In this document: piece after piece, positions 1 through 64,000 of the stretch
Layout of the letters: every line of letters begins with the position of its first letter
Numbering within the stretch: position 1 is the stretch's first letter
Assembly (NCBI GenBank): GCA_021323795.1
Contig: JAJPKH010000306.1
Location: 11,221 to 75,220, forward strand
Source of the DNA: Acidiferrobacteraceae bacterium
Lineage (GTDB): Bacteria > Pseudomonadota > Gammaproteobacteria > Acidiferrobacterales > Sulfurifustaceae
Direction of reading: 5' to 3'
Length of the DNA stretch: 64,000 nt
The notes under the pieces: model-generated
Told to the model about the DNA's origin: nothing
Databases searched by the model: none
What the model saw: the letters and a program-made list of their open reading frames with translations, nothing else
Made by a program: the position numbers and the translations under genes

Positions 1-416
1 TTCCAATAATATTAACGGCGAGTCCAAGACTCGCGATCACAAGCATTCCGATTGACTGCACCTCCGGCGGCGTCAAAAACCGTTGGTACGCTTCGTACAG
101 AATATAACCGGCGACCAGGAAGAGCACCGAGGCGTTGAACGTGGCAGCGAGAATTTCGAAACGATAATAGCCGAAGGTGCGTTTGCGATCGGCCGCCCGT
201 TTCGCAATACGTAGGGCCGCGAGCGAAACGGCAAGCGCCGCTGCATCGGTAAACATATGCGCCGCATCGGAAGAGCAACGCCAGACTGTGCGTGAGCAAC
301 CCGCCGACCACTTCGACGACTACGAAGCCGGCGGTCAAGCCTAAGGTTAACCACAGGCGGCGCTCGTTGCTGCCTGACACAATCCCATGAGTATGACGGT
401 GATGATCTGTGCTCAT
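1..416 (-). pseudogene. czcD: CzcD-type cation diffusion facilitator, N-terminal part. The reading frame is broken by a 1-nt indel near 270-275, and the gene runs off the left edge of the window.
   Basis: ATG at 414-416 (complement) gives MSTDHHRHTHGIVSGSNERRLWLTLGLTAGFVVVEVVGGLLTHSLALL. The frame then degenerates. Shifting one nt restores SDAAHMFTDAAALAVSLAALRIAKRAADRKRTFGYYRFEILAATFNASVLFLVAGYILYEAYQRF, which is typical CDF TM2-TM3 sequence. Confidence 0.8.
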
Positions 417-447
417 TGCTAAAGATCGCCTCGCAAATTTTCCGTTT

Positions 448-1002
448 TTACACGGTGCTTTCCGCGACGAGATCAGACACTTTTCGAGCAATCGCGGTTA
501 GTGCCTCGTAATACCGATCTTCCCGTAACAGTCGTGGCACTTCGCGCACTGTCTCGCTATTTTCCAGCGGCTTGAGCAGCCGGACCAACTTTCGGCTCGG
601 CAACACGCGTAGCGCCCTGTCTTCCTTGGCAATTACAACAAACACGAAGCGCCCTCCTTCCTGAATCCGACCGCTGTTTAGCCAACGGTCCGCTAAACGC
701 TGCGCATAGTCCTCAACACTCTCCGGAGCCACCGTAGGCATAATGACCACGATGATCTTCGTGCGTGTCTTTTCTTCGATCTCGGCCAGCAAGTTCGACA
801 AGACGCGTCCCTCTGCTATCGACATTACGCCCACGGCATCGCTTACTTGACGCAACAACGGCGGGAGCGGCTGTAGCGTTGGCTGGTTCTGTGCGCGTAG
901 CCCCGGTTCCGTCGATGCGAACAAGCCAAGAGAGGCAACCGCAGCGATGAACACCTTTGCCCGGTATCGTCGAGCCAGTGCTCGCAGAGAGGTGAAGCTC
1001 AT
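448..1002 (-). CDS. Secreted TPM-domain (YgcG/TLP18.3-like) protein
   Basis: Internal start MSFTSLRALARRYRAKVFIAAVASLGLFAS looks like a signal peptide. The core IIVVIMPTVAPESVEDYAQRLADRWLNSG...FVFVVIAKEDRALRV resembles a TPM phosphatase-like domain. Confidence 0.65.
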   Translation of the reverse strand: MSFTSLRALARRYRAKVFIAAVASLGLFASTEPGLRAQNQPTLQPLPPLLRQVSDAVGVMSIAEGRVLSNLLAEIEEKTRTKIIVVIMPTVAPESVEDYAQRLADRWLNSGRIQEGGRFVFVVIAKEDRALRVLPSRKLVRLLKPLENSETVREVPRLLREDRYYEALTAIARKVSDLVAESTV

Positions 1003-1012
1003 GTCTGCCTCG

Positions 1013-1318
1013 TTACAGCGTGCCGGCCTCCACGCTAGTGACCCAGTACTGGCTACGACCGGCGATACCGAGGTGACTCTCGCGCAATGCACTAAGTACG
1101 GCCTCCACATCCTTTTCCCTGAGGATCAAATCGACGCGCGCATGCGGCGTATAGCCGACCACTAAATCGCGGGCGGAGAGTTCGGAATTGCGCTCATCCT
1201 GCGACCCGTGTTCCTCGACTTGGGTGAAGGTAAATCCCGACACTTGCGGTAAGCCGCGCAAAAAATCTGCAAGCGCTTGTTCGGTGTCGGCGTGAACGAT
1301 AAGCGTCAGATTCTTCAT
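1013..1318 (-). CDS. DUF3240-like small protein (PII-like fold family commonly found 3' of HME-RND pumps)
   Basis: 101 aa, MKNLTLIVHADTEQALADFLRGL...EEHGSQDE. Its start overlaps the czcA stop (ATGA-type coupling at 1315-1318). Confidence 0.65.
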   Translation of the reverse strand: MKNLTLIVHADTEQALADFLRGLPQVSGFTFTQVEEHGSQDERNSELSARDLVVGYTPHARVDLILREKDVEAVLSALRESHLGIAGRSQYWVTSVEAGTL

Positions 1319-4300
1319 GCAGCTTTCCTCTCACGTGCTTGGCCTGGACGTTCCGCCCGCGTTTCAAACCAGGCGTACAACGTCGGCAGCAGCACGAGCG
1401 TTAATAGCGTGGACGTGAAAAGTCCGCCGATGACGACCACGGCAAGCGGTCGTTGCAGCTCCGAGCCCGGGCCAGTGGCAAGCATCATCGGCACGAGACC
1501 GAGGCTCGCGATAAGTGCCGTCATTAGTACGGGCCGCAGTCGCCGTGCCGCCCCCTCCTTAACCGCGTCGAGGACGTCGTAACCGGCGTCCCGCAGCTGA
1601 TTGAAGTACGCAACCATTACGACGCCGTTCAGTACCGCGACGCCAAACAGCGTGATGAATCCGACCGATGCCGGCACTGATAGGTAGAGGCCGGAGAGAA
1701 AGAGACTCACCACACCGCCGATGAGCGCGAACGGGATGTTGAGCAGAATTAGCCCAGCTTGGCGCAGCGACCGGAACGTCGAGAACAACATGAAGAAAAT
1801 AAGCGCGATCGAAACTGGCACGACGACGGCGAGACGGGCGGCGGCGCGCTGCTCGTTCTCGAACTGTCCGCCGTAAACGATCTGGTAGCCGGCTGGAAGC
1901 TGCACTTTCTGTTCGATCGCGGCTTTAAGCTCCTCGACGAAGCTGACGACATCGCGGCCTTCGACGTTGCTGCGGACAGCGACGAAACGTCGGGCCGACT
2001 CTCGGCCTATCTGGACGGGCCCATCGACAACGTCGATGTCGGCGACGTTACCGACCGGCACTAACGCCCCGCCACCGGTCTTGAGCGTCAACCGCCGAAT
2101 GGCGTCAGCCGACGTCCGCGCGTTCTGCGGATAGCGCACGAGCACACTGGTACGGCGGTTGCCTTCGATAATCTCGGTAGCTACCTTGCCGCCGACGGCG
2201 GTCTCAACCACGTGATTCACGTCCTCACTGTTCAGCCCGTAGCGCGCCAGATCTTGCGAGCGCACGGCGATTCTTAAGTAGCCTTGACCCGAAAGGCGCG
2301 CACGGAAAACATCGGACGCGCCCGGCGTCGCTTTGACGATTTCCTCGATCTGATTCGACTTCTCCTCCAGCACGGCGAGATCGTCGCCGAAGAGCTTTAC
2401 GGCGACCGCCGCGCGTACACCGGTCAACATTTCCGAGACACGCATATCGATCGGCTGGCTAAAACCCGCCTCGACTTTCTCCTTAAAGGGCTCAAGCGTC
2501 TCACGCAGCTTCCTATGCAGGCCCTCTAGATCCACGCTCCATTCATCGCGCGGTTTGGTCTGCAGGAAACAGTCGGTCTGGTAAAAGCCCATGGGGTCGA
2601 GCTGCAGCTCATCGGCGCCACTGCGGCAGACGACTCCCTTCACTTCGGGAATCTTAAGAATTGCCTGTTGAACCGGTTGGTCGAGCGCGAGCGACGCTTC
2701 GAGCGAAATATCGGACGCCTTCTCCAAATTGACCACCGGCGTGCCCTCGTCCATCGCCGGGAGGAATTCCCGGCCGATATAGGGAAAAAGCGCGGCAGCT
2801 ACGATAAGCAACAGGACCGCTGTCCCTACTGCCCATATGCGCCGGCGTAACGCGAAACGTACGACCGGGGCGTAGCCGCGTTTGAGCCAGGTGAGTAACC
2901 GCTCCTCCTTGTGCGCGCCCGAGCGCATGAGGTAACTCGCGAGCACCGGGATGACGGTCAGTGAAAGCAGCAGCGATCCGAGCAGCGCGAAACAAATGGT
3001 CACCGCGAGCGGCGCGAACATGCGGCCTTCGAGTCCCGTCAGACTAAAGAGCGGCAAAAATACGATAGCGATAATGAGGATGCCGGAGATAACCGGCGTC
3101 GCCACCTCGCTCGTCGCCCGGTAGACGACATGGAGGCGACTTACGCCGTTCGGTGCCTGCGCCAGCTGCGTATGAATGTTCTCTACAACGACGACGGCAG
3201 CATCGACAAGGATGCCGATCGCGATGGCGAGACCGCCGAGCGACATCAGATTCGCCGTGACACCGAAGGTACGCATTAGAACAAACGTCGCGAGCACCGA
3301 GAGCGGCAGAATCAGCGCCACGGTAAGCGCGGCACGCAAGTTGCCGAGCAGAAAGATCAGAACCAGCACGACGAGGATGACCGCCTCCCCCAACGCTTTC
3401 TGCACGGTGTTGACGGCAGTGGTAATGAGATCGGCACGATCGTAGAACGGTTCGATGGTGACGCCCTTAGGAAGCGTAGGTGCCAGGCGGGCGATTTCCT
3501 TTTTTACCGCTTCGACGACGATACGGCTGTTGGCCCCGACGCGCAGCAACACGAGGCCCGTTACCACTTCACCCTGCCCGTCCGCCGTCACGCCGCCATA
3601 GCGTGGGACTGCGCCGACCTGCACTTTAGCGACATCTGCCACACGTACTGGCACACCACTACGGGTGACGACCGTAATGCGTTCAATGTCGGCGACGCTA
3701 CGCAACTGGCCGACCGTGCGCACGAGCAGCATTTTGTCTTCGCGGTTCACGCGGTCGCCACCGGCGTTGCGGTTATTCGCTGCAATCGCGCGCTCGACGT
3801 CCTCCACCGTGAGACCTTGTGCGGCGAGGCGAGCGGGATCGGGCACGACTTCAAAGGCGCGTACTAAACCGCCGAGCGAATTGATGTCGGCCACGCCCTC
3901 TACACTCCGCAGCCGCGGGCGAATGGTCCAATCCTGAATCAGGCGCAAGTCGCTCGTGCTATAGCCTTCGCCCTTGACCCGGTACATATAGATATCGCTT
4001 AGCGGCGTCGACACCGGTGCGAGCACTACCGTGGCGCCCGACGGCAATTCATTGCGCACTTCGTTCAAACGTTCAGCGACCTGAGCGCGTGCCCAGTAAA
4101 TGTCGGTGCCGTCCTCGAAATCGATAATGATATTGGCGAGGGCAAACTTGACGGTTGAACGCATCAGCTGCTGGCGCGGAATGCCTTGCATTTCCATTTC
4201 GATTGGAAACGCCACGCGCGCCTCGATCTCCTCCGGTGCAAGCCCTGGCGCCTTTACCAGCACTTGGACTTGAGGCGGAGAAATATCCGGAAATGCGTCG

Positions 4301-4404
4301 ATCGGCAACGTGCGAAAGGCCCACACGCCGCCCGCGATGAGAGCGGCGGCGGCGAGTAAGACGGTCAGCCGCTGAACGAGCGAAAAGCGAATGAGTGCGT
4401 CCAT
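1315..4404 (-). CDS. czcA: Heavy-metal efflux RND permease, CzcA/CusA family
   Basis: 1029 aa with 12-TM RND architecture. N-terminus MDALIRFSLVQRLTVLLAAAAL, plus GGLAIAIGILVDAAVVVVEN and FFMLFSTFRSLRQAGLILLNIPFALIGG. Confidence 0.93.
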   Translation of the reverse strand: MDALIRFSLVQRLTVLLAAAALIAGGVWAFRTLPIDAFPDISPPQVQVLVKAPGLAPEEIEARVAFPIEMEMQGIPRQQLMRSTVKFALANIIIDFEDGTDIYWARAQVAERLNEVRNELPSGATVVLAPVSTPLSDIYMYRVKGEGYSTSDLRLIQDWTIRPRLRSVEGVADINSLGGLVRAFEVVPDPARLAAQGLTVEDVERAIAANNRNAGGDRVNREDKMLLVRTVGQLRSVADIERITVVTRSGVPVRVADVAKVQVGAVPRYGGVTADGQGEVVTGLVLLRVGANSRIVVEAVKKEIARLAPTLPKGVTIEPFYDRADLITTAVNTVQKALGEAVILVVLVLIFLLGNLRAALTVALILPLSVLATFVLMRTFGVTANLMSLGGLAIAIGILVDAAVVVVENIHTQLAQAPNGVSRLHVVYRATSEVATPVISGILIIAIVFLPLFSLTGLEGRMFAPLAVTICFALLGSLLLSLTVIPVLASYLMRSGAHKEERLLTWLKRGYAPVVRFALRRRIWAVGTAVLLLIVAAALFPYIGREFLPAMDEGTPVVNLEKASDISLEASLALDQPVQQAILKIPEVKGVVCRSGADELQLDPMGFYQTDCFLQTKPRDEWSVDLEGLHRKLRETLEPFKEKVEAGFSQPIDMRVSEMLTGVRAAVAVKLFGDDLAVLEEKSNQIEEIVKATPGASDVFRARLSGQGYLRIAVRSQDLARYGLNSEDVNHVVETAVGGKVATEIIEGNRRTSVLVRYPQNARTSADAIRRLTLKTGGGALVPVGNVADIDVVDGPVQIGRESARRFVAVRSNVEGRDVVSFVEELKAAIEQKVQLPAGYQIVYGGQFENEQRAAARLAVVVPVSIALIFFMLFSTFRSLRQAGLILLNIPFALIGGVVSLFLSGLYLSVPASVGFITLFGVAVLNGVVMVAYFNQLRDAGYDVLDAVKEGAARRLRPVLMTALIASLGLVPMMLATGPGSELQRPLAVVVIGGLFTSTLLTLVLLPTLYAWFETRAERPGQARERKAA

Positions 4405-5672
4405 TAGCGCTGCTCCTCTGGACTTGCTATCAGGGAGCGTCCCGTGGCAAGGCGCAATTCCGCGTCGGCGATTTGCGCTTGACGAAGCAGTTCGAGGTAA
4501 CGCGCCTGCGCGTCGTAATATGTGTTCGCGGCATCGACCAGCGCCAGCACATTCACCTCGCCGGTGTTAAAGCTGCGCCGTGCCAGTTCATGCAGCTTGC
4601 GCGCCGGCTCGATCAGGTTCTCTTGCACGCGCCCCGTCTGCTCGCGCAGGCGCGTCAACTCGACATAGCTGCGCTGCAGGCGCACCAGCACATCGCGGCG
4701 CTGCGCGTCGAGCTCCGCTTGCGCGCGGGTCGCTTCCGCCCGCGCTCGATCGACCGGACCGGTGTTGGCGCTCCAAAGCGGAATTTGCACGCTGATGCCG
4801 ACCCCGATGACGTTACGGCGGGCGTCGTTCAATACATCGCGTTCGTGGAAGAGATTGAGCGCGGGGTCCGCGAGGCGCTGCGATTGCGCCGCGGCGATCT
4901 GTGCCGTCGCCGCCTCGTGCGCCCGGCGTGCCGCCGCGACGGCCGGGTGGCTCTCGAGCGCCTGCGTCAACGCTTCCAGCCCCGTGGGCGCGCTCGGAAG
5001 TGTCAGCGGGGCGACCTCTGCCGAGCTCTCGGGCGGCAATGCAAGGCGCGTACGCAGTGCGGCGAGAGCCTGTGCTTGCTCGCGCTCGGCGATCGCCACC
5101 GCTTGATTCGTTTCTTCGCGCAGAAGCGTAAGACGCGCGCGATCGAACGGTGCGAGATACCGTACCAGCCGGTCGCGACCGCGCTCGGAAACGGTGTCGG
5201 GATAGACCTCGGATTGGCGCTGGCGTGCGAGATTTAATTTCGCTTGGGCGAGCTGGACCTCGAAGAACGCCTCGGCCGTTTCCCGCTCGATCTGCAGCAG
5301 CCGAAAGCGGCGGCTTTCCTCGCTGCTCGCGAGCCGTCCTTCGGCAACGCGGCGCTCGCGCTCCAAGCGTCGCAACGGCAGTGGCTGGCTGAAAACGAGC
5401 TGGGTCAGATCCGTTCCACCGCGGCGGTCTTCTAGGCCGAGCCTATTGTCGGCACGCGCCTCAACGGTGGGATTCGGCCATGTGCCGGCTTGCTTGAGCT
5501 CACCGGCACGCACCGCTACGTCGGCTTCTGCCGCGCGCGCTTCGGGCGCCACTTCCAAACCGCGGCGGATCGCCGCTTCGAGCGTCCACTCGGCTGCAGC
5601 GGCAAGCGACCACGGCAACGAGAGCGCCGCTAGGACCAGGGCGCGCCATACAGAATTACAATCGGAAACCAT
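4404..5672 (-). CDS. czcC: TolC-family outer-membrane efflux protein (CzcC-like)
   Basis: Coiled-coil, Ala/Arg/Gln-rich OMF repeats. Chosen start MVSDCNSVWRALVLAALSLPWSLAAAAEW is preceded by GGAAGGAG. The stop overlaps the czcA ATG by 1 nt. Confidence 0.85.
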   Translation of the reverse strand: MVSDCNSVWRALVLAALSLPWSLAAAAEWTLEAAIRRGLEVAPEARAAEADVAVRAGELKQAGTWPNPTVEARADNRLGLEDRRGGTDLTQLVFSQPLPLRRLERERRVAEGRLASSEESRRFRLLQIERETAEAFFEVQLAQAKLNLARQRQSEVYPDTVSERGRDRLVRYLAPFDRARLTLLREETNQAVAIAEREQAQALAALRTRLALPPESSAEVAPLTLPSAPTGLEALTQALESHPAVAAARRAHEAATAQIAAAQSQRLADPALNLFHERDVLNDARRNVIGVGISVQIPLWSANTGPVDRARAEATRAQAELDAQRRDVLVRLQRSYVELTRLREQTGRVQENLIEPARKLHELARRSFNTGEVNVLALVDAANTYYDAQARYLELLRQAQIADAELRLATGRSLIASPEEQR

Positions 5673-5770
5673 CGCTTCACTCCTTCCCGCGCCGGCCACG
5701 TGCCGGCGCAGCGGTACGATCGCGACCCACACCTACAGGTGCGGATCAATGCACTATCGATCGGGAAGGA

Positions 5771-6157
5771 TCAGAGTGGCGGAGCACGTAACGGCGGTCG
5801 CAAGGAGCACGAGCCGTTCGTTACCAGGGAAACGTCGAGTTTGTGTCGAAGATAGGTAGGCCGCCGAACGACGCCGAAAAGAAACAGCACCGTGACGAGG
5901 AAGACAAATGGAACATCCGAAGTGAACTTAACGAGCGTGGGGAACAACGGCACATGGGGATTGGTATCGCCTGCGCTGTCATCGGTGTGCGGAACGCTTT
6001 CTAAATGGGTGAGCTGATCCGTAACCGCCGCGTCGCTGGTGCCTGCGCTTGCCCATGGATGCACACATATGCGCCACCCTTGTGCAAGAAGCACAGCAAG
6101 TGCGATACAGAGCACTAACGTCAATCGACGGCTTCGGTGGCGAACGAAAGGGTGCAT
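5771..6157 (-). CDS. Small membrane/secreted protein at the head of the czc-like operon. It has a His/Asp-containing middle region and a Pro-rich C-terminus.
   Basis: 128 aa with N-terminal hydrophobic LTLVLCIALAVLLAQGW, a second TM VPFVFLVTVLFLFGVV, and the ending SLRPPLRAPPL. Confidence 0.45.
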   Translation of the reverse strand: MHPFVRHRSRRLTLVLCIALAVLLAQGWRICVHPWASAGTSDAAVTDQLTHLESVPHTDDSAGDTNPHVPLFPTLVKFTSDVPFVFLVTVLFLFGVVRRPTYLRHKLDVSLVTNGSCSLRPPLRAPPL

Positions 6158-6228
6158 GCACTAAGTATATGAAGCAACCATCCGGGAAACAAATGTTATT
6201 GTGCTATCCGCTGCGTAGCGCATTGCGC

Positions 6229-6852
6229 TCACTCCGTAGCGTCCGGGGCCTGACGATGCATGCGCTGAACATCCAAAAGTATTTCTACCCCACCTTTCGC
6301 GGCCACAGCCGCGATCGCGAGACCGACGACTAAGTCGGGCCATGCCCGTCCGAGCCACATCACGAGCAAGCCGGCGAGCAGGACGCCGAAATTCGACAGC
6401 ATGTCGTTGATGCTAAATGTCCAGACGGCGCGAAGGTTGACGTCCCCCGCACGGTGGCTCTTGAGGATTCTCAGACAAAGGATGTTCACGACGGCGGCGA
6501 TGACTGCCATGGTGATTATCAGCGGGCCAACTGGCTCCGGCGTTCCGAACCATCGTCTGACAACATCGATCAAAATGCCGGCGGCAAGGACGAGCAACAT
6601 CGAGCCGGAGAGGCGCGCCGCACGCACTTTCCACCGGGTGCCGCGGGTAGCGGCGTAGAGGCTGATGGCATAGACCAAGGCGTCTGACGTGTTATCCAGT
6701 GCGTTCGCAATGAGTGCGCTGGAATCCGCGACCAGGCCCGTAATCGCAAGACCGGCCGCCAGGCCAACGTTCAGCGCAAATGCCCAACGCAGCGCCTGGC
6801 GTTCCGCCTCCGATTTCGGCACATAATCCAATTCATCTTCGTCGCTGCTCAT
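6229..6852 (-). CDS. Short cation diffusion facilitator (transmembrane domain only, no cytoplasmic C-terminal domain)
   Basis: 207 aa with six hydrophobic segments. It has NALDNTSDALVY and FSINDMLSNFG in positions typical of the CDF TM2/TM5 metal site. It directly abuts the pbrBC stop. Confidence 0.78.
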   Translation of the reverse strand: MSSDEDELDYVPKSEAERQALRWAFALNVGLAAGLAITGLVADSSALIANALDNTSDALVYAISLYAATRGTRWKVRAARLSGSMLLVLAAGILIDVVRRWFGTPEPVGPLIITMAVIAAVVNILCLRILKSHRAGDVNLRAVWTFSINDMLSNFGVLLAGLLVMWLGRAWPDLVVGLAIAAVAAKGGVEILLDVQRMHRQAPDATE

Positions 6853-7917
6853 TTACGGCCGATGCGGCGCTTCCGCTGCCGGGTGGCGGCGAAACGCGAG
6901 AAAGAGCAGGAGTACAGCACCTACGCTGATACCGGCATCCGCCAAGTTGAACGCCGGCCAATGGGCGTTGCCCCAGTGAAAATCGAGCCAATCGACCACC
7001 GCTCCGCGCACCACGCGATCAAATACGTTGCCGAGCGCGCCGCCGAGAATGAGCGCAAACGCGGCTTTTTCCATCGCCATGGACCGCACGGACCGAATCA
7101 ACCGCACCAGCACATAAGATGCCGCGATACCGATTATCATGAAAAGCGGACTTTGCCAACCGCTCTCCCGACTTAGCAGACCGAATGCCGCGCCGGTGTT
7201 TTGCCAGTAAACCAGATTGAAGAAATCGGTAACTGCGACCGTATCGTGCAAAGGTAAGGCGAGCACTACTGCGCTCTTGCTCGCTTGATCCAACACAAAT
7301 ACCGCCAGCGCGCCGAAGAGCGCGAGACCGGCGACACGATCCTGCTCTGCGATCCGAAACAGTCGCTGCGCCAGCCAGCCAGCCGCCAGACCGCATCCAT
7401 AGCCGGCAACTACATCGGCCGGGAAGTGAATGCCCGACCAGACGCGCGACCACCCGACGGCGAGTGCGAAGAGAACAAGTGCGGAGCGCATACGCGTTCC
7501 AGACAAGGGCCAAAGCGATGTCGCCAGCAAGGCGGCAAAGGCGGCGTGACCACTCGGCAGGCTGTAACGCGGCTCGCTACCCGGTAACAAATGGATCGCT
7601 TGCGGGCCAAAGACAGCGGACGGACGGGGGAAATCTAACGCGACCTTGAGATCGCCGATCAGCACGACGCCGATCGCATACCCGAGCGAGAAGGACCAGA
7701 GCGCCCAGCGTAGCTCCTGCGCCCGTGGCGCCTGCCCGGCTCGCTGCTCCTTCCAGACGAGAAACAATCCGACGGCCACGTACAGCGGAAACGAGCGGTA
7801 GTCGCCTGCGATGCCGAGTACACGCGCGATGGTATCGAGCACCGGGGCATCGAACCCGTTGAGCGCCAGAAGCAACTGCTGGTTCCATCCGAACCAGTCG
7901 TAGAGGATTGCTTTCAT
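6853..7917 (-). CDS. pbrBC: Fusion of a PAP2 undecaprenyl-pyrophosphate phosphatase-like domain and signal peptidase II (PbrB/PbrC-type)
   Basis: PAP2 motifs KVALDFPRP, PSGH and SRVWSGIHFPADV in the N-half. LspA motifs NTGAAFG and FNLADAGI in the C-half. Start MKAILYDWFGW overlaps the pbrA stop (TAATG). Confidence 0.85.
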   Translation of the reverse strand: MKAILYDWFGWNQQLLLALNGFDAPVLDTIARVLGIAGDYRSFPLYVAVGLFLVWKEQRAGQAPRAQELRWALWSFSLGYAIGVVLIGDLKVALDFPRPSAVFGPQAIHLLPGSEPRYSLPSGHAAFAALLATSLWPLSGTRMRSALVLFALAVGWSRVWSGIHFPADVVAGYGCGLAAGWLAQRLFRIAEQDRVAGLALFGALAVFVLDQASKSAVVLALPLHDTVAVTDFFNLVYWQNTGAAFGLLSRESGWQSPLFMIIGIAASYVLVRLIRSVRSMAMEKAAFALILGGALGNVFDRVVRGAVVDWLDFHWGNAHWPAFNLADAGISVGAVLLLFLAFRRHPAAEAPHRP

Positions 7918-10343
7918 TATTGCCGCAGCAGGCGCAGACCGTTCGCAACGACGATCAGACTTGCGCCCATGTCCGCGAATACCGCCATCCACATGGTCGC
8001 CATGCCGACAACCGTGAGGCCGAGGAACACCGCCTTGATGCCGAGCGCGAGCGTAATGTTTTGCTTGAGCACCGCCGCAGTCTTTTGCGATAGCCGGATG
8101 AAGCTCGGGATCTTACGCAGGTCATCGTCCATGAGCGCGACGTCCGCGGTTTCTATTGCCGTGTCGGTGCCGGCGGCGCCCATGGCGAAGCCGATGTCGG
8201 CCTTGGCGAGCGCGGGCGCATCGTTAATCCCATCACCCACCATCCCAACACGGCCGCTCCTCGCCAGCTGCTCGATCGTCGTAAGCTTGTCCTGCGGCAG
8301 CAAGTTGCCGCGCGCTTCATCGATGCCGACTTCTTTGGCAATCGCCTCGGCGGTGTGTACGTTATCGCCGGTGAGCATGACGGTCCGTACGCCGAGCGCA
8401 TGCAGATCGGCGATCGCTTGGCGGCTCGACTCCTTCACCGTGTCGGCAACCGCGATAAGCGCGTGCACGCGCTTATCGCTTGCGAGCATCACCGCCGTTT
8501 TGCCCTGGCGCTCAAGCCGATTGAACCTCGCCTCGAGATCCGTCGAGCACTGACCGCGTTCCTCTATCAGGCGATGATTGCCAAGAACATACCCGACACC
8601 GTTCACTCGGCCGGCGACGCCACGGCCAGGGAGCGCCTCGAAGTCGTCGACTTCGGCGAGCGTGGTTCCCTCGGCCTGCGCAGCCTTTGTGATGGCTACC
8701 GACACGGGATGGTCCGAGCGCGCCGCGAGACTCGCGGCAACGCGCTTGGCAGTTTCCGGGGAACCGTCATCGAGCACCATGAAGTCGGTGCGCGCCGGGC
8801 GGCCGTGCGTGATCGTGCCGGTCTTGTCGAGCGCGAGCAGGATCAGACGGCGACCTTCTTCCAGATATACGCCACCTTTAATAAGAATACCCTTGCGTGC
8901 AGCGGCAGCCAGTCCGCTGACAATCGTCACCGGTGTGGAAATCACGAGCGCGCAGGGGCAGGCAATCACGAGCAGCACCAGCGCCCGATAGATCCAATCC
9001 AACCAAGCGCCGCCGAACGCCAGCGGCGGTACGATCATGACCGCGAGCGCGATGGCAAATACAACCGGCGTATAGATGCGCGCGAACGCATCGACGAACC
9101 GTTGCGTGGGCGCGCGGCTACCTTGCGCCGCTTCGACCGCATGGATGATGCGGGCGAGCGTGGAGTCGGTAGCCAAGGCAGTTACCCGATACTCAAATGA
9201 GCCCGCCTGATTGATCGTTCCGGCGAATACCGGATCGCCCCCGGCTTTCTCTACGGGCAGGCTCTCGCCGGTGATCGGCGCCTGGTCGACGGTCGAGCGC
9301 CCAGCCACGATTTGCCCGTCAAGCGCGATGCGCTCGCCCGGCTTCACCCGAACGACGGCCCCCAGCCGGACAGTATTCGTGTCCACCTCGGCCCAGCCGC
9401 CGTCCTCCTGCTTCACCGTCGCGGTATCGGGCGCAAGATCGAGCAACCCGCGGATGGCATTGCGTGCGCGGTCGAGTGACTTCGCCTCGATAACCTCGGC
9501 GAGCGCGAACAGGAACATCACCATCGCCGCCTCTGGCCACTGGCCAATCAGCATCCCGCCCGTCACCGCAATCGACATGAGCGCGTTCATGTTGAGGTTG
9601 CGGTTCTTTAGCGCGATCCAGCCTTTCTTATAAGTGGGGAGACCCCCGGTGAAGATAGCGAGCAATGCCAGCGCGATGACTGTCCAGTGGTTGCCCCCGA
9701 TAAACCAGTAAACCGCTTCGGACATCACGGCAGCGGCACCGGAGACAGCCATCGGCCACCAGTTTGTCTGCGTCGTTTCGCTCTCCACTTCCGCATGCAG
9801 CGGCGCGGTCGCGTCGTTCGCCGCGGGGCGCTTCTCGACGTCAAATCCGAGCGATTTCAACGCCGCGAGCACGGCAAGCAATGCGCCCGGCCTATGCTCG
9901 AGCGTCAAGGTGCGCTGGACCAGGTTGAACTCAAGCCCGCTGACGTCCGCCATGCCGCTAAGCTTGTTTCGGATCAGCGCTTCCTCGGTCGGGCAATCCA
10001 TCTTGGCGATGGCGAGGACGGTCCGCTCGCCGGTCGTCGGCCCCGTTTGACGCACGGCCCGCATGCCGATCGCGGCGAGCGCCTCGTCCACCGGCCCTAG
10101 TGACGGCAGGGAATGCGACACCGTCAGCGTGCGTTGAACCAGATTGAATGTCAGCTCGTCTATGCCGCCGATGCGAGAGAGTTTGTCGCGGATGAGCGCC
10201 TCTTCCGTCGGGCAGTCCATATTGTCGATACGGTAGACCGCAGCAGCCGGGTGTCTTACTGCCACGGTAGGCGTGACCACCGCCGCCGCGCCGCCACAAC
10301 TACAGTCTTGCGCTTCTTGTTTACTCATGGCTCGCCCCGTCAA
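7917..10343 (-). CDS. pbrA: P1B-type Pb/Zn/Cd-translocating ATPase (PbrA/CadA/ZntA type)
   Basis: Two N-terminal HMA domains each carry DCPTEE rather than CxxC. Also ACPCALVISTP, DKTGTITHG, HP in SDHPVS, and [10 protein letters not shown]. An alternative start is MSKQEAQD at 10328. Confidence 0.92.
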   Translation of the reverse strand: MTGRAMSKQEAQDCSCGGAAAVVTPTVAVRHPAAAVYRIDNMDCPTEEALIRDKLSRIGGIDELTFNLVQRTLTVSHSLPSLGPVDEALAAIGMRAVRQTGPTTGERTVLAIAKMDCPTEEALIRNKLSGMADVSGLEFNLVQRTLTLEHRPGALLAVLAALKSLGFDVEKRPAANDATAPLHAEVESETTQTNWWPMAVSGAAAVMSEAVYWFIGGNHWTVIALALLAIFTGGLPTYKKGWIALKNRNLNMNALMSIAVTGGMLIGQWPEAAMVMFLFALAEVIEAKSLDRARNAIRGLLDLAPDTATVKQEDGGWAEVDTNTVRLGAVVRVKPGERIALDGQIVAGRSTVDQAPITGESLPVEKAGGDPVFAGTINQAGSFEYRVTALATDSTLARIIHAVEAAQGSRAPTQRFVDAFARIYTPVVFAIALAVMIVPPLAFGGAWLDWIYRALVLLVIACPCALVISTPVTIVSGLAAAARKGILIKGGVYLEEGRRLILLALDKTGTITHGRPARTDFMVLDDGSPETAKRVAASLAARSDHPVSVAITKAAQAEGTTLAEVDDFEALPGRGVAGRVNGVGYVLGNHRLIEERGQCSTDLEARFNRLERQGKTAVMLASDKRVHALIAVADTVKESSRQAIADLHALGVRTVMLTGDNVHTAEAIAKEVGIDEARGNLLPQDKLTTIEQLARSGRVGMVGDGINDAPALAKADIGFAMGAAGTDTAIETADVALMDDDLRKIPSFIRLSQKTAAVLKQNITLALGIKAVFLGLTVVGMATMWMAVFADMGASLIVVANGLRLLRQ

Positions 10344-10360
10344 CGAAACTATGTTTGCAC

Positions 10361-10391
10361 ATTAGAAACCCTCTAGTTACTCTAGAGTCAA
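10361..10391 (-). promoter_or_regulatory. MerR-type promoter/operator for pbrA: -35 TTGACT, 19-bp spacer carrying the dyad CTCTAG-N5-CTAGAG, -10 TCTAAT
   Basis: The minus strand reads TTGACTCTAGAGTAACTAGAGGGTTTCTAAT. From memory, this closely resembles the PpbrA operator of Cupriavidus metallidurans. It lies between the divergent pbrA and pbrR. Confidence 0.7.
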
Positions 10392-10407
10392 GAATCCTGA
10401 GGCTCTT

Positions 10408-10893
10408 ATGCGAAACGCGCTTAAAATCGGTGAACTCGCCAAGCACACGGGATGTGACGTCGCCACTATCCGGTACTACGAGCAAGCAGGGCTATTGCCT
10501 AAACCCGCCCGCTCGGACGGAAATTTCCGACTCTACGGAGATTCCCAAGTTGAACGCCTGGCGCTGATCCGTCGTTGCCGTTCCCTGGACATGACGCTCC
10601 TGGAGATTCGCACGTTACTGCGTTTTTGCGATGCGCCCGAAAGGAACTGTGGTGACGTCAACGCTCTGCTCGAGGAGCACATCAGTCATGTGGCAGATCG
10701 CATAGCCGAGCTCAGACGACTGGAAAAAGAGCTTAAGAACCTGCGCCGGCTGTGCCAGGACACGCAAGCGGCTAAACACTGCGGGATACTGGAGGGCCTC
10801 TCAAAAGGGGCGGCCGGCTCACGGCGCCGGAAGGCGCTGGTCGGGCATGTGCATCGGGCGCACGCACCCCGTCGGAAGGCAAAATCGGCGTAA
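10408..10893 (+). CDS. pbrR: MerR-family Pb(II)/Cd(II)-responsive regulator (PbrR/CadR type)
   Basis: N-terminal HTH MRNALKIGELAKHTGCDVATIRYYEQAGLLP. Conserved Cys at ERNCGD and in the C-terminal KHCGIL. Divergent from pbrA. Confidence 0.88.
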   Translation: MRNALKIGELAKHTGCDVATIRYYEQAGLLPKPARSDGNFRLYGDSQVERLALIRRCRSLDMTLLEIRTLLRFCDAPERNCGDVNALLEEHISHVADRIAELRRLEKELKNLRRLCQDTQAAKHCGILEGLSKGAAGSRRRKALVGHVHRAHAPRRKAKSA

Positions 10894-10948
10894 TAGCGCC
10901 CGGCGGCCATATCTAAAATATGTAAAAGTTCCGCTGGTGCACAGATCG

Positions 10949-11353
10949 CTAGACCCTCTGCAACGACGCAATCAACGGACAGGAAATGCGTCGCCGACGC
11001 GTGTGGCACTCTCGCACGAGCGCGGCCAACGTGCTTTCGATGCGTTGCAGCTCCGAGAGACGCCGGCGCACGTCCTTCAGTTTCTGCTCCGCGATGACAC
11101 GCGCATCCGCACAATGCAACCCGTCATCGAGCTTCAAGAACAGCGCAACTTCATCGAGACGAAAGCCGAGCGCCTGAGCGGTCTTGATGAAGCGCACACG
11201 GGCGAGATCCTCCTCTCCATACCGGCGTATGCCACCCGCGGGTTTGCGCGGTGTCCCGAGCAATCCGCGCCGCTGGTAGAAGCGAATCGTCTCCACAGTG
11301 ACGGTCGCCGCGCGCGCGAGCGCACCGATAGTCATGGCAAATTCCATCTTCAT
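10949..11353 (-). CDS. merR: Hg(II)-responsive transcriptional regulator MerR
   Basis: [32 protein letters not shown]...GLHCADA...[17 protein letters not shown] reproduces the MerR HTH and its three metal-binding Cys. The longer 200-aa ORF is an upstream extension I do not believe. Confidence 0.92.
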
Positions 11354-11358
11354 TCCGC

Positions 11359-11389
11359 TTGACTCCGTACTTAAGTACGGCGCTAAGCT
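11359..11389 (+). promoter_or_regulatory. mer operator/promoter: -35 TTGACT, 19-bp spacer with dyad CCGTAC-TTAA-GTACGG, -10 TAAGCT
   Basis: TTGACTCCGTACTTAAGTACGGCGCTAAGCT lies between the divergent merR and merT. Its layout matches the classic Tn501/Tn21 merOP. Confidence 0.8.
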
Positions 11390-11423
11390 TAGCGCGGTGA
11401 TGTGAAATGTGGAAAGAACCGCG

Positions 11424-11774
11424 ATGAATGAAAAGAGGAACGGTGGCCCGATGCTGGCCGGCGCGGGCCTCGCCGCGCTGCTCGCCTCGGCCTGCTGCAT
11501 CGGTCCGCTCGTCCTCGTGTCGATAGGGCTCGGCGGCGCGTGGCTGAGCAATCTTCAGGCGCTGGAACCCTATCGTCCGGTCTTCATTGGCGTTGCGCTG
11601 AGCGCGCTCGCGGTTGCCTACCGGCGCGTCTTTCGGCCGGCGGCCGCGTGTGCGCCGGGCGATATATGTGCGATCCCGCGTGTTCGGATCGCCTACCGAA
11701 TTATCTTCTGGCTCGTCGCCGCGCTCATCGCGGTGGCGTTTGGATTTCCGTACCTCGCGCCGCTCTTTTATTGA
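11424..11774 (+). CDS. merT: Mercuric ion transport protein MerT
   Basis: [20 protein letters not shown] (vicinal Cys in TM1), a second Cys pair in CAPGDIC, and C-terminus [13 protein letters not shown] at 11409 is an alternative start. Confidence 0.92.
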
Positions 11775-11783
11775 GATACCGCC

Positions 11784-12062
11784 ATGCGTAAAGTCGTTCT
11801 TGCCGTATTGCTCGTAGCCGCCCTGCCCTTGTCGGCGCCCGCCGCCCCACGAACCGTGACGCTGTCGGTTCCCGGCATGGATTGTCCTGTCTGTCCGATC
11901 ACCATCAAGAAGGCGCTAAGCCGGGTAAACGGTGTCGCCAAGGTCGATGTCAGCGTCGAGAAGCACGAAGCGACGGTCACCTTCGACGATACCAAGACCA
12001 ACGTCGAGGCGCTGCGAAACGCCACGGCGAACGCGGGCTACCCTTCGACGGTGAAGCCGTAA
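11784..12062 (+). CDS. merP: Periplasmic mercury-binding protein MerP
   Basis: Signal peptide followed by an HMA fold with VPGMDCPVCPITIKKAL. Confidence 0.93.
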   Translation: MRKVVLAVLLVAALPLSAPAAPRTVTLSVPGMDCPVCPITIKKALSRVNGVAKVDVSVEKHEATVTFDDTKTNVEALRNATANAGYPSTVKP

Positions 12063-12430
12063 TGGCGGCGGACGCGAAGCTGACGGAAATCGATCCCGCG
12101 CTCGGCTTGCTCGCGCCTTTCGCGAAGGTGACCAAGGGCACGACGGCGAGCATTAGCAGAATGCGCGAAACCGCGCTCTACACCGATGGCCACTTCACCG
12201 CGAAGACCAAGGTGCTGGCGGCAATGCTCTGGAGCATCTCGGCCCGGTGCGAGCCGTGCATCAACTACTACGCCGGCAAGGCCAAAGCACTCGGCGCGAC
12301 GGACGAGGAAGTCGGCGAGTTCCTCGCCATCGCGAGCACCATGGGCGGGTGCGTGGGCGAGATGTGGGCGCTGAAGGCTTACGCGGCATTCACGGAGGGG
12401 ACAACCGACGCTGCCGCATGCTGCCCATGA
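12062..12430 (+). CDS. Carboxymuconolactone decarboxylase/AhpD-like protein with a CxxC motif and a C-terminal vicinal Cys pair
   Basis: TAKTKVLAAMLWSISARCEPCINYYAGKAKALGATDEEVGEFLAIAS matches the CMD/AhpD core. The protein ends ...DAAACCP. The ATG overlaps the merP stop (TAATG). Confidence 0.78.
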   Translation: MAADAKLTEIDPALGLLAPFAKVTKGTTASISRMRETALYTDGHFTAKTKVLAAMLWSISARCEPCINYYAGKAKALGATDEEVGEFLAIASTMGGCVGEMWALKAYAAFTEGTTDAAACCP

Positions 12431-12457
12431 ACGCACGTGCCGGCCAAGGAGCGAGCC

Positions 12458-13807
12458 ATGGCAACAACGTATCAGCTTGTCGTTATCGGAACCGGGACCG
12501 CGGCGATGGTCGCCGCGACGCGCGTGCGCACCGCCGGCTGGCGCGTCGCGGTCGTTGATTTTCGCCCGTTCGGCGGCACGTGTGCGCTGCGCGGCTGCGA
12601 TCTGAAAAAGATGCTCGTCGGCGGAGCGACGGCAGTGGATCATGCACGCCGCATGCGCGGCAAGGGCGTCGCCGGCGAATTCCATATCGACTGGCCGGCG
12701 CTCATCGCTTTCACGCGTGGCTTCACCGATCCTATCCCGGAAAAGCATGAGGAGCGCTACAGGGAGAAAGGCATCGATACGTATCACGGCCGAGCGCGGT
12801 TTACCGGGCGTCACACGCTCACCGTGGACGACGGCCACATATTGGAAGCCGAGCATATCGTGATCGCTACCGGCGCCGAGGCGGCCAAGCTCGGCATTCC
12901 CGGCGAGGAGCACTTGATCACGAACGAGGAGTTTCTGAGCCTCGAAACACTGCCGCATCGCATCGTATTGGTCGGCGGCGGCTACATCGCGGCCGAGTTT
13001 TCCCACATCGCCGCACGCGCCGGCGCGAAGGTAACGATCCTGCAGCACGGCGAGCGCCTGTTAAAGCACTTCGACCCGGACCTGGTCGATTGGCTCATGG
13101 AGAAATTTCGGGCGCTCGGCATCGACATGCGCACGCGCACGACGGTCGAAGCGATCGAACGAACCGAGACCGGCTACCGGGTGCGCGCGACCAGCGAAGG
13201 CCGCGACGTTGACGTCGACGCCGATTGCATCGTCCATGCAGCGGGCCGAGCGCCTGCCCTCGAAACCCTCGAGCTCGACGCCGCCGGCGTGGCGGTCGAG
13301 CGCGGCCGCCTCAAGCTCAACGAGTATTTGCAGAGCGTCTCCAACCCGGCCGTGTATGCCGCGGGCGACGCCGCCCAGATGGGGCCCCCGCTAACGCCGG
13401 TATCGAGCCACGACGCCAAGGTGGTCGCCGCCAATCTGCTCGAGGGCAACCGTCACAAGCCCGACTACAGCGGGGTGCCGAGTGTCGCGTTTACTATTCC
13501 ACCGATCTCGGCTGTCGGCATAAGCGAGGCGCAGGCGCGTCGCCAGGGGATCAAGTTCCGTGTCAAAAGCGAGCAGGCATCCGGTTGGTTTACCGCGCGG
13601 CAAGCCGCGGAACCGACGTACGGCTTTAAGGTGCTGATCGACGAGGCGAGCGACCGCGTGCTCGGCGCACACCTGGTCGGGCCGCATGCGGACGAGACCA
13701 TCAATATCTTCGCGCTCGCCATTCGTCATGGCCTTACAACCGCGCAGCTCAAGACAACGATGTTCGCCTATCCCACCGCTGCCTCGGACCTCGGATACAT
13801 GCTGTGA
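12458..13807 (+). CDS. Class I pyridine nucleotide-disulfide oxidoreductase. It is a core-only MerA-like or glutathione-reductase-like enzyme with no NmerA domain and no C-terminal Cys pair.
   Basis: FAD motif VVIGTGTAAM, redox dithiol GGTCALRGCDLKK, NAD(P) motif VLVGGGYIAAE, and a dimerisation domain ending FAYPTAASDLGYML. AAGGAG sits 6 nt upstream of the ATG. Confidence 0.85.
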   Translation: MATTYQLVVIGTGTAAMVAATRVRTAGWRVAVVDFRPFGGTCALRGCDLKKMLVGGATAVDHARRMRGKGVAGEFHIDWPALIAFTRGFTDPIPEKHEERYREKGIDTYHGRARFTGRHTLTVDDGHILEAEHIVIATGAEAAKLGIPGEEHLITNEEFLSLETLPHRIVLVGGGYIAAEFSHIAARAGAKVTILQHGERLLKHFDPDLVDWLMEKFRALGIDMRTRTTVEAIERTETGYRVRATSEGRDVDVDADCIVHAAGRAPALETLELDAAGVAVERGRLKLNEYLQSVSNPAVYAAGDAAQMGPPLTPVSSHDAKVVAANLLEGNRHKPDYSGVPSVAFTIPPISAVGISEAQARRQGIKFRVKSEQASGWFTARQAAEPTYGFKVLIDEASDRVLGAHLVGPHADETINIFALAIRHGLTTAQLKTTMFAYPTAASDLGYML

Positions 13808-14004
13808 TGGAGTGCTTGCAGCTCGCCTCTGTGCTGTGGCGGCGTCCCACATCGGGTCGTATTCATCGTCAGCCGCGCGTTGAGGAAGCAGGCTTGAGCG
13901 GCGGCATAGTCTCTGCACCTACTGCTCGCGCGGCGGCTGCTGTTACCGCGCAACAGCTACCGTTTGCAGTTGTTCCGGTTATGGCTGGGGGCTAGAATCG
14001 CCTT

Positions 14005-14415
14005 ATGGGTACGGTCCGACACATCCGCCCGCTTCAGTTACTGCGCCAACACCGGCGCGGCTTCGCGCTGCTAATGCTCGGCGTCATGATGATCTGGCTC
14101 GGGGCAGCCCTCGTACGCTGTCTTTTCGATATGCCGGCTGCGTCACCGGCCGCTAACGCGGCCATGGTCGATATGGGCTCCGAACCGGCGGTCGCCAGCA
14201 TGGCGCCGTGCGCCGCCTGCACCATGGGAACCGAGTCGAGATCGCTGGACGATCTCGGCGTCATTCCCGCTAGCCCGAAACTGTGGTCCGTACTCGCGCT
14301 TGTCCTGGTCAGCGCGCTGCTCGCCGTTAATTTCCCGAAGCGCGTTCCTATCCCCCCACTGCCGCTGCTGCCGAAGCGACCACGCACCTTAAAGTTCTAC
14401 GCCCTGCGTATTTGA
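14005..14415 (+). CDS. Small membrane protein heading the copper supercluster, with a CxxC motif and a Pro-rich tail
   Basis: 136 aa with TM FALLMLGVMMIWLGAALV, APCAAC, a second TM LWSVLALVLVSALLAV, then PIPPLPLLPKRPR. Confidence 0.4.
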   Translation: MGTVRHIRPLQLLRQHRRGFALLMLGVMMIWLGAALVRCLFDMPAASPAANAAMVDMGSEPAVASMAPCAACTMGTESRSLDDLGVIPASPKLWSVLALVLVSALLAVNFPKRVPIPPLPLLPKRPRTLKFYALRI

Positions 14416-14610
14416 TCGACCGGTTCGAACGCGCCTAGCTCTTTGGCCATTTCGAACTGGAGGTCGTGATGTTTGTTTGTCTTTGCTGTCGCTGTTGGTT
14501 CGCGCGCGTAGTTAACGCCCGATCGACGCATTCCGTACGCGCCTGCGCTCCGCCGCTTTTGGCGCGACTCCTGTGTCCAAAACCCATTGGCGTTTCGAGG
14601 GCGGCCGGCC

Positions 14611-15165
14611 ATGGGTACGCCTGATTCGCGAGGCGCCGTAAACCGTCTAGCGTGGAAGCTCGGCGTCGCGGGCGTTCTCATGTTCGCGTTCGCCGTTTTC
14701 GTGCTGCCGCCGCTCTACGACGCGGCTTGCCGGCTGCTCGGTCTCAACGGCAAGACGCTCAACGCCACACCGGCCATTGCCACCGCGCCGGATCGCCGCC
14801 GCGAGATGCGCGTTGAGTTTTTCGCGAGCGTTTATCAGGGCACGCCGTTGCAATTCGAGGCGCCGCGCCCGGCCGTGCGCGCGCTGCATCCCGGTGCGGT
14901 GATGGAAGTGACCTACCGCGCGCGCAATCTTTCCGACCAGGTGCTCTGGGCACAGGCGGTCCACAGCGTCGCGCCGGGCGCGCTCGCCCGCTACGTCAAA
15001 ACCATCGCCTGCTTCTGTTTCGAAAAACAAAAATTCGCGCCCGGCGAGGAGCGCGTGTTTACGCTCGCCTTTTCGCTGTCGCCCGAGCTTCCGCCCGAGC
15101 ACCACGTGGCGAGCTTCTCGTACACCTTTTTCAAGCTGCAAAACCCGCCGGAGCACCCGTCGTGA
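14611..15165 (+). CDS. ctaG: Cytochrome c oxidase assembly copper chaperone Cox11/CtaG
   Basis: Single N-terminal TM, conserved CFCFEKQ copper site, and TLAFSL...FSYTFF. Confidence 0.88.
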   Translation: MGTPDSRGAVNRLAWKLGVAGVLMFAFAVFVLPPLYDAACRLLGLNGKTLNATPAIATAPDRRREMRVEFFASVYQGTPLQFEAPRPAVRALHPGAVMEVTYRARNLSDQVLWAQAVHSVAPGALARYVKTIACFCFEKQKFAPGEERVFTLAFSLSPELPPEHHVASFSYTFFKLQNPPEHPS

Positions 15166-15797
15166 AGATCATTACCGCCCTCGTACTCGCGACTGTTGCC
15201 ACGTGGGCGCACGCCCACCCGCTCAAAGCGGTCGAGTCGGCGCTGCACAAGGAGGAGCGCTACGCCCAATTCGTCGACGTCCAAGCCCCCGGCTTTAGTC
15301 TGGCCGATTCGGCCGACAGAGCCATCAGCCTCGTCGATTTCAAAGGAAAGGTCGTGGTGCTGAATTTTGTTTACTCCCGCTGCCAAGACGTCTGTCCCTT
15401 GCACATGGTCTTGATCGCCAAGCTCCAGTCCATGGTCAACACGGCGGGCATGCGGGACCCGGTGCGGTTCGTCACGATCGCCACCGACGAAGAGGACGTG
15501 CAATCGACGCGCGCCATCATGGCCGGCTATGCCAAGTCCTACGGCCTCGATACGCGCAACTGGCAGTTCCTTTACCGCACGAACGCGCAGCCGCCCGCCA
15601 CGACGCGCCAGATCGCCCGGGCCTACGGACTGGAATTCACGCCCGCGGGCAAAGGCATGCAGATGCATGGAGTTGCGACCCATGTCATCGATCAGAGCGG
15701 AAGGCTCCGCGCCCGCTTTCACGGGCTCAAGTTCGAGCCGGTGCACTTGGTGTCCTATGTGAACGCGTTGGTCAACGATGATCACAGCAAGCACTAG
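15162..15797 (+). CDS. SCO1/SenC-family copper chaperone (thioredoxin fold)
   Basis: VVVLNFVYSRCQDVCPLH (CxxxC) plus a downstream His in GVATHVIDQ. Has a signal peptide and overlaps the ctaG stop. Confidence 0.88.
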   Translation: MKIITALVLATVATWAHAHPLKAVESALHKEERYAQFVDVQAPGFSLADSADRAISLVDFKGKVVVLNFVYSRCQDVCPLHMVLIAKLQSMVNTAGMRDPVRFVTIATDEEDVQSTRAIMAGYAKSYGLDTRNWQFLYRTNAQPPATTRQIARAYGLEFTPAGKGMQMHGVATHVIDQSGRLRARFHGLKFEPVHLVSYVNALVNDDHSKH

Positions 15798-15842
15798 TGC
15801 ACCATGAAACGCAACTTTTCCCATCAACTAAGGAGAGCTGAC

Positions 15843-16214
15843 ATGCAACGCAAATGCACGAACGCCATACTTTTGGTCGCCACGCTGCTTATCGGCAACG
15901 GCGTGGCCTTCGCGTCCGAGAAAGAATCGAGCGCGCCGCCAGGAGATAGGCTCGGGCAAAACCGCATGCCGATGCAAGACGGCATGATGGGGCGCGCAAT
16001 GATGGGCGGGGGCATGATGAACATGATGGGCATGATGGATCAGTGCCACCGGATGATGAGCGGCGGCACGATGGGCCACGGCATGACGCCGCAGCTCCCG
16101 CCCGGCAATGACAAGCTGCAACTGCAGATGCAGGCGGAAATCATGCAGCGCGTCGGCGAAATCGTCGCCAAGTACGCCAATAAAGTTAAGGACGACCAAG
16201 GGGGCACGCGGTGA
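15843..16214 (+). CDS. Met-rich periplasmic protein (putative Cu(I) binder)
   Basis: Signal peptide MQRKCTNAILLVATLLIGNGVAFA followed by MPMQDGMMGRAMMGGGMMNMMGMMDQCHRMMSGGTMGHGM. AAGGAGAG lies upstream. Confidence 0.6.
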   Translation: MQRKCTNAILLVATLLIGNGVAFASEKESSAPPGDRLGQNRMPMQDGMMGRAMMGGGMMNMMGMMDQCHRMMSGGTMGHGMTPQLPPGNDKLQLQMQAEIMQRVGEIVAKYANKVKDDQGGTR

Positions 16215-17095
16215 GGGCAGTGCGCCACCTTCGGTCCGTCGTTTTTGATAAGCGCATCGCCCTGCTGCTGTTGCTCGGCCCGTTCGCGGTGTTCGGCGCT
16301 GTCATGGTCAACACGAAAGATCGCGCGCCACCGCAAATCCTCGCGCTCGCGGTGGGCGGCGATGGAACCACGCTCCTTGAGATGCGTGCCGACAAACTTT
16401 ATCGCCGTGCGGCCGCCGACGGCGCTTGGGCGCAAGTACCGCTGCCCCGGGCGGTCGCGCCCTCTCGCATCACAGCGATCGCGGCGGTCGCGAAAAGCAG
16501 CGACGTGCTGTACCTGGCCGGCCAAGGCTTGGGCGTATGGCGCAGCGACAATGGCGGCCGCGATTGGGAGGCGCGCAATGATGGGCTGCCCAGCCGCGAG
16601 GCAATCGCCGTGACCGCGCACGCCGATCGGCCGGAGACGGTTTACGCCTATCTCGCCGGCAACGGGATCTTTCGCAGCGAAGACGCCGGGAAGCACTGGA
16701 AGCAGATGGACGGGGGGCCACGCGCGGCGCTGACCCAGTTCGTTCATTCGAACATGCCGGGCAGCATGCAGAGCGGTTGGCTCTTTGCGGCGACACGGAC
16801 CGGGGTCGCCCGTTCCATGGATTGCTTTTGCGGGTGGTACGACGCCGGCGGGTTGAACGCCAAAGTCCACGCCGTCGCTTACGCGCCGAACCAGCCGCAA
16901 CGCGTGTACGCGGCGACGGAAAAGGGGTTGTTCGTGAGCGTGAACGGCGGCGAGGAATGGCGGCGCGCGCAAGCGCCCGCGGGCAGCGTGACGGCGCTCG
17001 CGGTTGCACGGTCGGGGACGGTATACGCCGCGAGCGGCAGTAAGCTGTTCCGCAGCACCGACGGCGGGCAAACCTGGGAGCGAGTCGATGCGTAG
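16211..17095 (+). CDS. BNR/Asp-box repeat beta-propeller-like protein (Ycf48/sialidase-like; metal-island associated family)
   Basis: Four SxDxGxxW-type boxes: RSDNGGRDW, RSEDAGKHW, VSVNGGEEW and RSTDGGQTW. Has an N-terminal TM. Paralogous to 36095-36997. Confidence 0.72.
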   Translation: MRAVRHLRSVVFDKRIALLLLLGPFAVFGAVMVNTKDRAPPQILALAVGGDGTTLLEMRADKLYRRAAADGAWAQVPLPRAVAPSRITAIAAVAKSSDVLYLAGQGLGVWRSDNGGRDWEARNDGLPSREAIAVTAHADRPETVYAYLAGNGIFRSEDAGKHWKQMDGGPRAALTQFVHSNMPGSMQSGWLFAATRTGVARSMDCFCGWYDAGGLNAKVHAVAYAPNQPQRVYAATEKGLFVSVNGGEEWRRAQAPAGSVTALAVARSGTVYAASGSKLFRSTDGGQTWERVDA

Positions 17096-17594
17096 CGCAT
17101 TGTTGGCGAGCGCGATGGTGTTTGCCGGCGTTGCCGTTACGGCCCACGCCGCTAAAGAGGCTCTGCCACCGCTCGATCCGGCGCTCGCCGCGCAAGGCCG
17201 TTCCATCTACGCGCACCAGTGCGCATCCTGCCACGGCCCGCAAGGCGAAGGTGCGCCCCATTGGCAGGCGCGCAACGCGCAGGGCGAGCTTCCTGCGCCG
17301 CCCCACGGACCGCAAGGCCACACGTGGAAGCATTCGGATGCGATGTTGTATCGAATCGTACGCGAAGGCTGGCGCGATCCGTTCAACAAGACGAAGCGGC
17401 TCACCATGCCGGCGTTTCGCGACGTCCTCTCGCCGCGCGAAACGCGTGCGGTCATTACGTTCTTAAAAACGCTCTGGAAGCCCGAACAACGGCGCTTTCA
17501 GTGGGAGGAGAGCCGCAAGGAACCGTTTCCGCCGCAGACAAACCGAACCACACGACCCGCCGACGATCGGCCACCCCACGAGCACGGGAGATGA
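17088..17594 (+). CDS. Class I c-type cytochrome
   Basis: Signal peptide, haem motif CASCHG and distal Met in RLTMPAF. The ATG overlaps the end of the preceding gene. Confidence 0.8.
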   Translation: MRSALLASAMVFAGVAVTAHAAKEALPPLDPALAAQGRSIYAHQCASCHGPQGEGAPHWQARNAQGELPAPPHGPQGHTWKHSDAMLYRIVREGWRDPFNKTKRLTMPAFRDVLSPRETRAVITFLKTLWKPEQRRFQWEESRKEPFPPQTNRTTRPADDRPPHEHGR

Positions 17595-17601
17595 AAACAC
17601 G

Positions 17602-18495
17602 ATGAAGACAGAAACGCTAAACAAGGTGGCGGTGGCGGTGGTCGTCGCGGCCGTCGTCGTTGCGGCGGCGGCGCTCGTTATGGCCGTACGGCTTAGCGAC
17701 CGCCCGGATGAAACGCGGGTCTTGCGGCTGATCGACGAGCGACTGGCCGAAACGCAACGCGGAGCCGCGCCGCTCGATGAAGCGAGAGTGATTGCGCTCA
17801 TCGAGGAACGGCTGCCCGGTACTAAGAGCGCGGCCCTGTCCGACCGGGCACTCGACGCCCGCATCGAGAAAGGCATCGTCACCTTCGTCGAGAAACAACA
17901 GCGCGCCGAGCGCGAGCGGCCCAACCGGCTTGCGCAAGCCGCCCGGCCGGTCGGCAAAGATGATCACATCCGCGGCAACCCCAACGCCCCGGTCGCGCTG
18001 ATCGAATACTCCGACTTCGAATGTCCGTTCTGCAAACGCTTCCATGCGACGGCCAAGCAGGTGGTCAACGAATCCAACGGCCAGGTGAAGTGGATCTACC
18101 GCCACTTTCCGATCGACGAGCTGCACTCGAAGGCGCGCAAGGAAGCGGCGGCGTCGGAATGCGCGGCCGAGCTCGGCGGCAACGAAGCGTTCTGGAAGTT
18201 CGCGGACCGGTTCTACGAGCTGACGCCCTCGAACAACCGAACCGATACCGACACGGTGCTGCCGCAAATCGCCCGCGAGATCGGGCTCGACGCAAAGCAA
18301 TTTGCCGCGTGCCTGGCGAGCGGGCGGCACGACCGGCGCATCGAAGCAGACCGCCAGAACGCCGTGAATTCCGGCGGCAACGGCACGCCGTGGAGCATCA
18401 TTGTGTCGAAACGCGGTAAGCAATATCCGCTCTCGGGCGCGCAGCCCTACGCCGCCGTCAAGCAACTCGTGGATCTTGCGCTGAGGGAAAAGTGA
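17602..18495 (+). CDS. DsbA-family thiol:disulfide oxidoreductase with an N-terminal membrane anchor
   Basis: IEYSDFECPFCKRFH (CPFC) in a thioredoxin fold. N-terminal TM VAVAVVVAAVVVAAAALVMAV. Confidence 0.85.
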   Translation: MKTETLNKVAVAVVVAAVVVAAAALVMAVRLSDRPDETRVLRLIDERLAETQRGAAPLDEARVIALIEERLPGTKSAALSDRALDARIEKGIVTFVEKQQRAERERPNRLAQAARPVGKDDHIRGNPNAPVALIEYSDFECPFCKRFHATAKQVVNESNGQVKWIYRHFPIDELHSKARKEAAASECAAELGGNEAFWKFADRFYELTPSNNRTDTDTVLPQIAREIGLDAKQFAACLASGRHDRRIEADRQNAVNSGGNGTPWSIIVSKRGKQYPLSGAQPYAAVKQLVDLALREK

Positions 18496-18498
18496 GCC

Positions 18499-19110
18499 AT
18501 GAAGCGCTACTTGCACTGTCTGCGCATCGCATCGGGCCTGGTGTTCGCCCGTGCGTCGTACGTCGCGGCGGCGGCACTGCTCGCCCTCGTCGCGCTGCTG
18601 CTGGCGCTCTGGCTGCCGAACCTCGGGCTCATCGTCGACGTGTTCGGCAGCACGGACGTTCCGTTCACCGCCAAGCTCAACCTCGCGCTCAGCCTGCTCG
18701 GCGGCATCGCAACGAACTTCAGCGCGCTGTCCGCGGCCTACACCGTCGCGATCGCGGTTCTCTTCGGCGTTAACGCGGCGATGAGCGTGTACTCGTTCAA
18801 CCGAAAGCGCGCGGCAGCGTCGTCGCCTATCGCGATCGGCGCGGGCGGCCTGGCGAGCGGGCTGCTCGGCATCGGCTGCGCCGCCTGCGGTTCACTGATC
18901 GGGGGAACCGCGGCGGCGTTCGTCGGCGGCGCGGGCGCGCTCGCCGTGCTGCCGCTGAAGGGCGCCGAATTCGGCCTCTTGAGCGTCGCGCTGCTCGCGG
19001 TTTCGCTGGGGTTCGTGAGCCGCAACATCGCCGAATCGGCGATCTGCCCGGCCGCGAGCACCGGCGCGCCCGATCGCCGGGAACCGGCGGTCACGAATCG
19101 ATCAACCTGA
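18499..19110 (+). CDS. Polytopic membrane protein of unknown family with an intramembrane CxxC motif
   Basis: 203 aa with at least four hydrophobic helices, including GLLGIGCAACGSLIGG. It starts 4 nt after the DsbA-like gene. Confidence 0.55.
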   Translation: MKRYLHCLRIASGLVFARASYVAAAALLALVALLLALWLPNLGLIVDVFGSTDVPFTAKLNLALSLLGGIATNFSALSAAYTVAIAVLFGVNAAMSVYSFNRKRAAASSPIAIGAGGLASGLLGIGCAACGSLIGGTAAAFVGGAGALAVLPLKGAEFGLLSVALLAVSLGFVSRNIAESAICPAASTGAPDRREPAVTNRST

Positions 19111-19124
19111 GGAGAAAACCAACC

Positions 19125-19559
19125 ATGCGTCTATCGAAAGCACCGCTGCTTGCGCTCTTGCTCGGCCTGGCCTTCCCGGCGTTCGCCGCCGGCACGTCCG
19201 CGCAGCTCTACATGAATCCGAATTGCGGCTGCTGCGGCGAATACGCGAAATATCTGCGCGCCCACGGCATCGCGGTCACCGAGATTCCCGTGCACAACCT
19301 GGCGCAGATGCAGGAGCAAAACGGGGTGCCCGAGCGGCTGGCCGGCTGCCACATCATGAAGATCGGCCCGTACATCTTCGATGGGCTCATCCCCGTCGAC
19401 AGCGTGAAGCGCGTGCTGGCGGAACGGCCGCTCATCAAGGGGCTCACGCTTCCCGGCATGCCGGCGGGCGCGCCGGGCATGCCGGGCCCGAAGAAGGGAC
19501 CGCTGCACGTCTACTACATCTCGAATGATACCCCGCCCAAAATTTACGCGACGTACTGA
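19125..19559 (+). CDS. copG: CopG/DUF411 periplasmic copper-binding protein
   Basis: Signal peptide, NPNCGCCGEY and LAGCHIMKI motifs, and PGMPAGAPGMPG. Confidence 0.87.
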   Translation: MRLSKAPLLALLLGLAFPAFAAGTSAQLYMNPNCGCCGEYAKYLRAHGIAVTEIPVHNLAQMQEQNGVPERLAGCHIMKIGPYIFDGLIPVDSVKRVLAERPLIKGLTLPGMPAGAPGMPGPKKGPLHVYYISNDTPPKIYATY

Positions 19560-19563
19560 CCCC

Positions 19564-20175
19564 ATGCGACGCGCGCATTCCATCGCACGGTTGCTATTGC
19601 CCCTGGCGCTATTGCCGGCGTTGAGCGCCTGCGACAAGCCGGCGCAGCCAACGGTCGCCGACATCACCTTCGTGCCCGCCGCGCACGCCAAGACCACGCG
19701 GCACGCAAGCGGTTTTGTATTGTGGGACGCGCCGCGGTCCGTACCAGCGCTCGCCTTTCAAGGCAGCGACGGGCAGCCGCTCGGTTTGGATAAATTTCGC
19801 GGCAAGGTGGTGGTGTTGAACATCTGGGCCACGTGGTGCGGTCCGTGCCGCGAAGAAATGCCAACCCTCGACAACCTGCAGGCGAAGCTGGGCGGGCCCG
19901 ATCTTGAAGTGCTGACCTTGTCCATCGATCAGGCCGGGCCGGAAGTCGTACGCAAGTTTTTCAAGGAAGTCGGCGTCAAACACCTGCGGCTGTACATCGA
20001 CCCGACGGCGCAGACCTTAAACGTGCTCGATATCCTCGGTCTTCCGACAACGCTGCTGGTCGACCGGCAGGGTCGCGAGCTCGGCCGGCTCATCGGCGCG
20101 GCAACGTGGGACAGCCCGAAGATGATCGATTTCTTACAAGACGTTGTTAAACGGACCCAAGGAGATAAACCATGA
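19564..20175 (+). CDS. TlpA/ResA-like periplasmic thioredoxin lipoprotein
   Basis: Lipobox LPALSAC and active site NIWATWCGPCREEMP. Confidence 0.88.
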   Translation: MRRAHSIARLLLPLALLPALSACDKPAQPTVADITFVPAAHAKTTRHASGFVLWDAPRSVPALAFQGSDGQPLGLDKFRGKVVVLNIWATWCGPCREEMPTLDNLQAKLGGPDLEVLTLSIDQAGPEVVRKFFKEVGVKHLRLYIDPTAQTLNVLDILGLPTTLLVDRQGRELGRLIGAATWDSPKMIDFLQDVVKRTQGDKP

Positions 20176-20450
20176 CCGACAGTACGAATGTTGCCGCTTC
20201 ACCGCCACAGTCAGCGTGGCGTCGATGGTTCCAAGGCCGGCGCCGGTGGTTTGTCATCGGTGTCGCGGTGGTGATCGCCGGCTTATGGCTCGGTTGGGAC
20301 TGGCTGGCGGCGATCGGCGCCCTGCCCGTCTTGGTCGCGCTCGCGCCCTGTCTCGCGATGTGCGCGCTCGGGCTCTGCATGCGCGGCGGCGCCAGCGGGT
20401 CGTGCGAGCAACCCGCGGCAAATCCTACGGGTCATCAGGGGAAGACATGA
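20172..20450 (+). CDS. Small Cys-rich membrane protein (paralog of 35644-35910)
   Basis: Shares [29 protein letters not shown]...SC with the gene that follows cusA. ATGA overlaps occur at both ends. Confidence 0.6.
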   Translation: MTDSTNVAASPPQSAWRRWFQGRRRWFVIGVAVVIAGLWLGWDWLAAIGALPVLVALAPCLAMCALGLCMRGGASGSCEQPAANPTGHQGKT

Positions 20451-20618
20451 CACGGACAACGGAACGCGGATATGGATCGGCGTCGTTCCGGCCCCGGTTG
20501 TGATCGGCACCATTTTGCTGCTCGGGCCGGCGGGGCGGATGTGACGATGTGTCAGGCAATGATGAGCGACAGCATGATGCAGGACGGCGCGCCGCCTGAT
20601 CGACCGAGCCCACCATAG
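20447..20618 (+). pseudogene. Disrupted paralog of the small TM gene 35907-36098. Two single-nt deletions occur near 20467 and 20541.
   Basis: Splicing three frames gives MTRTTER/IWIGVVPAPVVIGTILLLGPAGRM/TMCQAMMSDSMMQDG. The intact copy reads [42 protein letters not shown]. The last frame ends TAGTG, overlapping the ccdA start. Confidence 0.45.
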
Positions 20619-21361
20619 TGTTCGAGATCGCGAACATTGGGCTCGCAACGGCGCTGCTCGCCGGCGCCGTCTCGTTCCTGTCGCCCTGCGTTTTGCCGCT
20701 CGTACCGGGTTACGTGTCCTTTATCGCCGGACGCTCGATCGATGAGCTGCAGGCCCGCCGCGGGCACGAACGGCTGGCCGCGCTCGGCCTGAGTCTCGCC
20801 TTCGTGCTCGGCTTCTCGACCGTGTTCATCACGCTTGGCGCCAGCGCCACCGCCGTCGGCCGACTGCTGCTCGCCTATAAGCAAGAAGCGAACATCATCG
20901 GCGGCGCCATCGTTATCGTGTTCGGTCTCTTCATGACCGGCCTGCTCAATTTGCGCTGGCTGCACCTCGATCTGCGCTGGCTGCATCGACTCAAAGGGAC
21001 CGGGGGCGGCCCGCTATCCGCGTATGTTCTGGGACTCGCCTTCGCCTTCGGTTGGACGCCGTGCATCGGCCCGATTCTCGGCAGCATTCTCACGGTCAGC
21101 GCGTCCCATGCCGATGTAACAAGCGGCATCGGTCTGCTCGCGGTTTATTCGCTCGGGCTCGGTCTGCCGTTTCTGCTGACCGCGCTTTTCGTCGATCACT
21201 TTCTCGCACATCTCAAAACCTTGCGACGTTGGAGCCGGCCGATCTACATCGGCAGCGGCGTCCTGCTGGTGCTCGTCGGCATTCTCATGGTCACCGGCCG
21301 ACTGACGGCGCTCGCGTACTGGCTGTTGAACTTGTTTCCGGTTCTCGGACGAATCGGGTAA
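20618..21361 (+). CDS. ccdA: CcdA/DsbD-type transmembrane thiol-disulfide electron transporter
   Basis: FLSPCVLPLVPGY and WTPCIGPILGSIL. GTG start. Confidence 0.9.
   Translation: MFEIANIGLATALLAGAVSFLSPCVLPLVPGYVSFIAGRSIDELQARRGHERLAALGLSLAFVLGFSTVFITLGASATAVGRLLLAYKQEANIIGGAIVIVFGLFMTGLLNLRWLHLDLRWLHRLKGTGGGPLSAYVLGLAFAFGWTPCIGPILGSILTVSASHADVTSGIGLLAVYSLGLGLPFLLTALFVDHFLAHLKTLRRWSRPIYIGSGVLLVLVGILMVTGRLTALAYWLLNLFPVLGRIG
20951..20992 (+). repeat. In-frame 21-bp tandem duplication inside ccdA (LRWLHLD / LRWLHRL)
   Basis: ttgcgctggctgcacctcgat followed by ctgcgctggctgcatcgactc. Confidence 0.7.
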
Positions 21362-21608
21362 TGCGCATGCCCCACCATATCCGACGCTCCCATAAGCTGG
21401 ACGTGACTCGAATGGATTTGCCGCCGCTCACCCGGTTCGATCTCCACCGCCTGCTACGCCCGGTGCGCGGCGGAGCCCGGGTCGAGCCTTCCCGCCGGCG
21501 CAGCGAAGCTGCGGGGAACTCTCGTTTTCATCCCCCGCTTTCGTCCTTGACCTTGTCGGAGCGGGCAGGTTCAAGCTCGAGTTCCGTTCGCCCGAGGAGT
21601 CGCACGAC

Positions 21609-22301
21609 ATGACCGAACCGTCGAACCGAGCGATTCGAACGCGCTTACGTTCCGTCGGGGTCGGTTTCGCGGCTGGCGCGCTGCTCGTGCTGGTCGCCGG
21701 CCTGTTGATCCGCTATCAAACGCGCGGCGTCGCGACCTCCGAAGATGCGTCGTCGGGCTCGAGCTATCAAGGCAGCAGGCTCGACGCTAAACCGGCCGCC
21801 GATTTTCGTTTGACCGACCAGCGTGGGATGTCTGTTTCGCTCGCGCACCTCCGGGGTAAAGTGGTCGTGCTCACCTTGCTCGATCCCGACTGCACCGATA
21901 TCTGCCCCCTCTACGCCTACCAGTTCCGCCTGGCGCATCAGGCGCTGGGCGCCGACGCCGTCAAAGTCGCCTTCGTGGCATTCAACGCGAATAACAAGAA
22001 AACCACGGTCGACGACGTGATGGCGGCGACCAAGAAGTGGGCCATGGAACAGGTTTCGGAATGGTATTTTCTAACCGGCACGCCCGCGGCGCTGAAGGCG
22101 GTATGGGCCGCCTATGGCATGCACGCTTCGGGCGATCCGAAGCCGGGCAAACCCGATGAGCTGCAGCACTCGCCGACGGTGTTTGTCATCGATCAGGCGG
22201 GACAGCGGCGCTGGTACCTCTCCACGAGCTTTGAAGGCGCCCCGCCGCTCAATACCTTATTAGTGAACCACGTAAGGGCGCTATTGGAGGAGGAACACTG
22301 A
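21609..22301 (+). CDS. Second SCO1/SenC-family protein
   Basis: VVVLTLLDPDCTDICPLY (CxxxC), N-terminal TM, and a downstream His in LQHSPTVFVIDQ. Confidence 0.85.
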   Translation: MTEPSNRAIRTRLRSVGVGFAAGALLVLVAGLLIRYQTRGVATSEDASSGSSYQGSRLDAKPAADFRLTDQRGMSVSLAHLRGKVVVLTLLDPDCTDICPLYAYQFRLAHQALGADAVKVAFVAFNANNKKTTVDDVMAATKKWAMEQVSEWYFLTGTPAALKAVWAAYGMHASGDPKPGKPDELQHSPTVFVIDQAGQRRWYLSTSFEGAPPLNTLLVNHVRALLEEEH

Positions 22302-23140
22302 TGGAACACCGGCGAGGGAAGTCAGCGAGCGCACCGGCGGAAAGCGCGGGCCCGTGGCCCCGCGCGGCGGCACAAGCAGGAGCGGCGTTCCGCTGGCTGA
22401 TCGTTCTCGCGGTGATCGGTTTCTGGGGGTGGCTGTTCCTGGCGCAAGTGTCGATGCCGCGAATGAGCTACAGCCTACCCTTCGACGCATGGTACGGGCA
22501 CTGGCGGGAAGCGGCTATCGCGAGCGCGGTTTTCCTCGCGTTCGTTTTGGGGCTGGTCTGGCCCCGCGGGCCGGCTGAGTGGCGCAATGCCGGCATGTAC
22601 TCCGCGTTCCTGATCTCGCTGTTTGTGGAGATGTTCGGCGTTCCGCTGACGATCTTTCTGGTGGCGCCGCTCCTCGACGTTCCCGTGTTCGCGTTCGGCC
22701 TGAATGAGAGCCACCTGTGGGCTTATCTGCTCGATCGCGCGCACGCCCTGCCGATCGACCGCGGTGTCTACTGGGTCATGACGACCAGCGTCGCCCTGAT
22801 CGCTGTCGGCATGGCGCTGGTCGCGGTCGGCTGGGCGCAGGTGTACGGGCGGCGCTACTGGCTGGTGACGACGGGTATCTACCGCATCGTGCGTCACCCG
22901 CAGTACCTCGGGCTGATCCTCGTGATCGTCGCGTTCAATATCCAGTGGCCGACGATTCTGACATTGCCGATGGCCCCGGTGCTCATCGTCATGTACGTGC
23001 GCCAGGCGCGCCGCGAGGACCGGCGGCTCGAACACCGCTTCGGCAACCATTTTCACCGCTATGCCGCCCGCGTGCCGGCGTTCATCCCGCGGCTTCCGTG
23101 GCGAAGCGCACGCACGCAGCGGACCGAGAGCTTTGAGTGA
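22301..23140 (+). CDS. Isoprenylcysteine carboxyl methyltransferase (ICMT)/phospholipid methyltransferase-family membrane protein
   Basis: Multiple TMs, with GIYRIVRHPQYLGLILVIV...EDRRLEHRFG in the C-terminal part. Confidence 0.72.
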   Translation: MEHRRGKSASAPAESAGPWPRAAAQAGAAFRWLIVLAVIGFWGWLFLAQVSMPRMSYSLPFDAWYGHWREAAIASAVFLAFVLGLVWPRGPAEWRNAGMYSAFLISLFVEMFGVPLTIFLVAPLLDVPVFAFGLNESHLWAYLLDRAHALPIDRGVYWVMTTSVALIAVGMALVAVGWAQVYGRRYWLVTTGIYRIVRHPQYLGLILVIVAFNIQWPTILTLPMAPVLIVMYVRQARREDRRLEHRFGNHFHRYAARVPAFIPRLPWRSARTQRTESFE

Positions 23141-23154
23141 ACCCATGACCAAGC

Positions 23155-23784
23155 TTGCAACCGGATAGCGATGCGTACTACGGATCGAGAATCGTGAAAT
23201 TGAAACACGAAACCGACGCGGCCCCGAGCCGCGATGCCGCGGTCCGACGGCGCGGCCAACGGCTCGTGTTCGCCATCCCGCTCTTCGCGTTGATCGCGCT
23301 CGCGGCGTTCCTCGCCGTGGGCCTGGGGCGCGATCCCCGCCTGATCCCGTCGCCGCTGATTGGCCGGCCGGTTCCCGCGTTCGATTTGCCGCCTGTGCAG
23401 GGGCGGTCGCTCGGCCTCGCCAGCCGCGACCTCAAGGTCGAGGTATCGCTCGTCAACGTGTTTGCGTCCTGGTGTGTCGCGTGCCGCGAGGAGCATCCGC
23501 TGTTCATGCAGCTCGCGCGCGACCGCGTGGTGCCGATTCACGGGCTCAACTACAAGGACCGGCCGGCGGACGCCGAGCGCTGGCTCAACGAGATGGGCGA
23601 CCCCTACACCCGCACCGGTGCCGACCTCGACGGGCGCGTCGCCATCGATTGGGGCGTCTACGGCGTGCCGGAGACCTTCGTCATCGATCGCGCGGGACGC
23701 ATCGCGTATAAACATATCGGCCCGGTGAATCCCGACGTGCTGAACAATAAGATCCTGCCGCTGATCGAAAAGCTGCGTGAATGA
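23155..23784 (+). CDS. ccmG: DsbE/CcmG-type periplasmic thiol:disulfide oxidoreductase
   Basis: VNVFASWCVACREEHP, GLNYKD, WGVYGVPETFVIDRAGRI. The start is uncertain (TTG at 23155 or GTG at 23194). Confidence 0.87.
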   Translation: MQPDSDAYYGSRIVKLKHETDAAPSRDAAVRRRGQRLVFAIPLFALIALAAFLAVGLGRDPRLIPSPLIGRPVPAFDLPPVQGRSLGLASRDLKVEVSLVNVFASWCVACREEHPLFMQLARDRVVPIHGLNYKDRPADAERWLNEMGDPYTRTGADLDGRVAIDWGVYGVPETFVIDRAGRIAYKHIGPVNPDVLNNKILPLIEKLRE

Positions 23785-25163
23785 CTATGAATATCTCACG
23801 CCGAACGTTTCTGCGCGCCGCCGCCGGCATCGGTTTGTCCGCCGCCGCGCATCCCTGGCCCTTGGGAGCCGAGACACGGAGCAAGGTTCGCGAATTCCGA
23901 CTCCGCGCCGCGCCGGGCCACGCGCCGCTGCTCGGCGCCGGCCATCCGCAAACTGCGGTGTGGGCGTATAGCGGACAAGTGCCCGGTCCGGAAATCCGCG
24001 TGCGCCAGGGCGACCGCGTTCGTATCCAGGTCGAGAACCGGCTGCCCGAGGAGACGACGGTTCACTGGCACGGTATACGCGTCCCGAACGCCATGGACGG
24101 CGTGCCGTACTTGACGCAGAAGCCGATTGCGCGCGGCGCGACGTTCCGCTACGAGTTCGACGTGCCGGACGCGGGCTCGTACTGGTATCACCCGCATTTT
24201 CGCAGCTACGAGCAGGCGGGCCGCGGCCTGTACGGGCTGCTGATCGTCGAAGAGCGCGATCCGGTACCGTTCGATCGCGATATCGCCTGGCTGCTCGGCG
24301 ACTGGCGGCTCGATCGCGAGGCGCAAATCGTCGACGACTTCGACAACCGCATGGACGCCGGCATGGCCGGGCGCATCGGCAACCTGGTGACCATCAACGG
24401 CCGATCCGCGGCGCCGCTGCGGGTGCGCGCCGGCGAGCGCGTGCGGTTGCGGCTGTACAACTCCGCCAATGCGCGCATTTTCGGTCTGGTCTTCCGCGGT
24501 CACCGGCCGCTCGTCATCGCAATCGACGGACAGCCGGTTGAGCCGCACGCGCCGGCGAACGGCAGAATCATCTTGGGTCCCGCGATGCGGGTCGATCTCA
24601 TGCTGGACATGACCGGCGCTCCGGGCGAGCGGTTCGCGGTGCGCGACACGTTCTACCCCATGCGGGCTTACAGCGTGGGCGAGATCGTTTACGCCGACGA
24701 GCCACCGCGGCGGCAGCGCCCGCCGGGGCCGCCGCCGCGCCTCCCGCCGAACCCGATCCCGGAGCCCGCTGTCGAGAAGGCCGAGCGGCACACGATCGCC
24801 TTCGGCGGCGGCATGATGGGCGGCGCGGACGGCGGCGGTATCTGGACGGTCAACGGCAAAAGCGCGAGCGGTCATGCGCATGAGCCCTTTCTGCGCCTCA
24901 AGCGCGGAAAGTCCTACGTGCTGGCGATGCACAACAACACCGCCTGGCATCACCCGATTCACCTTCATGGATATACGTTTCGCGTGATGGCGCGCAACGG
25001 CCGCCCGACCCGGTTCCGCGAGTGGCAGGACACCGTGTTCATGGATCCCGACGAGAAAGTCGAGATCGCGTTCGTCGCCGACAATCCCGGCGACTGGATG
25101 ATCCACTGTCATATCCTGGAGCACATGCAGACCGGGTTAATGGGTGTTATCCGTGTGAGTTGA
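23781..25163 (+). CDS. Tat-exported multicopper oxidase
   Basis: Twin-arginine signal ISRRTFLRAAAG. Copper ligand motifs HWHGIRV, YWYHPH, HPIHLHG and HCHILEHMQTGLM. Confidence 0.92.
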   Translation: MTMNISRRTFLRAAAGIGLSAAAHPWPLGAETRSKVREFRLRAAPGHAPLLGAGHPQTAVWAYSGQVPGPEIRVRQGDRVRIQVENRLPEETTVHWHGIRVPNAMDGVPYLTQKPIARGATFRYEFDVPDAGSYWYHPHFRSYEQAGRGLYGLLIVEERDPVPFDRDIAWLLGDWRLDREAQIVDDFDNRMDAGMAGRIGNLVTINGRSAAPLRVRAGERVRLRLYNSANARIFGLVFRGHRPLVIAIDGQPVEPHAPANGRIILGPAMRVDLMLDMTGAPGERFAVRDTFYPMRAYSVGEIVYADEPPRRQRPPGPPPRLPPNPIPEPAVEKAERHTIAFGGGMMGGADGGGIWTVNGKSASGHAHEPFLRLKRGKSYVLAMHNNTAWHHPIHLHGYTFRVMARNGRPTRFREWQDTVFMDPDEKVEIAFVADNPGDWMIHCHILEHMQTGLMGVIRVS

Positions 25164-25187
25164 ACAACCGCAACGAAGGAGAAGCAG

Positions 25188-25643
25188 ATGAAGATGAAAG
25201 CACTTGTAATCTTGCTTGCCGCCGTCGCATTCGGCGTCGCTGGCGCCGCTGCCCAGGACCGTCCTATGGAGCAGGACCGCCCGGCGCAGCAGGATCGCCC
25301 GCGGGGGCAGGACGGCATGATGGGGCAAGGTGGGATGATGGGCCAGGGCGGGATGATGGGGCAGGGACAGCGCCGCATGCCGAACCTCAAGGAGCTGCCA
25401 GCCGAGCGGCTGGTGAAGTCGGTACGCTACTGCGACCGCAAATACTTCGTCACTAACACGGCCGGCGATGTGTTGGAGTTCAGGGATTTCGACCTGCGCT
25501 TCAAAACCGACGCCGGCGACCAGGGGCCGCGCCGTGGCGCGCCGGCGCTGCTGCCGGCCGGCATGATGGGCGATCGGGCGTTTTTGATTTTCTCGGATCC
25601 CGGCGACATCAGTAGATACATCGAGAAAAAATGCAGCGGATAA
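25188..25643 (+). CDS. Secreted protein with QDRP repeats, GMMGQG repeats and an uncharacterised ~75-aa two-Cys C-terminal domain
   Basis: Signal peptide, then QDRPMEQDRPAQQDRPRGQDGMMGQGGMMGQGGMMGQG. The C-domain VRYCDRKYFVTNTAGDVLEFRDFDLRFKTD...GDRAFLIFSDPGDISRYIEKKC is shared with 26546-27235. Confidence 0.65.
   Translation: MKMKALVILLAAVAFGVAGAAAQDRPMEQDRPAQQDRPRGQDGMMGQGGMMGQGGMMGQGQRRMPNLKELPAERLVKSVRYCDRKYFVTNTAGDVLEFRDFDLRFKTDAGDQGPRRGAPALLPAGMMGDRAFLIFSDPGDISRYIEKKCSG
25314..25367 (+). repeat. Three tandem 18-nt units encoding GMMGQG
   Basis: ggcatgatggggcaaggt / gggatgatgggccagggc / gggatgatggggcaggga, in frame with the CDS. Confidence 0.8.
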
Positions 25644-25945
25644 GCGCTGCCATACCGGCGCTACGCATGGGAAGCGGGCTTCACCGCGCGATACGTGAGG
25701 CCTCGCGGAGCCGGTCACGCACTGCAGCGGAGATGGTCGATCGTGCGAAGCTGAGCGCTCGGCGCTTTGGCGAGGGGGCCATCAATCAGGCCCGGCCAGT
25801 GGCATCACGTTTGCGAAAACCCTAGCACGAAATGGGTCTCGTGCCGAACCGGAGCGGGCCTTGGGACGCGCAACGCGTTCATCGGCGACCGGCGTGCACA
25901 GGGAGGTTTTGTTTGGGGTAGACGTTTCGAACTGTGGAGGTTGTC

Positions 25946-26302
25946 ATGGATATCAAGCATGTCATTGCCATCTTCCCGCGCGATCGGCTCGAGGCGGTCG
26001 AGCAAAGGCTGCAGCGGATCAATGTCGAGCGCGTCGATGTCTGCAAGGTCAGGGGATACGGCGAGTATCGCAATTTCTACACGCGGGACTGTATGGTCGA
26101 CGAAGTGAGAATGGACATCTTCACGTGGCAGGACGAAGTCGACCGTATCACGGCGGCGATCATGGACGGCGCGCATACGGGTGCGCCCGGCGACGGCGTC
26201 GTCGCCGTCGTCCCGGTAGAAAAGTTCTTTTTGATCCGCACGCGCGCCGAGGCGACCCCCGAACAGTTCTGGCCCAAGGACGCGGGAGGGACATCGGCAT
26301 GA
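25946..26302 (+). CDS. PII (GlnB)-like small signalling-fold protein in a metal context
   Basis: MDIKHVIAIFPRDRLEAVEQRLQRINVERVDVCKVRGYGE...GAPGDGVVAVVPVEKFFLIRT follows the PII beta-alpha-beta pattern, including the GDG(K/V) box. GGAGG RBS. Confidence 0.78.
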   Translation: MDIKHVIAIFPRDRLEAVEQRLQRINVERVDVCKVRGYGEYRNFYTRDCMVDEVRMDIFTWQDEVDRITAAIMDGAHTGAPGDGVVAVVPVEKFFLIRTRAEATPEQFWPKDAGGTSA

Positions 26303-26544
26303 AAAACGCGGCGGTTCTGACCACGGCAAGCGATCCTGTTTGCGGCATGACGGTGAATCCGTCAACGGCCGCGCAGCGCGCGGAACACGCCGGCGTCACC
26401 CGTCATTTTTGCGGTGCAGGTTGCGCCGCCAAATTCCGCAAGGATACGGCTGCGCCCTGCCGAAGTGCGGCATGGCGCTCAAGCCGGCCGCACCTGCTGC
26501 TGCGCATCCGCGCCACGGCGGCACCACGACACGAAGGAGGATAG
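26299..26544 (+). CDS. YHS/TRASH-domain metal-binding protein. The C-terminal part is of doubtful frame.
   Basis: SDPVCGMTVNPSTAAQRAEHAGVTRHFCGAGCAAKFRKD is a YHS domain. ATGA overlap with the PII-like gene. The tail is Arg-rich, whereas an alternative frame reads GCALPKCGMALKP. Confidence 0.65.
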   Translation: MKNAAVLTTASDPVCGMTVNPSTAAQRAEHAGVTRHFCGAGCAAKFRKDTAAPCRSAAWRSSRPHLLLRIRATAAPRHEGG

Positions 26545-26545
26545 G

Positions 26546-27235
26546 ATGACCCGCTCCTGGCAGCACATTCTTCTCGCGTCCGCTTTTCTTATGGCGTCGC
26601 CGGTATCCGCCGCCGGCGATCCCGAGAAAGGCGCGCAAGCCTACGGTGTTTGCGCCGGATGCCACGCGCTCGAACCCGGTCGACACTTGAGCGGCCCGAG
26701 CCTCGCGCGCATCTACGGCCGCAAGGCGGGAACGGTGGAAGGGTTCGTACGGTATTCGAAAGCCCTTAAACAATCGAAGATCGTCTGGGATGAGAAAACG
26801 CTCGATGCCTGGATCAAGAAGCCGGACGCGCTGATCCCCGAGAACCTGATGCCGTTTCCCGGAATCCCGGATGCGCAGGCACGCGCCGATCTCGTGGCGT
26901 TCCTCAAGAACGCCGGAGCCAAAGGCGGAACCGCCGGCGCACCGGCGGAGGGAAAGAGGCAGACGCCGGACCTGCCACACCTCAAGCAGGCTCCCGCCGA
27001 AAATCAGGTCAAGGCGATACGCTATTGTCGCGATTCCTATTTCGTCACGGTCGCAACCGGCAAAGTCTTACCGTACTGGGAATTCAACTTGCGCCTGAAA
27101 ACGGACTCGAGCGCGAATGGTCCGGCGAAAGGCAAGCCGGTACTGACCGGCGCCGGCATGCGCGGCGACCGCGCCTCGATCGTATTCGCGAACCCGGCGG
27201 AGATCAGCCGCTTCGTGCAGCAACGCTGTGAGTAG
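26546..27235 (+). CDS. Cytochrome c2-like domain fused to the same uncharacterised two-Cys C-terminal domain as 25188-25643
   Basis: Signal peptide, CAGCHALEP haem site, and LMPFPGI distal Met. C-domain IRYCRDSYFVTVATGKVLPYWEFNLRLKTD...GDRASIVFANPAEISRFVQQRC. AGGAGG RBS. Confidence 0.8.
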   Translation: MTRSWQHILLASAFLMASPVSAAGDPEKGAQAYGVCAGCHALEPGRHLSGPSLARIYGRKAGTVEGFVRYSKALKQSKIVWDEKTLDAWIKKPDALIPENLMPFPGIPDAQARADLVAFLKNAGAKGGTAGAPAEGKRQTPDLPHLKQAPAENQVKAIRYCRDSYFVTVATGKVLPYWEFNLRLKTDSSANGPAKGKPVLTGAGMRGDRASIVFANPAEISRFVQQRCE

Positions 27236-27356
27236 CGATGGCTGGCGGCGTGCTGCCGGACCTGTAATAAGGTGCGACAAAACGCCGCACGCCTCGCTAC
27301 ACCCATTGCGTAACAATACTCATCCGCTTTTTCCAACTCTAAGACGGAGGTGAACG

Positions 27357-28403
27357 ATGGTGCTGCTCGTCATTTCTAAACGGCAGTTGGCTTGCGTAGC
27401 GGCGCTCGCGCTGCTGCCGGCGATCACCTGGGCGGATCATCGGGTCGGGGTTTTCGGCCCAAGCGCAGGCGGTCCGGTGGTAACGCCGACGGCGAATACA
27501 CTGCCCGCCGGCAACTGGAGTCTCGGTATCTACAACGAATATCGACGTTTCGATACGCCAAACCGAAATGCGCTACAGGCACAAGCCGCCGCGGAGGGCG
27601 GTCACGTGCACAGCCTGCGCGATCTTTGGTCGCCCTCGCTCGCCGTCTCCTACGGGCTCGATGATCGCGTTACGCTGGCGGCTGCGTTGCCCTATGTGAA
27701 GCGAAGCGGTCTCCAAGAGGCCCACGTACACGCCAGCGGAACCACCGGGGTGCATGAACTGGGCGACTCGGCGGGACTCGGGGATATCAGCCTTACCGGG
27801 TACTGGCGCTTCTGGGAGAACCGCCGTGGCAGCGCGGCCGCGTTGAGTTTCGGCACCTTTCTGCCGACGGGCGCGACGGACGAGCGCGACGAAGAAGGCG
27901 AGCGCCTCGGCACCGAGCACCAACCGGGCAGCGGCGCCTGGCGGCCCTTTGCCGGCGTGACGGTTAGCCGCGAGCTGGCCGCGCTCGGATGGCACGCTCA
28001 CCTGCGTTACACCTGGGCGACGGAAGGCGCGCAAGAGACGGACTTGGGGGATAGGATCGATTACGGCGTGGCGCTCAGCTATCGGCTCACGGGGACAACC
28101 GAACAACCGGCGCCCCACGAACATGGGCCGGGTGCAAGCGACCACCATCACCAAGACGATGAACACCTGCAGTGGGATCTGTTGCTCGAGCTCAACGGCG
28201 AATACCAGCGGCCGCAGCGGATCGGCGGCATGGCGGAAGGCGGGAGCGAGCGCATCGTATATCTGGCTCCCGGCTTGCGGGCTACCGGAAACAGCGGTTG
28301 GACGGCGGCGTTGTCGCTCGGCGTGCCCGTAAGCCAACAGGCCGGAGCAGGTCACATCGAGACGGACTGGCGTGCGCTGGCGACGGCGGGCTATGCGTTC
28401 TAG
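27357..28403 (+). CDS. Outer-membrane beta-barrel protein (MetA-pathway/transporter-like) with His-rich loops
   Basis: Signal peptide ...LLPAITWA, alternating beta-strand pattern, loop HEHGPGASDHHHQDDEH, and terminal aromatic residues ...TAGYAF. Confidence 0.68.
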   Translation: MVLLVISKRQLACVAALALLPAITWADHRVGVFGPSAGGPVVTPTANTLPAGNWSLGIYNEYRRFDTPNRNALQAQAAAEGGHVHSLRDLWSPSLAVSYGLDDRVTLAAALPYVKRSGLQEAHVHASGTTGVHELGDSAGLGDISLTGYWRFWENRRGSAAALSFGTFLPTGATDERDEEGERLGTEHQPGSGAWRPFAGVTVSRELAALGWHAHLRYTWATEGAQETDLGDRIDYGVALSYRLTGTTEQPAPHEHGPGASDHHHQDDEHLQWDLLLELNGEYQRPQRIGGMAEGGSERIVYLAPGLRATGNSGWTAALSLGVPVSQQAGAGHIETDWRALATAGYAF

Positions 28404-28705
28404 CTGTATCAGCGGCTTGCCGCGAGGGGTTGGCAGTTCCTCTATCGCGTTAGGACGGCCTCCGATCAAGGATAACGGCCGATAACTCGTCGAAGCAACT
28501 TGCTCCATGCCGATCGGCATTTTAAAAGAGATCGAATTCCCAGAATGAACTATTCTGATGTCGCCCTTGGCTGTCATCCCAACGTTCGGGGAACCTACTA
28601 TTCATATGCCGCTCTAACCACGCTAGTATACCGACAATCGAACGATAATGAGGTTACCGTACCGTAGCGCGGAAGCGTATTACGCTCCGGTTTGTATAGC
28701 GGAAT

Positions 28706-29098
28706 ATGAAGAAGAATAGTAAGCAAGCGCGCATTGGCCTGGTGTTGGCGATTTCGCTCATGATGGCGGTACAGCCGGCCTGGGCAGGCGTTTGCGCTAT
28801 ATCCGCGTCGTTACCGGCTTGTGGTCAGGACGGACACGAGTCGCACTCGCACGATGCTTCGACTGCATCCCAGGACAGCGCTACGAACGAACACTTCGGC
28901 GCCGGCGGAAAGCAGCCGGCGTCGCAGCACGGCGGATTGAGCTGTCCGGCGTCGGCCGGCTGTGCCTTGGCCGTGCTCGTGCTGCCGCAATCGCTCTTGT
29001 CTCACTGCATTCCTCCCGCGTCCTCTGTGCCCCTGTACACCGCCGATGGTATGACGTCGGTGGACGGCCCGCCGCCCTTCCGACCTCCAATCGCCTAG
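28706..29098 (+). CDS. Small secreted/membrane Cys/His-containing protein heading the cus operon
   Basis: 130 aa with a signal-like N-terminus, GHESHSHD, several Cys, a second hydrophobic segment CALAVLVLPQSLL, and the ending GPPPFRPPIA. Confidence 0.45.
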   Translation: MKKNSKQARIGLVLAISLMMAVQPAWAGVCAISASLPACGQDGHESHSHDASTASQDSATNEHFGAGGKQPASQHGGLSCPASAGCALAVLVLPQSLLSHCIPPASSVPLYTADGMTSVDGPPPFRPPIA

Positions 29099-29166
29099 CG
29101 AAACGTCAGACCGGGCGTTTGCCCGGATAACTTTCGTTTACCTATTTTTTCCGCCTGGAGGTTGTT

Positions 29167-29613
29167 ATGCACACCAAGCTTTTGCTGTGGGCGTTTGCCG
29201 CCCTTTCCATTGTTACGTTCGCCTATGCCGCCGACTCGAAGTCCGAGATGGGCGACTGCAAACACCCCTGCCCAATGATGTCGGATAGTTCCAAGATGGA
29301 CAACATGCACCAGGGAATGGGCATGGACGATAACAAAAAAATGGACGACATGCCCAAAGGCATGGACATGGGCAACAAGAAGAAGGCCGGACAGGAATAT
29401 TCGACCAAAGGTAAGGTCGTCGCGGTTAAAGATTCCGGTATCGCCATCGCCCACGAGCCGGTGCCGGCGCTCAAGTGGCCGGCCATGTCGATGGACTTCG
29501 GACTTGCCTCGCCCAACTTGGCGAAGGACGTAAAGCCGGGCGACAGCGTGTCGGTCCGGTTCGTGGAGCGCAACGGCAAGTACGTCGTGACTCAACTCAC
29601 GAAGGCCAAATAA
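29167..29613 (+). CDS. cusF: CusF-type periplasmic Cu(I)/Ag(I) chaperone with a Met-rich N-terminal extension
   Basis: IAIAHEPVPALKWPAMSMDF is the CusF signature. It is preceded by MMSDSSKMDNMHQGMGMDDNKKMDDMPKGMDM. Confidence 0.88.
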   Translation: MHTKLLLWAFAALSIVTFAYAADSKSEMGDCKHPCPMMSDSSKMDNMHQGMGMDDNKKMDDMPKGMDMGNKKKAGQEYSTKGKVVAVKDSGIAIAHEPVPALKWPAMSMDFGLASPNLAKDVKPGDSVSVRFVERNGKYVVTQLTKAK

Positions 29614-29682
29614 GTGACTGGCGCAGACGATGTCGCTTTACCGATTTACGGTAGGGCGACGTCGGCTGCCGAGAGGTGAATC

Positions 29683-30951
29683 ATGCGTACTACCGTGCTC
29701 CTCGCCGGCGCAGGACTGACTTACGTCCTGTGCTCTGCCGCGATCTCGTCTGAACCTAATACGGAACCGCTCACGCTCGAAGAGGTGGCGGGGCTCGCGC
29801 TCGAACACCAGCCTAACCTCGACGCCTATGCAAAAGCGTCCGATGCGGCACGCGAAGCGGCGGTGGCCGAATCGAAGCTGCCGGATCCGCAGCTGAAGTT
29901 CGGAGTGCAAAACGTCCCCGTTAACGGCGAAGGCGCGTATCGCTTAAATCGCGAAGACATGACCATGGTCGCGGTCGGTGTCATGCAGGAAATCGTGCGC
30001 CAGCCGGTGCGAGCCGCGGCCGCAAACCGCATGCAGGCCGAGAGCGAGCAACTGCAGGCCGAGCGTGCGGCCGAAGCGCGCCGCGTGGTGCGCGATGCCA
30101 AGCTCGCCTGGGTCGACGCCTACGACGCCGCTAAGCGTGCGTCGCTCTACGCGCGCATGGCGACCGAGCTCGCCGCCGAACGGAACATCGCCCTAAAACG
30201 CATTCCGTCCGGCGCCGCGGAGACGCGCGATTTGTTTCAACTCGACACCCTGCTCGCGATGACGAACGACAAGCGTCTCGCGACGGAAAACGCCGCGCGT
30301 AAGGCGCAAGCGCAGTTGTCCCGATGGCTCGGCCCCTCCGCCTTTCGGCCGTTGTCGGAAGAACTGCCGGAGCCACGCTTTCCGGAAACCAAGGCGTCTC
30401 CATCCGGGGAGGGTGCGCTTATTGCACATCCGCAACTCGCCGCGCTGCGCAAGACCGAAGATGTCGCCCGTTTCGAGGTCGAACGCGCACGCGCCGAACG
30501 CAGCCCGAACTGGAGTTGGGAGCTTATGTATGGCAAGCGCCAAGACGATCGTTCGGACCTGGTGACGTTGCAGTTTGCCCTGCCGTTGCAATGGAACCGA
30601 GCGAACCGCCAAGACCGCCGGCTGGCCGAGAAGCTCGCGCTCGCCGCTCGCGCACAAGGCCTTACGCGCGATCGGGAACGTGAGTTGAACGCGGAATTCG
30701 CCGCGGCGCTTGCCGACCGCGACACCGCGGAAGCACGCGAGCGCGAACATCTCGAACGATTAATCCCCGCGGCGCGGGCGCGGCTTGAGACCGCGCGGGC
30801 TGGCTATGCCGCCGGGAAGCTCGCGCTGGCGACCGTGTGGGAAGCACGCCGGGGTGTGCTCGATGCGGAAATGGAACACTGGATGATTCGAAGCGACTTG
30901 CTGCGTGCCGCGCTGCGGCTCGAGTACCTGTTAGGGGGACAAGAACAATGA
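29683..30951 (+). CDS. cusC: TolC-family outer-membrane factor (CusC-like)
   Basis: 422 aa of OMF coiled-coil repeats. ATGA overlap with cusB. Confidence 0.87.
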   Translation: MRTTVLLAGAGLTYVLCSAAISSEPNTEPLTLEEVAGLALEHQPNLDAYAKASDAAREAAVAESKLPDPQLKFGVQNVPVNGEGAYRLNREDMTMVAVGVMQEIVRQPVRAAAANRMQAESEQLQAERAAEARRVVRDAKLAWVDAYDAAKRASLYARMATELAAERNIALKRIPSGAAETRDLFQLDTLLAMTNDKRLATENAARKAQAQLSRWLGPSAFRPLSEELPEPRFPETKASPSGEGALIAHPQLAALRKTEDVARFEVERARAERSPNWSWELMYGKRQDDRSDLVTLQFALPLQWNRANRQDRRLAEKLALAARAQGLTRDRERELNAEFAAALADRDTAEAREREHLERLIPAARARLETARAGYAAGKLALATVWEARRGVLDAEMEHWMIRSDLLRAALRLEYLLGGQEQ

Positions 30952-32471
30952 CACGCAAGGGAATTTCGGTAATCGCCGTCGCGGCGCTCGTTATCGCCGG
31001 CGCGATTGGCGCGTGGCTTATTTGGGCCGGCGCGCCGGCCGGCTCCTTGGCGGGGCCGTCCAAGGGCGAGAACGTTGACGGTGTCGTGCAGGATGGCTCG
31101 GGCAAGCGGGTACTTTACTGGCATGACCCGATGGTGCCGGGACAGAAGTTCGACAAACCCGGCAAGTCGCCATTCATGGACATGCAGCTCGTACCGAAGT
31201 ACGCCGGTGAAGGGAACGGGGAAAGCGGCATCAAGATTTCCGCGGACGTCGCCCAGAATCTCGGGGTGCGGATCGGGAAGGCCGAGATCACCGCGCTTGG
31301 GAACGATCTGCAAGGACTCGGAACGGTGACGTTCGATGAGCACGATATTCGCTCCGTGCAAACGCGCACAGGCGGCTTTATCGAACGGCTTTATGTGCGC
31401 GCGGTTGGCGACACGGTGAAGGCCGGCCAAAAGGTGGCCGATGTCTATTCACCGGACTTGCTAAGCGCCCAACACGAGTTGCTCGCACTCACCACGCTTA
31501 ACGGAGTGCCCGATCTCGATGCGTTGAAGGCGGCGGCGCGCGAACGCTTACGCTTGCTTGGCATGAACGATGCCGAAATCACGGCGGTTGAAACGGCTGG
31601 CACAGCACGTCGCAGTGTCGGTGTTTACTCCCCGGTCGCGGGCATCGTGCAAGAGCTTGGCATGCGCGAAGGCGCCCAAATGATGCCCGGCCAAACGCTG
31701 TTGCAAGTGGCGGGCCTCAACCGCGTCTGGGTAGTGGTCGATCTGCCGGAGCGCGAGCTCGGGCGTGTACGAGTGGGCCAGACCGCGACGATCCGGTTCA
31801 CCGCCCTGCCCGAGGCAGCCTTCAGCGGCAAAGTGGAATATGTCTATCCGAAGCTCGATCAAGCGGCGCGCACCGGGCAGGTCCGCATTCAACTCCCGAA
31901 CCCCAAAGAGGTCCTCCATCCTGGTATGTACGCGCAGGTCAATCTCGTGACCCAGAAGCGAGAGACCTTAACCGTGCCCTCCGAAGCTGTCATCACGACA
32001 GGCACGCGGGCAGTCGTCATCGTGCGTGAGAACGGCGCGTTTCGACCGGCCGACGTGAAAACCGGCGTCGAGACGGACGGACGCACCGAGATCCTTGCGG
32101 GTCTCAAGACCGGCGAAGCAGTCGTCTTGTCCGGGCAGTTCCTGATCGATTCGGAAGCCTCGCTCAAGGGCGTGCTCGCGCGCCTGAGTGCGCGAGAGGC
32201 GGCCGCTGCCGCACCGAAGCAGGACGTCGCGAATGCAACGGTGTCGAGTACCGCGGTCGTAAAAGAAGTCGATCCTACCAAAGGCACCGTGACCCTCTCG
32301 CACGGGCCGATCCCGGCGATGCAGTGGCCGGCGATGACCATGGGCTTCAAGCTGCGCGATCCGAAAGCGGCCCAGTCGCTCAAGCCCGGCGCCGAGGTCA
32401 GCTTCGAGTTGAAGCGGCAGCCCGAAGGCGACGACTACGTCATCGAGTCGATCAAGGAGGCCGGCAAATGA
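30948..32471 (+). CDS. cusB: Membrane-fusion (periplasmic adaptor) protein CusB with a C-terminal CusF-like domain
   Basis: [27 protein letters not shown] (CusB N-terminal motif) and a barrel-sandwich/beta-barrel core. C-terminal [20 protein letters not shown]. Confidence 0.9.
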
Positions 32472-35400
32472 TCGCGGCGCTCATTCGTTGGTCGATCGGC
32501 AATCGCCTGTTGGTGCTGCTCGCCGCGGTGCTCATCACCGCCTGGGGCATTTTCAGCATGCTGCGCACGCCGCTTGACGCCATCCCGGATCTCTCGGACG
32601 TGCAAGTGATTATTCGAACGACGTATCCCGGGCAAGCGCCGCAGATCGTCGAGAACCAAATCACCTATCCGCTGACGACCACGATGCTATCGGTGCCCGG
32701 CGTCAAAGCGGTACGCGGTTATTCCTTCTTCGGCGATTCGTTCGTGTACATCTTGTTCGACGACGGCACCGATCTCTACTGGGCGCGCTCGCGCGTGCTC
32801 GAGTATCTGAACCAAGTGGCCGGCCGTTTACCGCGCGGCGCCACCCCGTCGCTCGGTCCGGATGCAACCGGGGTCGGCTGGGTGTACGAGTACGCGTTGG
32901 TGGACCGCACAGGGCAGAACGATCTTGCCCAACTGCGTGCGTTCCAGGATTGGTTTCTGAAATACGAGCTCAAGACCATCCCGAACGTCGCCGAGGTCGC
33001 CACGATCGGTGGCATGGTGAAGCAATACCAAGTACAGGTCGATCCTGACCGCCTGCGCCTCTATCGGTTGTCGCTCGCGAAAGTGACGGGCGCTATCCGG
33101 GCGGCGAACAGCGAGACGGGCGGGTCGGTCTTGGAGCTTGCCGAAGCCGAGTACATGGTACGCGCGAAAGGCTATCTGCAGTCGCTCGACGACTTTCGGC
33201 GCATCCCGCTCGGCGTCTCGCCGACCGGTACACCGATTCTCCTGGGCGATGTGGCACGGGTTCAGTTGGGACCCGAAATGCGCCGCGGCATCGCCGAGCT
33301 CGACGGCGAAGGTGAGGTCGTCGGCGGTGTGATCGTGGTCCGTTCCGGCCAGAACGCGCTCAAGGTCATCGACGCCGTGAAGGCAAAGCTTGAAACACTG
33401 AAAAAAAGCCTGCCGCCGGGCGTTGAGCTGGTTACGGTCTATGATCGCTCGAGCCTCATCAACCGGGCCGTGGAGAACCTCTGGCACAAGTTGGCCGAGG
33501 AATTCATCGTTGTCGCTTTGGTGTGCATGATCTTCCTGCTGCACCTGCCCTCCGCCTTCGTCGCGATTGTTGCGCTGCCGCTCGGCGTGCTCGCGAGCTT
33601 CATCGTCATGCACTATCAGGGCATCAACGCCAACATCATGTCGCTCGGCGGTATCGCGATCGCCATCGGCGCCATGGTCGACGCCGCCATCGTCATGATC
33701 GAGAACGCGCACAAGAAGCTCGAGCAGTGGCGCAAGGACAACGGCGAGCCGGCCGCGGCACAGCACGTGCGCCTCATTGGTGACGCAGCGGTTGAGGTCG
33801 GACCGGCACTCTTCTTTTCGCTGCTCATTATCACGTTGTCGTTCATTCCAGTATTCACGCTGGAAGCCCAGGAAGGGCGGCTGTTCGCGCCGCTGGCCTA
33901 CACCAAGACGTATGCCATGGCGGCGGCGGCCGGACTTTCGGTCACGCTGGTGCCGGTGCTAATGACGTTCTTCATCCGCGGCCATATCCGCGGCGAAGAT
34001 CAGAATCCGCTCAACCGCTGGCTGATCAATGCCTATAAGCCCGCGCTCGCCTGGGTATTGCGTCGCCCGCGCACCACGCTCGCGATGGCGCTCATCGCCA
34101 TTGCCATCACGATCGTACCGCTGCTTCGAATCGGCAGTGAATTCATGCCGCCGCTTGAGGAAGGCGATCTCCTCTACATGCCGACGGCGCTGCCCGGCTT
34201 ATCGGCCTCAAAGGCGACGGAGATACTGCAATTGACCGACCGGCTCATTAAGACGGTGCCGGAAGTGCAGTCCGTCTTCGGCAAGGCCGGACGCGCCGAA
34301 ACGGCAACCGACCCGGCGCCGCTTGAGATGCTGGAAACGACGGTGCAGCTCAAACCGAAAAGCCAATGGCGAGCGGGCATGACGACCGACAAGATCATCG
34401 CTGAACTCGATGCAAGGCTACAGATTCCGGGCATGGCGAACGTCTGGGTGCAGCCGATTCGCAACCGCATCGACATGCTTGCGACCGGCATCAAGAGCCC
34501 GGTCGGCATCAAGATCGCGGGCGCGAATCTGCAGACGCTCGAGAAGCTCGGGCAGGAAGTCGAGCGCGTCGTGAAAACAGTGCCGGGCGCCTCCTCGGTG
34601 TTGGCCGAACGCGTGACCGGCGGGCGCTACATCGATCTCACGATCGACCGCGTGGCGGCGGCACGTTATGGGCTCAATGTCATGGACGTGCAAGACGTGG
34701 TGGCGACCGCGATCGGCGGCGAAAACATCGGGGAGAAGCTCGAGGACCTGGCGCGCTTTCCGATCAACGTGCGCTTTCCGCGCGAGCTGCGTGATTCGGT
34801 GGAGAAGCTTCGCTCGCTCCCGCTCGTCACGGAGAGCGGCGCAACGGTGCCGCTGGGAGCGATTGCGGAGATCAAGACGGTCGATGGCCCGCCGATGATT
34901 AAGAGCGAGAACGCACGTCCGTCGCTTTGGGTGTATGTCGACGTGCGTGACCGCGACTTGGTCGGCTTCGTGCGCGAGGCGCAAAGCAAGGTCGGACAAG
35001 AGGTGCAATTACCCGCGGGCTATTCTGTCGCGTGGTCCGGGCAGTTCGAGTACTTCGAGCGTGCAGCGAAGCGGCTCGCTTGGGTGGTTCCGGCGACCAT
35101 CGGCATTATCTTTTTGCTGCTGTTTCTTGTCTTCAAACGCGTGGAACCGACGCTGCTCATCCTCGGCACGCTGCCGTTCGCGCTCGTGGGGGCCGTATGG
35201 TTTCTCTATCTGCTCGGCCACAACTTCTCCATCGCGAGCGGCGTCGGCGTGATTGCGCTCGCCGGGCTCGCGGCCGAGTTCGGCGTCGTGATGCTGGTGT
35301 ATCTCGATAATTCGATCGGACGCTTCCGCGCAATGGGACGTCTGAAGACGCAAGAGGATGTGCATGAAGCCTTGATCGATGGGGCTGCCCTGCGCGTGCG

Positions 35401-35647
35401 GCCGAAGGCGATGACGGTCGCCGTCATCCTCGCCGGCTTGGTGCCGATCCTGATCGGCACCGGCGCCGGCTCCGAAGCCATGCAACGCATCGCCGCGCCG
35501 ATGGTCGGCGGCATGTTGACCGCACCACTTCTGTCCTTGTTTGTCCTGCCGGCGTGGTATGCCTTGCGCTGGCGCAAGACGATAGCAACGCAATCAGAGG
35601 AGGAACCGCATTTCATCCCGCTTAAAAGCCACGGAGACTCACGATGA
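32468..35647 (+). CDS. cusA: Cu(I)/Ag(I) efflux RND permease CusA
   Basis: 1059 aa from [18 protein letters not shown], with [24 protein letters not shown] overlaps at both ends. Confidence 0.94.
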
Positions 35648-35910
35648 ACACGACCACGACGACATTCGCACCCGTTAGTTGGTGGCAACGACTCGATCGC
35701 CGTTACCGTTTGTTGATCATTGCCGCCCTCGTCGTCGCGGCCGGACTCTGGCTCGGCTGGGAATCGCTCGCGGCACTCGGCGTGCTGCCGCTGTTGCTGT
35801 CGCTCCTTCCTTGCCTAGCCATGTGCGCGCTCGGCCTTTGCATGCGCGGCCGTGACGGGGAGTCGTGCCACAAGACGACGGAGAAGTCCACTGCTAAGGA
35901 GGGAACATGA
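35644..35910 (+). CDS. Small Cys-rich membrane protein (paralog of 20172-20450)
   Basis: [44 protein letters not shown]. Confidence 0.6.
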
Positions 35911-36098
35911 CGCGCCAGGGCGAGCGCTGGATATGGATCGGCGTGGTCGTCCTGTTGCTCGCCATCGGTGCGGTGGTCTTCGCCGGCCCTGCCGGCCAGA
36001 TGCTCCGCCATTGCGCCGAAATGATGGGACAGACGCCAGCCAATGAGGTAGCGACGGTAACGCGCCTTACGGATGTTGGCCCGAGGACGACGCTATGA
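35907..36098 (+). CDS. Small single-TM protein with a C-x-x-M-M motif
   Basis: [46 protein letters not shown]-coupled on both sides. A degraded paralog sits at 20447-20618. Confidence 0.5.
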   Translation: MTRQGERWIWIGVVVLLLAIGAVVFAGPAGQMLRHCAEMMGQTPANEVATVTRLTDVGPRTTL

Positions 36099-36997
36099 CA
36101 CGCACGTTCCGATTCGTCAGCTTCGCGCGCTGGTATTTCGGCCTGCTCGCATTTCCGGCGCTTCTCGTCGCCGCACCGCCGCTGCTCCACCACGTGCATG
36201 GATTGGCCTTCAGTCCGGATGGTGGCCAACTCCTCATCCCCTCCCACTTCGGACTTGCCGTCTACAGCAACGGGCGCTGGACGAAAGCGCCGGGTCCCGC
36301 ACACGACTACATGGGCTTCGCGGCGACCAAGAACTACGCCTATAGCAGCGGCCATCCGGAGCCCGACAGCGGACTCGTCAATCCGTTTGGTCTCATTCGA
36401 AGTCGCGATGGCGGGAAGACGTGGGAGAAGCTCGGCTTCGAGGGTCAGTCGGATTTTCATGTGATGGCGGCGAGCTACCACCGCAATACCGTTTATGTCT
36501 ATAACCCGGGACGCAACGCCGCGATGGAGACGCCTGGCATCTATTACACCGAAGACGACGGCAAGAAGTAGCAACGTGCGGGCGCAAATGGCTTGCAGGG
36601 AAAGGTCGTCGCTCTCGCCGTGCACCCGAGCGATCCACGCCGCGTCGCCGTCGCCACCGACCGCGGCGTGTTTCTCTCAAACGATGCCGGATCGACGTTT
36701 GTGCCGGTCGAGGCAAACAGCCGAGGGTTAACGGTGTTCTTCGATCTCTCGGGCAACGAGTTATGGTTTTCTGGATTTTCGAAGGGCGGAACGCTAAAGC
36801 GCCTTGAGCTTGCGAGTGGGCGAATCCGTGACGTAGCGATTCCCTTCTTAATGACCGGGGATGGCATTCTCTATGTCGCGCAGAATCCTGCGCGACCTGG
36901 CGAGTACGCAGTCGCCACCTTTGCCCGCAGCGTCTATGTCACCAAAGACGGCGGCGCGAGCTGGAAACAAATCGCCGACCGCGGACGCGAACACTGA
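36095..36997 (+). pseudogene. BNR-repeat beta-propeller-like gene interrupted by an in-frame TAG at 36569-36571
   Basis: ORFs 36095-36571 and 36593-36997 are in the same frame. The stop falls where the Trp of an Asp-box is expected: YYTEDDGKK*QRAG versus RSRDGGKTW and TKDGGASW elsewhere in the gene. Confidence 0.7.
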
Positions 36998-37014
36998 CAC
37001 GCAGAAATCACACG

Positions 37015-37710
37015 TCAAAGCGCAAGCACTGGAATAACCACGAAGTAGGCGTTCAGCATATAGAGACCGGAGAGTATCAAAAGTAATCCTCCGACGATCT
37101 CGAATACGTGCTGTCGGTGACCGAGCCACCGTAGGCTTTGCAACCACCCAATCGCCACGGCGCCGATCAGGATCGGCACAGCGCGGCCGATCGCAAAGGC
37201 GAGCGTGAGCGTGGCACCAAATACGGGAGAGCCAATTCCGGCCGCGACGCCTAACACGACGACCAGTGCTGGCGTGCAAAACGGGCAGATAGCAACCGAG
37301 AACGGCACGCCGAGCACAAACGCGCCCCATGCAGTGGCCGCTGGCTTAGCGCGCATCCGTAACGTTGGAAGTGGTAGGCGCAACCACCCCGGCCACGTGA
37401 GACCGAGCACGATGAGAAGCGGTCCTAACACCAATCCCCATCCCCGCCCCATCAAGCGCTGCAACTCGCCGCCGCCAAGTCCAGCGGCGAAGCCGAGCAC
37501 GAGGTGCGTGATCAACATTCCGAGAATAAACATACCGCCGTAGAGGACCGCGCGATTTGTGGCATGGGCCTTGGTCGCATAAGCGAGCGACACGGGTATA
37601 GCGGCGAGTGCGACGGGATTGAAGCTGAAAACGAACCCGAGCAAAAAACCGGCGCCGAGCGAAAGCAACGTCGCTTGCTCGAGGGTTTGCCGCAGCGATT
37701 CGATATCCAA
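37015..37710 (-). CDS. CcdA/DsbD_2-like transmembrane thiol-disulfide transporter
   Basis: 231 aa with six TMs. Has FSFNPVALAAIPV and AICPFCTPALVVVLG. Last gene of the long minus-strand operon. Confidence 0.78.
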   Translation of the reverse strand: MDIESLRQTLEQATLLSLGAGFLLGFVFSFNPVALAAIPVSLAYATKAHATNRAVLYGGMFILGMLITHLVLGFAAGLGGGELQRLMGRGWGLVLGPLLIVLGLTWPGWLRLPLPTLRMRAKPAATAWGAFVLGVPFSVAICPFCTPALVVVLGVAAGIGSPVFGATLTLAFAIGRAVPILIGAVAIGWLQSLRWLGHRQHVFEIVGGLLLILSGLYMLNAYFVVIPVLAL

Positions 37711-37721
37711 GCGTTAGTCCT

Positions 37722-37994
37722 TTAACTGCGGGAAAGACGCGCTTCAAGTGCTTTACGAAGCTTCGCGGCCGTAGGTAATGTCGGGAAAACAAGTTCGCCA
37801 TCGAGTGCGATCGCCGGCGGCGCGGTGACGCCTAGGTCGACGGCATAGTCGATCTCTTTCAGAATATCGACCTCTCGCCAGAGCACTTTCCCCGTACCGA
37901 ACTCCTCGGCGACGGCGCGCAAGCTATCCTTGACGACGGCACATTTACTGCAGCCCTGCGTGAAGAACAACTCGATCCGTATCTTTGTTGCCAT
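37722..37994 (-). CDS. Small thioredoxin-fold protein (glutaredoxin/Thioredoxin_3-like)
   Basis: MATKIRIELFFTQGCSKCAVVKDSL has a CxxC after beta1. About 90 aa. Confidence 0.75.
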   Translation of the reverse strand: MATKIRIELFFTQGCSKCAVVKDSLRAVAEEFGTGKVLWREVDILKEIDYAVDLGVTAPPAIALDGELVFPTLPTAAKLRKALEARLSRS

Positions 37995-37996
37995 CA

Positions 37997-38506
37997 CTAA
38001 CCGGTGCGGTTCTTCCGCGGCTTGGTCATGGTATTTTCGAGTGCCGCTAGGATCGGGCAGGCATCGAGCGGCTTCGATGTGTCGTTACAGATCCGTATCA
38101 GCTCGTTCAGCACAGCGGACATCGTTTGAAATGTCCGAATCTTCGTTTCGAGCGCGAGCATCTTTTGGACCGCGACGGTACGAACGTCCCGGCAGCACGC
38201 GGCATTTTTCACCTTGAGCGCGAGCAGCTCGCGGATCTCGCGCAGCGAGAAGCCGCACTCCTGCGCGTGTTTAATGAACCGTATGCGCGGCAGCACGTCG
38301 TTGCTGTATAGCCGGTAACCGGCCGCACTTTTCTTCGTCGGTGCTAGCAGGCGTTCTTCTTCATAGTAACGCAGCGTGTCACGGCTTATCTCGGAAAGCT
38401 CGGCGATCTTACCAATCGTCAACAGAGGCTCCGGTCCTTGCGGACGGTCCTTTAGCAACCGTAGAGGCCGCGATCTCGACGCTCGCCGTTCGATGTTGGC
38501 TTTCAT
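37997..38506 (-). CDS. MerR-family metal-responsive regulator with a MerR-like Cys pattern
   Basis: HTH LTIGKIAELSEISRDTLRYYEEERLL. Cys in KNAACCRD and CNDTSKPLDACPIL (C-x9-CP, as in MerR). ATGA overlap with merP. Confidence 0.85.
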   Translation of the reverse strand: MKANIERRASRSRPLRLLKDRPQGPEPLLTIGKIAELSEISRDTLRYYEEERLLAPTKKSAAGYRLYSNDVLPRIRFIKHAQECGFSLREIRELLALKVKNAACCRDVRTVAVQKMLALETKIRTFQTMSAVLNELIRICNDTSKPLDACPILAALENTMTKPRKNRTG

Positions 38507-38787
38507 GGCTTGAGCGTGGACGGGAAGCCCGCGTCGGCGGTCGCTTTGCGAAGCGCATCGGTGTTTGTTTTTGCGTCGTCAAAGGTGACCGTCGCTTCCC
38601 TCTTCTCGAAGCTCACATCGGCTTTGCTAACGCCGTCAACGCGCGTCAACGCCTTTCGCACCGTCAGTGGACACACCTGGCATTGCATACCGGGCACCGA
38701 GAGCGTCACCGTCTTGGTGGCTGCGGTTACCGGTACTGCCACAAGGACTAGGACGGCGAGGATGGCGAAATTGGACACCTGCTTCAC
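38503..38787 (-). CDS. merP: MerP-like periplasmic metal-binding protein (second copy)
   Basis: GTG start preceded by GGAGAAGG, a signal peptide, and VPGMQCQVCPLTVRKAL. Confidence 0.87.
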   Translation of the reverse strand: MKQVSNFAILAVLVLVAVPVTAATKTVTLSVPGMQCQVCPLTVRKALTRVDGVSKADVSFEKREATVTFDDAKTNTDALRKATADAGFPSTLKP

Positions 38788-38797
38788 AAACCTTCTC

Positions 38798-39163
38798 CTA
38801 ATAAAAGAGTGGGGCGAGATACGGAAATATCGCCGCAACCGCGAGCAGCGTGGCGACGACCCAAAACAGAATTCGGTAAGTCGATCGCGTCGCCGGAATC
38901 GCGCACACGGCGGCCGGCTCGCAGGCGTCGAGTGGTCGAAAGATCGGTCGATACGCAAAGAAGAGCGCAACGACCGCGATACCAATAAAAATCGGCTGAT
39001 ACGGAGTGAGCCTAGTTAACAAACCCATCCAGACACCGCCGATGCCAACCGACACCAGCGCAAGGGGCGCGACACAACACGCGGAGGCCAAAATAGCGGC
39101 GAGGCCGCCACTGGCGAGTGCCGTGCCGCCCGTGCTCGTGGGTTTCTTTACCGTGGCGCTCAT
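38798..39163 (-). CDS. merT: MerT-like transporter (second copy)
   Basis: [36 protein letters not shown]. Roughly 60 percent identical by eye to the copy at 11424-11774. Confidence 0.92.
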   Translation of the reverse strand: MSATVKKPTSTGGTALASGGLAAILASACCVAPLALVSVGIGGVWMGLLTRLTPYQPIFIGIAVVALFFAYRPIFRPLDACEPAAVCAIPATRSTYRILFWVVATLLAVAAIFPYLAPLFY

Positions 39164-39213
39164 GCCTTTACGGACTCGTGCTATTAAGGATAGTTCCCGA
39201 CGTAAGTGTGGGA

Positions 39214-39558
39214 TTACGGCCGGCCCTTGAGCACCTCGATCGACTTAGCGACCGGCGTCCCCTTTTCCGTCACGTACGTCACGGCAACCACGCTGCCACG
39301 AAGTGTCGGCAGGTAGGCATAGTCATTTCCTTTTTTAATCAGCGTTCCTTTCGGTACGCGGATCGTCGTCGACTCGGCTTTACCGCCACTGCCTTTGCGC
39401 TCCAACACCAAATCGCCTTCGCACCCGCCCGGCTTAAATTCGCATAGAGTCATTTTGGTGCTGACGACGGTTCCTTCGATTTTTTCTTGTGCTGCTGCAC
39501 TGATTGTTTGAAGTCCTATGATGGCCGCAAACGCCAATGAAACAACTAAGCTACGCAT
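39214..39558 (-). CDS. Small secreted beta-rich protein with one Cys pair, unknown family
   Basis: Signal peptide [24 protein letters not shown], then IEGTVVSTKMTLCEFKPGGCEGDLVL. The start overlaps the ABC ATPase stop. Confidence 0.55.
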   Translation of the reverse strand: MRSLVVSLAFAAIIGLQTISAAAQEKIEGTVVSTKMTLCEFKPGGCEGDLVLERKGSGGKAESTTIRVPKGTLIKKGNDYAYLPTLRGSVVAVTYVTEKGTPVAKSIEVLKGRP

Positions 39559-40303
39559 GTCGACTTCCTCCTAGGATTTCCGAAGACGCTTGCTCCTTTT
39601 CCCAAGCCACCGCCTGCAGTCGCCCGTCTTTGATGGGCAAGACACGATCAGCCATTTGCGCAAGCGCCTCCGCGTGCGTGACAACGATCACCGTCCGTTC
39701 TCGGGAAATTTCCTTTAACAGCTCATAAATCATCTGCCCGGTTTTGGAGTCGAGGTTGCCGGTCGGTTCGTCGGCAAGAATGAGTGGCGGATTATTGGCG
39801 AGCGCGCGGGCGATCGCCACCCGCTGCTGCTCACCGCCCGAGAGCTCGCGCGGGCGATGGGTCAGTCGCTGTCGTAAGCCAACGCGATCGAGCAGTGCGA
39901 GCGCGCGTGCCCGGCGCTCGGCGCGGACAATGCCGTTGAACTCCATCGGCAGCATGACGTTCTCGAGCGCGCTCAAATTAGGAATGAGATTAAAGCTCTG
40001 AAAGACAAAACCGACGGTCTGCCGGCGATAGCGCATGAGCCCGCTTTCCGGCAGCTCTGTCAACGACTGACCGGCCACCATCACCTCGCCGCTCGAAGGT
40101 CGATCCATCGCGCCAATGATGTGAAGGAGCGAGGACTTGCCGCTACCGCTCACGCCGACGATGGCGACCATCCCGTGCTCGGCGAGCGTGACGTCGACAC
40201 CGTCGAGCGCTTTAATGATCTCGTCGCCCTTACGATAGGTCTTACTGACGCGATGGAGCACGACGAGACGGTCCCCCGTTTTTGTGACAGTCGAGTTACT
40301 CAC
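39551..40303 (-). CDS. ABC transporter ATP-binding protein, MacB/LolD-like
   Basis: Walker [11 protein letters not shown]-loop [10 protein letters not shown], signature [15 protein letters not shown], Walker [13 protein letters not shown]. Confidence 0.93.
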
Positions 40304-41555
40304 GGCGAATCGCCTCCATCGGTGACAGCAGAATAATCTGGCGGATGCTCCAGACGCTGCCGGCCGCTGCCGCGATGACGCAGGTGCCAGTCAACAGCGC
40401 GAGCGTCGCCGGCGCAATACTCGAAGACAGCGAGAGCGCGGTGGCGAGCGTGTCCTTGTACTGCGCGGGCAAGAATGGTGCGATGCCAACACCGAACGTA
40501 TGTTGTGCGATCGGTCCGCCCCAGGCGGCAAAGAGCAGCAAGCCGAGGAAGGCGCCTAACACGCAGAGTGCGAGCGCTTCCGTGAGAAAGCTCACAACAA
40601 TACCGTCATTCGACGCGCCGAGGGCCTTGAGCGTGCCGATCTCCCAGGCGCGCTCGCGCACGACCAAGAGCATGACAAAGAACACGACGATGATCGTGAG
40701 AACGGCCGCCAGCACGATGCCACCGCGCGCTAAGCGCAGCACCGCCCGGGTGGCGGTATTCTGAAACTCCGCGACATGCGTCGGTGCAATGATGTCGGCA
40801 ACCTCGCCGAGCATCGCTTTCAGTTTCTGCTCGACCGCTGGCAGATATTCTGCTGAGTCGGCTTTCACAAAGAGCCAGGAGATGCCGCGCGGAAACCCGT
40901 AGATGTCCCGGAACGTATCAAGCGGGATAAAGAGCTGCATATCGCCAAAGACATAACCGCTCGCGTAAATGCCAACGACCTTAAGCGTTGCCGGCGGGCG
41001 ATCAAGCGCGAAGATAACGGGATGTGTGCGCTTAAGGTCAAGATTCAGTATCGCGTGGCCGACGTTCTCGACTGTGATGCCCGCCCACTTCGCCACGCCC
41101 TGTCCGATCACAGCGACCTTCTGGCCACGGTCGGCGTCGGTTAAGTCGCGTCCTGCGATGATCTTCGGGGTTCCCGCTTCGCCGTGCGATTCGAGGCGTT
41201 TAGTATCTCCGGGCGTTACGCCGACGATCATGGCGAAGTTGTGTCCGGTCGTGGGTGTCATCGCGAGGAGATAGGGCTCCACCTTGGCGACGTGCTCGAC
41301 CGCGCGGACCTGGTTGAACGACTCATGCGGCAGCAGATTTTCGTTGCCGACCATGTTCACGTGCCCCATGGCACCCCGTGCGCGCAGTTGCAGCGTGTTG
41401 TCGACGTTCTGTTGCAGGAGGCGCGTTTGCTGCGCGACCGCCGTGCCGATCGCTTGCATTACGAGCAGCAGAAAAAACGGTATGCCGATCAGAAGCGCGA
41501 CCAGAATGAGTCGCGGTTTGCTCCGTAGGAGATTGCGTAAGCCGAGACGAATCAT
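40296..41555 (-). CDS. FtsX/MacB-type ABC permease with a large periplasmic domain (permease 2)
   Basis: 419 aa: TM1, then about 230 aa periplasmic, then three TMs. RERAWEIGTLKALGAS motif. Confidence 0.88.
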   Translation of the reverse strand: MIRLGLRNLLRSKPRLILVALLIGIPFFLLLVMQAIGTAVAQQTRLLQQNVDNTLQLRARGAMGHVNMVGNENLLPHESFNQVRAVEHVAKVEPYLLAMTPTTGHNFAMIVGVTPGDTKRLESHGEAGTPKIIAGRDLTDADRGQKVAVIGQGVAKWAGITVENVGHAILNLDLKRTHPVIFALDRPPATLKVVGIYASGYVFGDMQLFIPLDTFRDIYGFPRGISWLFVKADSAEYLPAVEQKLKAMLGEVADIIAPTHVAEFQNTATRAVLRLARGGIVLAAVLTIIVVFFVMLLVVRERAWEIGTLKALGASNDGIVVSFLTEALALCVLGAFLGLLLFAAWGGPIAQHTFGVGIAPFLPAQYKDTLATALSLSSSIAPATLALLTGTCVIAAAAGSVWSIRQIILLSPMEAIRRE

Positions 41556-41560
41556 GTCGG

Positions 41561-42763
41561 TTAGCCCCTCCGCATTGCTTCAACCGGACTCAGCGTCACG
41601 CCACGAACCACGGGGTACAGACTGCCTAAGGCGGCGAAGACCACGGCGCCCAAGAGAATGAGCGCGACGACGGTGCCATCGAACGCAATGGAAAATCCGA
41701 ACGCTTGGCTCAACACGTGCGCGAGGAGCGCCGCGACGACGATAGCCCCTACGCTGCCGAGTCCGCTCAACGTTCCGGCCTCCGCAAGAAACTGAACCAC
41801 AATCTCGCGATTGGAGGCGCCAATGGCTTTAAGCGTGCCGATCTCGCGCACGCGCTCGCGTGTACTGAGAATCATCACGGCGACAATGAGCACCGCGCCG
41901 ATCGCAAAGAGTAGAATCGCGGCGTACAGGCTTGCTACCGCTAACGTGCCAAGCGTCGTTCGCGCAGTCGATACGGCCTCCGGCGTCGTGACGACATCGG
42001 CTTCGGGCAGCGCCGCTTTGAGATCCGCGAGCACGGCCTCGACGTTGGCGACCGAGTCAACGGTTAGAAAGATCTTTGAGAGTTTGGCACCGGGACGAAA
42101 CGTGACGCGGAACGCTTCAATCGGCACGAACACATGGTTATCGCCGAAGTCGTTTCCCGTCGCATAAACGCCGACCACGTTAAACGGCTGGCCTTCCAGG
42201 ATGATTTGCTTGCCCGCGAGGTCCGCCCCCGTCGGCGTATTGATAGCTAGACGCTGCTTGGCATAAAGCTGCCCGACTACCGCCACCCGGGAAGCGCGGT
42301 CCGCTTCAGAGAGCGCGCGACCGGCGATGAGATGGGCGCTTTCGTAGTCAACCTCGCCGATTGCGCGCATGGCGGATCCGGCCTTCAGCCCAATGACCAT
42401 GGCATAGGCGTTTTTCTTCGACGGATCGATCTGCGGTTGATTCACGTATTCCTCCATCCGGACGATGTGGTGCGCGTTCGGCACTTGGCGGATCTTCGCG
42501 AATGTGCCGGTCGAGAAGTGCCCCTCGCCGAGCGGCTTATCGCCACCGAACCCACCCGTGCCGAAGGCACCCGCTTCACGCAACTCAATCAGAGTGCGCA
42601 CTTTGCCCTCCATCGCGGCGATCTGCTCGCGGCTGGTACGGGTCGCCTGGAGTAGCAGCGCAAGAAAACCAATGACAAGCGCCAACAGCGACACGACGAC
42701 GAGCGCGCGCGTCACGCTGCGAAAGGGGTTGCGGAATCCTCGCCAGAGGGCGCCCGTCATCAC
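41561..42763 (-). CDS. FtsX/MacB-type ABC permease with a large periplasmic domain (permease 1)
   Basis: 400 aa with the same architecture. RERVREIGTLKAIGAS motif. Confidence 0.88.
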   Translation of the reverse strand: MMTGALWRGFRNPFRSVTRALVVVSLLALVIGFLALLLQATRTSREQIAAMEGKVRTLIELREAGAFGTGGFGGDKPLGEGHFSTGTFAKIRQVPNAHHIVRMEEYVNQPQIDPSKKNAYAMVIGLKAGSAMRAIGEVDYESAHLIAGRALSEADRASRVAVVGQLYAKQRLAINTPTGADLAGKQIILEGQPFNVVGVYATGNDFGDNHVFVPIEAFRVTFRPGAKLSKIFLTVDSVANVEAVLADLKAALPEADVVTTPEAVSTARTTLGTLAVASLYAAILLFAIGAVLIVAVMILSTRERVREIGTLKAIGASNREIVVQFLAEAGTLSGLGSVGAIVVAALLAHVLSQAFGFSIAFDGTVVALILLGAVVFAALGSLYPVVRGVTLSPVEAMRRG

Positions 42764-42786
42764 GCATCGTCTCCGTATGAGTCAGC

Positions 42787-45240
42787 CTACACCTTGGGAC
42801 TAGGTCCAAGGTCAAGCGGTGGCCGCCCGACACTCGTCACCGCCCCAAAGAAGAGCCCGGCCCGTCCCCAAAGCGAGTTGATAAAGATGGCCGTTACACT
42901 CAGCGCCATGGCGGCCATGGCCCAAACGGGATAGACGAGGCCGGTTGCGGCGAGGGGGATGCCGATCCCATTGAACGAGAATGCCAGCACCACGTTTTGC
43001 AGCATCTTGCGGTAGCTGCGCCGGCTGATGTCGCGGGCGGCGAGTAGCGCATCGAGGCGCGTGTTCAAAATAATGACGTCGGCCGACTCGATCGCGATCG
43101 AGGTGCCGCTGCCCATGGCAACGCCGACGTCCGCTTGCATCAAGGCCGGGGCGTCATTTACTCCATCGCCCACCATCACGACCTTGGTCGTTTTTTGGAG
43201 TTCCCGGATGATCTCCGCCTTGCGATCAGGCAGCACGCCGGCGTAGACCTCATCGATGCCCGCCATGGCGGCAAAGCGACGGGCCGCCCGCTCGTTATCG
43301 CCGGTCAGTAGCACCGTCCGGATCTCGGCGCGCTGAAGGGCCGCGACGGTCTCCGCCGCATCGGCGCGCAAGCGATCGCCGAGCGCGATGAGACCGAGAG
43401 CGGTGCGCGCCTTGGCGACGGCGATGACCGTACGTCCCTGGCTCTCGAGCTCATCGACCTGCGCGAGAAGCGACGAAATATTCACGCCGCGATCGACCAG
43501 AAAACTCGGTCGCCCCACGAGCACTTCAATGCCGTCGATACGGGCAACGACACCGAGGCCCGGCACCGCTTCAAAGTCCTCGACATCGGGCGGTGTGAGG
43601 CGACGCTGGAAGGCGGCGTTCAGTACGGCTTGCGCGAGCGGATGCTCCGAGCTCGCTTCCGCCGCCGCCGCAATCGCAAGCAGCTCGTCGTCGTTTGAGC
43701 CGACTGAAAAAATTTCTTGTACCAAGGGCTGCCCTTCGGTGAGCGTGCCGGTTTTATCGAACACGACGCAATTCACGAGACGAAGTCCTTGGAACGCCTC
43801 GCCGGTACGCATCAAGATGCCGCGCTCGGCCGCTTCGCCGGCGCCGCGCACGATCGAGAGCGGCGCGGAAATACCGACGGCGCAGGGATAGCCCATAACG
43901 AGGACACTCAATCCGGCGAAAACGGCACGCTCGAGATTCATCTCACCCATTACGAGGAACGAACCGAGCAGCCACCCAACCACAGCAACCGCGGCGATGA
44001 TCAAGACGGTCGGGGTGTATACCTGCAGCACCCGGTCTACTAAGTGGAGCAATCCGGGCTTTAGCGCGCGGGCGTCTTCGACGTGACGGATTACTTGCTG
44101 CAAGAAGGTCTCGGCACCCACGGCCGTGACTTCGACCAGCAGCGTGCCAGTCCCGTTGATGGAACCGCCGATAATGGCATCACCCGTTTTCTTTTCGATC
44201 GGCAGCGGCTCGCCGGTCATGAGCGACTCGTTGACTGCCGAGCGACCATCGATGACTTCGCCATCGACCGGAATGCGCTCACCCGGGCGGATGCGTACGC
44301 GATCACCGAGCCGGACTTGATCGAGCGCGAGCTCGACTTCCCGGTTGTTACGCACGACGCGCGCGAGATCCGGCTGCAGGTCGAGCAGCTTCTTTACCGC
44401 TTGCGAGCTTCGCGTCTTTACGATGAGTGAGAGCCACTCGGAGAAAATATGATACGTCGCGACCATCACGGCGACGGCAAAAAATGGCGCGGTGGGATAG
44501 CCAGTCGGTTTAAGGATTAAACCAATGAGACCGCCCGCGATGCCGGCAAAAGCGCCGACCTCCAGCAACACGTGCTGATTGAGAATGCCACGGCGCAGCG
44601 CTTGGAGCGCCATAAAGAGGATGTGCTGCCCGACGCCGGCAGCGACAGCGAGGGCCAGCACGCCGGTTAACCAGGGCGTGGCATCAGCGAGCCAACTCAA
44701 AGAGCGCGCGTAATAGAGGACAGCACCGAGCGCGACAAGTCCTGCGGTGGCGCTCAACGCGGTCACGAGCCCGCGCGGCTTTAGCACCGCGAGGAGAAAG
44801 ACCACTAGGCTCAAGAAAACAACGCTGGCTAGGAGCGTCGACCAGAACCCGACGGGGTTTGCGACCAGCGCGATCGCCGCGAGACTCGCCGCCACGGCGG
44901 CAACGAACCGATAGCTTTCGCGGACGAGCGCCGCCTCTTCTTCATCGAAGGGACGAAGTTTTCGGGGATCGGAAATGGTGTAGCCAATGTCCTTGAGCGT
45001 CTGCAGCAGTATCTCGGCACGCGTTCGGTTTGGGTCGTATTCAATTAACGCTTGTTCGTGCGTGAGACTGACCGCAACGTTTTCAACGCCGGGATGTTTG
45101 CGCAGCGCCTTCTCGATCGTGCCGGTACAGAGCGAACAGTGAAGTCCGCCGATCCGGGCGCGGATGCGTCGGCGATCCGGTCGGTTCGACGGCTCCTCGC
45201 TCCAAACGGTCGGGCATGGTAGGACGCTAGCGTGACTCAT
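42787..45240 (-). CDS. P1B-type heavy-metal ATPase with a non-canonical YPC transmembrane motif
   Basis: One HMA domain (GGLHCSLCTGTIEKAL), TGEPLP, MGYPCAVGISAPL where CPC is expected, [16 protein letters not shown], and GDGVNDAPAL. Confidence 0.92.
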   Translation of the reverse strand: MSHASVLPCPTVWSEEPSNRPDRRRIRARIGGLHCSLCTGTIEKALRKHPGVENVAVSLTHEQALIEYDPNRTRAEILLQTLKDIGYTISDPRKLRPFDEEEAALVRESYRFVAAVAASLAAIALVANPVGFWSTLLASVVFLSLVVFLLAVLKPRGLVTALSATAGLVALGAVLYYARSLSWLADATPWLTGVLALAVAAGVGQHILFMALQALRRGILNQHVLLEVGAFAGIAGGLIGLILKPTGYPTAPFFAVAVMVATYHIFSEWLSLIVKTRSSQAVKKLLDLQPDLARVVRNNREVELALDQVRLGDRVRIRPGERIPVDGEVIDGRSAVNESLMTGEPLPIEKKTGDAIIGGSINGTGTLLVEVTAVGAETFLQQVIRHVEDARALKPGLLHLVDRVLQVYTPTVLIIAAVAVVGWLLGSFLVMGEMNLERAVFAGLSVLVMGYPCAVGISAPLSIVRGAGEAAERGILMRTGEAFQGLRLVNCVVFDKTGTLTEGQPLVQEIFSVGSNDDELLAIAAAAEASSEHPLAQAVLNAAFQRRLTPPDVEDFEAVPGLGVVARIDGIEVLVGRPSFLVDRGVNISSLLAQVDELESQGRTVIAVAKARTALGLIALGDRLRADAAETVAALQRAEIRTVLLTGDNERAARRFAAMAGIDEVYAGVLPDRKAEIIRELQKTTKVVMVGDGVNDAPALMQADVGVAMGSGTSIAIESADVIILNTRLDALLAARDISRRSYRKMLQNVVLAFSFNGIGIPLAATGLVYPVWAMAAMALSVTAIFINSLWGRAGLFFGAVTSVGRPPLDLGPSPKV

Positions 45241-45272
45241 AATGTGCCTCCATATAAATGGTGGGCGTCGCG

Positions 45273-45500
45273 TTACGCGTTTGTCGCAGCAAGCGGCGTC
45301 ACTTGGTATCCCGCCTTTTCGATAACCGCAACTAACGTCTCTTGCGAGGTTGCATGCGGATCGAATTGAATCCGCGCTAGGCGCTCAGTGAAAGTCACGT
45401 CCACCGCTTTGACGCCGTCTTGACGGGCGAGCAATGACTGGATCACCGCGGCGCAGCCGCCGCAGTGCATGCCCTCGATTCGTAACCGTGCGCTTTTCAT
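45273..45500 (-). CDS. CopZ-like HMA metallochaperone
   Basis: MKSARLRIEGMHCGGCAAVIQSLL. AAGGAG lies 7 nt upstream of the ATG at 45500. Confidence 0.85.
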   Translation of the reverse strand: MKSARLRIEGMHCGGCAAVIQSLLARQDGVKAVDVTFTERLARIQFDPHATSQETLVAVIEKAGYQVTPLAATNA

Positions 45501-45527
45501 ACCTCGCTCCTTTACCGTCATGGCAAA

Positions 45528-45558
45528 GCCTAAGCCCTGGACCATACTCCCGGGTCAA
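45528..45558 (-). promoter_or_regulatory. Candidate MerR-type promoter for the long operon: -35 TTGACC, 19-20 bp spacer with an imperfect dyad, -10 TTAGGC/TAGGCT
   Basis: The minus strand reads TTGACCCGGGAGTATGGTCCAGGGCTTAGGCT. CCCGGGA and TCCAGGG form a 6/7 inverted repeat. Confidence 0.3.
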
Positions 45559-45673
45559 GCGCGTAGATCGGTGCGGTAGACGTACGCAGTTCGCGACGTT
45601 GTGCACCGAGACGGACTACCGGATGAGTAAGGCTAAACCACCGTGCGACGGGTTTGGCGAGACAGAGACTAGT

Positions 45674-45892
45674 TCAAGCGCTGTTGTTGAACTGCGGGCA
45701 AGGAACGGAGCCATAGGAACAGAAGACACAACAATCGCCAGGCTTCGGACGGAGCAACTGCCCGCACGCTTCGCACTCATAATAGAACTGACAAGCATCG
45801 AGCGACATCGTCTCGGTCTTGGCGTTGCCGCAAGATGGACAGGTAAGCGTCGATTCATCGCGTCCACTTGCCGGGAGCCATGGAGCGAGCAC
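45674..45892 (-). CDS. GDCCVxC-domain small Cys-rich protein
   Basis: LTCPSCGNAKTETMSLDACQFYYECEACGQLLRPKPGDCCVFCSYGSVPCP. The start is uncertain (GTG at 45892 chosen; the ORF extends to 46009). Confidence 0.78.
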   Translation of the reverse strand: MLAPWLPASGRDESTLTCPSCGNAKTETMSLDACQFYYECEACGQLLRPKPGDCCVFCSYGSVPCPQFNNSA

Positions 45893-46122
45893 GAATACAC
45901 CGTGCTGGGCACGATGTTGCTGACGGCCATCGTTCTCGTTCTTGTCGGGATGAAACTGTTTGTGGTTGCGCCGCATCACTAATAACCTCGTGCAGAACTG
46001 AAGGCGCAACGCTGCGCTGGAATTACATTTTCGTAATCTGCCACCATAAGGCTATTCGCCCGGAACTAAGCCGACCCGCTCTGCTCCTAAAAGGGACCCA
46101 TCCTTCAAAAAGGAGCAAGGAC

Positions 46123-46506
46123 ATGCCCCAGCACGATATGCAGGAATGCATCGACAACTGTCTCGCGTGTTATCGCAGCTGCCAAGAAACGGCGATGAAC
46201 CATTGCCTGGAAAAAGGCGGAAAGTTTGTGGAACCGGAGCACTTTCGGCTGATGTTGAGCTGCGCGGAGATCTGTCGGACGTCGGCGGACTTCATGTTGA
46301 GCGGATCCCCATTGCACGCGCAAACCTGTGCGGTTTGTGCCGGAGTGTGCGAAGCCTGCGCGGAAAGCTGCGAGCGGCTCGGCGAAATGGACGAGTGCGC
46401 GCGCATCTGCCGCGTCTGCGCCGACAGCTGCCGTGAGATGGCAGGTGCCATTCACCTAATGAGTGGCCAGCAGACGACCGGGACGGTTGCGCGACCAACG
46501 ATGTAA
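46123..46506 (+). CDS. Cys-rich four-helix-bundle copper-binding protein (DUF326/Csp-like), with no signal peptide
   Basis: MPQHDMQECIDNCLACYRSCQETAMNHC...CAEICRTSADFM...CAVCAGVCEACAESCERL...CARICRVCADSCREM. AAAGGAG RBS. Confidence 0.85.
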   Translation: MPQHDMQECIDNCLACYRSCQETAMNHCLEKGGKFVEPEHFRLMLSCAEICRTSADFMLSGSPLHAQTCAVCAGVCEACAESCERLGEMDECARICRVCADSCREMAGAIHLMSGQQTTGTVARPTM

Positions 46507-46898
46507 TTCCTGGAAGCGCCGCACGAGCGGCAACAGTTTGTGCACCATGTGAGAGCCATGGTGGGAAACTCTTGGTCGATCGGCTCCGCAGCGAACGACG
46601 CCGCGGCGGAAAAAGCTCCCGGGAGAGCGTTAGCGCGGACGGTGTCACTCCACCGTCTTGTCTCAATTCGTCAGCGCTTCGCGCCGCGGAGCGCCAGCGA
46701 CAACAGCCACAGCAGTACCGGTCGGCCACACCTTTGACGCAGACCAACCCTTGCAGCGGTACGCGAGGCGGTCCATAAATCGCCGCGCGCGCCAGAAACG
46801 GTTCGCCACGCTTGATCCCCGTCGAGGCGCGCTCTGCACAAATCTACTAAGATGGCATTGATTCGCGGTCACGCGAATACCCCGCAAAGGAGGTCGTC

Positions 46899-47414
46899 AT
46901 GTTTCGCCTACATAACGAGAGTACCGTGGCGCTCAACGCCCCCGTTGACGTCGCGTTTTCGTATTTGGATGACTTCAAAAAGCTTTCGGCGCACATGGAA
47001 CAATCCTCCGGGATGATGATGGGCTCGAAGATGACCATCGACATGGATGCCGCCGGCGGCCGCTCCGTCGGCTCCAAGGTCCGCCTGCATGGAAAGATGA
47101 TGGGCCTGACGCTCTCGTTGGAAGAGGTCGTCACGGAACGCCAACCGCCCGTTCGCAAGTCCTGGAACACGACGAGTACCGACCTGCTGGTGATCGGCGA
47201 CTACCGTCTCGGTTTCGAGCTGACGCCGAACGGAAACGCTTCGACGCTGCACGTATACATCGACTATGACTATCCGCCGAAACCCCCCGCCCGCTGGCTC
47301 GGCTACTTGTTCGGGAAGATGTACGCGCGCTGGTGCACGGAGCGAATGGCGAAGGACGCGGCGGCGCACTTCAACTCCTCCAGCGCCGCGAGCCACGTAG
47401 TGGGTAGCCGCTGA
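46899..47414 (+). CDS. SRPBCC (START/polyketide cyclase-like) superfamily protein
   Basis: 171 aa, STVALNAPVDVAFSYLDDFKKLSAHM...YRLGFELTPNGNASTLHVYIDY. AAAGGAGG RBS. Confidence 0.65.
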   Translation: MFRLHNESTVALNAPVDVAFSYLDDFKKLSAHMEQSSGMMMGSKMTIDMDAAGGRSVGSKVRLHGKMMGLTLSLEEVVTERQPPVRKSWNTTSTDLLVIGDYRLGFELTPNGNASTLHVYIDYDYPPKPPARWLGYLFGKMYARWCTERMAKDAAAHFNSSSAASHVVGSR

Positions 47415-47426
47415 TCACATCGGTAT

Positions 47427-47445
47427 GCGGCTGCGTAGCAGCCGC
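47427..47445. terminator. Perfect 8-bp GC-rich hairpin between convergent genes
   Basis: gcggctgc-gta-gcagccgc. There is no clear U-tract on either side. Confidence 0.35.
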
Positions 47446-47495
47446 AACCACGAAGAGCCACACGACAAACCATTGAGCAAGCGGGATTACAAACG

Positions 47496-48734
47496 CTAGC
47501 CTGATTTGCGCGCCGGCGAGCGTGATCGAGCCGCGTCGCGCGCTTCCGGCAGTATGGGCGCGACACGGCTTGTGCCGAGCGCGAGGACAGCGCCGCCAAG
47601 CAGCAGCACGGCGGTCACCCAGAACGACGTTTCGTTAACTGCAGCGAACAACCAGCCGGCCGCCGCTGAGCCGAGCGCCTGCCCGAGATTTGATGCCGCG
47701 GTCTGGGTCCCGAGCCTCGCCCCTTGCGCGGTACCTGCGGCGAGAGAAACCTGGTATGTGAGCAACGGAATGAGCAGACCCGAGCTCGCGGCGATCAGCG
47801 CGACACGCCACCACAGCGCCTCGAGACTCGTTGCCGTGGCGAGCCAGCCGAGGCCGAGCGCCATCGCCAGGAAGGCGGCGACCAAGGTGGCCCGGTTGTC
47901 GAGGTGATGCGCTAGCGGGGCAAACAGCAACACTTCGACCATGGCCATCACCAGGCTGCACTCGAAAAACATCAGGCCGAGCTGACCTGGGGTGAGTCCG
48001 AGGCGTTGCTGGCCGTGCAAGGTGATACCGACTTCGAATCCGCCGAGACCGAACATCACCAACAACGACAGCATGAGCAATAATCCAGTCGAGCGCACCG
48101 GCGTAACATCCGACGGGGCGGCGCGTGGCCGTAACGGTTCGGACAGCCATCGCCAAACGGCGAGCCCGATCAGCGCCCCTATGCCGGCGGCCACGAGGAA
48201 CGGGAGAGCCGTCGCGGGCACACGCATCGTGGATAAGCCGGCGAGCCAGCCGCCCAGAGCGGGACCCGCGAGAAACCCCAAGACCGATGCCGCGCTCATC
48301 CACGCGAAGCGACGCGCGCGCGACGTTGCCACCGATGTATCGCCGACATAGGCGAACGTCACCGGCAGCACGGCACCCGCGAATGCGCCTGCAGCCATGC
48401 GTGCGGTATAGCCCAGCCACAGACTCGGCGCAAAACCGAAGACGACAAGCGCGAGGCTGAATCCGGCGAGGCCGATGAGAATCACGCAGCGGCGCCCGAA
48501 TCGGTCCGCGAAGCGGCCCCAGAGCGGCGCGCCTACGAATACCGCGAAGGTGTAGGCGGCCGTGAGCATGCCGGTGTGCCACGCCACATCGGCGTTCGCG
48601 CCTACGACGCGTGCGAGAAAGAACGGCAACACCGGCAGCACTACGCCGTAGCCTAACGAGACGCCGAATACCGCGGCGAGGAGCACTGCAAAGTCACCTC
48701 GCGCAAGGGCAACAGCCGGGGTACCGGCGGTCAC
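47496..48734 (-). CDS. MFS transporter
   Basis: 12-TM pattern with GRFADRFGRR (MFS motif A-like). GTG start chosen at 48734, which overlaps the stop of the upstream fragment (GTGA). Confidence 0.83.
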   Translation of the reverse strand: MTAGTPAVALARGDFAVLLAAVFGVSLGYGVVLPVLPFFLARVVGANADVAWHTGMLTAAYTFAVFVGAPLWGRFADRFGRRCVILIGLAGFSLALVVFGFAPSLWLGYTARMAAGAFAGAVLPVTFAYVGDTSVATSRARRFAWMSAASVLGFLAGPALGGWLAGLSTMRVPATALPFLVAAGIGALIGLAVWRWLSEPLRPRAAPSDVTPVRSTGLLLMLSLLVMFGLGGFEVGITLHGQQRLGLTPGQLGLMFFECSLVMAMVEVLLFAPLAHHLDNRATLVAAFLAMALGLGWLATATSLEALWWRVALIAASSGLLIPLLTYQVSLAAGTAQGARLGTQTAASNLGQALGSAAAGWLFAAVNETSFWVTAVLLLGGAVLALGTSRVAPILPEARDAARSRSPARKSG

Positions 48735-49222
48735 GCGTCCACTCCGAACAGCGCGAGCAGTGCGGCCTCGCGCGTAGTCAGCTGTTCTTGCGTTTCCGCC
48801 TCGACGACGAGCTTTGCCACGGGCTCGGTGTTCGACGGGCGCAGGTTGAACCACCAATCCGGATACTCGACGGTAATCCCGTCCACGGTACTGATGCTGG
48901 CGTCGGCGTAGCGCCAGCGTGCGAGCTCTACAAGCGCGGCCGGCTCGCGCGTTTCGATGCGTTGCTCGCCGCCGCCGGCGTAACGCGCGAGCGGCTGCAA
49001 GTGCTCGGCGAGGCGCTTGCCGCTGCGCCCAAGAAAGCCGATCAGCTTGAGGGCCGCGTAGAGCGGATCGTCGATGCCAAAGTGTTCGCGGTACATGATG
49101 TGACCAGACAATTCGCCGGCGAGGAGCGCGGCGTCATCGCGATGCAGCGCCTCCTTGTGGAACGGGTTGCCGACACGCAGCTTCACTGCCGTGCCGCCGC
49201 GCCGTTCGATTTCCTCCGCCAC
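48731..49222 (-). pseudogene. C-terminal remnant (about 160 aa) of a phosphomannomutase/phosphoglucomutase
   Basis: LAGELSGHIMYREHFGIDDPLYAALKL (end of domain III) and WWFNLRPSNTEPVAKLVVEA (domain IV). Domains I and II, with the catalytic Ser and the Mg site, are absent. Full-length enzymes are about 450 aa. Confidence 0.72.
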
Positions 49223-49252
49223 GGCGACCGGACATACTCTTCCCCTGCTCCG

Positions 49253-51643
49253 TCAGGCGCCCGCGGCGGCCGGCGCCGCCGTCATGCGGTGAATACCCGC
49301 GAGGCGCGTGCGCTTGAGCAGCAATGCGTTGACGGCAACGAGCGCCGAGCTGCCCGACATCGCCAACGCCGCGACTTCCGGACTGATGGTGAACGGATAG
49401 AAAACGCCGGCGGCCATGGGAAACGCCACGACGTTGTAGGCCACGGCCCAAAAAAGATTTTGATGCATCTTGCGCAGCGTCGCACGCGACAGTTCGACCG
49501 CGCCGACAACGTCGAAGGGATCGCTCTTCATCAGAACGACGTCGGCACTTTCCATGGCGACGTCCGTGCCGGCGCCGATCGCGAAGCCGACGTCCGCCTG
49601 CGTCAGCGCGGGCGCGTCGTTGATGCCGTCGCCGACCATGCCGACTTTCTTGCCGCTCGCTTGCAGCTCCTTCACCTTCGCCGCCTTCTGGCCGGGCAGC
49701 ACGTCGGCCAGCACGATGTCGATGCCGATCTCGCCGGCAATGCGCTCGGCGGTGGCGCGGTTGTCGCCGGTCAGCATCGCCACCTGCACGCCGCGCGCTT
49801 TGAGCGCCTTGACCGCGGCGATTGCGGACGGGCGCAGCGCGTCGGCGATGGCGATCAGGCCAATGAGGCGACCGTCGCGCGCGAGGTGCACGACGGTACG
49901 GCCGCCGCCTTGCAGGCGCTGCGCCTCGGCGCCGAGTTCGCCGAGGGCGATTTTCTGCTCGTCCATCAGGCGGCGGTTCCCAAGATATACCGTCGTCCCG
50001 CCGACCTTCGCCCGTGCGCCACGGCCTTCGAGATTCTCGAAACCGCCTGGTTTCTCAAGACGCAGGTCCTTCGCGCGCCGCGCGATCGCTTGTGCAAGGG
50101 GATGATCCGAGCCTTGATCGACCGCGGCGGCGAGCGCGAGGACATTGTCCTGTGTTGCACCGGCCGCCGCACGGACTTCCACGACCTCCGGCTGCCCGAG
50201 TGTCAGCGTGCCGGTCTTGTCGAAGATGATCACATCGAGCTTGGTCGCGTCCTCCAGGGCGGACGCGTTCTTGAAAAGAATGCCATTCATGGCGCCAAGA
50301 CCGGTGCCGACCATCACCGCCATCGGCGTCGCGAGACCGAGCGCGTCCGGGCACGCGATGACGAATACCGTGATCGTCAGCGTGAGCGCAAAGAGCAGCG
50401 GCTGACCGATCCACCAGAACCAGACCGCGAACGTGAGCAGACCGATCACCACCGCAATCAGCACCAGCCACTGCGACGCGCGATCGGCGAGGAGTTGCGC
50501 CGGGGCTTTGGAGTTCTGCGCCTCCTGGACCAATTTCACGATCTGTGCCAACGCCGTGTCGGCGCCCACCTTGGTCGCGCGGTAGCGGAACGTGCCGCTC
50601 TTATTAATGGTGGCGCCGATCACCGTATCGCCGGGGTGCTTGTTCACGGGCATCGATTCGCCCGTCAGCATCGATTCATCGACCGCCGACTCGCCCTCCA
50701 GCACCTCTCCGTCCACCGGAATCTTGTTGCCCGGACGGATAACAACCGTATCGCCCGCCAAGACATCCGCCGTCGGAACTTCCACTTCCTTGCCGCCGCG
50801 CAGCACGGTCGCCATCGGCGGCGCGAGATCGAGTAGCGCGCGGATCGCCGCCGAGGCGCCGGCGCGGGCGCGCATCTCCAGCCAGTGGCCGAGCAGAATG
50901 AACACGAGCAGCACCGCCACCGCTTCGTAAAACTGCGCGCCTTCAAAAACGAACGTCGCGCCGATACTGAAGATATAACCGGTGCCGACGGACAGAACGA
51001 CCAAAACGGCCATATTCAGTACGCCGTTCTTAAGCGCGCGGTAGGCGGCGACCACGAACGGCCACGCGGGATAGACCACCGCCACCGTCGCCAGCAGAAA
51101 CAGCCAGACGTCGAGCGGCAAACCAAACGGCGGCCCGGGGGGCGTAAACATTCCACCCATGGGTGAATAAATAAAAATGGGAACGGTAAAGACAAGCGCG
51201 ACCCAAAAGCGGTTGCGCATGTCGCGCACCATTTCTTGCGTGTCCATCCCCGCGCCGTGGCCCATTTCGTGGGCCATCGCATCGTGGGCAACGGGTGGCG
51301 CCGCCTGCGCGGGCGCTTCGTGTTTCGCGTGGAGACCCTCTTTGCGGGACGGGATGCCGCGCGCATGAACCACCGCGGCCACGCCTTCTCCGGGCGGATC
51401 TTCGGGCTTGCACATGTGCGCCGGCAGCCGCGCACCGGTGCAGTGATGGCCGCACTCCCGTACGCGCGCCTTGATGGCTTCGAGATCGATAACGCGGTCG
51501 TCATACTCGACGGTGGCGCTCGCCGTCGCATAGTCAACGTCGGCGCGGCGCACGCCGGGCAAACGGCGCAACTGCTTCTCCACGCCCAAGTCACTCAGCG
51601 GCGTGATCAGTCCGCCAACGTCTATCGTCACCGTACGCATCAT
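49253..51643 (-). CDS. CopB-like P1B-type ATPase with a His/Met-rich N-terminus, a degenerate HMA domain and a CPD transmembrane motif
   Basis: N-terminal ferredoxin-like domain lacks CxxC ([11 protein letters not shown]). Also [51 protein letters not shown] and [10 protein letters not shown]. Confidence 0.92.
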
Positions 51644-51658
51644 CTCTCCGTCGGGTTT

Positions 51659-52423
51659 TTAGTTCCTTGTCTCCGGAGCCGCCTGCGGGGATAACTGAAA
51701 CGTGACCGTATAGGGTTGCTTCGACGTCTGATCGATCAGTTGCAGACGCAGACTACGCGCCGTACGCGCTTCCGCCGGGAAGAAGATGAAACCATACGCG
51801 AGCTCGCCCGGTTTGACGGCGCGGTTGCGCAGCGACTTTTCGTTGAAATCGTCCATGACGGCGCGACGCGCTTGATCCGCCTTAGCCGCACCCACGCCGC
51901 CGCCGATCACGCCGCCGCCTGCAACGCCCGCCGCCGCGCCCTTGGCCGCAGCGCGACCGACGTCCTCGCCGCTCACGACTCCCACGGCGGCGCCGATCAA
52001 AGCGCCCGCCGCGCCACCGAGAAATGCGCCATAGCTGCCCTGGCGGAAAATCTGCTTCGTCTCGGCATAGCGCGTCACACGCTCGTAGGCGAATCGCTCG
52101 TTCAGCACGGGCCAAAGTTTGCCTTCCTCGTTCTCGAGAAACGTCTGCGCCGGATTGATCACGAGCGCGTTAGCGCCGCGGTGGTCGAACGCCACCTGCA
52201 CCGGTAACAAACCTGCGTCGATCACGTCGAGGCCGAACGCCTGCCCGGCGGCTTTCCGGTCGGCATAAGCCACGGCTCCCACGGTTGCGCCGGCGAGTTG
52301 CTGTGCGTTCGCATAGCGCTCCGGCAGCTCGAAGCCGACCGGAGTCGCCTTGTAGGCTGTGCCGCAACTGGCCAGCACGGCGGTGGCAAGGAACAGCAAG
52401 ACGGAGGAAATAGCGCGTTTCAT
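51659..52423 (-). CDS. Lipoprotein with a glycine-zipper segment, unknown function
   Basis: Lipobox LATAVLASC and the Gly-rich GAFLGGAAGALIGAAVGVVSG...GVAGGGVIGGGVGAA. Confidence 0.55.
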   Translation of the reverse strand: MKRAISSVLLFLATAVLASCGTAYKATPVGFELPERYANAQQLAGATVGAVAYADRKAAGQAFGLDVIDAGLLPVQVAFDHRGANALVINPAQTFLENEEGKLWPVLNERFAYERVTRYAETKQIFRQGSYGAFLGGAAGALIGAAVGVVSGEDVGRAAAKGAAAGVAGGGVIGGGVGAAKADQARRAVMDDFNEKSLRNRAVKPGELAYGFIFFPAEARTARSLRLQLIDQTSKQPYTVTFQLSPQAAPETRN

Positions 52424-52444
52424 AGTGGTGTCCTCGCAGTATAT

Positions 52445-54346
52445 TTACCGGATTGTTTCCGTCCGCGTCGCGAGCGGTGCGCGCTTCTTCTTTGCGGGAC
52501 GGCCGAGCAGCGCCTGAAGATCCTCCTCCACGAGCGTCTCCTTTTCGAGCAGCCGGCGCGCGCCGCGCTCCAGGGTGTCGCGGCGTTGCGTCAAAACCGC
52601 CTCGGCTTTCGCAAATGCCGCGTTCACGATGTCGCGCACGGCGTGGTCGATGGTGCGTGATGTTTCTTCGCTAAAACTGCGCGCCGACGGCGGCATACCA
52701 GGCACTTGCATGAACGCCGGCCGGTCCTCCTCGTAGGCGATGTGGCCGAGCTTCTCGTCCATGCCGTAGCGCATCACCATGCTGCGCGCGATGTCGGTCA
52801 CCTTGGCGAGATCGTCGGCGGCGCCGGTGGAGAGATGCTGGAACACGACATGCTCCGCCGCGCGGCCGCCGAGCAAAACGGCCATCTTGTTTTCCAGCTC
52901 CTCGCGCGTCATGAGATAGCGATCTTCGGTCGGGCGCTGGATGGTGTAGCCGAGCGCGCCGATGCCGCGCGGGATGATGGAGATTTTGTGCACCGGATCG
53001 ACACCGGGCAGCGACATCGCGACCAGCGCATGGCCCATTTCGTGAAACGCGACGACCTCGCGTTCCTTCGGATGGAGCAGGCGATTCTTTTTCTCCAGCC
53101 CCGCAACGATACGCTCGATTGCGTGATTGAAGTCATCGAGCGTGACTGAATCCGCCCCGCGGCGCGTCGCGAGCAACGCTGCTTCGTTGACGAGATTGGC
53201 GAGATCGGCGCCAGAGAAACCGGGGGTTAGCGCGGCTATTTGTTCGATATCGATGTCGCGCGCATGCTGCACCTTTTTTATGTGAACTTTCAGAATATCG
53301 ATGCGTCCCTTCTTATCCGGACGATCGACGAGCACTTGCCGGTCGAAACGCCCGGCGCGCAGCAGCGCGGGGTCGAGGATTTCCGGCCGATTTGTAGCCG
53401 CGAGCAGCATCAGCCCCTTGCTCGGGTCGAAGCCGTCCATTTCGGAGAGCAACTGATTCAAGGTTTGCTCCTTCTCATCATGCCCGCCGGCCATGGGATA
53501 GGCGCCGCGCGCACGGCCGAGCGCGTCGAGCTCATCGACAAAGATAATCGCGGGCGCGAGCTTGCGCGCCTGCTCGAACAGATCGCGCACGCGCGCGGCG
53601 CCGACGCCGACGAACATCTCGACGAATTCCGAGCCGTTGATGGAGAGAAACGGCACGCCGGCCTCGCCCGCGACCGCGCGCGCAAGCAGCGTCTTGCCGG
53701 TGCCGGGCGGTCCCACGAGCAACACGCCCTTCGGGATACGCGCGCCAAGCCGGCCGTAGCGTTCCGGCTCCTTGAGAAACTCGACAACTTCCTTCAATTC
53801 CTCCTTGGCTTCATCCACGCCCGCGACGTCCTCGAACGTGACGCCGGTCTGTTTCTCCATGTAGACCTTGGCCTTGCTCTTGCCGATTTCGAGCATCCCG
53901 CCCGCCCCGCCACCGCCCATGCGCTTCAAGACGAACATCCAGATCCCGACGAAGATCGCGGCCGGCAAGATCCAGGACAGCAGCGTCGCGAGCCAGCGGC
54001 TTTCGATTCTTCCGGCGAAGCGGATCTTGGCCGCCTCCAATTCCGCCACCAGATTCGGGTCGTCGACCCGCACTGTTTCGAAGCGATGCTTGCCTTCGCC
54101 GGCGCGTTTGAGCTGCTCTAATTTTTCCTTCGGAAGGAGCGCATCGAGTCCATCGGGCTTGAGAATTCCGCTGATTGTTTGGTCTGAAATGGCGACGTCG
54201 TCGAGCTTGCCTGCCTTGAGCAGCGTCTTGAACTCGTCGTAGGTTAGATTTTCGGTATGGACGGTCGAGACGTACGTCTGCCAAGCGATCATCAACAGGA
54301 ACACGATGAGGAAATACCAAACAGAGTACTGTTGTTGTTTATCCAT
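52445..54346 (-). CDS. ftsH: ATP-dependent zinc metalloprotease FtsH
   Basis: Two N-terminal TMs, AAA+ Walker [12 protein letters not shown], Walker [12 protein letters not shown], and HEMGHALV zinc site. Confidence 0.95.
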
Positions 54347-54385
54347 GGCTCACCTGTCGTTGAGGCCTGCGCTCTAGCGTCCGCG

Positions 54386-54619
54386 TCACGGCGCGCGCGA
54401 GGCGCCGTCGCGCTCGAGGCGCGCCTTGCGCTCCTCGTACTCTTGCGTCGAGATCTCGCCCGCCGCGTAGCGGCGCTGCAGTGTCTGCAACGGCGTCTCA
54501 CGCGCACGCGTGCGCGGAACGGGCGTGAGGAGTGAAAAGAAAATAACGATGAGCACGATCCAGAACAACCACCAGAATACGTGCATGCCCCAAAACCATC
54601 CGCCGTCGTAACCCATCAT
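54386..54619 (-). CDS. SHOCT-domain small membrane protein
   Basis: Trp/Phe-rich TM WFWGMHVFWWLFWIVLIVIFF followed by LQRRYAAGEISTQEYEERKARL. Confidence 0.75.
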   Translation of the reverse strand: MMGYDGGWFWGMHVFWWLFWIVLIVIFFSLLTPVPRTRARETPLQTLQRRYAAGEISTQEYEERKARLERDGASRAP

Positions 54620-54646
54620 GCTCTTCTCCTCGGTTGTACCTGATCG

Positions 54647-56053
54647 TCAGCGCAAATAAGCTTCGGCAATGTAGCGGCGCATCATGCGATGCGAGTTGAA
54701 GTACGTCGCGTTCTTGCTGATCGCACCTTTCATGACGTTGATCCAACCGTCGCCGCCGGACGTACCGGCCCGGTACAGCGGCAGGACAACGCGTTGGAGT
54801 TTGTCGTACAGCGAGCGCGCGTCATCCTGCGCGCCGGGCGTGCCGACGCTCCAGCCGGTGACGCCTTCGATACAGCCCTCGATCCACCAGCCATCGAGCA
54901 CCGACAGCGACGGCACGCCGTTGAAAGCGGCCTTCATTCCGCTGGTGCCCGAGGCCTCCATCGGGGGCAGCGGGGTGTTGACCCACACGTCCACTCCCGC
55001 AACCAGGAGCTGCGCCGCCGCCATGTCGTAGTCGTGGAGATACGCGACCGGAATCGCGCCCGCCAGCGCGCGGGCGTGCGCGTGCAGCATCTCGATCAGC
55101 CGCTTGCCCTCGCCGTCGCGCGGGTGTGCCTTGCCGGCGAGGACGATTTGGAGCGGCTGCTCGCGCGCGATGCGCTTCAAGCGTTCGAGATCAGTGAACA
55201 GCAGATCGGGGCGCTTGTACGCCGTCATGCGCCGGGCGAAGCCGAGCAGTAGCACGTCCGGCCGAAGCGATACACCCGTGTCGGCCCGCACCTTGTCGAT
55301 CAGCGCCGCCTTCGCCTGCGCATGCGCCGCGAGGATCGCGGCGTCCGGAATACAGCAATCGGCGCGCACCAATTGCTCCGGCTCGTGACGCCATGCCGGC
55401 AGATATTGATCGTAGACCTTGGCGAATGGCGCGGCCGTCCACGTACTTGGATGCACCCCGTTCGTGATCGCGTGCACCCGGTATCCCGGAAACATCTGCT
55501 GCGATACCTCGGCGTGGCGCTTGGCGACGCCGTTGACGTAGTCGCTGAGATTAAGCGCGAGGCGCGTCATGTTGAGGCGATCTTCTCCGGCGAAGCGCTT
55601 CAGCACGTCGAGATCGATTTCGCTTTCGTTCACCGCGAGACGGCTGCGCACCGCCCGCGCGGGATCGGCCAGGCGCACCAGCGTTTCGACGCCGATCCGG
55701 TTCTCGAGCAGGCGCTCGACCAGCTCGTAGGAAAACTGGTCATATCCGGCCTCGACCGGCGTGTGCGTCGTGAAGATGCAGTGCGCTCGCACTTTGGGGA
55801 CGTCGTAGAGCCGCTCGCCGGGGCGCAATTCCGCGGGCGCGTACGCATGCTGGTGCAGCAGCTCGAGCGTGAGCAGCGCCGCGTGGCCTTCCAGCGTGAC
55901 ACCGGCCATGGGAACGGCGAGATCGGCCGCCGCGCGCAAGGTGTCCCCGGCCAGAACACCGAGACCGCCCGCGTACGTCGGAATTTCGCTGCGCAGCGCG
56001 ATCTCCATCGAAAAGTAAGCGATGCGTCGCTCGTGCACGAAGTCATAAAGCAT
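54647..56053 (-). CDS. Alpha-glucan phosphorylase-family protein, apparently missing an internal N-domain segment
   Basis: IAYFSMEIAL...TYAGGLGVLAGDTLRAAADLAVPM, FTTHTPVEAG, NGVAKRH, MEASGTSGMKAAFNG (PLP Lys region). Confidence 0.82.
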   Translation of the reverse strand: MLYDFVHERRIAYFSMEIALRSEIPTYAGGLGVLAGDTLRAAADLAVPMAGVTLEGHAALLTLELLHQHAYAPAELRPGERLYDVPKVRAHCIFTTHTPVEAGYDQFSYELVERLLENRIGVETLVRLADPARAVRSRLAVNESEIDLDVLKRFAGEDRLNMTRLALNLSDYVNGVAKRHAEVSQQMFPGYRVHAITNGVHPSTWTAAPFAKVYDQYLPAWRHEPEQLVRADCCIPDAAILAAHAQAKAALIDKVRADTGVSLRPDVLLLGFARRMTAYKRPDLLFTDLERLKRIAREQPLQIVLAGKAHPRDGEGKRLIEMLHAHARALAGAIPVAYLHDYDMAAAQLLVAGVDVWVNTPLPPMEASGTSGMKAAFNGVPSLSVLDGWWIEGCIEGVTGWSVGTPGAQDDARSLYDKLQRVVLPLYRAGTSGGDGWINVMKGAISKNATYFNSHRMMRRYIAEAYLR

Positions 56054-56089
56054 GACCTACCCTCCGTTCTCCGCAGCTCACGCGTCGAA

Positions 56090-57235
56090 TCATTCGGCGC
56101 GCACTGCTATCGAGGCGGGCCGGCGGCGCCCGAGCAGAGCGAGCAGCTTGTCGTACGATGCGATGAACTTTTGCACGCCCTCTTCCTCGAGCCGCTCGGC
56201 AATCCACGGCAGTTCGATCCCGAGCGGTGCCAGTTGCGTGGGCAGCCGAAGCGCGGCCTCAATGTCGTCGGTCAACCACGCGGCCGGCTCACCGTGCGCG
56301 CGATAAGCGATCATCGTCTCGTACGGCATAGTGTTTACCGTGTCCGGAGCGATTAACGCATCGACATACTTCACGTCGCTGTAGGCCGGATCCTTCGTGC
56401 CGGTGCTCGCCCACAAAAGGCGCTGCGGCCGCGCCCCGCGCCGTCTCAATGCTTCCCAGCGAGCGTCGGCGATGAGCTCGTTGTACGCCTGATAGGCGAT
56501 GCGGGCGCAAGCGATCGCCGCTTGCCCGCGCAGTTTTTGCGCCGCGGCGCGGGCGACCGGGCGTTCGATCGCGTCGAGACGCTTATCGATCGCGACGTCG
56601 ATGCGGCTGAGAAAAAAACTCGCCACCGATGCCACGCGTTCGACTGCATTGCCGGCGCTCGCGTACGCTTCAAGCCCCTCGATGTAAGCGTGCGCTGCCT
56701 CCCGATAGCGCTCGACGCTGAACAACAAGGTCACATTGACGTTGATCCCCGCGGCGATCAGGCGGCGGATCGCAAGCAGCCCGGCGCGCGTCCCCGGCAC
56801 TTTGATCATGACGTTCGCCCGGTCGACCGCGGGCCACAAGCGCTGCGCTTCGGCGACGGTCGCCTCGGTGTCGTGCGCCAGGTGCGGTGACACTTCGAGA
56901 CTGACGTAGCCATCGCGCCCGTCGCTCGTTTCATAAATCTCGCGCAGCAGATCGGCGGCGCCCTGGATGTCCTCGATCACCAGCGCTTCGTACATTGCCC
57001 GGGCATCGAACCGGCGGCGCGCAAGATCTGCTATGGCCGCGTCGTAGTCGCGTGTATCGCTGATGGCATTTCGGAAGATCGCGGGGTTCGATGTGACGCC
57101 GGTTACGCCGTCCTCGGCGATCAACCGTGCGAGCGTTCCGTCACGGAGCCAGGCGCGACGGATGTCGTCGAGCCACACGCTCTGCCCCAGCGCCTGCAAC
57201 CGCCGCAAGGGGTTTGCCTGGATCGCGGTTTGCAT
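56090..57235 (-). CDS. tal: Transaldolase
   Basis: GQSVWLDDIRR, GVTSNPAIF, NVMIKVPGT (Schiff-base Lys) and NVTLLFS. GGAGGA RBS upstream of the ATG at 57235. Confidence 0.9.
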   Translation of the reverse strand: MQTAIQANPLRRLQALGQSVWLDDIRRAWLRDGTLARLIAEDGVTGVTSNPAIFRNAISDTRDYDAAIADLARRRFDARAMYEALVIEDIQGAADLLREIYETSDGRDGYVSLEVSPHLAHDTEATVAEAQRLWPAVDRANVMIKVPGTRAGLLAIRRLIAAGINVNVTLLFSVERYREAAHAYIEGLEAYASAGNAVERVASVASFFLSRIDVAIDKRLDAIERPVARAAAQKLRGQAAIACARIAYQAYNELIADARWEALRRRGARPQRLLWASTGTKDPAYSDVKYVDALIAPDTVNTMPYETMIAYRAHGEPAAWLTDDIEAALRLPTQLAPLGIELPWIAERLEEEGVQKFIASYDKLLALLGRRRPASIAVRAE

Positions 57236-57252
57236 AACGTCCTCCTTGAACA

Positions 57253-59643
57253 TCAATAAGGCCACTTCCACTCCCTTATCTCCGGCATGTCTTCGCCGTG
57301 CTGTTCGATGTATTGCTTGTGCTCCACGCGCTTGTCGCGCATCAGCTGCTTCAAATAAATCGCGTGGCCGCCGAGCCGCGGCACGCGGTCGGCGACATCC
57401 ATCACCAGATGAAACCGGTCCATGTCGTTCAAAACCACCATATCGAACGGCGTCGTGGTCGTGCCCTCCTCTTTGTAGCCGCGCACATGCAGATTAACGT
57501 GATTGGCGCGCCGGTAGGTCAGGCGGTGAATCAGCCAGGGGTAACCGTGATAGGCGAAGATGATGGGCTTGTCCTTGGTAAAGAGCATATCGAAGTCGCG
57601 ATCGGACAGACCGTGCGGATGCTCCTCGCGCGGCTGCAGCGTCATGAGATCGACCACGTTGATGACGCGCACTTTAAGTTGCGGTGCGTGTTGGCGCAGG
57701 ATGTCGACGGCTGCCAATACTTCGAGCGTCGGCACGTCACCCGCGCAAGCCAACACGACATCGGGCTCCTGCTGCTGATCGTTGCTGGCCCAGTCGAAAA
57801 CGCCGATGCCGGCGGTGCAATGCTTGACGGCCGCGTCCATGTCGAGCCATTGCGGCGCCGGCTGCTTACCCGCGACGATCACATTCACGAAGTTCCGCGA
57901 GCGCAGGCAACAGTCGGTAATGCAAAGCAGCGTGTTAGCGTCGGGCGGCAGGTAAACGCGAATGATGTCGGCTTTCTTGTTCATCACGAGATCTATAAAG
58001 CCGGGATCTTGGTGCGAGAAACCGTTGTGATCCTGGCGCCAGACGTGCGACGTCAGCAGGTAGTTGAGCGAGGCGATCGGCCGGCGCCACGGAATTTCCT
58101 TGCTCACCTTCAGCCACTTTGCGTGTTGATTGAACATGGAATCAACAATGTGGATAAACGCCTCGTAGCAGGAGAAGAACCCATGGCGGCCTGTGAGCAG
58201 ATAACCTTCGAGCCAGCCCTGGCAAGTATGCTCCGAGAGAATCTCGAGCACGCGTCCGTCCGCTGATAGATGCTCGTCCTCCGGATCGTGTTCACCCGCC
58301 CATGCACGGTCCGTCACCTCGAACAGCGCACCGAGCCGGTTCGACGCCGTCTCATCCGGCCCGACGACCCGGAAGTTGCGCGATTCGAGATTGAGCTTCA
58401 TCACGTCGCGCAGGTACGTGCCCATCACGCGCGTTGCCTCGCCAATCACCGCACCGGGTTTGGCGACACTGACCGCATACGCGCGAAAATCCGGAAGGCG
58501 TAAATCCTTCAGCAACCGCCCGCCGTTCGCGTGCGGGTTGGCGCCCATGCGCCGATCGCCCTTGGGCGCGAGCGCGGCGATCGATGGCTTTAGCGCGCCG
58601 CGCGCGTCGAACAGCTCCTGCGGCTTGTAGCTCTTCATCCATTGTTCGAGCGCCTTCAGGTGCTCGGGATTCGTGCCGATATCAGCAAGCGGCACTTGGT
58701 GCGAGCGCCAGGTTCCTTCGGTCTTTTTGCCATCGACCCGCTTCGGACCGGTCCAGCCTTTCGGCGTTTTCAGCACGATCATCGGCCAGGTCGGCCGGTC
58801 CTTGAGCTTGCCGGAGCGCGCTTGCGACCGGATGTCCCGAATCTCAGCGATCACGGCTTCCAGTGTGGCGGCCATGCGCTGGTGCATCTCATGGGGATCG
58901 TCGCCCTCCACGAAGTACGGCTGGTAGCCGAAGCCGACCAGTAGGCTTTCGAGCTCCGCGTGCGGAATGCGGGCGAGCACGGTGGGATTCGCGATCTTGT
59001 AGCCGTTCAGATGCAGAATCGGCAACACCGCGCCGTCGGTGGCTGGATTCAGGAACTTGTTCGAGTGCCACGCGGCGGCGAGCGGCCCGGTCTCGGCTTC
59101 GCCGTCGCCGATTACGCAGGCGACGATGAGATCGGGATTGTCGAACGCCGCGCCGTAGGCGTGCGACAGCGAATAGCCGAGCTCGCCGCCCTCGTGGATC
59201 GAGCCCGGCGTTTCGGCGGTCGCGTGGCTGCCGACCCCACCCGGGAACGAGAATTGTTTGAACAAACGCTGCATCCCTTGCGCGTCCTGTGGGACGTTCG
59301 GGTACAGCTCGCTGTAGCTGCCCTCCAACCAACTGTTGGCCACGAGCGCCGGCCCGCCGTGACCGGGCCCGGCGATGTAGATCATGTCGAGTTCATACTT
59401 ATTAATAAGGCGATTCAGGTGCGCATAAATGAAATTGAGCCCAGGGCTGGTGCCCCAGTGGCCAAGCAGGCGCGGCTTAATGTGCTCTGGCTGCAACGGC
59501 TCCTTTAATAAAGGATTGTCGAGTAAGTAAATCTGCCCGACCGAGAGATAATTGGCCGCGCGCCAGTAGGCATCGATTCTCTGCAACTCCTCGGTCGACA
59601 GCGTGGCGGTTGCGGACTTGGTTGCCGTTGCCGTTTCGTTCAT
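57253..59643 (-). CDS. xfp: Xylulose-5-phosphate/fructose-6-phosphate phosphoketolase
   Basis: [58 protein letters not shown], with the expected size of 796 aa. Confidence 0.95.
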
Positions 59644-59668
59644 CACACTCTCCTTTGCTTCACTTGCG

Positions 59669-60400
59669 TCATTGCGCGCGGTCCTTGCCGGTGCTCGATG
59701 CATCTCGCCTCCCGGCAGAAGGGCGCCAGGCGGACAGGTCGTAATCGATTAAGTGGCTGATGCGATCGAGCGTGACATCGGCCGCGGGATAGGCAGCGAC
59801 ATTCTTCGGATCGAGCGCATAATGTCCTTGGCGCACGAACACTGTCGTCAGCCGTTCACCCCAGCTTTGTTTCATCGCCGCGAGGATGCGCAGCTTGTCA
59901 TCGATCATCACATAGCGGCGCGCCGGATAGCGCCGTTCGACATCGGCCAGCATCTGTTCCTTGTGAATGTAAATCAGCACGCGCCCGTCGACGGCGCCCC
60001 ACAGCCCCGAGCGCTGCACCTTGCGCGGCTGAAACACCACATCGCCGTCGGAAAGAATCGCGGTCGGGCCGAAGCGGCGCGCATGTATGAGCGCCGTTAG
60101 CGCATCCGGGTAGAGCCGTTCGGCGAACGGATAATCCACGAGATACGACGACATCAGCAGCAGCCGCGGCTCGGTCATCGCCTCACGTCGATAACGCTGC
60201 AAAGCGCCGAGGTAGTCGGCGTACCCCAGCTCTGCGCGCAACTCTTCGAACAGGGCCCAATACCGGTCGCACGCCTCCGATCCAAACTCGCGGCCGAGGT
60301 GCTCGTGCAGATCAGCCCGCACAGCGTCGTTGTCGAGCAGCGTGTTGTCCACATCGAACAGGAACACGGTGTCGCTCGCCGACGTGCCGGTCGCTTCCAT
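59669..60400 (-). CDS. HAD-superfamily hydrolase
   Basis: Motif [18 protein letters not shown], and IDDK near the C-terminus. The longer ORF upstream is rejected. Confidence 0.72.
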
Positions 60401-60414
60401 ACGAAATGTTTCTC

Positions 60415-61551
60415 CTATAACCACCGGCGCACCACCCAGCCGATGCTTTCGAGCATGCGCCGCGGCCAGGCTCGGCGCAACCAGCGGCGCAATTCCACCG
60501 GCGCCGCTTCGTTGAGATCGGCCAGGAATTGTTGCTCCAAGGTTTGCGCAAGCGCTGGATCGCGCGCCACCAAATTGACCTCGTAGTTCGTGAAGAAACT
60601 CCGGTAGTCCATGTTGGCGGTGCCGAGCGTGCTCCACTCGCCGTCGATCACCGCCGTCTTCGCGTGCAGCACGCGCGGCTGGTATTCGTAGATGCGCACG
60701 CCGGCGCGCAACAGCGGCGCGAACACGGCCTGCGCGGCCCACTGGACAATCGCCACGTCGGAAATGCCGGGAACGAGGAGACGCACATCGATACCGCGCG
60801 CCGCGGCTGCTTCGAGCGCGTGTTGCGCGCGCAGGCTCGGCACGAGATACGGCGTCGTCACGTAGATGCGATGGCGCGCGGTGGCGAAACGCTCCGCATA
60901 CCAGCAATACAATCGGTGCTGGCACCGCAAGGAATTATTCGCCACCAACACCGCCCCCGCACCGTTCGCGGGCTCGCACTCCCAGCGTCGTTCGCCATTC
61001 CAGAAGGCATCGAACAGATGTGCCGCCTGCCGCGCCAGCTCACCACGCATGCATACCGCCGTGTCCCGCCAGCGCTTGTCGCCGTAAAGCCGCCGCGAGC
61101 TTTCGCGGTGAAGGTTAAAGCCGCCGATGTACGCGTCGGTATCGTCTACGACGAGCAGCTTGCGATGGTTGCGCCGGTTGTAGCGCCACGGGTCGCGCCA
61201 ACGCCACCGATGAAAAAAGCGCAGGCGCACGCCTTTGCTTCGCAAATGCCGCCCGAGCGCGCCGAATCGCCAGGACAGCGAACCGGCTGCATCGATCTGC
61301 GCGCGCACAGCGACGCCGTGGCTTGCCCGCTCGCCCAACGCCTTGGCGAACTCCCACCCGATTTCATCGGGCACTAGGATGTACGTTTCGAAACGAACGT
61401 TCCGAGTCGCTGAACGGATACTGCGCAGCATATCGTCGTACAGCGCGTCGCCTTCGGTATAGAGGTCGAGCGCTTCGGGTGCGCGCGCGAGTACCGGCGT
61501 ACAGCTGGCCGCATGATGGATTGCGCTTGCCGGTGCGAGGGCCGAGGACAT
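60415..61551 (-). CDS. Phospholipase D/cardiolipin synthase-family protein (two HKD motifs)
   Basis: NHRKLLVVDD and LHAKTAVIDGEWSTLGTANMD. Start MSSALAP overlaps the ackA stop (TGATG). Confidence 0.85.
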   Translation of the reverse strand: MSSALAPASAIHHAASCTPVLARAPEALDLYTEGDALYDDMLRSIRSATRNVRFETYILVPDEIGWEFAKALGERASHGVAVRAQIDAAGSLSWRFGALGRHLRSKGVRLRFFHRWRWRDPWRYNRRNHRKLLVVDDTDAYIGGFNLHRESSRRLYGDKRWRDTAVCMRGELARQAAHLFDAFWNGERRWECEPANGAGAVLVANNSLRCQHRLYCWYAERFATARHRIYVTTPYLVPSLRAQHALEAAAARGIDVRLLVPGISDVAIVQWAAQAVFAPLLRAGVRIYEYQPRVLHAKTAVIDGEWSTLGTANMDYRSFFTNYEVNLVARDPALAQTLEQQFLADLNEAAPVELRRWLRRAWPRRMLESIGWVVRRWL

Positions 61552-62681
61552 CAGTCCAACGCTCCTGCGGCGGTGGTTGGTTTTCCGATCAAGTCGAGCG
61601 CCGCTCGTGCGAGCATCCACGCCTCATCGGCGGGCATCACCCATACTTCAACCGAGCTACCCTCTCGGCTGATGCGCCCTTGCACGCCGATGGCGCCGTC
61701 GTTGAGCGCAGCGTCCAACTCGATACCGAAGATTTCGAGGCCGATGAGAATGTTGGCACGGATGAGAGGCGCGTGCTCGCCGACACCGCCGCCGAAGAGG
61801 ATCGCGTCGACGCCACCGAGCGCGGCAACGTACGCGCCGACGTACTTGCGCGCTCGATAGCAGTACACTTCGATCGCAAGTTTCGCGTCACCGTCCGCGC
61901 GCACGAGCAACGCTCGCATGTCGGCGGTGCCCGCCATCCCGTGCAAGCCCGACTCTTGTCTCAGCATACGCTCCAACCTATCCGTGCTTAGCACCTCGGC
62001 GCGCTGAAGAAACATAAGCAGGCCGGGATCCAGGTCGCCCGCACGGGTCGCCATTACAAGACCTTCGAGCGGGGTGAAACCCATTGACGTGTCGATGGCC
62101 CGACCGTCCTGTACGGCGGTGACCGAGCAACCGCCGCCGAGTTGCAGTGATATCACGCGCCCGCCGTCGCGAACCTCGGGACGCAAGGCGCGCCAGCGTC
62201 GCCACATCGACTCGTGCGCCAGGCCGTGAAAACCGTAGCGCCGCAAACCGTGTTTCTCGCAAAGGGCGCGCGGCAGCGCATAGTGCCGCGCTGCCTCGGG
62301 CAACCTTGCGTAGAACGCGGTGTCGAAAACCGCTATTTGTCGCACATCTTTTCCAAGCACCTCGGCGCACGCTTCGATCCAGCGCAGCGCGACCGGATTG
62401 TGCAACGGCGCAAGCGGCGCGACCCGCTCGATCTCGGCCATCACGGCGGCGTCGATGAAACACGGCTCCGTCAGTCGCGCGCCGCCGTGGACGATTCGAT
62501 GCGCCACGACAGCGATGGGTTGCGCACGCTCTTCACCGAGAAACGCCCGCAGCAATGCACGCGGATCGCGGCCGGCGTCGGCGCCGACGAAATGCGCCGA
62601 CGCGAGACGCGTCGATCCGTCGTCCGCGCACCGCGCCAGACGAATCGACGAGCTTCCGGCGTTAACGGTCAGGACAGGCAT
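61551..62681 (-). CDS. ackA: Acetate kinase
   Basis: MPVLTVNAGSSSIRLA, AHRIVHGG, YGFHGLAHE, GGGVGEHA. Confidence 0.9.
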   Translation of the reverse strand: MPVLTVNAGSSSIRLARCADDGSTRLASAHFVGADAGRDPRALLRAFLGEERAQPIAVVAHRIVHGGARLTEPCFIDAAVMAEIERVAPLAPLHNPVALRWIEACAEVLGKDVRQIAVFDTAFYARLPEAARHYALPRALCEKHGLRRYGFHGLAHESMWRRWRALRPEVRDGGRVISLQLGGGCSVTAVQDGRAIDTSMGFTPLEGLVMATRAGDLDPGLLMFLQRAEVLSTDRLERMLRQESGLHGMAGTADMRALLVRADGDAKLAIEVYCYRARKYVGAYVAALGGVDAILFGGGVGEHAPLIRANILIGLEIFGIELDAALNDGAIGVQGRISREGSSVEVWVMPADEAWMLARAALDLIGKPTTAAGALD

Positions 62682-62695
62682 GGCCGGGAGGCCGA

Positions 62696-62965
62696 CTACC
62701 CAACGGAGCGCCAAGGATCATCCGCAGCAACAACCGCCGCCGCGCTTCGGCGCGGCGCCTCTCCCACGGCATAACCCGCGCGCTCGACCGCCGTTTTCAT
62801 CTGGTCCGTGGACGCACGCTGCTCATCGAACTGGACGGTTACCTCGCCCACCGCGAGCGACACGTTGATGTCTTTCACGCTATCGACCGCCTGCAACGCG
62901 TGCGTTACCTTGCCGACGCAACGGCCGCAGCTCATGCCCGACACCTTTAAAAGCTCAGTTTGCAT
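62696..62965 (-). CDS. HMA-domain metallochaperone-like protein
   Basis: MQTELLKVSGMSCGRCVGKVTHAL. Confidence 0.8.
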   Translation of the reverse strand: MQTELLKVSGMSCGRCVGKVTHALQAVDSVKDINVSLAVGEVTVQFDEQRASTDQMKTAVERAGYAVGEAPRRSAAAVVAADDPWRSVG

Positions 62966-62986
62966 AGTGATGCTCCTGCTCCGTCA

Positions 62987-63919
62987 TTACATGGACGAGA
63001 CACTGCCCGCCTCGCCCGGTTGCGCACCCGGCGAACGGTCCATTAACTCCAGCGCCGCTGTCCCAACAACCGCCGCGACATCGATGGCATTCGTTTCGTG
63101 TTCGATGGTGTTGCAAGTAACGACGCGTGTCGCGCCGGCAGCACGGAGATCGCGATACGCCGAACCCGCGAATACCGCATGCACGCCGACGCACACCGGC
63201 GGCGCGAGGCCCGCGCGCTTCAGCTGCCCGACCGTTTCGATCATCGTGTGCGCGGTGGAGATAATGTCATCGACCAGTACCGGCGTGCGGCTCCGGTGTA
63301 ATTCGATGTCCGGTACCGATACCTCTACGTCCCGATCGCCGCGCCGAATCTTCTGCAGCACCAGATACGGCGCGCCCGCCGCGCGTGCCACGGCGGCAAC
63401 CCACTGTTCGCTTTCGCCGTCCGGTCCGATCAGCACCGGCGTGTTTAGCCGAGCGACCCATTGCGAGATCAACGGCGCGGCGTGCACCACGCGATTGGGT
63501 ACCGAGTAGATTTCATCGAGATCCGAGAATCGGTGTAAATGAGGGTCGACAGTCACAAGCCAATCGGCGAACAGCGAGACGATTTGGGCGAAGTGTCGCG
63601 AGGTGACCGCCTCGCCCTCATGAAACCGTTGATCCTGACGCATGTACGCGAGATAGGGCGCGATCAGACCGACGCGCGTGGCGCCGAGCTCGCGTGCGGT
63701 GCGCGCTAGGAATAACAGCGGTAACAATTTCGCGTTCGGGCGGTCGAGCGTACACAGAAGAACCACCTCGCGTCCGGCAACGGGCGAGTCGATGCGCACA
63801 TAAGATTCTCCGTCGGGAAATTCGCGCAACGTCAACGTGCCTCGCTCGGCGTCGAGTTGTGACACGAGCGAATCGGCGAGATGGGTGTTGCCCGGCAACG
63901 CAAAGAGCAGCGGTTTCAT
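62987..63919 (-). CDS. prs: Ribose-phosphate pyrophosphokinase (PRPP synthetase)
   Basis: REFPDGESYVRI, APYLAYMRQDQRF, VLVDDIISTAHTM (PRPP-binding loop). Confidence 0.9.
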   Translation of the reverse strand: MKPLLFALPGNTHLADSLVSQLDAERGTLTLREFPDGESYVRIDSPVAGREVVLLCTLDRPNAKLLPLLFLARTARELGATRVGLIAPYLAYMRQDQRFHEGEAVTSRHFAQIVSLFADWLVTVDPHLHRFSDLDEIYSVPNRVVHAAPLISQWVARLNTPVLIGPDGESEQWVAAVARAAGAPYLVLQKIRRGDRDVEVSVPDIELHRSRTPVLVDDIISTAHTMIETVGQLKRAGLAPPVCVGVHAVFAGSAYRDLRAAGATRVVTCNTIEHETNAIDVAAVVGTAALELMDRSPGAQPGEAGSVSSM

Positions 63920-64000
63920 GCGGGCGCCACCTCGACGATTGGCGCCTGGCCCTCTACGTAATCGAGCGCATAGGCAAGTTCGCCCGGCGTTTCGGCATGC
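63916..64000 (-). CDS. 3' end of an unidentified upstream gene, coupled to prs by an ATGA overlap
   Basis: The frame reads ...HAETPGELAYALDYVEGQAPIVEVAPA*. This is too short to classify. Confidence 0.3.
   Translation of the reverse strand, partial: HAETPGELAYALDYVEGQAPIVEVAPA

Follow-up and report, generated by a model that had tools for sequence, protein, structure and literature searches.

The mer operon analysed here carries, behind merT and merP, one gene for a CMD/AhpD-fold protein that ends in a Cys-Cys pair (cmd, CMD protein) and one for a flavoprotein disulfide reductase without the NmerA domain and the C-terminal cysteines of the canonical mercuric reductase MerA. Surveys in both directions revealed that the CMD family is tied to merR-merT-merP and not to the flavoprotein. 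Within the window, i.e. the whole analysed stretch of 64,000 nucleotides from contig JAJPKH010000306.1 of an Acidiferrobacteraceae bacterium, the first-pass annotation had read the two genes as a possible split mercuric reductase; its sequence features were confirmed, while its interpretation is partly supported. We see an even chance that cmd and the flavoprotein gene are independent accessory modules of an Hg(II)-induced operon, in which the CMD protein would act as a cytosolic Hg(II) acceptor.

Layout of the operon and its control by MerR

Both genes close a MerR-controlled operon, merT-merP-cmd-flavoprotein gene, with the following features:

10949..11353, minus strand: merR (134 aa), Hg(II)-responsive regulator, divergent from the operon
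11359..11389, plus strand: MerR-type promoter/operator, TTGACT at 11359-11364 and TAAGCT at 11384-11389, separated by a 19-nt spacer
11365-11380: operator dyad CCGTACTTAAGTACGG, CCGTAC-TTAA-GTACGG, inside the 19-nt spacer
11424..11774, plus strand: merT (116 aa), inner-membrane Hg(II) transporter with a CC pair in TM1 and a cytoplasmic C-x5-C pair
11784..12062, plus strand: merP (92 aa), periplasmic Hg(II)-binding protein with GMDCPVC
12062..12430, plus strand: CMD/AhpD-fold gene (122 aa), Pfam CMD, coupled to merP
12458..13807, plus strand: gene of a core-only flavoprotein disulfide reductase of the GbsMerA/MerK type (449 aa)

The assignment of the two genes to a merR/merT-merP operon, as made in the first-pass annotation, was borne out by a perfect MerR operator and by merT and merP products that score above their cut-offs. 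The operator/promoter is an exact match to the pattern TTGACNCCGTACNNNNGTACGG, for which the pattern search gives a chance expectation of 0 matches. A generic scan for sigma-70 promoters with spacers of 16-18 nt showed no promoter for the operon, the scan being blind to the MerR promoter because of its 19-nt spacer, and a generic terminator scan gave no convincing terminator downstream of 13807. The merT product reached 169.6 bits with NCBIfam MerT (cut-off 150) and 148.2 bits with Pfam MerT, the merP product 124.1 bits with NCBIfam MerP TIGR02052 (cut-off 92.55). The merR product stays below both NCBIfam cut-offs, with 183.8 bits for PRK13752 (cut-off 261) and 150.1 bits for TIGR02051 (cut-off 150.85); its three Hg-ligand Cys positions are present, one of them in HCADAR. 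As noticed before, the ATG of cmd overlaps the TAA of merP by one base (TAATG), i.e. cmd is translationally coupled to merP. No merA is found inside the operon. The same contig bears, at a distance of about 20 kb, a complete canonical merRTPA operon, which is abutted by a paralogue of the flavoprotein gene whose product is 73% identical to the flavoprotein.

The flavoprotein and its known relatives

Translation of the flavoprotein starts with the ATG at 12458, 27 nt behind the CMD stop codon and preceded by its own ribosome-binding site (AAGGAG, 6 nt upstream), as in the recorded 449-aa product (P0121, 100% identity). The Pfam search gave Pyr_redox_2 and Pyr_redox_dim and no HMA/NmerA domain. 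The MerA criteria of Barkay, Boyd and Christakis comprise, in RC607 numbering, Cys207/Cys212, Tyr264, Tyr605 (bacterial) and Cys628/Cys629 (PMC8261052). The redox dithiol GGTCALRGC, correctly recognized in the first-pass annotation, holds C42 and C47, is followed by D48 and aligns with GGTCVNVGC of four canonical MerAs. Tyr438 within FAYPT falls in the column of Tyr605, which is part of FPYLT in canonical MerAs, and is invariant in the flavoprotein family. That a tyrosine fills the position of the catalytic His of glutathione reductase (GR), and that MerA shares it, had been stated correctly, but nucleotides 13769-13771 encode this tyrosine alone and not the whole YPT motif. In the MAFFT alignment His97 (PEKHE) occupies the AKYE column of the canonical enzymes, where Tyr264 is expected. 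The chain ends with DLGYML and carries no Cys in its tail, so that the reported lack of both NmerA and the C-terminal pair (Cys628/Cys629) stands; canonical MerAs run about 23 residues longer, to LSCC, and none of the 19 aligned members of the flavoprotein family has a tail Cys.

The flavoprotein remained below every NCBIfam cut-off, both for MerA (TIGR02053, 314.5 bits vs 454.45; PRK13748, 192.7 vs 600) and for GR (PRK06116, 312.6 bits vs 480; TIGR01424, 285.9 vs 606). The His-Glu dyad of GR (HPT...E) is replaced, with Tyr438 at the His and Ser443 (YPTAAS) at the paired Glu position. Among PDB entries, 8k40 (GbsMerA) matched residues 4-449 with E = 9.7e-116 (about 1e-115), followed by the next entry with 7.5e-64. 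With this full-length match, CALRGC-D, the Tyr437 equivalent and the absence of NmerA and C-terminal Cys, the flavoprotein belongs, as judged from its sequence, to the published GbsMerA-type family and is a MerA-like group-1 flavoprotein disulfide reductase.

GbsMerA from Gelidibacter salicanalis (PDB 8K40/8K41; Pardhe et al. 2023) has neither NmerA nor a Cys-Cys motif, and the enzyme alone was reported to be active in the presence of HgCl2 with no partner, the readout being NADPH oxidation and not Hg(0) formation (PMC10587081). Furthermore, its Y437F variant loses activity, about 20% activity is found with GSSG, and GbsMerA makes Hg less toxic to E. coli (PMC10587081). It carries Val96 instead of Tyr at the equivalent of Tn501 Tyr100 and Ser at the paired GR Glu position, and its operon reads arsR-merT/P-GbsmerA-hypothetical, with no CMD gene (PMC10587081). 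Since GbsMerA has the same architecture and a reported Hg(II) activity, the Cys-less core enzyme is not new, and the suggestion of an undescribed architecture does not hold for it. Both enzymes share GGTCALRGCD, Tyr438/Tyr437 in (F/S)YPT, the ...ML end and the lack of NmerA and a C-terminal CC, and both genes follow merT/P in a metal-regulated operon. They differ in that the window flavoprotein has CDLKK instead of CDPKK (Leu49 where a Pro is nearly invariant in the family), is accompanied by a CMD gene and has a predicted Hg(II) activity where that of GbsMerA is reported. Compared with canonical MerA (Tn501/Bacillus RC607 type) the flavoprotein fold, the CxxxxC and the Tyr605 equivalent are shared, at about 30% identity to the MerA of the same contig, whereas the LSCC extension and NmerA are missing, His97 stands for Tyr264 and CALRGCD for CVNVGCVPSK. 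MerK (Petrus et al. 2015), as presented in PMC11227200, is a GR-like gene of alphaproteobacterial mer operons that occurs alongside merA and is discussed there as a thiol-recycling activity. The putative equivalence of our flavoprotein family with MerK (Xanthobacter) is one of genomic context: a GR-like flavoprotein in mer operons, with merA as a neighbour in 17 of 80 family loci and a paralogue beside merA on the same contig; unlike in the operons described for MerK, merA is absent from the window operon.

The 80 loci sampled from the very large family of the flavoprotein include 61 with at least 800 nt of upstream sequence. A CMD homologue was found in 0 of the 80, even at E = 10. Other operons hold small Cys-rich genes of different kinds between merP and the Cys-less flavoprotein gene, namely those of GDCCVxC (seleno)proteins (NF041374) and MerF; a vicinal Cys pair ends the GDCCVxC proteins and one MerF-like ORF (L109). 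These products occupy the same slot as the CMD protein, but have no sequence or fold relation to it, and MerF is a membrane transporter. In this sample the GbsMerA-type family occurs in mer operons about equally often with and without canonical merA.

The CMD protein and its family

The upstream 122-aa protein was assigned to Pfam CMD (PF02627) with 48.7 bits vs a cut-off of 23. It carries CEPC at residues 63-66, Tyr70, MGGC with Cys97, and finally Cys120 and Cys121, which are encoded at 12419-12424 and followed only by Pro and the stop codon. The AF2 model (pLDDT 88, with low confidence for the tail beyond helix 81-112) gave 5dik as best Foldseek match with a probability of 1.00 and a TM of 0.70-0.76. 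Domain, all-helical AhpD-like fold and CxxC are therefore those of the AhpD/CMD family, and the CMD/AhpD fold, the CEPC motif and the ...AACCP end proposed in the first-pass annotation all proved correct.

Of the 120 best homologues 118 retain CEPC, and a vicinal CC stands in the C-terminal tail of every one (117 within the last 8 residues, the other three slightly further in), in a tail that is otherwise variable; judged from these 120 sequences, CEPC and the CC tail are not chance features. In an alignment of 30 diverse members C63, E64, P65, C66, Y70, M94-G-G-C97-V-G-E and C120-C121 were invariant. The proton relay of AhpD (His four residues after the second Cys, Glu twelve before the first) is absent: according to HMM alignments with 5dik, 1vke/1p8c and 7y4r the family has Tyr70 and Val/Ala51 where solved CMD proteins have His and Glu, all of these structures showing CxxC-x3-H and two of them Glu at -12. 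Weaker profile matches revert to CxxC...H. We delimit the mer-linked CMD-CC family by CEPC, Tyr70, MGGC97, the C-terminal vicinal CC and linkage to merT/merP, all of which the window protein carries. By these residues it is a member of a compact AhpD-fold family with an altered proton relay, a third Cys and a predicted flexible Cys-Cys tail.

It shares the all-helical build, with the CxxC starting the same helix, with lpg0406 (5DIK), TM1620 (1VKE/1P8C), RclX (7Y4R) and M. tuberculosis AhpD. Unlike these proteins it has Tyr70 for the catalytic His, Val/Ala for Glu, an invariant Glu-Pro within the CxxC, the extra invariant Cys97, the flexible vicinal-Cys tail and linkage to merT/merP instead of peroxiredoxins. 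RclX, an RclR-regulated peroxiredoxin-like protein that protects against thiol-reactive oxidants, was considered as a precedent for a pair of a CMD and an RclA-like protein and discarded, the structural match being weak (E ~0.2) and no such pairing appearing in the literature. In a search for fusions of the CMD domain to MerA, MerT or HMA, two apparent chimeras (P0259, P0279) were not used as evidence because their truncated CMD domains look like deletions or frameshifts. As in NmerA and the Cys-Cys tail of MerA, the cysteine pair sits on a mobile element that could accept Hg(II) from MerT or from thiols of the cell and move it to a buried redox site; unlike NmerA, the CMD protein is a separate polypeptide of AhpD-like and not of HMA ferredoxin-like fold, and its transfer function is a prediction.

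Genomic context was analysed for 80 CMD loci, which come from Proteobacteria, Bdellovibrionota, Armatimonadota, Acidobacteriota, Planctomycetota and Legionella; in 61 of them the sequence extends 2 kb or more to either side. In 65 loci MerT/MerP is no more than 1.5 kb from the CMD gene, in 60 MerR is no more than 2.5 kb from it, and merT/P and merR are the only conserved neighbours. Within the 61 fully flanked loci a Cys-less flavoprotein is near the CMD gene in 7 and a canonical MerA that itself bears an SCC tail in 5; in 50 no flavoprotein appears within ~6 kb, cmd usually being the last gene of the operon. CMD genes adjoin canonical MerA as often as Cys-less enzymes, and five of six canonical MerAs found beside them have no NmerA. 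The close lineage (L167-L169, L174) retains the order merP-cmd-flavoprotein gene with its 27-nt gap, while the TAATG overlap of merP and cmd also persists in relatives without the flavoprotein (L170-L173). Elsewhere, CMD genes directly precede a 46%-identical Cys-less flavoprotein gene (L072) or share one operon with 63-64%-identical Cys-less flavoproteins (three Methylocella loci). In C. metallidurans CH34 the CMD gene follows the 'merRT-deltaP' locus of pMOL30. Canonical merA is present elsewhere in both cases that were inspected, the window contig and CH34. A description of an AhpD/CMD gene in mer operons, or experimental work on family members, was not found in the searchable literature, largely that outside subscription journals; the content of PMC12366330 and PMC10781756, taken up as candidate descriptions, is unrelated.

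Evidently, the CMD family is tied to merR-merT-merP and not to the flavoprotein. Co-conservation, whose failure the first-pass annotation had named beforehand as evidence against its reading, does not hold in either direction (7 of 61 and 0 of 80). As cmd and the flavoprotein gene do not form a conserved pair, a dedicated split mercuric reductase, with the missing Cys pair supplied in trans, is not supported.

Possible roles of the two proteins

According to the accessory-module reading, MerP and MerT would bring Hg(II) across the membrane, and the CMD protein with its mobile Cys-Cys tail would take it over from the C-x5-C pair on the cytoplasmic side of MerT, a hand-over modelled on NmerA and the C-terminal tail of MerA in the canonical system. 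Hg(II) might be parked at the CEPC/Cys97/Tyr70 site, so that the CMD protein would buffer it and hand it on to whichever NADPH-dependent reductase is present. In this bacterium the recipient would be the Cys-less flavoprotein encoded next to cmd, the canonical MerA from the operon at about 20 kb, or both; in most other genomes it would be a reductase whose gene lies elsewhere. Binding and transfer of Hg(II) by the CMD protein we infer from motifs and context. On this preferred reading no reductase has the CMD protein as an obligate subunit, and hand-over to the adjacent flavoprotein is possible in this particular operon.

A dedicated two-component enzyme, in which the flavoprotein needs the Cys-Cys tail of the CMD protein as a trans substitute for work on thiol-bound Hg(II), appears decidedly unlikely. 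The missing LSCC extension, the conserved CC of the CMD tail, the gene order kept in the close lineage, the recurrence of the pair in L072 and Methylocella and the CC-ending small proteins (GDCCVxC, some MerF) of other Cys-less operons speak for it. Moreover, mutants in the C-terminal Cys of MerA are still active in the reduction of HgBr2, though not in that of Hg(SR)2, so that the activity of GbsMerA with HgCl2 leaves room for a thiol partner in vivo. Nevertheless, cmd is coupled to merP and not to the flavoprotein gene, its homologues are absent from all sampled flavoprotein loci, including the 61 with sufficient upstream sequence, most CMD loci have no Cys-less enzyme at hand, and GbsMerA is reported active alone from an operon without a CMD gene (PMC10587081). 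It is likewise quite unlikely that neither protein handles the metal, the CMD protein being an AhpD-like thiol-disulfide oxidoreductase or peroxidase that reverses Hg(II)-induced damage, be it to thiols or oxidative, and the flavoprotein its NADPH-dependent disulfide reductase. AhpD fold and CxxC next to a disulfide reductase with a redox-active Cys pair would fit such a relay, as would the protection by related CMD proteins such as RclX, and in mycobacteria AhpD is reduced by Lpd/DlaT. The measurable GSSG reductase activity of GbsMerA (PMC10587081) and the thiol recycling discussed for the GR-like MerK (PMC11227200) point in the same direction. However, both proton-relay residues of AhpD are replaced family-wide (His by Tyr70, Glu by Val/Ala), AhpD chemistry has no use for Cys97 and the vicinal Cys tail, and the family is linked to Hg importer genes and not to a reductase or peroxiredoxin, most members having no flavoprotein nearby.

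The CMD protein may also be the end-point itself, sequestering Hg(II) or reducing it by its own dithiols. In this case merR-merT-merP-cmd would be a further type of mer cassette, one that does without a flavin reductase of its own, and the CMD protein an unrecognised core component, re-reduced by general cellular or adjacent disulfide reductases, with the window flavoprotein as recycler. Import of Hg(II) without a cytosolic sink is harmful, and therefore the last gene of the cassette, usually cmd, should provide one; five conserved cysteines and a Tyr per 122-aa chain, and the 50 of 61 loci without a nearby flavoprotein, agree with this. We nonetheless consider it unlikely, since both inspected cases carry canonical merA elsewhere, seven CMD loci adjoin canonical MerA, a small protein that sequesters Hg(II) stoichiometrically affords only weak resistance, and we know of no enzymatic precedent for thiol-driven reduction of Hg(II). 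Conversely, a pure shuttle, as in the accessory-module reading, would make little sense if genomes with merRTP-cmd have no merA.

The mer operon is a textbook system of metal detoxification, and predictions of Hg cycling from genomes and metagenomes draw on its set of genes. The CMD proteins would represent an overlooked family of thiol proteins linked to Hg operons in at least seven phyla, including the 'incomplete' merRT-deltaP locus of C. metallidurans pMOL30, which has been studied for a long time, and they are candidates for the step from MerT to the reductase where the latter has no NmerA, has no C-terminal Cys or is encoded elsewhere. For surveys of merA, signature screens that require the C-terminal Cys pair and Tyr264 leave out the very large GbsMerA-type family.

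The mer operon and its surroundings

The window holds a compact mer operon in which merT, merP, a 122-aa gene (the CMD gene) and a flavoprotein gene stand opposite merR, in line with the operon context described in the first-pass annotation:

10949-11353, minus strand: merR, divergent from merT
11424-11774, plus strand: merT, above the curated NCBIfam cut-off
11784-12062, plus strand: merP, above the curated NCBIfam cut-off
12062-12430, plus strand: 122-aa CMD gene, with a Pfam CMD domain
12458-13807, plus strand: 449-aa flavoprotein gene, with GGTCALRGC, FAYPT and the end DLGYML

The merR-merT gap holds a textbook MerR promoter (TTGACT, a 19-nt spacer with the dyad CCGTAC-TTAA-GTACGG, TAAGCT), and in the pattern search the chance expectation for the operator was zero matches. 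The merP stop and the ATG of the CMD gene overlap as TAATG, and the CMD protein carries CEPC at residues 63-66 and a terminal Cys120-Cys121-Pro encoded at 12419-12427. The redox dithiol and Tyr438 (codon 13769-13771, inside FAYPT) are both present in the flavoprotein, whose lack of NmerA and of a C-terminal Cys pair was likewise confirmed, no HMA domain being found by the Pfam domain search. All sequence features listed in the first-pass annotation were thereby confirmed. A second flavoprotein was not found within the 64,000 nt.

The operon is embedded in a metal island (7917-10893 and 14005 to ~23900), which continues on the right with CtaG/Cox11, SCO1/SenC, cytochrome c, DsbA, thioredoxin-like, DsbD_TM and multicopper oxidase genes:

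7917-10343, minus strand: Cd/Zn/Pb-type P-type ATPase, left of the operon
10408-10893: CadR/PbrR regulator, left of the operon
14005-14415: 136-aa ORF without a Pfam match, right of the operon

Another mer-like cluster, this one lacking a reductase, lies at 37015-39163 on the minus strand:

39163-38798, minus strand: merT
38724-38503, minus strand: merP
38503-37997, minus strand: MerR/ZntR-like regulator, 168 aa, AACC motif
37994-37722, minus strand: MJ0307/MTH895-type thioredoxin, CxxC
37707-37015, minus strand: DsbD_TM/ArsG-like permease

On unrelated contigs (L170-L173) merRTP-cmd cassettes adjoin the same module, composed of a MerR-like regulator, Thioredoxin_3, a ~202-aa ORF and DsbD_TM; a partial module without the MerR-like gene (L167: DsbD_TM, Thioredoxin_3, DUF7482 ORF) lies beside a P-type ATPase.

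The surroundings were taken from a 275,971-bp metagenome contig, of which the window forms positions 124,567-188,566. A canonical merR-merT-merP-merA operon (L083) lies ~4.6-8.3 kb left of window position 1, its merA product having 564 aa, NmerA with GMTCHSC and a C-terminal SCCAG. A paralogue of the Cys-less flavoprotein (P0201; 73% identity) abuts it in convergent orientation, and of three small ORFs after its merA two resemble a split merB.

Classification of the flavoprotein

The flavoprotein scored below every curated family cut-off, with 314.5 bits for MerA (cut-off 454) and a near-equal 312.6 for glutathione reductase (cut-off 480). Its closest solved structure by a wide margin (8K40/8K41, E = 9.7e-116; next match 7.5e-64) is GbsMerA of Gelidibacter salicanalis, which is encoded in an arsR-merT/P-GbsmerA operon, has neither NmerA nor the C-terminal Cys-Cys motif, oxidizes NADPH best with HgCl2, loses activity in Y437F and raises the Hg tolerance of E. 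coli (PMC10587081). Like GbsMerA, the window enzyme has an Asp directly following its second redox Cys (D48), as well as the Tyr (Y438). Its alignment with four canonical MerAs gave 25-30% identity; it lacks their ~23-residue LSCC extension and has His97 at their second signature Tyr. As it shows only two of the four signature features applied in mer surveys (PMC8261052), it is not classed as a canonical MerA. With GbsMerA, mer operons encoding a core enzyme of the Cys-less type have already been published, and the flavoprotein is a new member of that kind. Its family is very large (E < 1e-30 for all 8000 candidates scored) and annotated at source as 'glutathione reductase', 'dihydrolipoyl dehydrogenase family' or 'mercuric reductase'.

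Leu49 (12602-12604), two residues past redox Cys47, gives CDLKK where C[DV]PKK stands in 18 of 19 aligned family members, its 84% relative among them; position 49 is almost always Pro in the family, Leu49 is a one-base change (CTG vs CCG), and the flavoprotein with Leu49 is recorded identically from four contigs.

The CMD-CC family

Among the best 120 of 595 homologues of the CMD protein CEPC is kept in 118, and 117 have the vicinal CC among their final 8 residues, the other three having it a little farther inward. Thirty diverse members share invariant positions including C63-E-P-C66, Y70, M94-G-G-C97-V-G-E and C120-C121, the 7-15 residues ahead of CC being variable in length and sequence. 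A profile search over 1.84 billion representatives showed the family to be compact (9 clusters at E <= 1e-30, 95 at <= 1e-10) and marked by CEPC...Y, weaker matches returning to the ordinary AhpD/CMD CxxC...H. The top NCBIfam matches, all far under cut-off, were AhpD domains of metal(loid)-related selenoproteins, e.g. an ArsM/AhpD fusion. Two database proteins (P0259, P0279) seemed to be chimeras of a partial CMD-CC domain with MerT and HMA domains; as the CMD portion is cut short or shifted in register, they were rejected as true fusions and resemble products of deletion or frameshift.

AF2 gave an all-helical model of good confidence (pLDDT 88) in which the CC sits on a low-confidence tail beyond helix 81-112, and Foldseek confirmed the CMD fold (5DIK, TM 0.70-0.76). 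HMM alignments with solved CMD proteins (5DIK, 1VKE/1P8C, 7Y4R) place Tyr70 at their catalytic His and Cys97 at their Gly/Ser; Val51 stands where 5DIK and TM1620 (1VKE/1P8C) have a Glu, 12 positions ahead of the first Cys. The protein is thus an AhpD fold without the AhpD proton relay but with additional cysteines (a third Cys and a mobile pair) and a Tyr, a combination that would fit the binding of a thiophilic metal better than peroxide chemistry. An AhpD-like redox repair function, with the flavoprotein as its reductase, would suit the fold, though given this residue pattern we consider it improbable.

Gene neighbourhoods and the proposed role of the CMD protein

One genome per species was scanned, which returned 80 CMD loci from many phyla. 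MerT/MerP lay within 1.5 kb of the CMD gene in 65 of them, and 60 had MerR no more than 2.5 kb away; clustering of all adjacent ORFs revealed no further conserved neighbour. When the count was limited to the 61 loci flanked by 2 kb or more on both sides, 11 had any flavoprotein (Cys-less in 7, canonical MerA in 5, both in 2). These canonical MerAs carry their own ...LSCC tail, and NmerA is absent from five of the six full-length ones adjoining CMD genes. Conversely, scanning metagenomes with the flavoprotein family alignment yielded 80 loci (53-73% identity; 61 with at least 800 nt upstream), 43 with an adjacent MerP and 37 with an adjacent MerT. At none of them did a homologue of the CMD protein appear, at a threshold as loose as E = 10. 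Seventeen had another flavoprotein close by with 30-35% identity to the window enzyme, which we take to be a putative canonical MerA in a MerK-like arrangement. Where the Cys-less gene is the sole reductase, MerF or a GDCCVxC-domain protein fills the gap between merP and the flavoprotein gene. At six loci (L087, L093, L112, L140, L153, L154) this is a small Cys-rich GDCCVxC-domain protein (NF041374), ending in a vicinal Cys pair; small CC-terminated proteins may repeatedly occur beside reductases of the Cys-less kind.

The first-pass annotation had proposed a possible split mercuric reductase in which the CMD protein may supply the missing Cys pair in trans. The direct merP-cmd-flavoprotein order is restricted to the window's nearest lineage (84% relatives), and a 70%-identical CMD gene keeps the TAATG overlap with merP where the flavoprotein is absent. 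Co-conservation, set beforehand as the decisive test, breaks down from both sides, so that an obligate two-gene MerA is unsupported and, in our estimate, quite improbable. Overall, the interpretation given in the first-pass annotation finds partial support. The commonest layout is merR-merT-merP-cmd followed by the operon end; cmd-merR-merT occurs in Legionella-like and some alphaproteobacterial loci. Such merRTP-cmd cassettes might have the CMD protein as a reductase-independent end-point, a reading we hold to be unlikely. Best supported, with roughly an even chance of being correct, is that the CMD protein would accept Hg(II) in the cytosol as a functional adjunct of the MerT/MerP importer, handing the metal on to whichever reductase is present; in the window operon the GbsMerA-type enzyme encoded next to it could well be the recipient.

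A CMD-CC gene also immediately follows 'merRT-deltaP' on pMOL30 of C. metallidurans CH34 (L165 5989-6363; NC_007971.2 64955-65329), its product WP_011229335.1 ending in EPSCCQ. This long-known 'incomplete' mer locus is tabulated in the CH34 genome paper as Hg transport, function unknown, and the CMD-CC gene is missing from the locus table. No experimental study of any member was found in the searchable literature, and the family is apparently a hitherto undescribed accessory component of the well-known mer system. The mer paradigm is not overturned by this finding; the CMD-CC family offers a clear and cheap experimental handle on the route of Hg(II) from MerT to the reductase, including in the model strain CH34.

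Follow-up and report, generated by a model that had tools for sequence, protein, structure and literature searches.

An extracytoplasmic domain without previous name shared by a Met-rich secreted protein and a cytochrome c of a copper-resistance gene cluster

Two nearby genes of the window, that is, the whole stretch of 64,000 nucleotides analysed here, encode secreted proteins that end in the same domain. This domain, referred to as X in the following, is a genuine extracytoplasmic domain of about 85 residues without previous name, and its genes are operonic with genes for periplasmic copper detoxification and thiol-redox chemistry (compact multicopper oxidase, CusBA, TlpA-like reductase, Sco, CcdA, CopG). 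X is hence a new domain within a copper-resistance system of an already familiar type. Accounts of copper detoxification in the periplasm usually centre on multicopper oxidases, Cus pumps and a handful of chaperones. The X family adds to this a common, unannotated group of proteins in which a c-type cytochrome, a Met-rich arm and a new domain are physically fused, and the findings on X suggest a link between copper handling and electron transfer.

Two proteins of the window and their common C-terminus

The features of the window that bear on X are as follows.

23155..23784, + strand: TlpA-like thioredoxin-fold protein; its stop overlaps the start of the multicopper oxidase gene
23781..25163, + strand: TAT-exported, three-domain multicopper oxidase, compact and laccase-like, without a CueO-type Met-rich insert
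25188..25643, + strand: MetX gene, encoding the 151-aa secreted Met-rich protein with C-terminal X; ribosome-binding site GAAGGAG 6 nt upstream
25188..25253, + strand: Sec-type signal peptide of MetX, MKMKALVILLAAVAFGVAGAAA, read from the sequence rather than called by a predictor
25254..25376, + strand: low-complexity arm of MetX with three QDRP followed by three GMMGQG repeats
25377..25634, + strand: first copy of X (profile positions 1-86, with the C-terminal Cys as its last residue), located by BLASTP and HMM; AlphaFold pLDDT 93
25934..26544, + strand: P-II-like ORF (25934-26302) followed by a YHS-domain ORF (26299-26544), in translational coupling with the cytochrome c-X gene
26546..27235, + strand: cytochrome c-X gene, starting with ATG 26546 after the ribosome-binding site GAAGGAGG; its product has 229 aa
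26621..26914, + strand: cytochrome c domain of class I (mitochondrial/c2-like); CAGCH at 26651-26665, candidate axial Met within NLMPFPG
26915..26974, + strand: linker of cytochrome c-X, predicted to be flexible (pLDDT 48-73 in the model)
26975..27232, + strand: second copy of X, located by BLASTP, HMM scan and model

A preliminary description of this DNA had compared the C-terminal parts of the Met-rich protein (151 aa) and the cytochrome c (229 aa) and put their likeness at about 45% by eye. BLASTP bears this out with a statistically significant alignment (44/94 identities, i. e. 47% over 94 aa, 71% positives, E=3e-32) that shows the two parts to be homologous, and both translations were found where they had been placed. 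A six-frame HMM scan of the whole window recovered these two copies of X (E=3e-41 for the first and E=9e-43 for the second) and no third one. An exact-sequence look-up found neither protein in the collection searched. The module had first been outlined as about 75 residues with a Cys at both ends. The conserved Cys pair, with its second member at or next to the C-terminus, was retained from this outline, whereas the extent had to be revised to about 85 residues with an internal first Cys (position 19), because the conserved unit begins about 18 residues earlier with a conserved (P)NLK motif.

The regions in front of X are those originally named, i. e. a signal peptide with three QDRP and three GMMGQG repeats in one protein and a class I haem c domain with CAGCH in the other. 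Arms of the type (GGMMG)n, which are equivalent to the arm of MetX, precede X in the stand-alone subfamily as well as in many cytochrome fusions. The true start of cytochrome c-X is ATG 26546 and not GTG 26414 of the mechanical ORF. Its N-terminal half matches PF00034 (E=1.1e-6; 30.3 bits, cutoff 21.3) and cytochromes c of the PDB (E=8e-19), is modelled as a helical haem c domain with pLDDT of 86-97 and is a bona fide member of the class I cytochrome c/c2 family. Canonical c2 cytochromes stop after their C-terminal helix, while cytochrome c-X continues with the linker and X. The Pfam and PDB matches end at around residue 124, PF00034 does not extend into the X region, and X alone gives no cytochrome match. 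The full-length model displays two well-folded domains with a disordered linker between them. This linker is not Met-rich in the protein of the window; those of many relatives are Gly/Met-rich.

Sequence, predicted fold and distribution of X

X is almost always located at the C-terminus and is marked by the motifs EFNLRFKTD, GPxxGxP and AGM(M)GDRA. Both Cys (19 and 86) are present in 171 of the 176 X sequences, and the remaining five keep Cys86 without Cys19; in the tandem X-X protein P0095, the first copy of X is devoid of both. AlphaFold predicts a small barrel made up entirely of beta strands, with a short helix at the C-terminus (pLDDT 93, pTM 0.83). The disulfide clamp that the conserved Cys pair had suggested at sequence level is plausible, and a bond between Cys19 and Cys86 would most likely be structural and anchor the C-terminus on strand 1. 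The GM[M]GDRA loop is modelled with a pLDDT below that of the rest of X (67 in the full-length model). Proteins with Met64 in this loop tend also to have a Met-rich linker (odds ratio 6.0, Fisher p=1e-12, uncorrected for phylogeny), a correlation that may stem from shared ancestry.

The original view that X lies outside any named family agrees with all searches. Pfam-A (2025) and NCBIfam (2026) returned no family match for 31 members even at E<=10, aside from noise such as MOSC_N, the best hit (E=0.04; 14 bits where 25 are required), and ERMP1_C in 6/31 members (E>=0.039). A sequence search of the PDB with X gave no match, and the X profile found nothing below E=0.17 among 177,635 PDB sequences. 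Likewise, Foldseek searches of the X model against PDB and BFVD yielded no match at E<=0.001; against the PDB, the best E was 0.25 with TM<=0.41, and copper proteins were absent from the top 50. Neither the profile nor the fold search thus linked X to a solved periplasmic copper protein such as CusF, CopG or CueP. OB-fold proteins of the S1/IF1 type (IF1, eIF1A, S1) recur among the top Foldseek matches (TM 0.30-0.41, E 0.05-0.7, where TM>0.5 and E<1e-3 would be significant), and the Tudor domain of the Lamin-B receptor, a representative of the Tudor/SH3-like small barrels, was returned with E=0.77, which is again below significance. As all of these structural and sequence echoes remain below significance, membership of X in an OB/IF1-like or Tudor-like group was not accepted. 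CusF (PF11604), a periplasmic Cu(I)/Ag(I) chaperone, is like X a small periplasmic all-beta protein of Cus operons, but has a Met2-His-Trp site where X has a Cys pair, and the two have no sequence similarity. A relationship was rejected, given an hhalign probability of 0.2% against the window's own CusF and the lack of a conserved His/Trp ligand set in X. A literature search by concept and accession number returned nothing on the X domain. Deposited annotations of X proteins read only "c-type cytochrome", "cytochrome c" or "hypothetical protein". X merits a domain-family entry, and thousands of "c-type cytochrome" annotations hide it.

The family comprises 588 clusters at 50% identity and is widespread, with X in 335 of 185,579 species genomes and on 26 plasmid records (tblastn against 72,556 plasmids). 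The full-length fusion is matched by 2,509 clusters (90% identity) at E<=1e-20, some of which may be plain cytochromes c. Three architectures were found: the dominant one with a c2-like cytochrome, a flexible Gly/Met-rich linker that often reads GGMMGG, and X, a second with a signal peptide, (GGMMG)n and X, and a third with a signal peptide directly followed by X. A CxxCH motif lies upstream of X in 62 of 78 genome ORFs, and the Met-rich linker is absent in about half of the sequences, the cytochrome fusion of the window included. The only credible fusion partners are cytochrome c and, in tandem X-X proteins, X itself. Other candidates were discarded. An apparent fusion of SCO1, cytochrome c and X (P0131) contains an internal signal peptide and probably represents two merged gene calls, and DUF1254 plus X (P0215) is a single divergent case. 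Degraded fragments of X are all that two plasmids carry, Afipia carboxidovorans pOC167 and Bradyrhizobium BTAi1 pBBta01. In one split-gene case, a redoxin-like gene is followed by an X-only gene and then by a separate cytochrome c gene.

Gene neighbourhood and the readings that it invites

The multicopper oxidase of the window aligns end to end with 2yxv, a CueO mutant without the Met-rich region, and with compact laccase-like oxidases. Its stop codon is followed by the MetX start after 24 nt, while the ATG of cytochrome c-X comes 1 nt after the stop of the YHS ORF. X-domain genes have a multicopper oxidase as conserved neighbour on their upstream side, and the modular reuse of X within a copper cluster, first pointed out for the window, turned out to be family-wide: copper or thiol-redox homologues of window genes are found at 44 of 53 well-flanked X loci, and a multicopper oxidase or CusA at 41 of them. 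These counts were obtained by tblastn; de novo clustering of neighbours was inflated by antisense ORFs and merged clusters in GC-rich loci, and an oxidase cluster of "51 loci" from this approach is an inflated count that is not relied on. The gap between the oxidase stop and the cytochrome c-X start amounts to -1 to 15 nt in nine loci from different lineages. Tight coupling is also seen at the X locus of Labrenzia pBCL1, with a 4-nt overlap, and in Nitrobacteraceae the X-domain genes are located directly after CusA.

This close coupling of X genes to differing partners could mean that X is a pure docking or adaptor domain, i. e. a disulfide-stapled beta barrel that would bind a multicopper oxidase, CusB/CusA or TlpA/Sco and, without binding metal itself, would position the Met-rich arm, an N-terminal His motif or the haem c. 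Variable N-terminal "business ends" on a constant C-terminal X and a flexible linker are in agreement with such a role, as are the invariant residues of X (E37, R41, K43, D45, D66, R67 and Gly/Pro), which are mostly charged or structural and not classic copper ligands. Yet oxidase, CusA and TlpA are three unrelated neighbours that would need one common surface, proteins consisting of a signal peptide and X would be bare docking domains without obvious function, and the co-variation of Met64 with the linker suggests a role of the loop in the chemistry. Pure docking is considered rather unlikely. In the broader form in which it was first put forward, a docking or metal-handling role of X is plausible from the gene context.

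A second reading concerns the thiol-redox genes. Orthologues of the TlpA-like protein (64-79% identity) are encoded directly downstream of cytochrome c-X genes at nine loci, in Burkholderia contaminans even with an overlap of the two genes, and CcdA, DsbD, Redoxin and Sco recur in X clusters. Given the near-invariance of the Cys pair, Cys19 and Cys86 might be redox-active and kept reduced by a TlpA-like/CcdA pathway. They could then serve either as a thiolate Cu(I) site together with Met63 or as a dithiol/disulfide relay to the haem, and X would be a TlpA client like Sco and CoxB. Such a function appears quite improbable, however, as the two Cys are separated by 67 positions and the second lies at the very C-terminus, which is typical of structural disulfides, and as known periplasmic thiolate copper sites feature CxxxC or CxCC motifs. 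In addition, five representatives keep Cys86 without Cys19, and the Sco proteins of the same clusters already account for TlpA.

The neighbourhood also harbors CtaG/Cox11 and Sco genes, and the haem domain is of the standard c2/mitochondrial type. Cytochrome c-X might thus be a variant of a respiratory or photosynthetic c2 that X tethers to an oxidase or the bc1 complex, in other words a "copper-proof spare cytochrome" on metal-resistance islands with an indirect link to copper, which would make sense in light of periplasmic c-type cytochrome assembly being a target of copper (PMC4600104). We consider this very improbable, since the stand-alone Met-rich and X-only proteins, the spacing of -1 to 15 nt to the oxidase, the position after CusA and the Met-rich linkers are all left unexplained. 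The same study describes CopJ of R. gelatinosus, a small, copper-induced, cytochrome-c-like protein of about 14 kDa with unknown function (PMC4600104), which is like cytochrome c-X a periplasmic CxxC(H) protein encoded in copper-resistance clusters. At its published size, CopJ could not accommodate a cytochrome c domain together with X, and the 26 records with X that tblastn found among 72,556 plasmids include none of C. metallidurans; an identity of the two proteins is therefore doubted.

A possible role in periplasmic copper handling

The reading that we favour, albeit tentatively and with a confidence that stays somewhat short of an even chance, is that X is a periplasmic copper-handling module which couples the capture of Cu(I) to a haem c/oxidase redox partner, with its Cys pair most likely forming a disulfide. 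X would constitute the folded core of this module. Cu(I) could be captured by the flexible Met-rich arm, probably in conjunction with the mobile AGM(M)GD loop and the acidic residues of the KTD motif of X, and would thus encounter a Met/Asp environment resembling the substrate-copper site of CueO. Stand-alone MetX may then present Cu(I) in trans to the adjoining insert-less oxidase. Where X is fused, an electron would instead pass between the tethered haem c and either the bound copper or the T1 copper of the oxidase, and the interconversion of Cu(I) and Cu(II) would thereby be linked to a cytochrome and not only to O2. What speaks against a copper site is that X has no conserved His and that Met63 and Met64 are conserved in only 81% and 51% of the 176 sequences, respectively, poor conservation for residues of an obligate Cu(I) site. 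Moreover, proteins with merely a signal peptide and X exist, and the Met-rich arm is therefore not essential. Cytochrome c at about +250 mV normally donates electrons to T1 copper rather than accepting them, so that electrons might flow in either direction.

A close parallel is found in CueO, whose Met-rich domain recruits Cu+ to a Met/Asp substrate site (PMC12510620). Both systems feature a Gly/Met-rich segment beside a periplasmic multicopper oxidase, in the case of X the (GGMMG)n arms that precede it, and X itself carries the AGM(M)GD loop. Here, however, the segment belongs either to a secreted protein of its own or to a cytochrome c and is fused to a folded domain that has no counterpart in CueO, while the adjoining oxidase carries no insert; there is no sequence homology. 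CopG/DUF411, encoded directly downstream of cytochrome c-X in nine loci, resembles the X proteins in being an accessory periplasmic protein with a genetic link to multicopper oxidase and Cus systems. CopG matters under anaerobic conditions, and a role in the interconversion of Cu(I) and Cu(II) has been proposed for it (PMC7558416). It folds, however, like a thioredoxin, holds a CxCC tetranuclear copper cluster and has no sequence relationship to X.

How Cu(I) is oxidized without O2, and which acceptor then takes the electrons from CueO-type enzymes, is a stated open question (PMC12510620). It is conceivable, if somewhat doubtful, that cytochrome c-X and its Met-rich paralogue represent a dedicated periplasmic Cu(I):cytochrome c oxidoreductase or, alternatively, the physiological redox partner of the compact multicopper oxidases. 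Either way, they would provide for O2-independent copper oxidation, in the sense of not being directly O2-linked, or for reduction that serves Cus export, via a fold without a solved relative. With its gene close behind that of a multicopper oxidase or CusA, cytochrome c-X is a concrete and testable candidate for a cytochrome-linked copper redox step. Among the carriers of X are cultivable Bradyrhizobium, Nitrobacter, Paraburkholderia, Burkholderia, Ralstonia and Roseibium.

The shared C-terminal domain

Two genes of the window encode secreted proteins with a common C-terminal domain, here called X:

25188-25643, + strand: MetX, an ORF of 151 aa with a Sec-type signal peptide, three QDRP repeats, three GMMGQG repeats and the C-terminal region
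26414-27235, + strand: mechanical ORF with a cytochrome c (CAGCH), followed by a MetX-like C-terminal region

The true start of the second gene is the ATG at 26546, which follows the ribosome-binding site GAAGGAGG; the resulting 229-aa product, cytochrome c-X, agrees with the database entry P0240. The similarity of the two C-termini over their whole length, initially estimated by eye, is real: they share 47% identity across 94 residues (BLASTP, E=3e-32), and chance similarity is excluded. A six-frame scan with the family profile located exactly two copies of X in the window, at 25377-25634 and 26975-27232. The preliminary description had delimited a unit of about 75 residues with a Cys at either end. 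A shared unit does exist and C86 lies near the C-terminus, but the unit measures about 85 residues and opens with (P)NLK, leaving C19 internal. X nearly always forms the C-terminus of its protein, with 0-5 residues beyond the last Cys. Near-invariant positions are V13, C19, Y23, G30, E37, L40, R41, K43 and D45 in the first half and G50, P51, G54, P56, G65, D66, R67, F72, P75, E77 and C86 in the second, with the motifs EFNLRFKTD, GPxxGxP and AGM(M)GDRA.

An AlphaFold2 model of X from a 61-sequence alignment (pLDDT 93, pTM 0.83) comprises six to seven short strands and one short helix. In the model of the full-length fusion from the window (mean pLDDT 85.6, pTM 0.67), the two domains are predicted with confidence, a disordered linker of 20 residues joins them, and the AGMRGDRA loop is the lowest-confidence stretch of X. 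About half of the sequences contain at least two Met within the 30 residues preceding X, and Met at loop position 64 co-occurs with Met-rich linkers (odds ratio 6.0, Fisher p=1e-12, uncorrected for phylogeny).

As the preliminary description had supposed, X matches no named family. Searches of Pfam-A (2025) and NCBIfam (2026) at E<=10 with the two window proteins and 31 members gave only noise for X, and PDB sequences yielded no match below E=0.17 with either a single sequence or a profile. Foldseek comparison of the model with 350,542 PDB chains returned scattered IF1/S1/OB-like matches (best E=0.25, TM<=0.41) and, with a similar outcome, nothing significant in BFVD; no description of the domain was found in the literature searched. 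Kinship with the CusF of the window was rejected (hhalign probability 0.2%). Proteins with X are named 'c-type cytochrome', 'cytochrome c' or 'hypothetical protein' in RefSeq/GenBank, and JGI applies the label 'cytochrome c' even to X-only fragments. X falls outside all described families and lacks a structurally solved relative; the haem domain of cytochrome c-X is an ordinary class I cytochrome c. Since X is unassigned, while periplasmic copper homeostasis, its setting, is already well known, it represents a new component inside a known system, and the family merits a formal domain definition and experimental work.

Distribution and architectures

At 90% identity, searches with either window copy recovered about 94 clusters. 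When 1.84 billion representatives of 50%-identity clusters were searched exhaustively with a profile, 588 proteins scored E<=1e-3, of which 377 reached E<=1e-10. The full-length fusion matched 2,509 clusters at 90% identity (E<=1e-20), which may include some plain cytochromes c and whose sole precomputed Pfam domain is PF00034. Among 185,579 species-representative genomes, 335 encode X. Most are Alpha-, Beta- and Gammaproteobacteria (Bradyrhizobium, Xanthobacteraceae, Rhodospirillales, Pelomicrobium, Aromatoleum, Burkholderiales, Sulfurifustis), alongside scattered MAGs of other phyla. The domain is also encoded on 26 plasmids or megaplasmids, 14 of them conjugative, from Paraburkholderia, Burkholderia contaminans, Ralstonia, Cupriavidus, Nitrobacter hamburgensis, Rhodopseudomonas, Bradyrhizobium and Roseibium/Labrenzia.

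Three architecture classes are seen across all collected sequences. The dominant one joins a cytochrome c2-like domain, a linker and X, and CxxCH precedes X within the same ORF in 62 of 78 genome ORFs. The second, to which MetX belongs, consists of a signal peptide, (GGMMG)n and X; it forms a distinct subfamily, with the same architecture in 46 of the 62 nearest neighbours. The third is a signal peptide followed directly by X. One X-only gene lies between a redoxin-like gene on its upstream side and a separate cytochrome c gene downstream; X and cytochrome c form here a split-gene counterpart of the fusion. X is a secreted, autonomous and conserved domain, evolutionarily tied to a c-type cytochrome through fusion and adjacency. 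A metal-free docking domain would account for the variable N-terminal parts, but it leaves both the X-only proteins and the three unrelated partner types unexplained and appears unlikely.

Among the X-only proteins, P0186, P0194, P0196 and P0234 carry HxGH right behind the predicted signal-peptide cleavage site, which could be an N-terminal Cu(II)-type site in place of the Met-rich arm. The metagenomic P0095 (347 aa) combines cytochrome c with a tandem X-X, of which the first copy lacks both conserved Cys and the second retains them.

Operon context and a possible role in copper handling

The window (1-64000) is a composite heavy-metal resistance island with two RND systems, three P1B-type ATPases with HMA domain, a MerA-like oxidoreductase, CtaG/Cox11, two Sco proteins, DsbA, CcdA and thioredoxin-like proteins. 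It also encodes a MacB-like pair, FtsH and a phosphoketolase; a phosphoketolase also borders the equivalent island on Nitrobacter hamburgensis plasmid 2 (locus L083). Locally, a TlpA-like gene comes first; its stop overlaps the start of the multicopper oxidase, and MetX follows 24 nt past the stop codon of the oxidase. Next come the P-II-like and YHS ORFs, with a 4-nt overlap between them, and 1 nt separates the YHS end from the cytochrome c-X start.

The reuse of X in copper clusters, proposed from the window, holds more widely. Of 53 related loci flanked by at least 3.5 kb on either side, 44 contain homologues of the copper or thiol-redox genes of the window, and 41 encode CusA or a multicopper oxidase. 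At least one of the rest, L025, has a P-type ATPase next to a CsoR-like gene in its inventory, and in others small Cys-rich proteins adjoin cytochrome c-X. A compact multicopper oxidase lies immediately upstream on the same strand in 12 loci, with gaps of -1 to 15 nt in the nine measurable ones, among them Chloroflexi, Rhodospirillales, Acetobacteraceae and Geminicoccaceae MAGs, and with a 4-nt overlap on Labrenzia pBCL1. CusA takes this position in 15 loci. In the same orientation, the immediate downstream neighbour encodes a SAM-dependent methyltransferase (12 loci), a TlpA-like protein (9), CopG/DUF411 (9), a redoxin (5) or Sco (3). In evolutionary terms X also goes together with Met-rich arms and with operons that serve copper oxidation and efflux in the periplasm as well as thiol reduction. 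That cytochrome c-X is a tethered respiratory cytochrome c2 merely travelling with metal islands seems very improbable, as it explains neither the stand-alone X forms nor the coupling to the oxidase. The TlpA adjacency would fit a redox-active Cys pair in X that is serviced by TlpA, an improbable reading in view of how the two Cys are spaced and of the Sco clients that are present.

The window oxidase (23781-25163) is of a compact laccase-like type, with 6vox, 6vow and 4f7k as closest PDB entries. It aligns end to end with an engineered CueO without the Met-rich region (2yxv). Alignments with wild-type CueO are interrupted at residue 266; at the CueO insert site the window oxidase, for its part, carries just a short GGGMMGG. 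Tentatively, and with somewhat less than even confidence, X may be regarded as the folded core of a copper-handling module. In this module, Cu(I) would be captured by the Met-rich arm together with the mobile Met/Asp-bearing loop of X. The stand-alone form would contribute, in trans, the Met-rich function missing from the adjoining oxidase, and the fused haem c would act as one-electron partner for the bound copper or for the oxidase. This is consistent with published observations that the Met-rich domain of CueO recruits Cu+ and that its catalytic activity matters anaerobically, where the electron acceptor is unknown (PMC12510620), and with the view that CopG, a frequent neighbour of X genes, interconverts Cu(I)/Cu(II) (PMC7558416). 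Weaknesses are that X has no conserved His, that its Met residues are just partly conserved and that many members are without Met-rich linkers. Overall, the earlier interpretation of X as an unnamed domain reused within copper clusters is supported, and the docking or metal-handling function that it suggested is plausible from context.

Small ORFs and gene remnants near X

In Nitrobacteraceae plasmids, the gap between CusA and cytochrome c-X is filled by a Met-rich transmembrane ORF of 44-45 codons. On the Bradyrhizobium betae plasmid (L085:7387-7521) it reads MMNGMMMPGMMWGM..., followed by one transmembrane helix; equivalent ORFs occur in L083 and L087, and in the metagenomic P0125 the ORF is read through into cytochrome c-X. 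The ORF may encode a Met-rich micro-protein of the membrane that belongs to this Cus variant.

The P-II-like and YHS-domain ORFs of the window (25934-26544) are translationally coupled to cytochrome c-X; in Ralstonia plasmid copper islands (L081, L089), P-II family genes adjoin ICMT-like methyltransferase and DsbD genes. In the YHS ORF (26299-26549 region), the C-terminal half looks non-native, and an alternative frame at 26340-26549 reads CALPKCGMALKP, an HMBD-like metal-binding motif that may be a frameshifted leftover of the N-terminus of a P-type ATPase.

Between cytochrome c-X and CusF-CusCBA lies a 348-aa protein with signal peptide (27357-28403), which has no Pfam match at E<=1, a His-rich stretch (HEHGPGASDHHHQDDEH) and a ...GYAF ending as in an outer-membrane beta-barrel. 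Secreted proteins of ~100-130 aa without Pfam match, several with an MPCCP...C...C motif, recur upstream of FixH/YtkA-CusBA (L085:1929-2285) or of cytochrome c-X (directly so in L034 and L064). The His/Cys-containing secreted protein upstream of CusF in the window (28706-29098) may be related to them. Degraded cytochrome c-X remnants, annotated as hypothetical proteins, with truncated haem domain and mutated X motifs, persist on Afipia carboxidovorans pOC167 (L088:6740-7210) and Bradyrhizobium BTAi1 pBBta01 (L082:7007-7237).

Follow-up and report, generated by a model that had tools for sequence, protein, structure and literature searches.

What does an array of closely spaced metal-related genes do when it carries merT and merP but encodes neither merA nor merB? 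The question is raised by eleven minus-strand genes (37015-45500) of a 64,000-nucleotide window, the whole stretch of Acidiferrobacteraceae DNA analysed here, which follow one another in the order HMA, ATPase, ABC genes, merTP, regulator, Trx-like and DsbD-like (Table 1). The initial annotation listed the same genes on the same strand, but counted ten. Intergenic distances are 32, ~24, 5, -8, -8, 50, 10, -4, ~2 and 11 nt, with neighbouring genes overlapping by 4-8 nt. The spacing of 50 nt or less reported earlier thus holds for the array as called, but not if the regulator starts at the TTG at 38422, which would leave an 80-nt gap after merP. That start, giving a 141-aa form, is probably the correct one: GGAG lies 6 nt upstream, the family N-terminus is matched, and 141 aa is the length listed for JGI and NCBI members of the regulator's cluster. 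The array is a mosaic of four recurrent modules, namely (1) the HMA protein and YPC-ATPase, (2) an ABC ATPase with its pair of FtsX permeases and the periplasmic 114-aa protein, (3) the MerR-like regulator with the Trx-like and DsbD-like proteins, and (4) merTP. A literature search found no paper describing this system or testing its building blocks, in agreement with the initial view that no characterised system has this composition. The building blocks nevertheless occur in hundreds of bacterial species, often within mercury-resistance operons, and the cluster, put together locally from modules that are widespread, is not a unique invention.

Table 1. Features of the array and of related parts of the window.
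Feature	Position	Strand	Motif or profile match
GDCCVxC-domain protein	45674..45976	-	NCBIfam NF041374 95.7 (cut-off 40)
P1, MerR-type promoter/operator	45527..45558	-	TTGACC-N20-TAGGCT
Cytoplasmic HMA metallochaperone, 75 aa	45273..45500	-	GMHCGGC; Pfam HMA 59.7 bits
P1B-type ATPase, 817 aa	42787..45240	-	YPC motif in GYPCAVGISAP
P2, second MerR-type promoter/operator	42784..42815	-	TTGACC-TTGGACCTAGTCCCAAGGTG-TAGGCT
Type VII ABC (MacB/LolC-like) permease 1	41561..42763	-	Pfam FtsX 62.7, MacB_PCD 60.8
Type VII ABC permease 2	40296..41555	-	FtsX/MacB_PCD
ABC ATPase	39551..40303	-	NCBIfam LolD 241.6 (cut-off 307.75), MacB 227.9; Pfam ABC_tran
Secreted 114-aa protein	39214..39558	-	Predicted OB-fold beta-barrel; conserved hairpin motif C-x-FKPGGCEG
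merT	38798..39163	-	NCBIfam MerT equivalog 157.7 (cut-off 150); Pfam MerT 131.8
merP, signal peptide	38503..38787	-	GMQCQVC; NCBIfam MerP equivalog 131.4 (cut-off 92.55)
MerR-family metal sensor, class 1	37997..38506	-	NCBIfam ZntR 119.6 (cut-off 143)
Small thioredoxin-fold protein	37722..37994	-	GCSKC; Pfam Thioredoxin_3 29.4 (cut-off 24.8)
DsbD/CcdA-superfamily membrane protein	37015..37710	-	CPFC in TM4; Pfam DsbD_TM 46
Second mer-like locus	10958..13807	.	merR (minus strand), merT, merP, AhpD-like ORF, oxidoreductase

A scan of a one-genome-per-species collection returned 364 stretches encoding a relative, of which 80 loci were kept. The modules recur singly and jointly across Proteobacteria and a few other phyla. 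The order HMA-ATPase-FtsX-FtsX-ABC-p114-R-Trx-DsbD, which is that of the array minus merTP, is found in Cupriavidus sp. CP313 (L008), a Burkholderiales MAG (L013) and an Acidiferrobacterales MAG (L017), so the ATPase, both permeases, the ABC ATPase and the 114-aa gene do co-occur elsewhere, without merTP, and the region is not the isolated juxtaposition that a lack of synteny would have suggested. Another locus (L011) has ABC-p116-R-Trx-DsbD without the ATPase, and Cupriavidus plasmids carry ATPase-HMA-R-Trx-DsbD-MFS. The arrangement is non-random, because the order recurs in other genomes and MerR-type promoter-like sites exceed expectation: the window holds three against 0.1 expected, and none of 200 simulations gave three or more. 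A MerR-family gene is present in 72 of the 80 loci, any DsbD-family gene in 63, an MFS transporter in 26 and FtsX or ABC genes in 16. Canonical MerA occurs in 23 loci, MerT in 22 and one or the other in 30, while a multicopper oxidase is found in only 10 and an RND pump in only 5; mer genes are the commonest non-module neighbours and czc/RND genes are rare.

Profile searches confirmed merT and merP of the array as passing their equivalog cut-offs, and merT has a CC pair in TM1 plus a second Cys pair. The second mer-like locus, 25 kb from the array, has a canonical merO at 11359 and a MerA-related oxidoreductase from which the C-terminal CC pair is absent. The term 'reductase-less' is therefore accurate for the array and, as regards canonical MerA, for the window, but overlooks this oxidoreductase. 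Its counterpart lies in a single array of a related MAG (L030), in which merR|merO is followed by merT-merP-x-oxidoreductase-HMA-ATPase-Trx-DsbD, and in L075 a merO-like site precedes merA-HMA-DsbD-ATPase. In more than 12 loci, merO-like operators (TCCGTA..TACGGA) stand ahead of R-HMA-DsbD-ATPase and FtsX-FtsX-ABC operons, and the regulators of these loci have MerR as their best model (122-130 bits). In four alphaproteobacterial loci, merTP joined the R-Trx-DsbD unit elsewhere, in the order R-X-D-T-P.

P1 is located 26 nt upstream of the HMA start and has an imperfect dyad (CCCGGGA/TCCAGGG). P2, which precedes the first permease gene by ~21 nt, has a perfect 7-bp dyad (ACCTTGG/CCAAGGT), and the ATPase stop codon doubles as the TAG of its -10 element. 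Both belong to one operator class, CTTGGAGT-N4-ACTCCAAG with a 20-bp spacer, which also precedes HMA/ATPase genes in many related loci; FtsX-FtsX-ABC genes are likewise preceded by MerR-type operators in L010, L052, L060, L067 and L084. With two predicted MerR-type promoters, the array is more than one simple operon, and the single transcription unit initially proposed gives way to a second unit beginning before the ABC genes. An internal promoter thus divides the region, but since P2 shares the operator class of P1, co-induction is expected rather than the unrelated induction of independent units. The sole regulator matching this operator class is encoded in the P2 unit. It passes none of the NCBIfam models ZntR, MerR (105, cut-off 150.85) and CueR (91), and one orthologue reaches 129.3 with the ZntR model. 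A CC pair at the position of ZntR C79 and MerR C82, plus a C-x9-C loop, bears out the MerR-like Cys pattern first noticed, and this motif is conserved among orthologues in 25 loci. Cys (not Ser) occupies the metal-ligand cysteine position of ZntR and MerR, and ZntR C115 and H119 are absent. In at least 65 loci the regulator has the Cys typical of divalent-metal sensors, CueR-like regulators without it forming a minority. The window's regulator and operator are closer to ZntR/PzntA than to MerR/merO.

The HMA chaperone has no signal peptide, stays below the cut-offs of all NCBIfam CopZ/MerP-like models that it matches, and has its gene alongside the ATPase in 55 of the 80 loci. The ATPase has an N-terminal HMA domain with GLHCSLC, intact DKTGT and GDGVNDAP, and the TM motifs YPC, FN and MALSV in place of CPC, YN and MxxSS of Cu(I) pumps. 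The replacement of CPC by YPC, already pointed out in the initial annotation, extends to all 120 closest homologues and all 80 loci; FN is found in 73/81 and MAxSV in 79/81 ATPase sequences. Cu(I) in CopA is bound by both the leading Cys of CPC and the Tyr of YN. The protein passes the Cu-type subfamily model TIGR01511 (453.8, cut-off 397), its best solved relatives are Cu pumps, ZntA-family models score below CopA models, and it lacks the TM5 Lys and TM6 DxG, which are P1B-2 signatures. CopAL6, a YPC pump from a metagenome that may lie outside this clade, made E. coli accumulate more Cu and resist it less (PMC11082258), and P1B importers such as HmtA have been claimed (PMC8456098).

The two permeases, ~31-33% identical, have a heterodimer architecture. 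Permease 1 contains no cysteine, has MacB as its nearest solved relative (E 8e-17) and scores far below cut-off with every NCBIfam family. The presumed periplasmic region of permease 2 has conserved Met/His positions (MGHVNM, M99, M109, H124, H178). The ABC ATPase, nearest to the LolD/MacB NBD, is encoded by a gene overlapping each flanking gene by 8 nt. The 114-aa protein matched no Pfam or NCBIfam family, and its family comprises 126 representative clusters in 1.84 billion proteins; all of its 26 close relatives adjoin ABC genes where context is known, and it is likely the periplasmic partner of the transporter. Its AF2 model (pLDDT 82.4) weakly matched the OB folds of CusF/SilF and SSB (E 4.5e-3).

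The Trx-like protein has no signal peptide and is predicted to be cytoplasmic; in most class-1 loci its gene lies between those of the regulator and the DsbD-like protein. The latter has CPxCTP in 28/28 orthologues, all of which lack the TM1 active-site cysteine, a hallmark of electron carriers of the CcdA/DsbD type, and have both cysteines on TM4. The family profile matches T. thermophilus CcdA 5VKV (E 2e-10), Val standing where CcdA has its TM1 Cys, and the nearest named NCBIfam family is the ArsG efflux permease (57.5, cut-off 200; PMC9144182). Two loci (L063, L076) carry a trio of periplasmic HMA, DsbD(CPC) and cytoplasmic HMA proteins, an arrangement of DsbD paralogues that we liken to MerP-MerT-NmerA. 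The periplasm-directed thiol-redox pair of the initial annotation is consequently doubtful. The missing TM1 cysteine, the CPxC motif, the cytoplasmic Trx and the HMA-flanked paralogues fit a metal relay better than reductant supply, and we propose that the DsbD-like protein may act as a dithiol metal permease. Roles reported for the DsbD family include mercury and copper resistance (PMC4608589).

The comparative data are best read as a role in thiophilic-metal handling, as originally suggested. In the reading that we favour, and in which we place about even confidence, the array is a MerR-family-controlled, two-promoter regulon of four modules handling a soft thiophilic metal, Hg(II) being the most probable one. 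The regulator would sense cytoplasmic metal through CC + C-x9-C and then activate P1, driving the HMA chaperone and YPC-ATPase, and P2, driving the ABC transporter, the 114-aa protein, merT, merP, the regulator itself and the Trx-like and DsbD-like proteins. Metal would pass from the chaperone to the P1B-ATPase and out of the cytoplasm, and periplasmic Hg(II) would be captured by MerP and MerT. The mid-membrane dithiol of the DsbD fold and the CxxC of the cytoplasmic Trx-like protein could form a second Cys-to-Cys inner-membrane metal relay, analogous to MerP-MerT-NmerA. The heterodimeric ABC transporter and its OB-fold partner may clear metal or metal-damaged material off the periplasmic face. 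The data show the gene identities, the conserved motifs, the promoters as sequence features, how the modules recur and how they are linked to mer genes; the metal is inferred from neighbouring genes, and the transport directions and the task of the ABC module are inferences too.

Several observations run against this reading. The ATPase backbone is of Cu(I) type, the regulator and operator resemble ZntR/PzntA, a minority of loci have CueR-like regulators, and permease 2 has Met/His motifs of a kind seen more often at Cu(I)/Ag(I) sites. Import by MerTP with export by a P1B pump seems futile unless there is a cytoplasmic sink, and the window has no canonical MerA. The array encodes no membrane-fusion or outer-membrane partner for the ABC module, and the two cysteines of the 114-aa protein might form a structural disulfide. 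The Cu effects of CopAL6 and the claims of P1B importers belong here too.

The same regulon could instead serve Cd(II), Zn(II) or Pb(II), with merTP as a recombination passenger in a metal-resistance island, a possibility that we consider rather unlikely. ZntR is the regulator's top model and shares its loop length, and the operator CTTGGAGT..ACTCCAAG with its 20-bp spacer resembles the ZntR operator at the zntA promoter; the pump, however, is outside the P1B-2 type, lacks CPC and scores better with CopA models, and the regulator is without C115 and H119. Adjacent 'cytochrome c biogenesis' and 'thioredoxin-related' genes of Mesorhizobium metallidurans, putative counterparts only of the window pair, are induced ~3-fold by Cd and not by Zn, and a CcdA-like gene downstream of cadA responds to both (PMC3668242). 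The prevalence of mer over czc/RND neighbours and the independent recruitment of merTP in other lineages nevertheless argue against this alternative. We regard as unlikely, and a little more so, that the Trx-like and CcdA-like pair delivers reducing equivalents to the periplasm and keeps the cysteines of MerP and the 114-aa protein reduced. In its favour, the membrane protein is genuinely homologous to CcdA, and CcdA systems use a cytoplasmic thioredoxin-like donor. Among related loci, 16 carry DsbD-like genes with the canonical two Cys and 7 encode periplasmic TlpA/AhpC-like proteins, and an FAD disulfide oxidoreductase and an AhpD-like gene are companions of the module in L030 and at the second mer locus of the window. 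Yet the TM1 cysteine is missing throughout the orthologues, the array encodes no periplasmic thioredoxin-like acceptor, HMA proteins flank the paralogues on both membrane sides, and the nearest named family, ArsG, is an efflux permease.

A Cu(I)/Ag(I)/Au(I) system, combining a CopZ-CopA-like pump, a CusF-like periplasmic protein and an ABC exporter, is improbable: the entire clade has other residues in place of the first CPC Cys and the YN Tyr, most loci have a divalent-type regulator Cys, and mer genes outnumber multicopper oxidases (30/80 vs 10/80), even though the ATPase passes the Cu-type model with Cu pumps as nearest solved relatives, the best (weak) fold match of the 114-aa protein is CusF/SilF, permease 2 has its Met/His motifs, some related loci have CueR-like regulators, and CusA, a Csp-family protein and a CopA-type pump are encoded nearby. 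Free shuffling of modules between loci, the internal promoter and the dense metal island around the array (ZntA-like, CadR, CusA and CopA-like genes) might suggest independent resistance modules brought together by chance in a horizontally acquired island, without joint function. This is hardly credible given the identical module order in different bacterial orders, the 4-8 nt overlaps, the one operator class at both promoters with its only matching regulator in the second unit, and a module co-occurrence far above that of any other gene family in the flanks.

Several known systems come close to the array. With the classical mer operon (Tn501/Tn21: merR-merT-merP-(merC)-merA-merD-merE) it shares genuine merT and merP genes, an activator of the MerR family in which three cysteine positions align, and an over-long promoter spacer with a dyad operator, and its modules are often physically, sometimes operonically, linked to real mer operons. 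It differs in having no MerA or MerB, in a regulator and operator of another subclass (the Tn501 merO spacer is 19), and in the added P1B pump, ABC transporter, Trx-like and DsbD-like proteins, none of which appears among the recognised mer genes as listed (PMC3466566). The CopZ-CopA, CusF and CusCBA route of Cu/Ag efflux (also golTSB) likewise has an HMA chaperone and P1B-1-like pump, a MerR-family activator and a small periplasmic OB-fold protein beside a periplasm-clearing transporter. The present pump, however, has YPC/FN/MAxSV, the regulator a divalent-type cysteine and the periplasmic protein a Cys pair, whereas CusF binds metal through His/Met/Trp, and a type VII ABC heterodimer without membrane-fusion or outer-membrane partner replaces the RND system.

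LolCDE has the same architecture of two different FtsX/MacB_PCD permeases with a separate LolD-like ATPase, and MacB of MacAB-TolC is the closest solved relative, but every family model is far below cut-off, genes for MacA and TolC are missing from the array, an OB-fold protein of 90 residues takes the place of LolA as partner, and the ABC genes are under a metal-sensor promoter. ZntR/ZntA shares the regulator's best model, loop length and operator shape (PzntA), but the regulator is under the ZntR cut-off without C115/H119, and the pump is not a P1B-2 Zn/Cd/Pb ATPase. CcdA/DsbD carriers (T. thermophilus CcdA, PDB 5VKV) share a homologous six-helix fold, aligned over the full profile length, and a gene for a cytoplasmic thioredoxin-fold partner; the present protein lacks the TM1 cysteine, has its TM4 cysteines one helical turn apart (CPxC), is encoded without a periplasmic acceptor, and is embedded in metal operons with HMA-flanked paralogues. 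Actinomycete mer loci also combine a DsbD-family with a thioredoxin-fold protein in a mercury context, CcdA- and TrxA-type proteins being annotated there as mercury transporters (PMC12195606), but this distant lineage is a precedent at annotation level only, and one of its thioredoxin-like proteins is annotated as a precursor whereas that of the window is cytoplasmic.

Finally, the GDCCVxC gene ends 173 nt upstream of the HMA start, on the same strand, exactly as initially recorded. Its position upstream of P1 makes it a unit of its own and a neighbour in loose association with the array, with homologues near the ATPase in 10 of the 80 loci.

The minus strand encodes 11 genes from position 45500 down to 37015, in the order HMA, P1B-ATPase, two FtsX/MacB_PCD permeases, ABC ATPase, p114 (a secreted protein of 114 aa), merT, merP, R (a MerR-family regulator), a Thioredoxin_3 protein (Trx) and a DsbD_TM protein. 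This content, as described in the initial annotation, is borne out by family models and by gene calls made independently on the source, a 276-kb metagenome contig that other assemblies also contain; the count of ten given in that annotation is to be corrected to the eleven genes that it itemised and that are present. The GDCCVxC gene ends 173 nt upstream of the array, also as stated there. Neighboring genes either overlap (by 4-8 nt) or leave gaps of at most 50 nt, with one likely exception, the regulator, whose probable start codon lies 80 nt downstream of merP. MerT (157.7, cut-off 150) and MerP (131.4, cut-off 92.55) pass their NCBIfam equivalog models and carry the Cys motifs. No MerA mercuric reductase, with redox-active CxxxxC and C-terminal Cys pair, is encoded in the array. 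Searched against plasmids by megablast, the 8.5-kb region returned only ATPase fragments of 70-75% identity and no near-identical annotated record.

Mining of the 64-kb window for MerR-type promoters (TTGAC-N19/20-TAnnnT with an internal dyad) revealed three sites against 0.1 expected, a number that 200 simulated sequences never attained. Among the three is a textbook merO; the two others, P1 and P2, are predicted promoter/operators located before the HMA gene and at the ATPase stop codon, respectively. P1 and P2 have in common a -35 TTGACC, a -10 TAGGCT, a 20-bp spacer and a CTTGGA..TCCAAG-type dyad, and the TAG of the P2 -10 hexamer doubles as the ATPase stop codon. Given this common operator class, the array most likely consists of two co-regulated units rather than one operon, with the regulator gene in the second unit; the single transcription unit initially proposed is thus divided by the internal promoter P2. 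Operators of the P1/P2 class also lie upstream of HMA/ATPase genes and of R-Trx-DsbD units in many related loci. A terminator scan gave 12 sites versus 10.5 expected, none above chance, and a sigma-70 promoter scan gave no sites; both scans are uninformative. The right arm of the P2 operator codes for the final pump residues, PKV. The ATPase tail past SVGRP is the variable part of its clade, and P0002 (79% identical) has a similar end, ...SSKV.

Coordinates of the features discussed (window positions, except where a related genome locus, L, is named)
Feature	Position	Strand	Remark
P1B-2 ATPase, ZntA/CadA-type	7917-10343	minus	divergent from CadR-PbrR regulator
CadR-PbrR regulator	10408-10893		equivalog pass, 174.5 (cut-off 151.45)
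Second mer-like locus	10958-13807		merR, merO, merT, merP, AhpD-like ORF, oxidoreductase
merR of this locus		minus	MerR model 148.3 (cut-off 150.85)
merO	11359		textbook site
merT	11409-11774		
merP	11784-12062		
AhpD-like ORF	within 11882-12430		
FAD disulfide oxidoreductase	12437-13807		456 aa; sole MerA homologue in window
Weak match to Phenol_MetA_deg/HMA modules	27765-28376		E 4.5e-4
CusA	32324-35647		
Two small overlapping ORFs	35644-36098	plus	88 and 63 aa
F510_1955-family gene	36095-36997	plus	in-frame TAG 36569-36571
DsbD-like gene	37015-37710	minus	last gene of array
Trx gene	37722-37994	minus	
R	37997-38506	minus	probable start TTG at 38422
p114	39214-39558	minus	
Permease 2	40296-41555	minus	
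P2	42815-42784	minus	~21 nt ahead of first permease gene; -10 at 42784-42789
P1B-ATPase (YPC pump)	42787-45240	minus	
P1	45558-45527	minus	26 nt ahead of HMA gene
GDCCVxC gene	45674-45976	minus	
Csp/DUF326-type gene	46123-46506	plus	
CopA-type pump	49253-51643		
MerR-HMA fusion, L010	5996-6775		
MerR-HMA fusion, L054	9527-10207		
MerR-HMA fusion, L063	2059-2748		
MerR-HMA fusion, L078	9533-10198		
HMA-DsbD-HMA trio, L063	5280-6596		
HMA-DsbD-HMA trio, L076	12427-13712		
Barrel/secreted HMA module, L006	6108-8944		
Barrel/secreted HMA module, L011	203-2418		

The ATPase translation shows an N-terminal HMA domain, DKTGT, HP and GDGxNDxP, and reads GYPCAVGISAP at the site of CPC in Cu and Zn pumps. 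YPC is kept in all 120 closest database homologues and in 80/80 related genome loci, accompanied across the clade by FN for YN (73/81), MAxSV for MxxSS (79/81) and an N-terminal HCxxC (74/81). Cu(I)/Ag(I) pumps of the P1B-1 class (CopA) bear CPC in TM4, YN in TM5 and MxxSS in TM6, a signature absent from the window ATPase, which carries YPC, FN and MALSV instead, conserved clade-wide. By overall sequence, the pump nonetheless reads as Cu(I)-type: it passes the Cu-type model TIGR01511 (453.8, cut-off 397) and also TIGR01525 (555.7, cut-off 346), its TM5 and TM6 residues (N and M..S) are those of Cu pumps, and its best solved relatives are 7SI3 (a vertebrate P-type Cu(+) transporter), OsHMA4, AfCopA and LpCopA (E 1e-117 to 1e-126), with ZntA weaker (E 1e-94). 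Taken together, the conservation of YPC, FN and MAxSV and the Cu(I)-type overall sequence therefore point to a large, coherent and derived clade with a predicted alteration of the transmembrane metal site. Two YPC pumps were found in the literature and no others: CopAL6, a metagenomic pump and the sole tested one, which lowers Cu resistance and raises Cu accumulation in E. coli (PMC11082258), and the Sulfolobus CopA, in which YPC was remarked on (PMC4541151); neither pump could be linked to the clade described here.

A scan for pump relatives, with one genome per species, gave 364 stretches, of which the best 80 were analyzed and their flanking ORFs clustered. Within these best 80 loci, MerR-family genes occur at 72, DsbD-family genes of any kind at 63, HMA genes at 55 and MFS genes at 26; canonical MerA (C-terminal SCCAG) is found at 23, MerT at 22, and one or the other at 30. 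FtsX or ABC genes (16), multicopper oxidases (10) and RND genes (5) are less frequent. GDCCVxC genes are present at 10/80. Cupriavidus sp. CP313 exhibits the window order minus merTP (HMA-ATPase-FtsX-FtsX-ABC-p117-R-Trx-DsbD), and another contig with a p114 relative has ABC-p116-R-Trx-DsbD and no ATPase. In a third, a MerR-HMA fusion and a YPC pump are encoded divergently from an ABC-p107 unit, and merT, merE, merC and merB lie close by. Such MerR-family regulators with a C-terminal HMA fusion lie upstream of or divergent from YPC pumps in four related loci.

The association with mer functions takes several forms. Cupriavidus plasmids carry ATPase-HMA-R-Trx-DsbD-MFS next to a Tn-type mer operon, and in a Sulfuricaulis MAG Trx-ATPase-DsbD-R adjoins merRTPBA. 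Locus L030 is a single array in which merR and merO precede merT-merP-x-oxidoreductase-HMA-ATPase-Trx-DsbD, and L075 has merA-HMA-DsbD-ATPase behind a merO-like site. Mer-dyad operators (TCCGTA..TACGGA) lie upstream of R-HMA-DsbD-ATPase operons in more than 12 loci, and of FtsX-FtsX-ABC operons in L010, L052, L060, L067 and L084; in mer-dyad loci, the regulator cysteines are spaced as in MerR (C...C-x8-C), and MerR is the best-scoring model (122-130 bits, slightly below cut-off). In four alphaproteobacterial loci merTP is attached to the R-Trx-DsbD unit at another position (R-X-D-T-P), which argues that this association arose more than once. The window itself contains a second mer-like locus, whose oxidoreductase is 73% identical to that fused with the YPC-ATPase module in L030. 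This protein scores 314 with the MerA model (cut-off 454), equal to its glutathione reductase score, bears the motif GTCALRGCDLKK and ends in ...DLGYML with no C-terminal CC pair; canonical MerA was not found in the window. Members of the same oxidoreductase family come directly after canonical merA in L023 and L083, and lie within ~2 kb of merA in L073 and L082.

Rival metals, Cd/Zn/Pb on the one hand and Cu/Ag/Au on the other, have real support. R passes no curated model (ZntR 119.6, cut-off 143; MerR 105, cut-off 150.85; CueR 91, cut-off 147), and second models score 70.9 for MerR (cut-off 261) and 107.3 for ZntR (cut-off 168). Its class, with a CC pair and a C-x9-C loop, occurs in 25 loci and is nearest to ZntR. 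The ZntR ligands are C79, C114, C115, H119 and C124, whereas R has N and K in place of C115 and H119. P1B-2 pumps for Zn/Cd/Pb (ZntA/CadA) are marked by CPC, a TM5 Lys and a TM6 DxG, and ZntA models applied to the window ATPase fall short (408, cut-off 1005; 356, cut-off 1240). With regard to Cu/Ag/Au, the pump is Cu(I)-type overall but lacks the CopA signature, and CueR-like regulators lacking the first cysteine are found in a minority of loci. Classical MerR has C82, C117 and C126, and merO is TCCGTAC-N4-GTACGGA with a 19-bp spacer. The Cys positions of R align with those of mer MerR, although its loop is one residue longer and the protein has one extra Cys; P1 and P2, with their 20-bp spacer, are of a different class from merO. 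Our main reading is a soft-metal regulon in which both units would be turned on by the regulator when it senses its cognate metal, a soft divalent ion that is most probably Hg(II).

The Trx and DsbD-like proteins were initially described as a redox pair supplying reductant. The DsbD_TM fold is supported by Pfam (46, cut-off 27.1), and a family profile aligns end-to-end (positions 17-220) with Thermus thermophilus CcdA 5VKV (E 2e-10), a match for which the profile was needed, as a PDB search with the single protein gave only noise. CcdA/DsbD electron carriers, which pass electrons from thioredoxin in the cytoplasm to a thioredoxin-like acceptor in the periplasm, depend on a single cysteine in each of TM1 and TM4. 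In all 28 orthologues of the window protein, the TM1 cysteine is replaced by Val/Ala, and TM4 carries an invariant CPxCTP with both cysteines there. Three DsbD-family layouts occur across loci: TM1 plus TM4 (canonical), both in TM4 (CPxC), and both in TM1 (CPC). The last is seen in L063 and L076, in trios of secreted HMA, DsbD-like protein and cytoplasmic HMA directly after the YPC pump; a DsbD-like protein placed between an HMA with and an HMA without signal peptide follows the same logic as MerP-MerT-NmerA. The Trx gene adjoins the DsbD-like gene, and its product, with CSKC at residues 16-19, opens directly with its fold and is thus cytoplasmic; no gene for a periplasmic thioredoxin-like acceptor is present in the array. 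The nearest named family of the DsbD-like protein, far under cut-off, is the ArsG efflux permease (PMC9144182), a LysE-superfamily review includes mercury and copper resistance in the reported roles of the DsbD family (PMC4608589), and CcdA-type and TrxA-type "mercury transporters" are given for actinomycete mer loci (PMC12195606). A reductant shuttle, the less likely alternative, would fit the presence of FAD oxidoreductase and AhpD-like genes alongside the module. Nevertheless, because of the lost TM1 cysteine, the invariant CPxC, the HMA-flanked paralogues, the cytoplasmic Trx and the ArsG and mercury precedents, we favor a dithiol metal relay. Orthology between the window genes and a Cd-induced Trx/"cytochrome c biogenesis" pair of Mesorhizobium was not established.

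Of all elements of the model, the least secure is the role of the ABC module. Its permeases are ~31-33% identical to one another, each with a MacB periplasmic core domain, its ATPase is LolD/MacB-like, and its closest solved relative is MacB. The two-permease-plus-ATPase architecture is that of LolCDE; yet all curated family models fall far short, among them the Lol equivalogs (lolCE 35-42, cut-off 362; LolD 241.6, cut-off 307.75), as does the MacB model for the permeases (44.6 and 25, cut-off 966). Unlike in MacAB-TolC, the NBD is a separate gene rather than fused to a permease, and no membrane-fusion (adaptor) or outer-membrane gene is found in the array. In permease 2, a conserved G-x-MGHVNM (residues 61-68) and invariant Met/His at 99, 109, 124 and 178, in a presumed periplasmic region, could form a thioether/imidazole metal site. 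The p114 gene overlaps the ABC ATPase gene by 8 nt, and its product has a signal peptide and belongs to no known family. The predicted structure (pLDDT 82) is an OB-like barrel whose top fold match, a weak one, is CusF/SilF (E 4.5e-3, TM 0.41-0.53). In CusF/SilF, the OB fold binds Cu(I)/Ag(I) through His/Met/Met/Trp; the conserved motif of the p114 family is a Cys pair, C-x6-C. With 26 close relatives and 126 representative clusters in a set of 1.84 billion proteins, the family is a small one, and its hairpin Cys pair, retained in 55/73 full-length members, is compatible with a metal site as well as with a structural disulfide. A role of the module as a defense system was rejected, PADLOC giving generic ABC/LolE-TM matches only. 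Elsewhere, genes for Phenol_MetA_deg-type outer-membrane barrels accompany genes for secreted HMA proteins; the L006 example follows a MerR-type operator of the P1/P2 class (TTGACATGGAGTCAACTCCAGGTTGTAGGTT). In some genomes such barrels could provide the system with an outer-membrane leg. Modules of this kind are rare (3 loci) and have no clear counterpart in the window.

In the model, the chaperone-pump pair and the Trx/DsbD-like pair would each use cysteine exchange to carry metal through the inner membrane. MerP and MerT would scavenge the periplasm, and the ABC/p114 pair would act at the periplasmic face. We infer the direction of every transport step, and the combination of MerTP import with P1B export is an apparently futile pairing. 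One P1B pump, HmtA, is claimed to be an importer (PMC8456098). Bacterial mercury resistance is conventionally explained by uptake and subsequent reduction, not by efflux. All array proteins belong to known superfamilies, and their regulation follows MerR-family logic. A bolder proposal, which we regard as tentative and rather doubtful, is that the YPC pumps are P1B-ATPases dedicated to Hg(II) export. With DsbD-fold dithiol permeases, Trx-like/HMA chaperones and sometimes a type VII ABC and OB-fold partner, they would make up a reduction-independent or -assisting branch of the mer regulon for mercury efflux, one that hundreds of species possess and that the mer literature has not recognized. 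A 2012 survey of mer operon genes tabulates no ATPase, thioredoxin-like or DsbD-like function (PMC3466566); our literature search found no P-type ATPase, Trx-like or DsbD-like function for proteobacterial mer systems, and no description of the YPC clade or of the 114-aa family. The results point to a large conserved P1B clade whose metal site is changed and which is linked to MerR-like switches and DsbD-fold proteins, with repeated wiring into mer operons. Were Hg(II) moved, mercury detoxification would gain an efflux or relay arm, merA-negative, merTP-positive genomes in environmental surveys would need a new interpretation, and a natural CcdA-type electron carrier would have been re-tooled as a metal carrier by shifting its Cys pair onto one helix. 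Should the metal prove to be Cd or Cu instead, there would still be an uncharacterized pump clade, 114-aa protein family and operator class, all easily tested.

With its P1B-2 ATPase and CadR-PbrR regulator, CusA and CopA-type pump, the window is a dense metal-resistance island. An in-frame TAG interrupts the F510_1955-family glycosylhydrolase-like gene, whose two halves match the same model. Selenocysteine is excluded since the stop is TAG, not TGA; the gene either carries a nonsense mutation or is a pseudogene, unless the assembly is in error. Directly 3' of cusA, two small overlapping ORFs, both called genes on the source contig and without a family, encode hydrophobic products, the first with several cysteines. 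Finally, a Cys-rich Csp/DUF326 four-helix-bundle-type protein is encoded divergently from the GDCCVxC gene, and Csp-like genes adjoin the YPC pump in L031 and L058.
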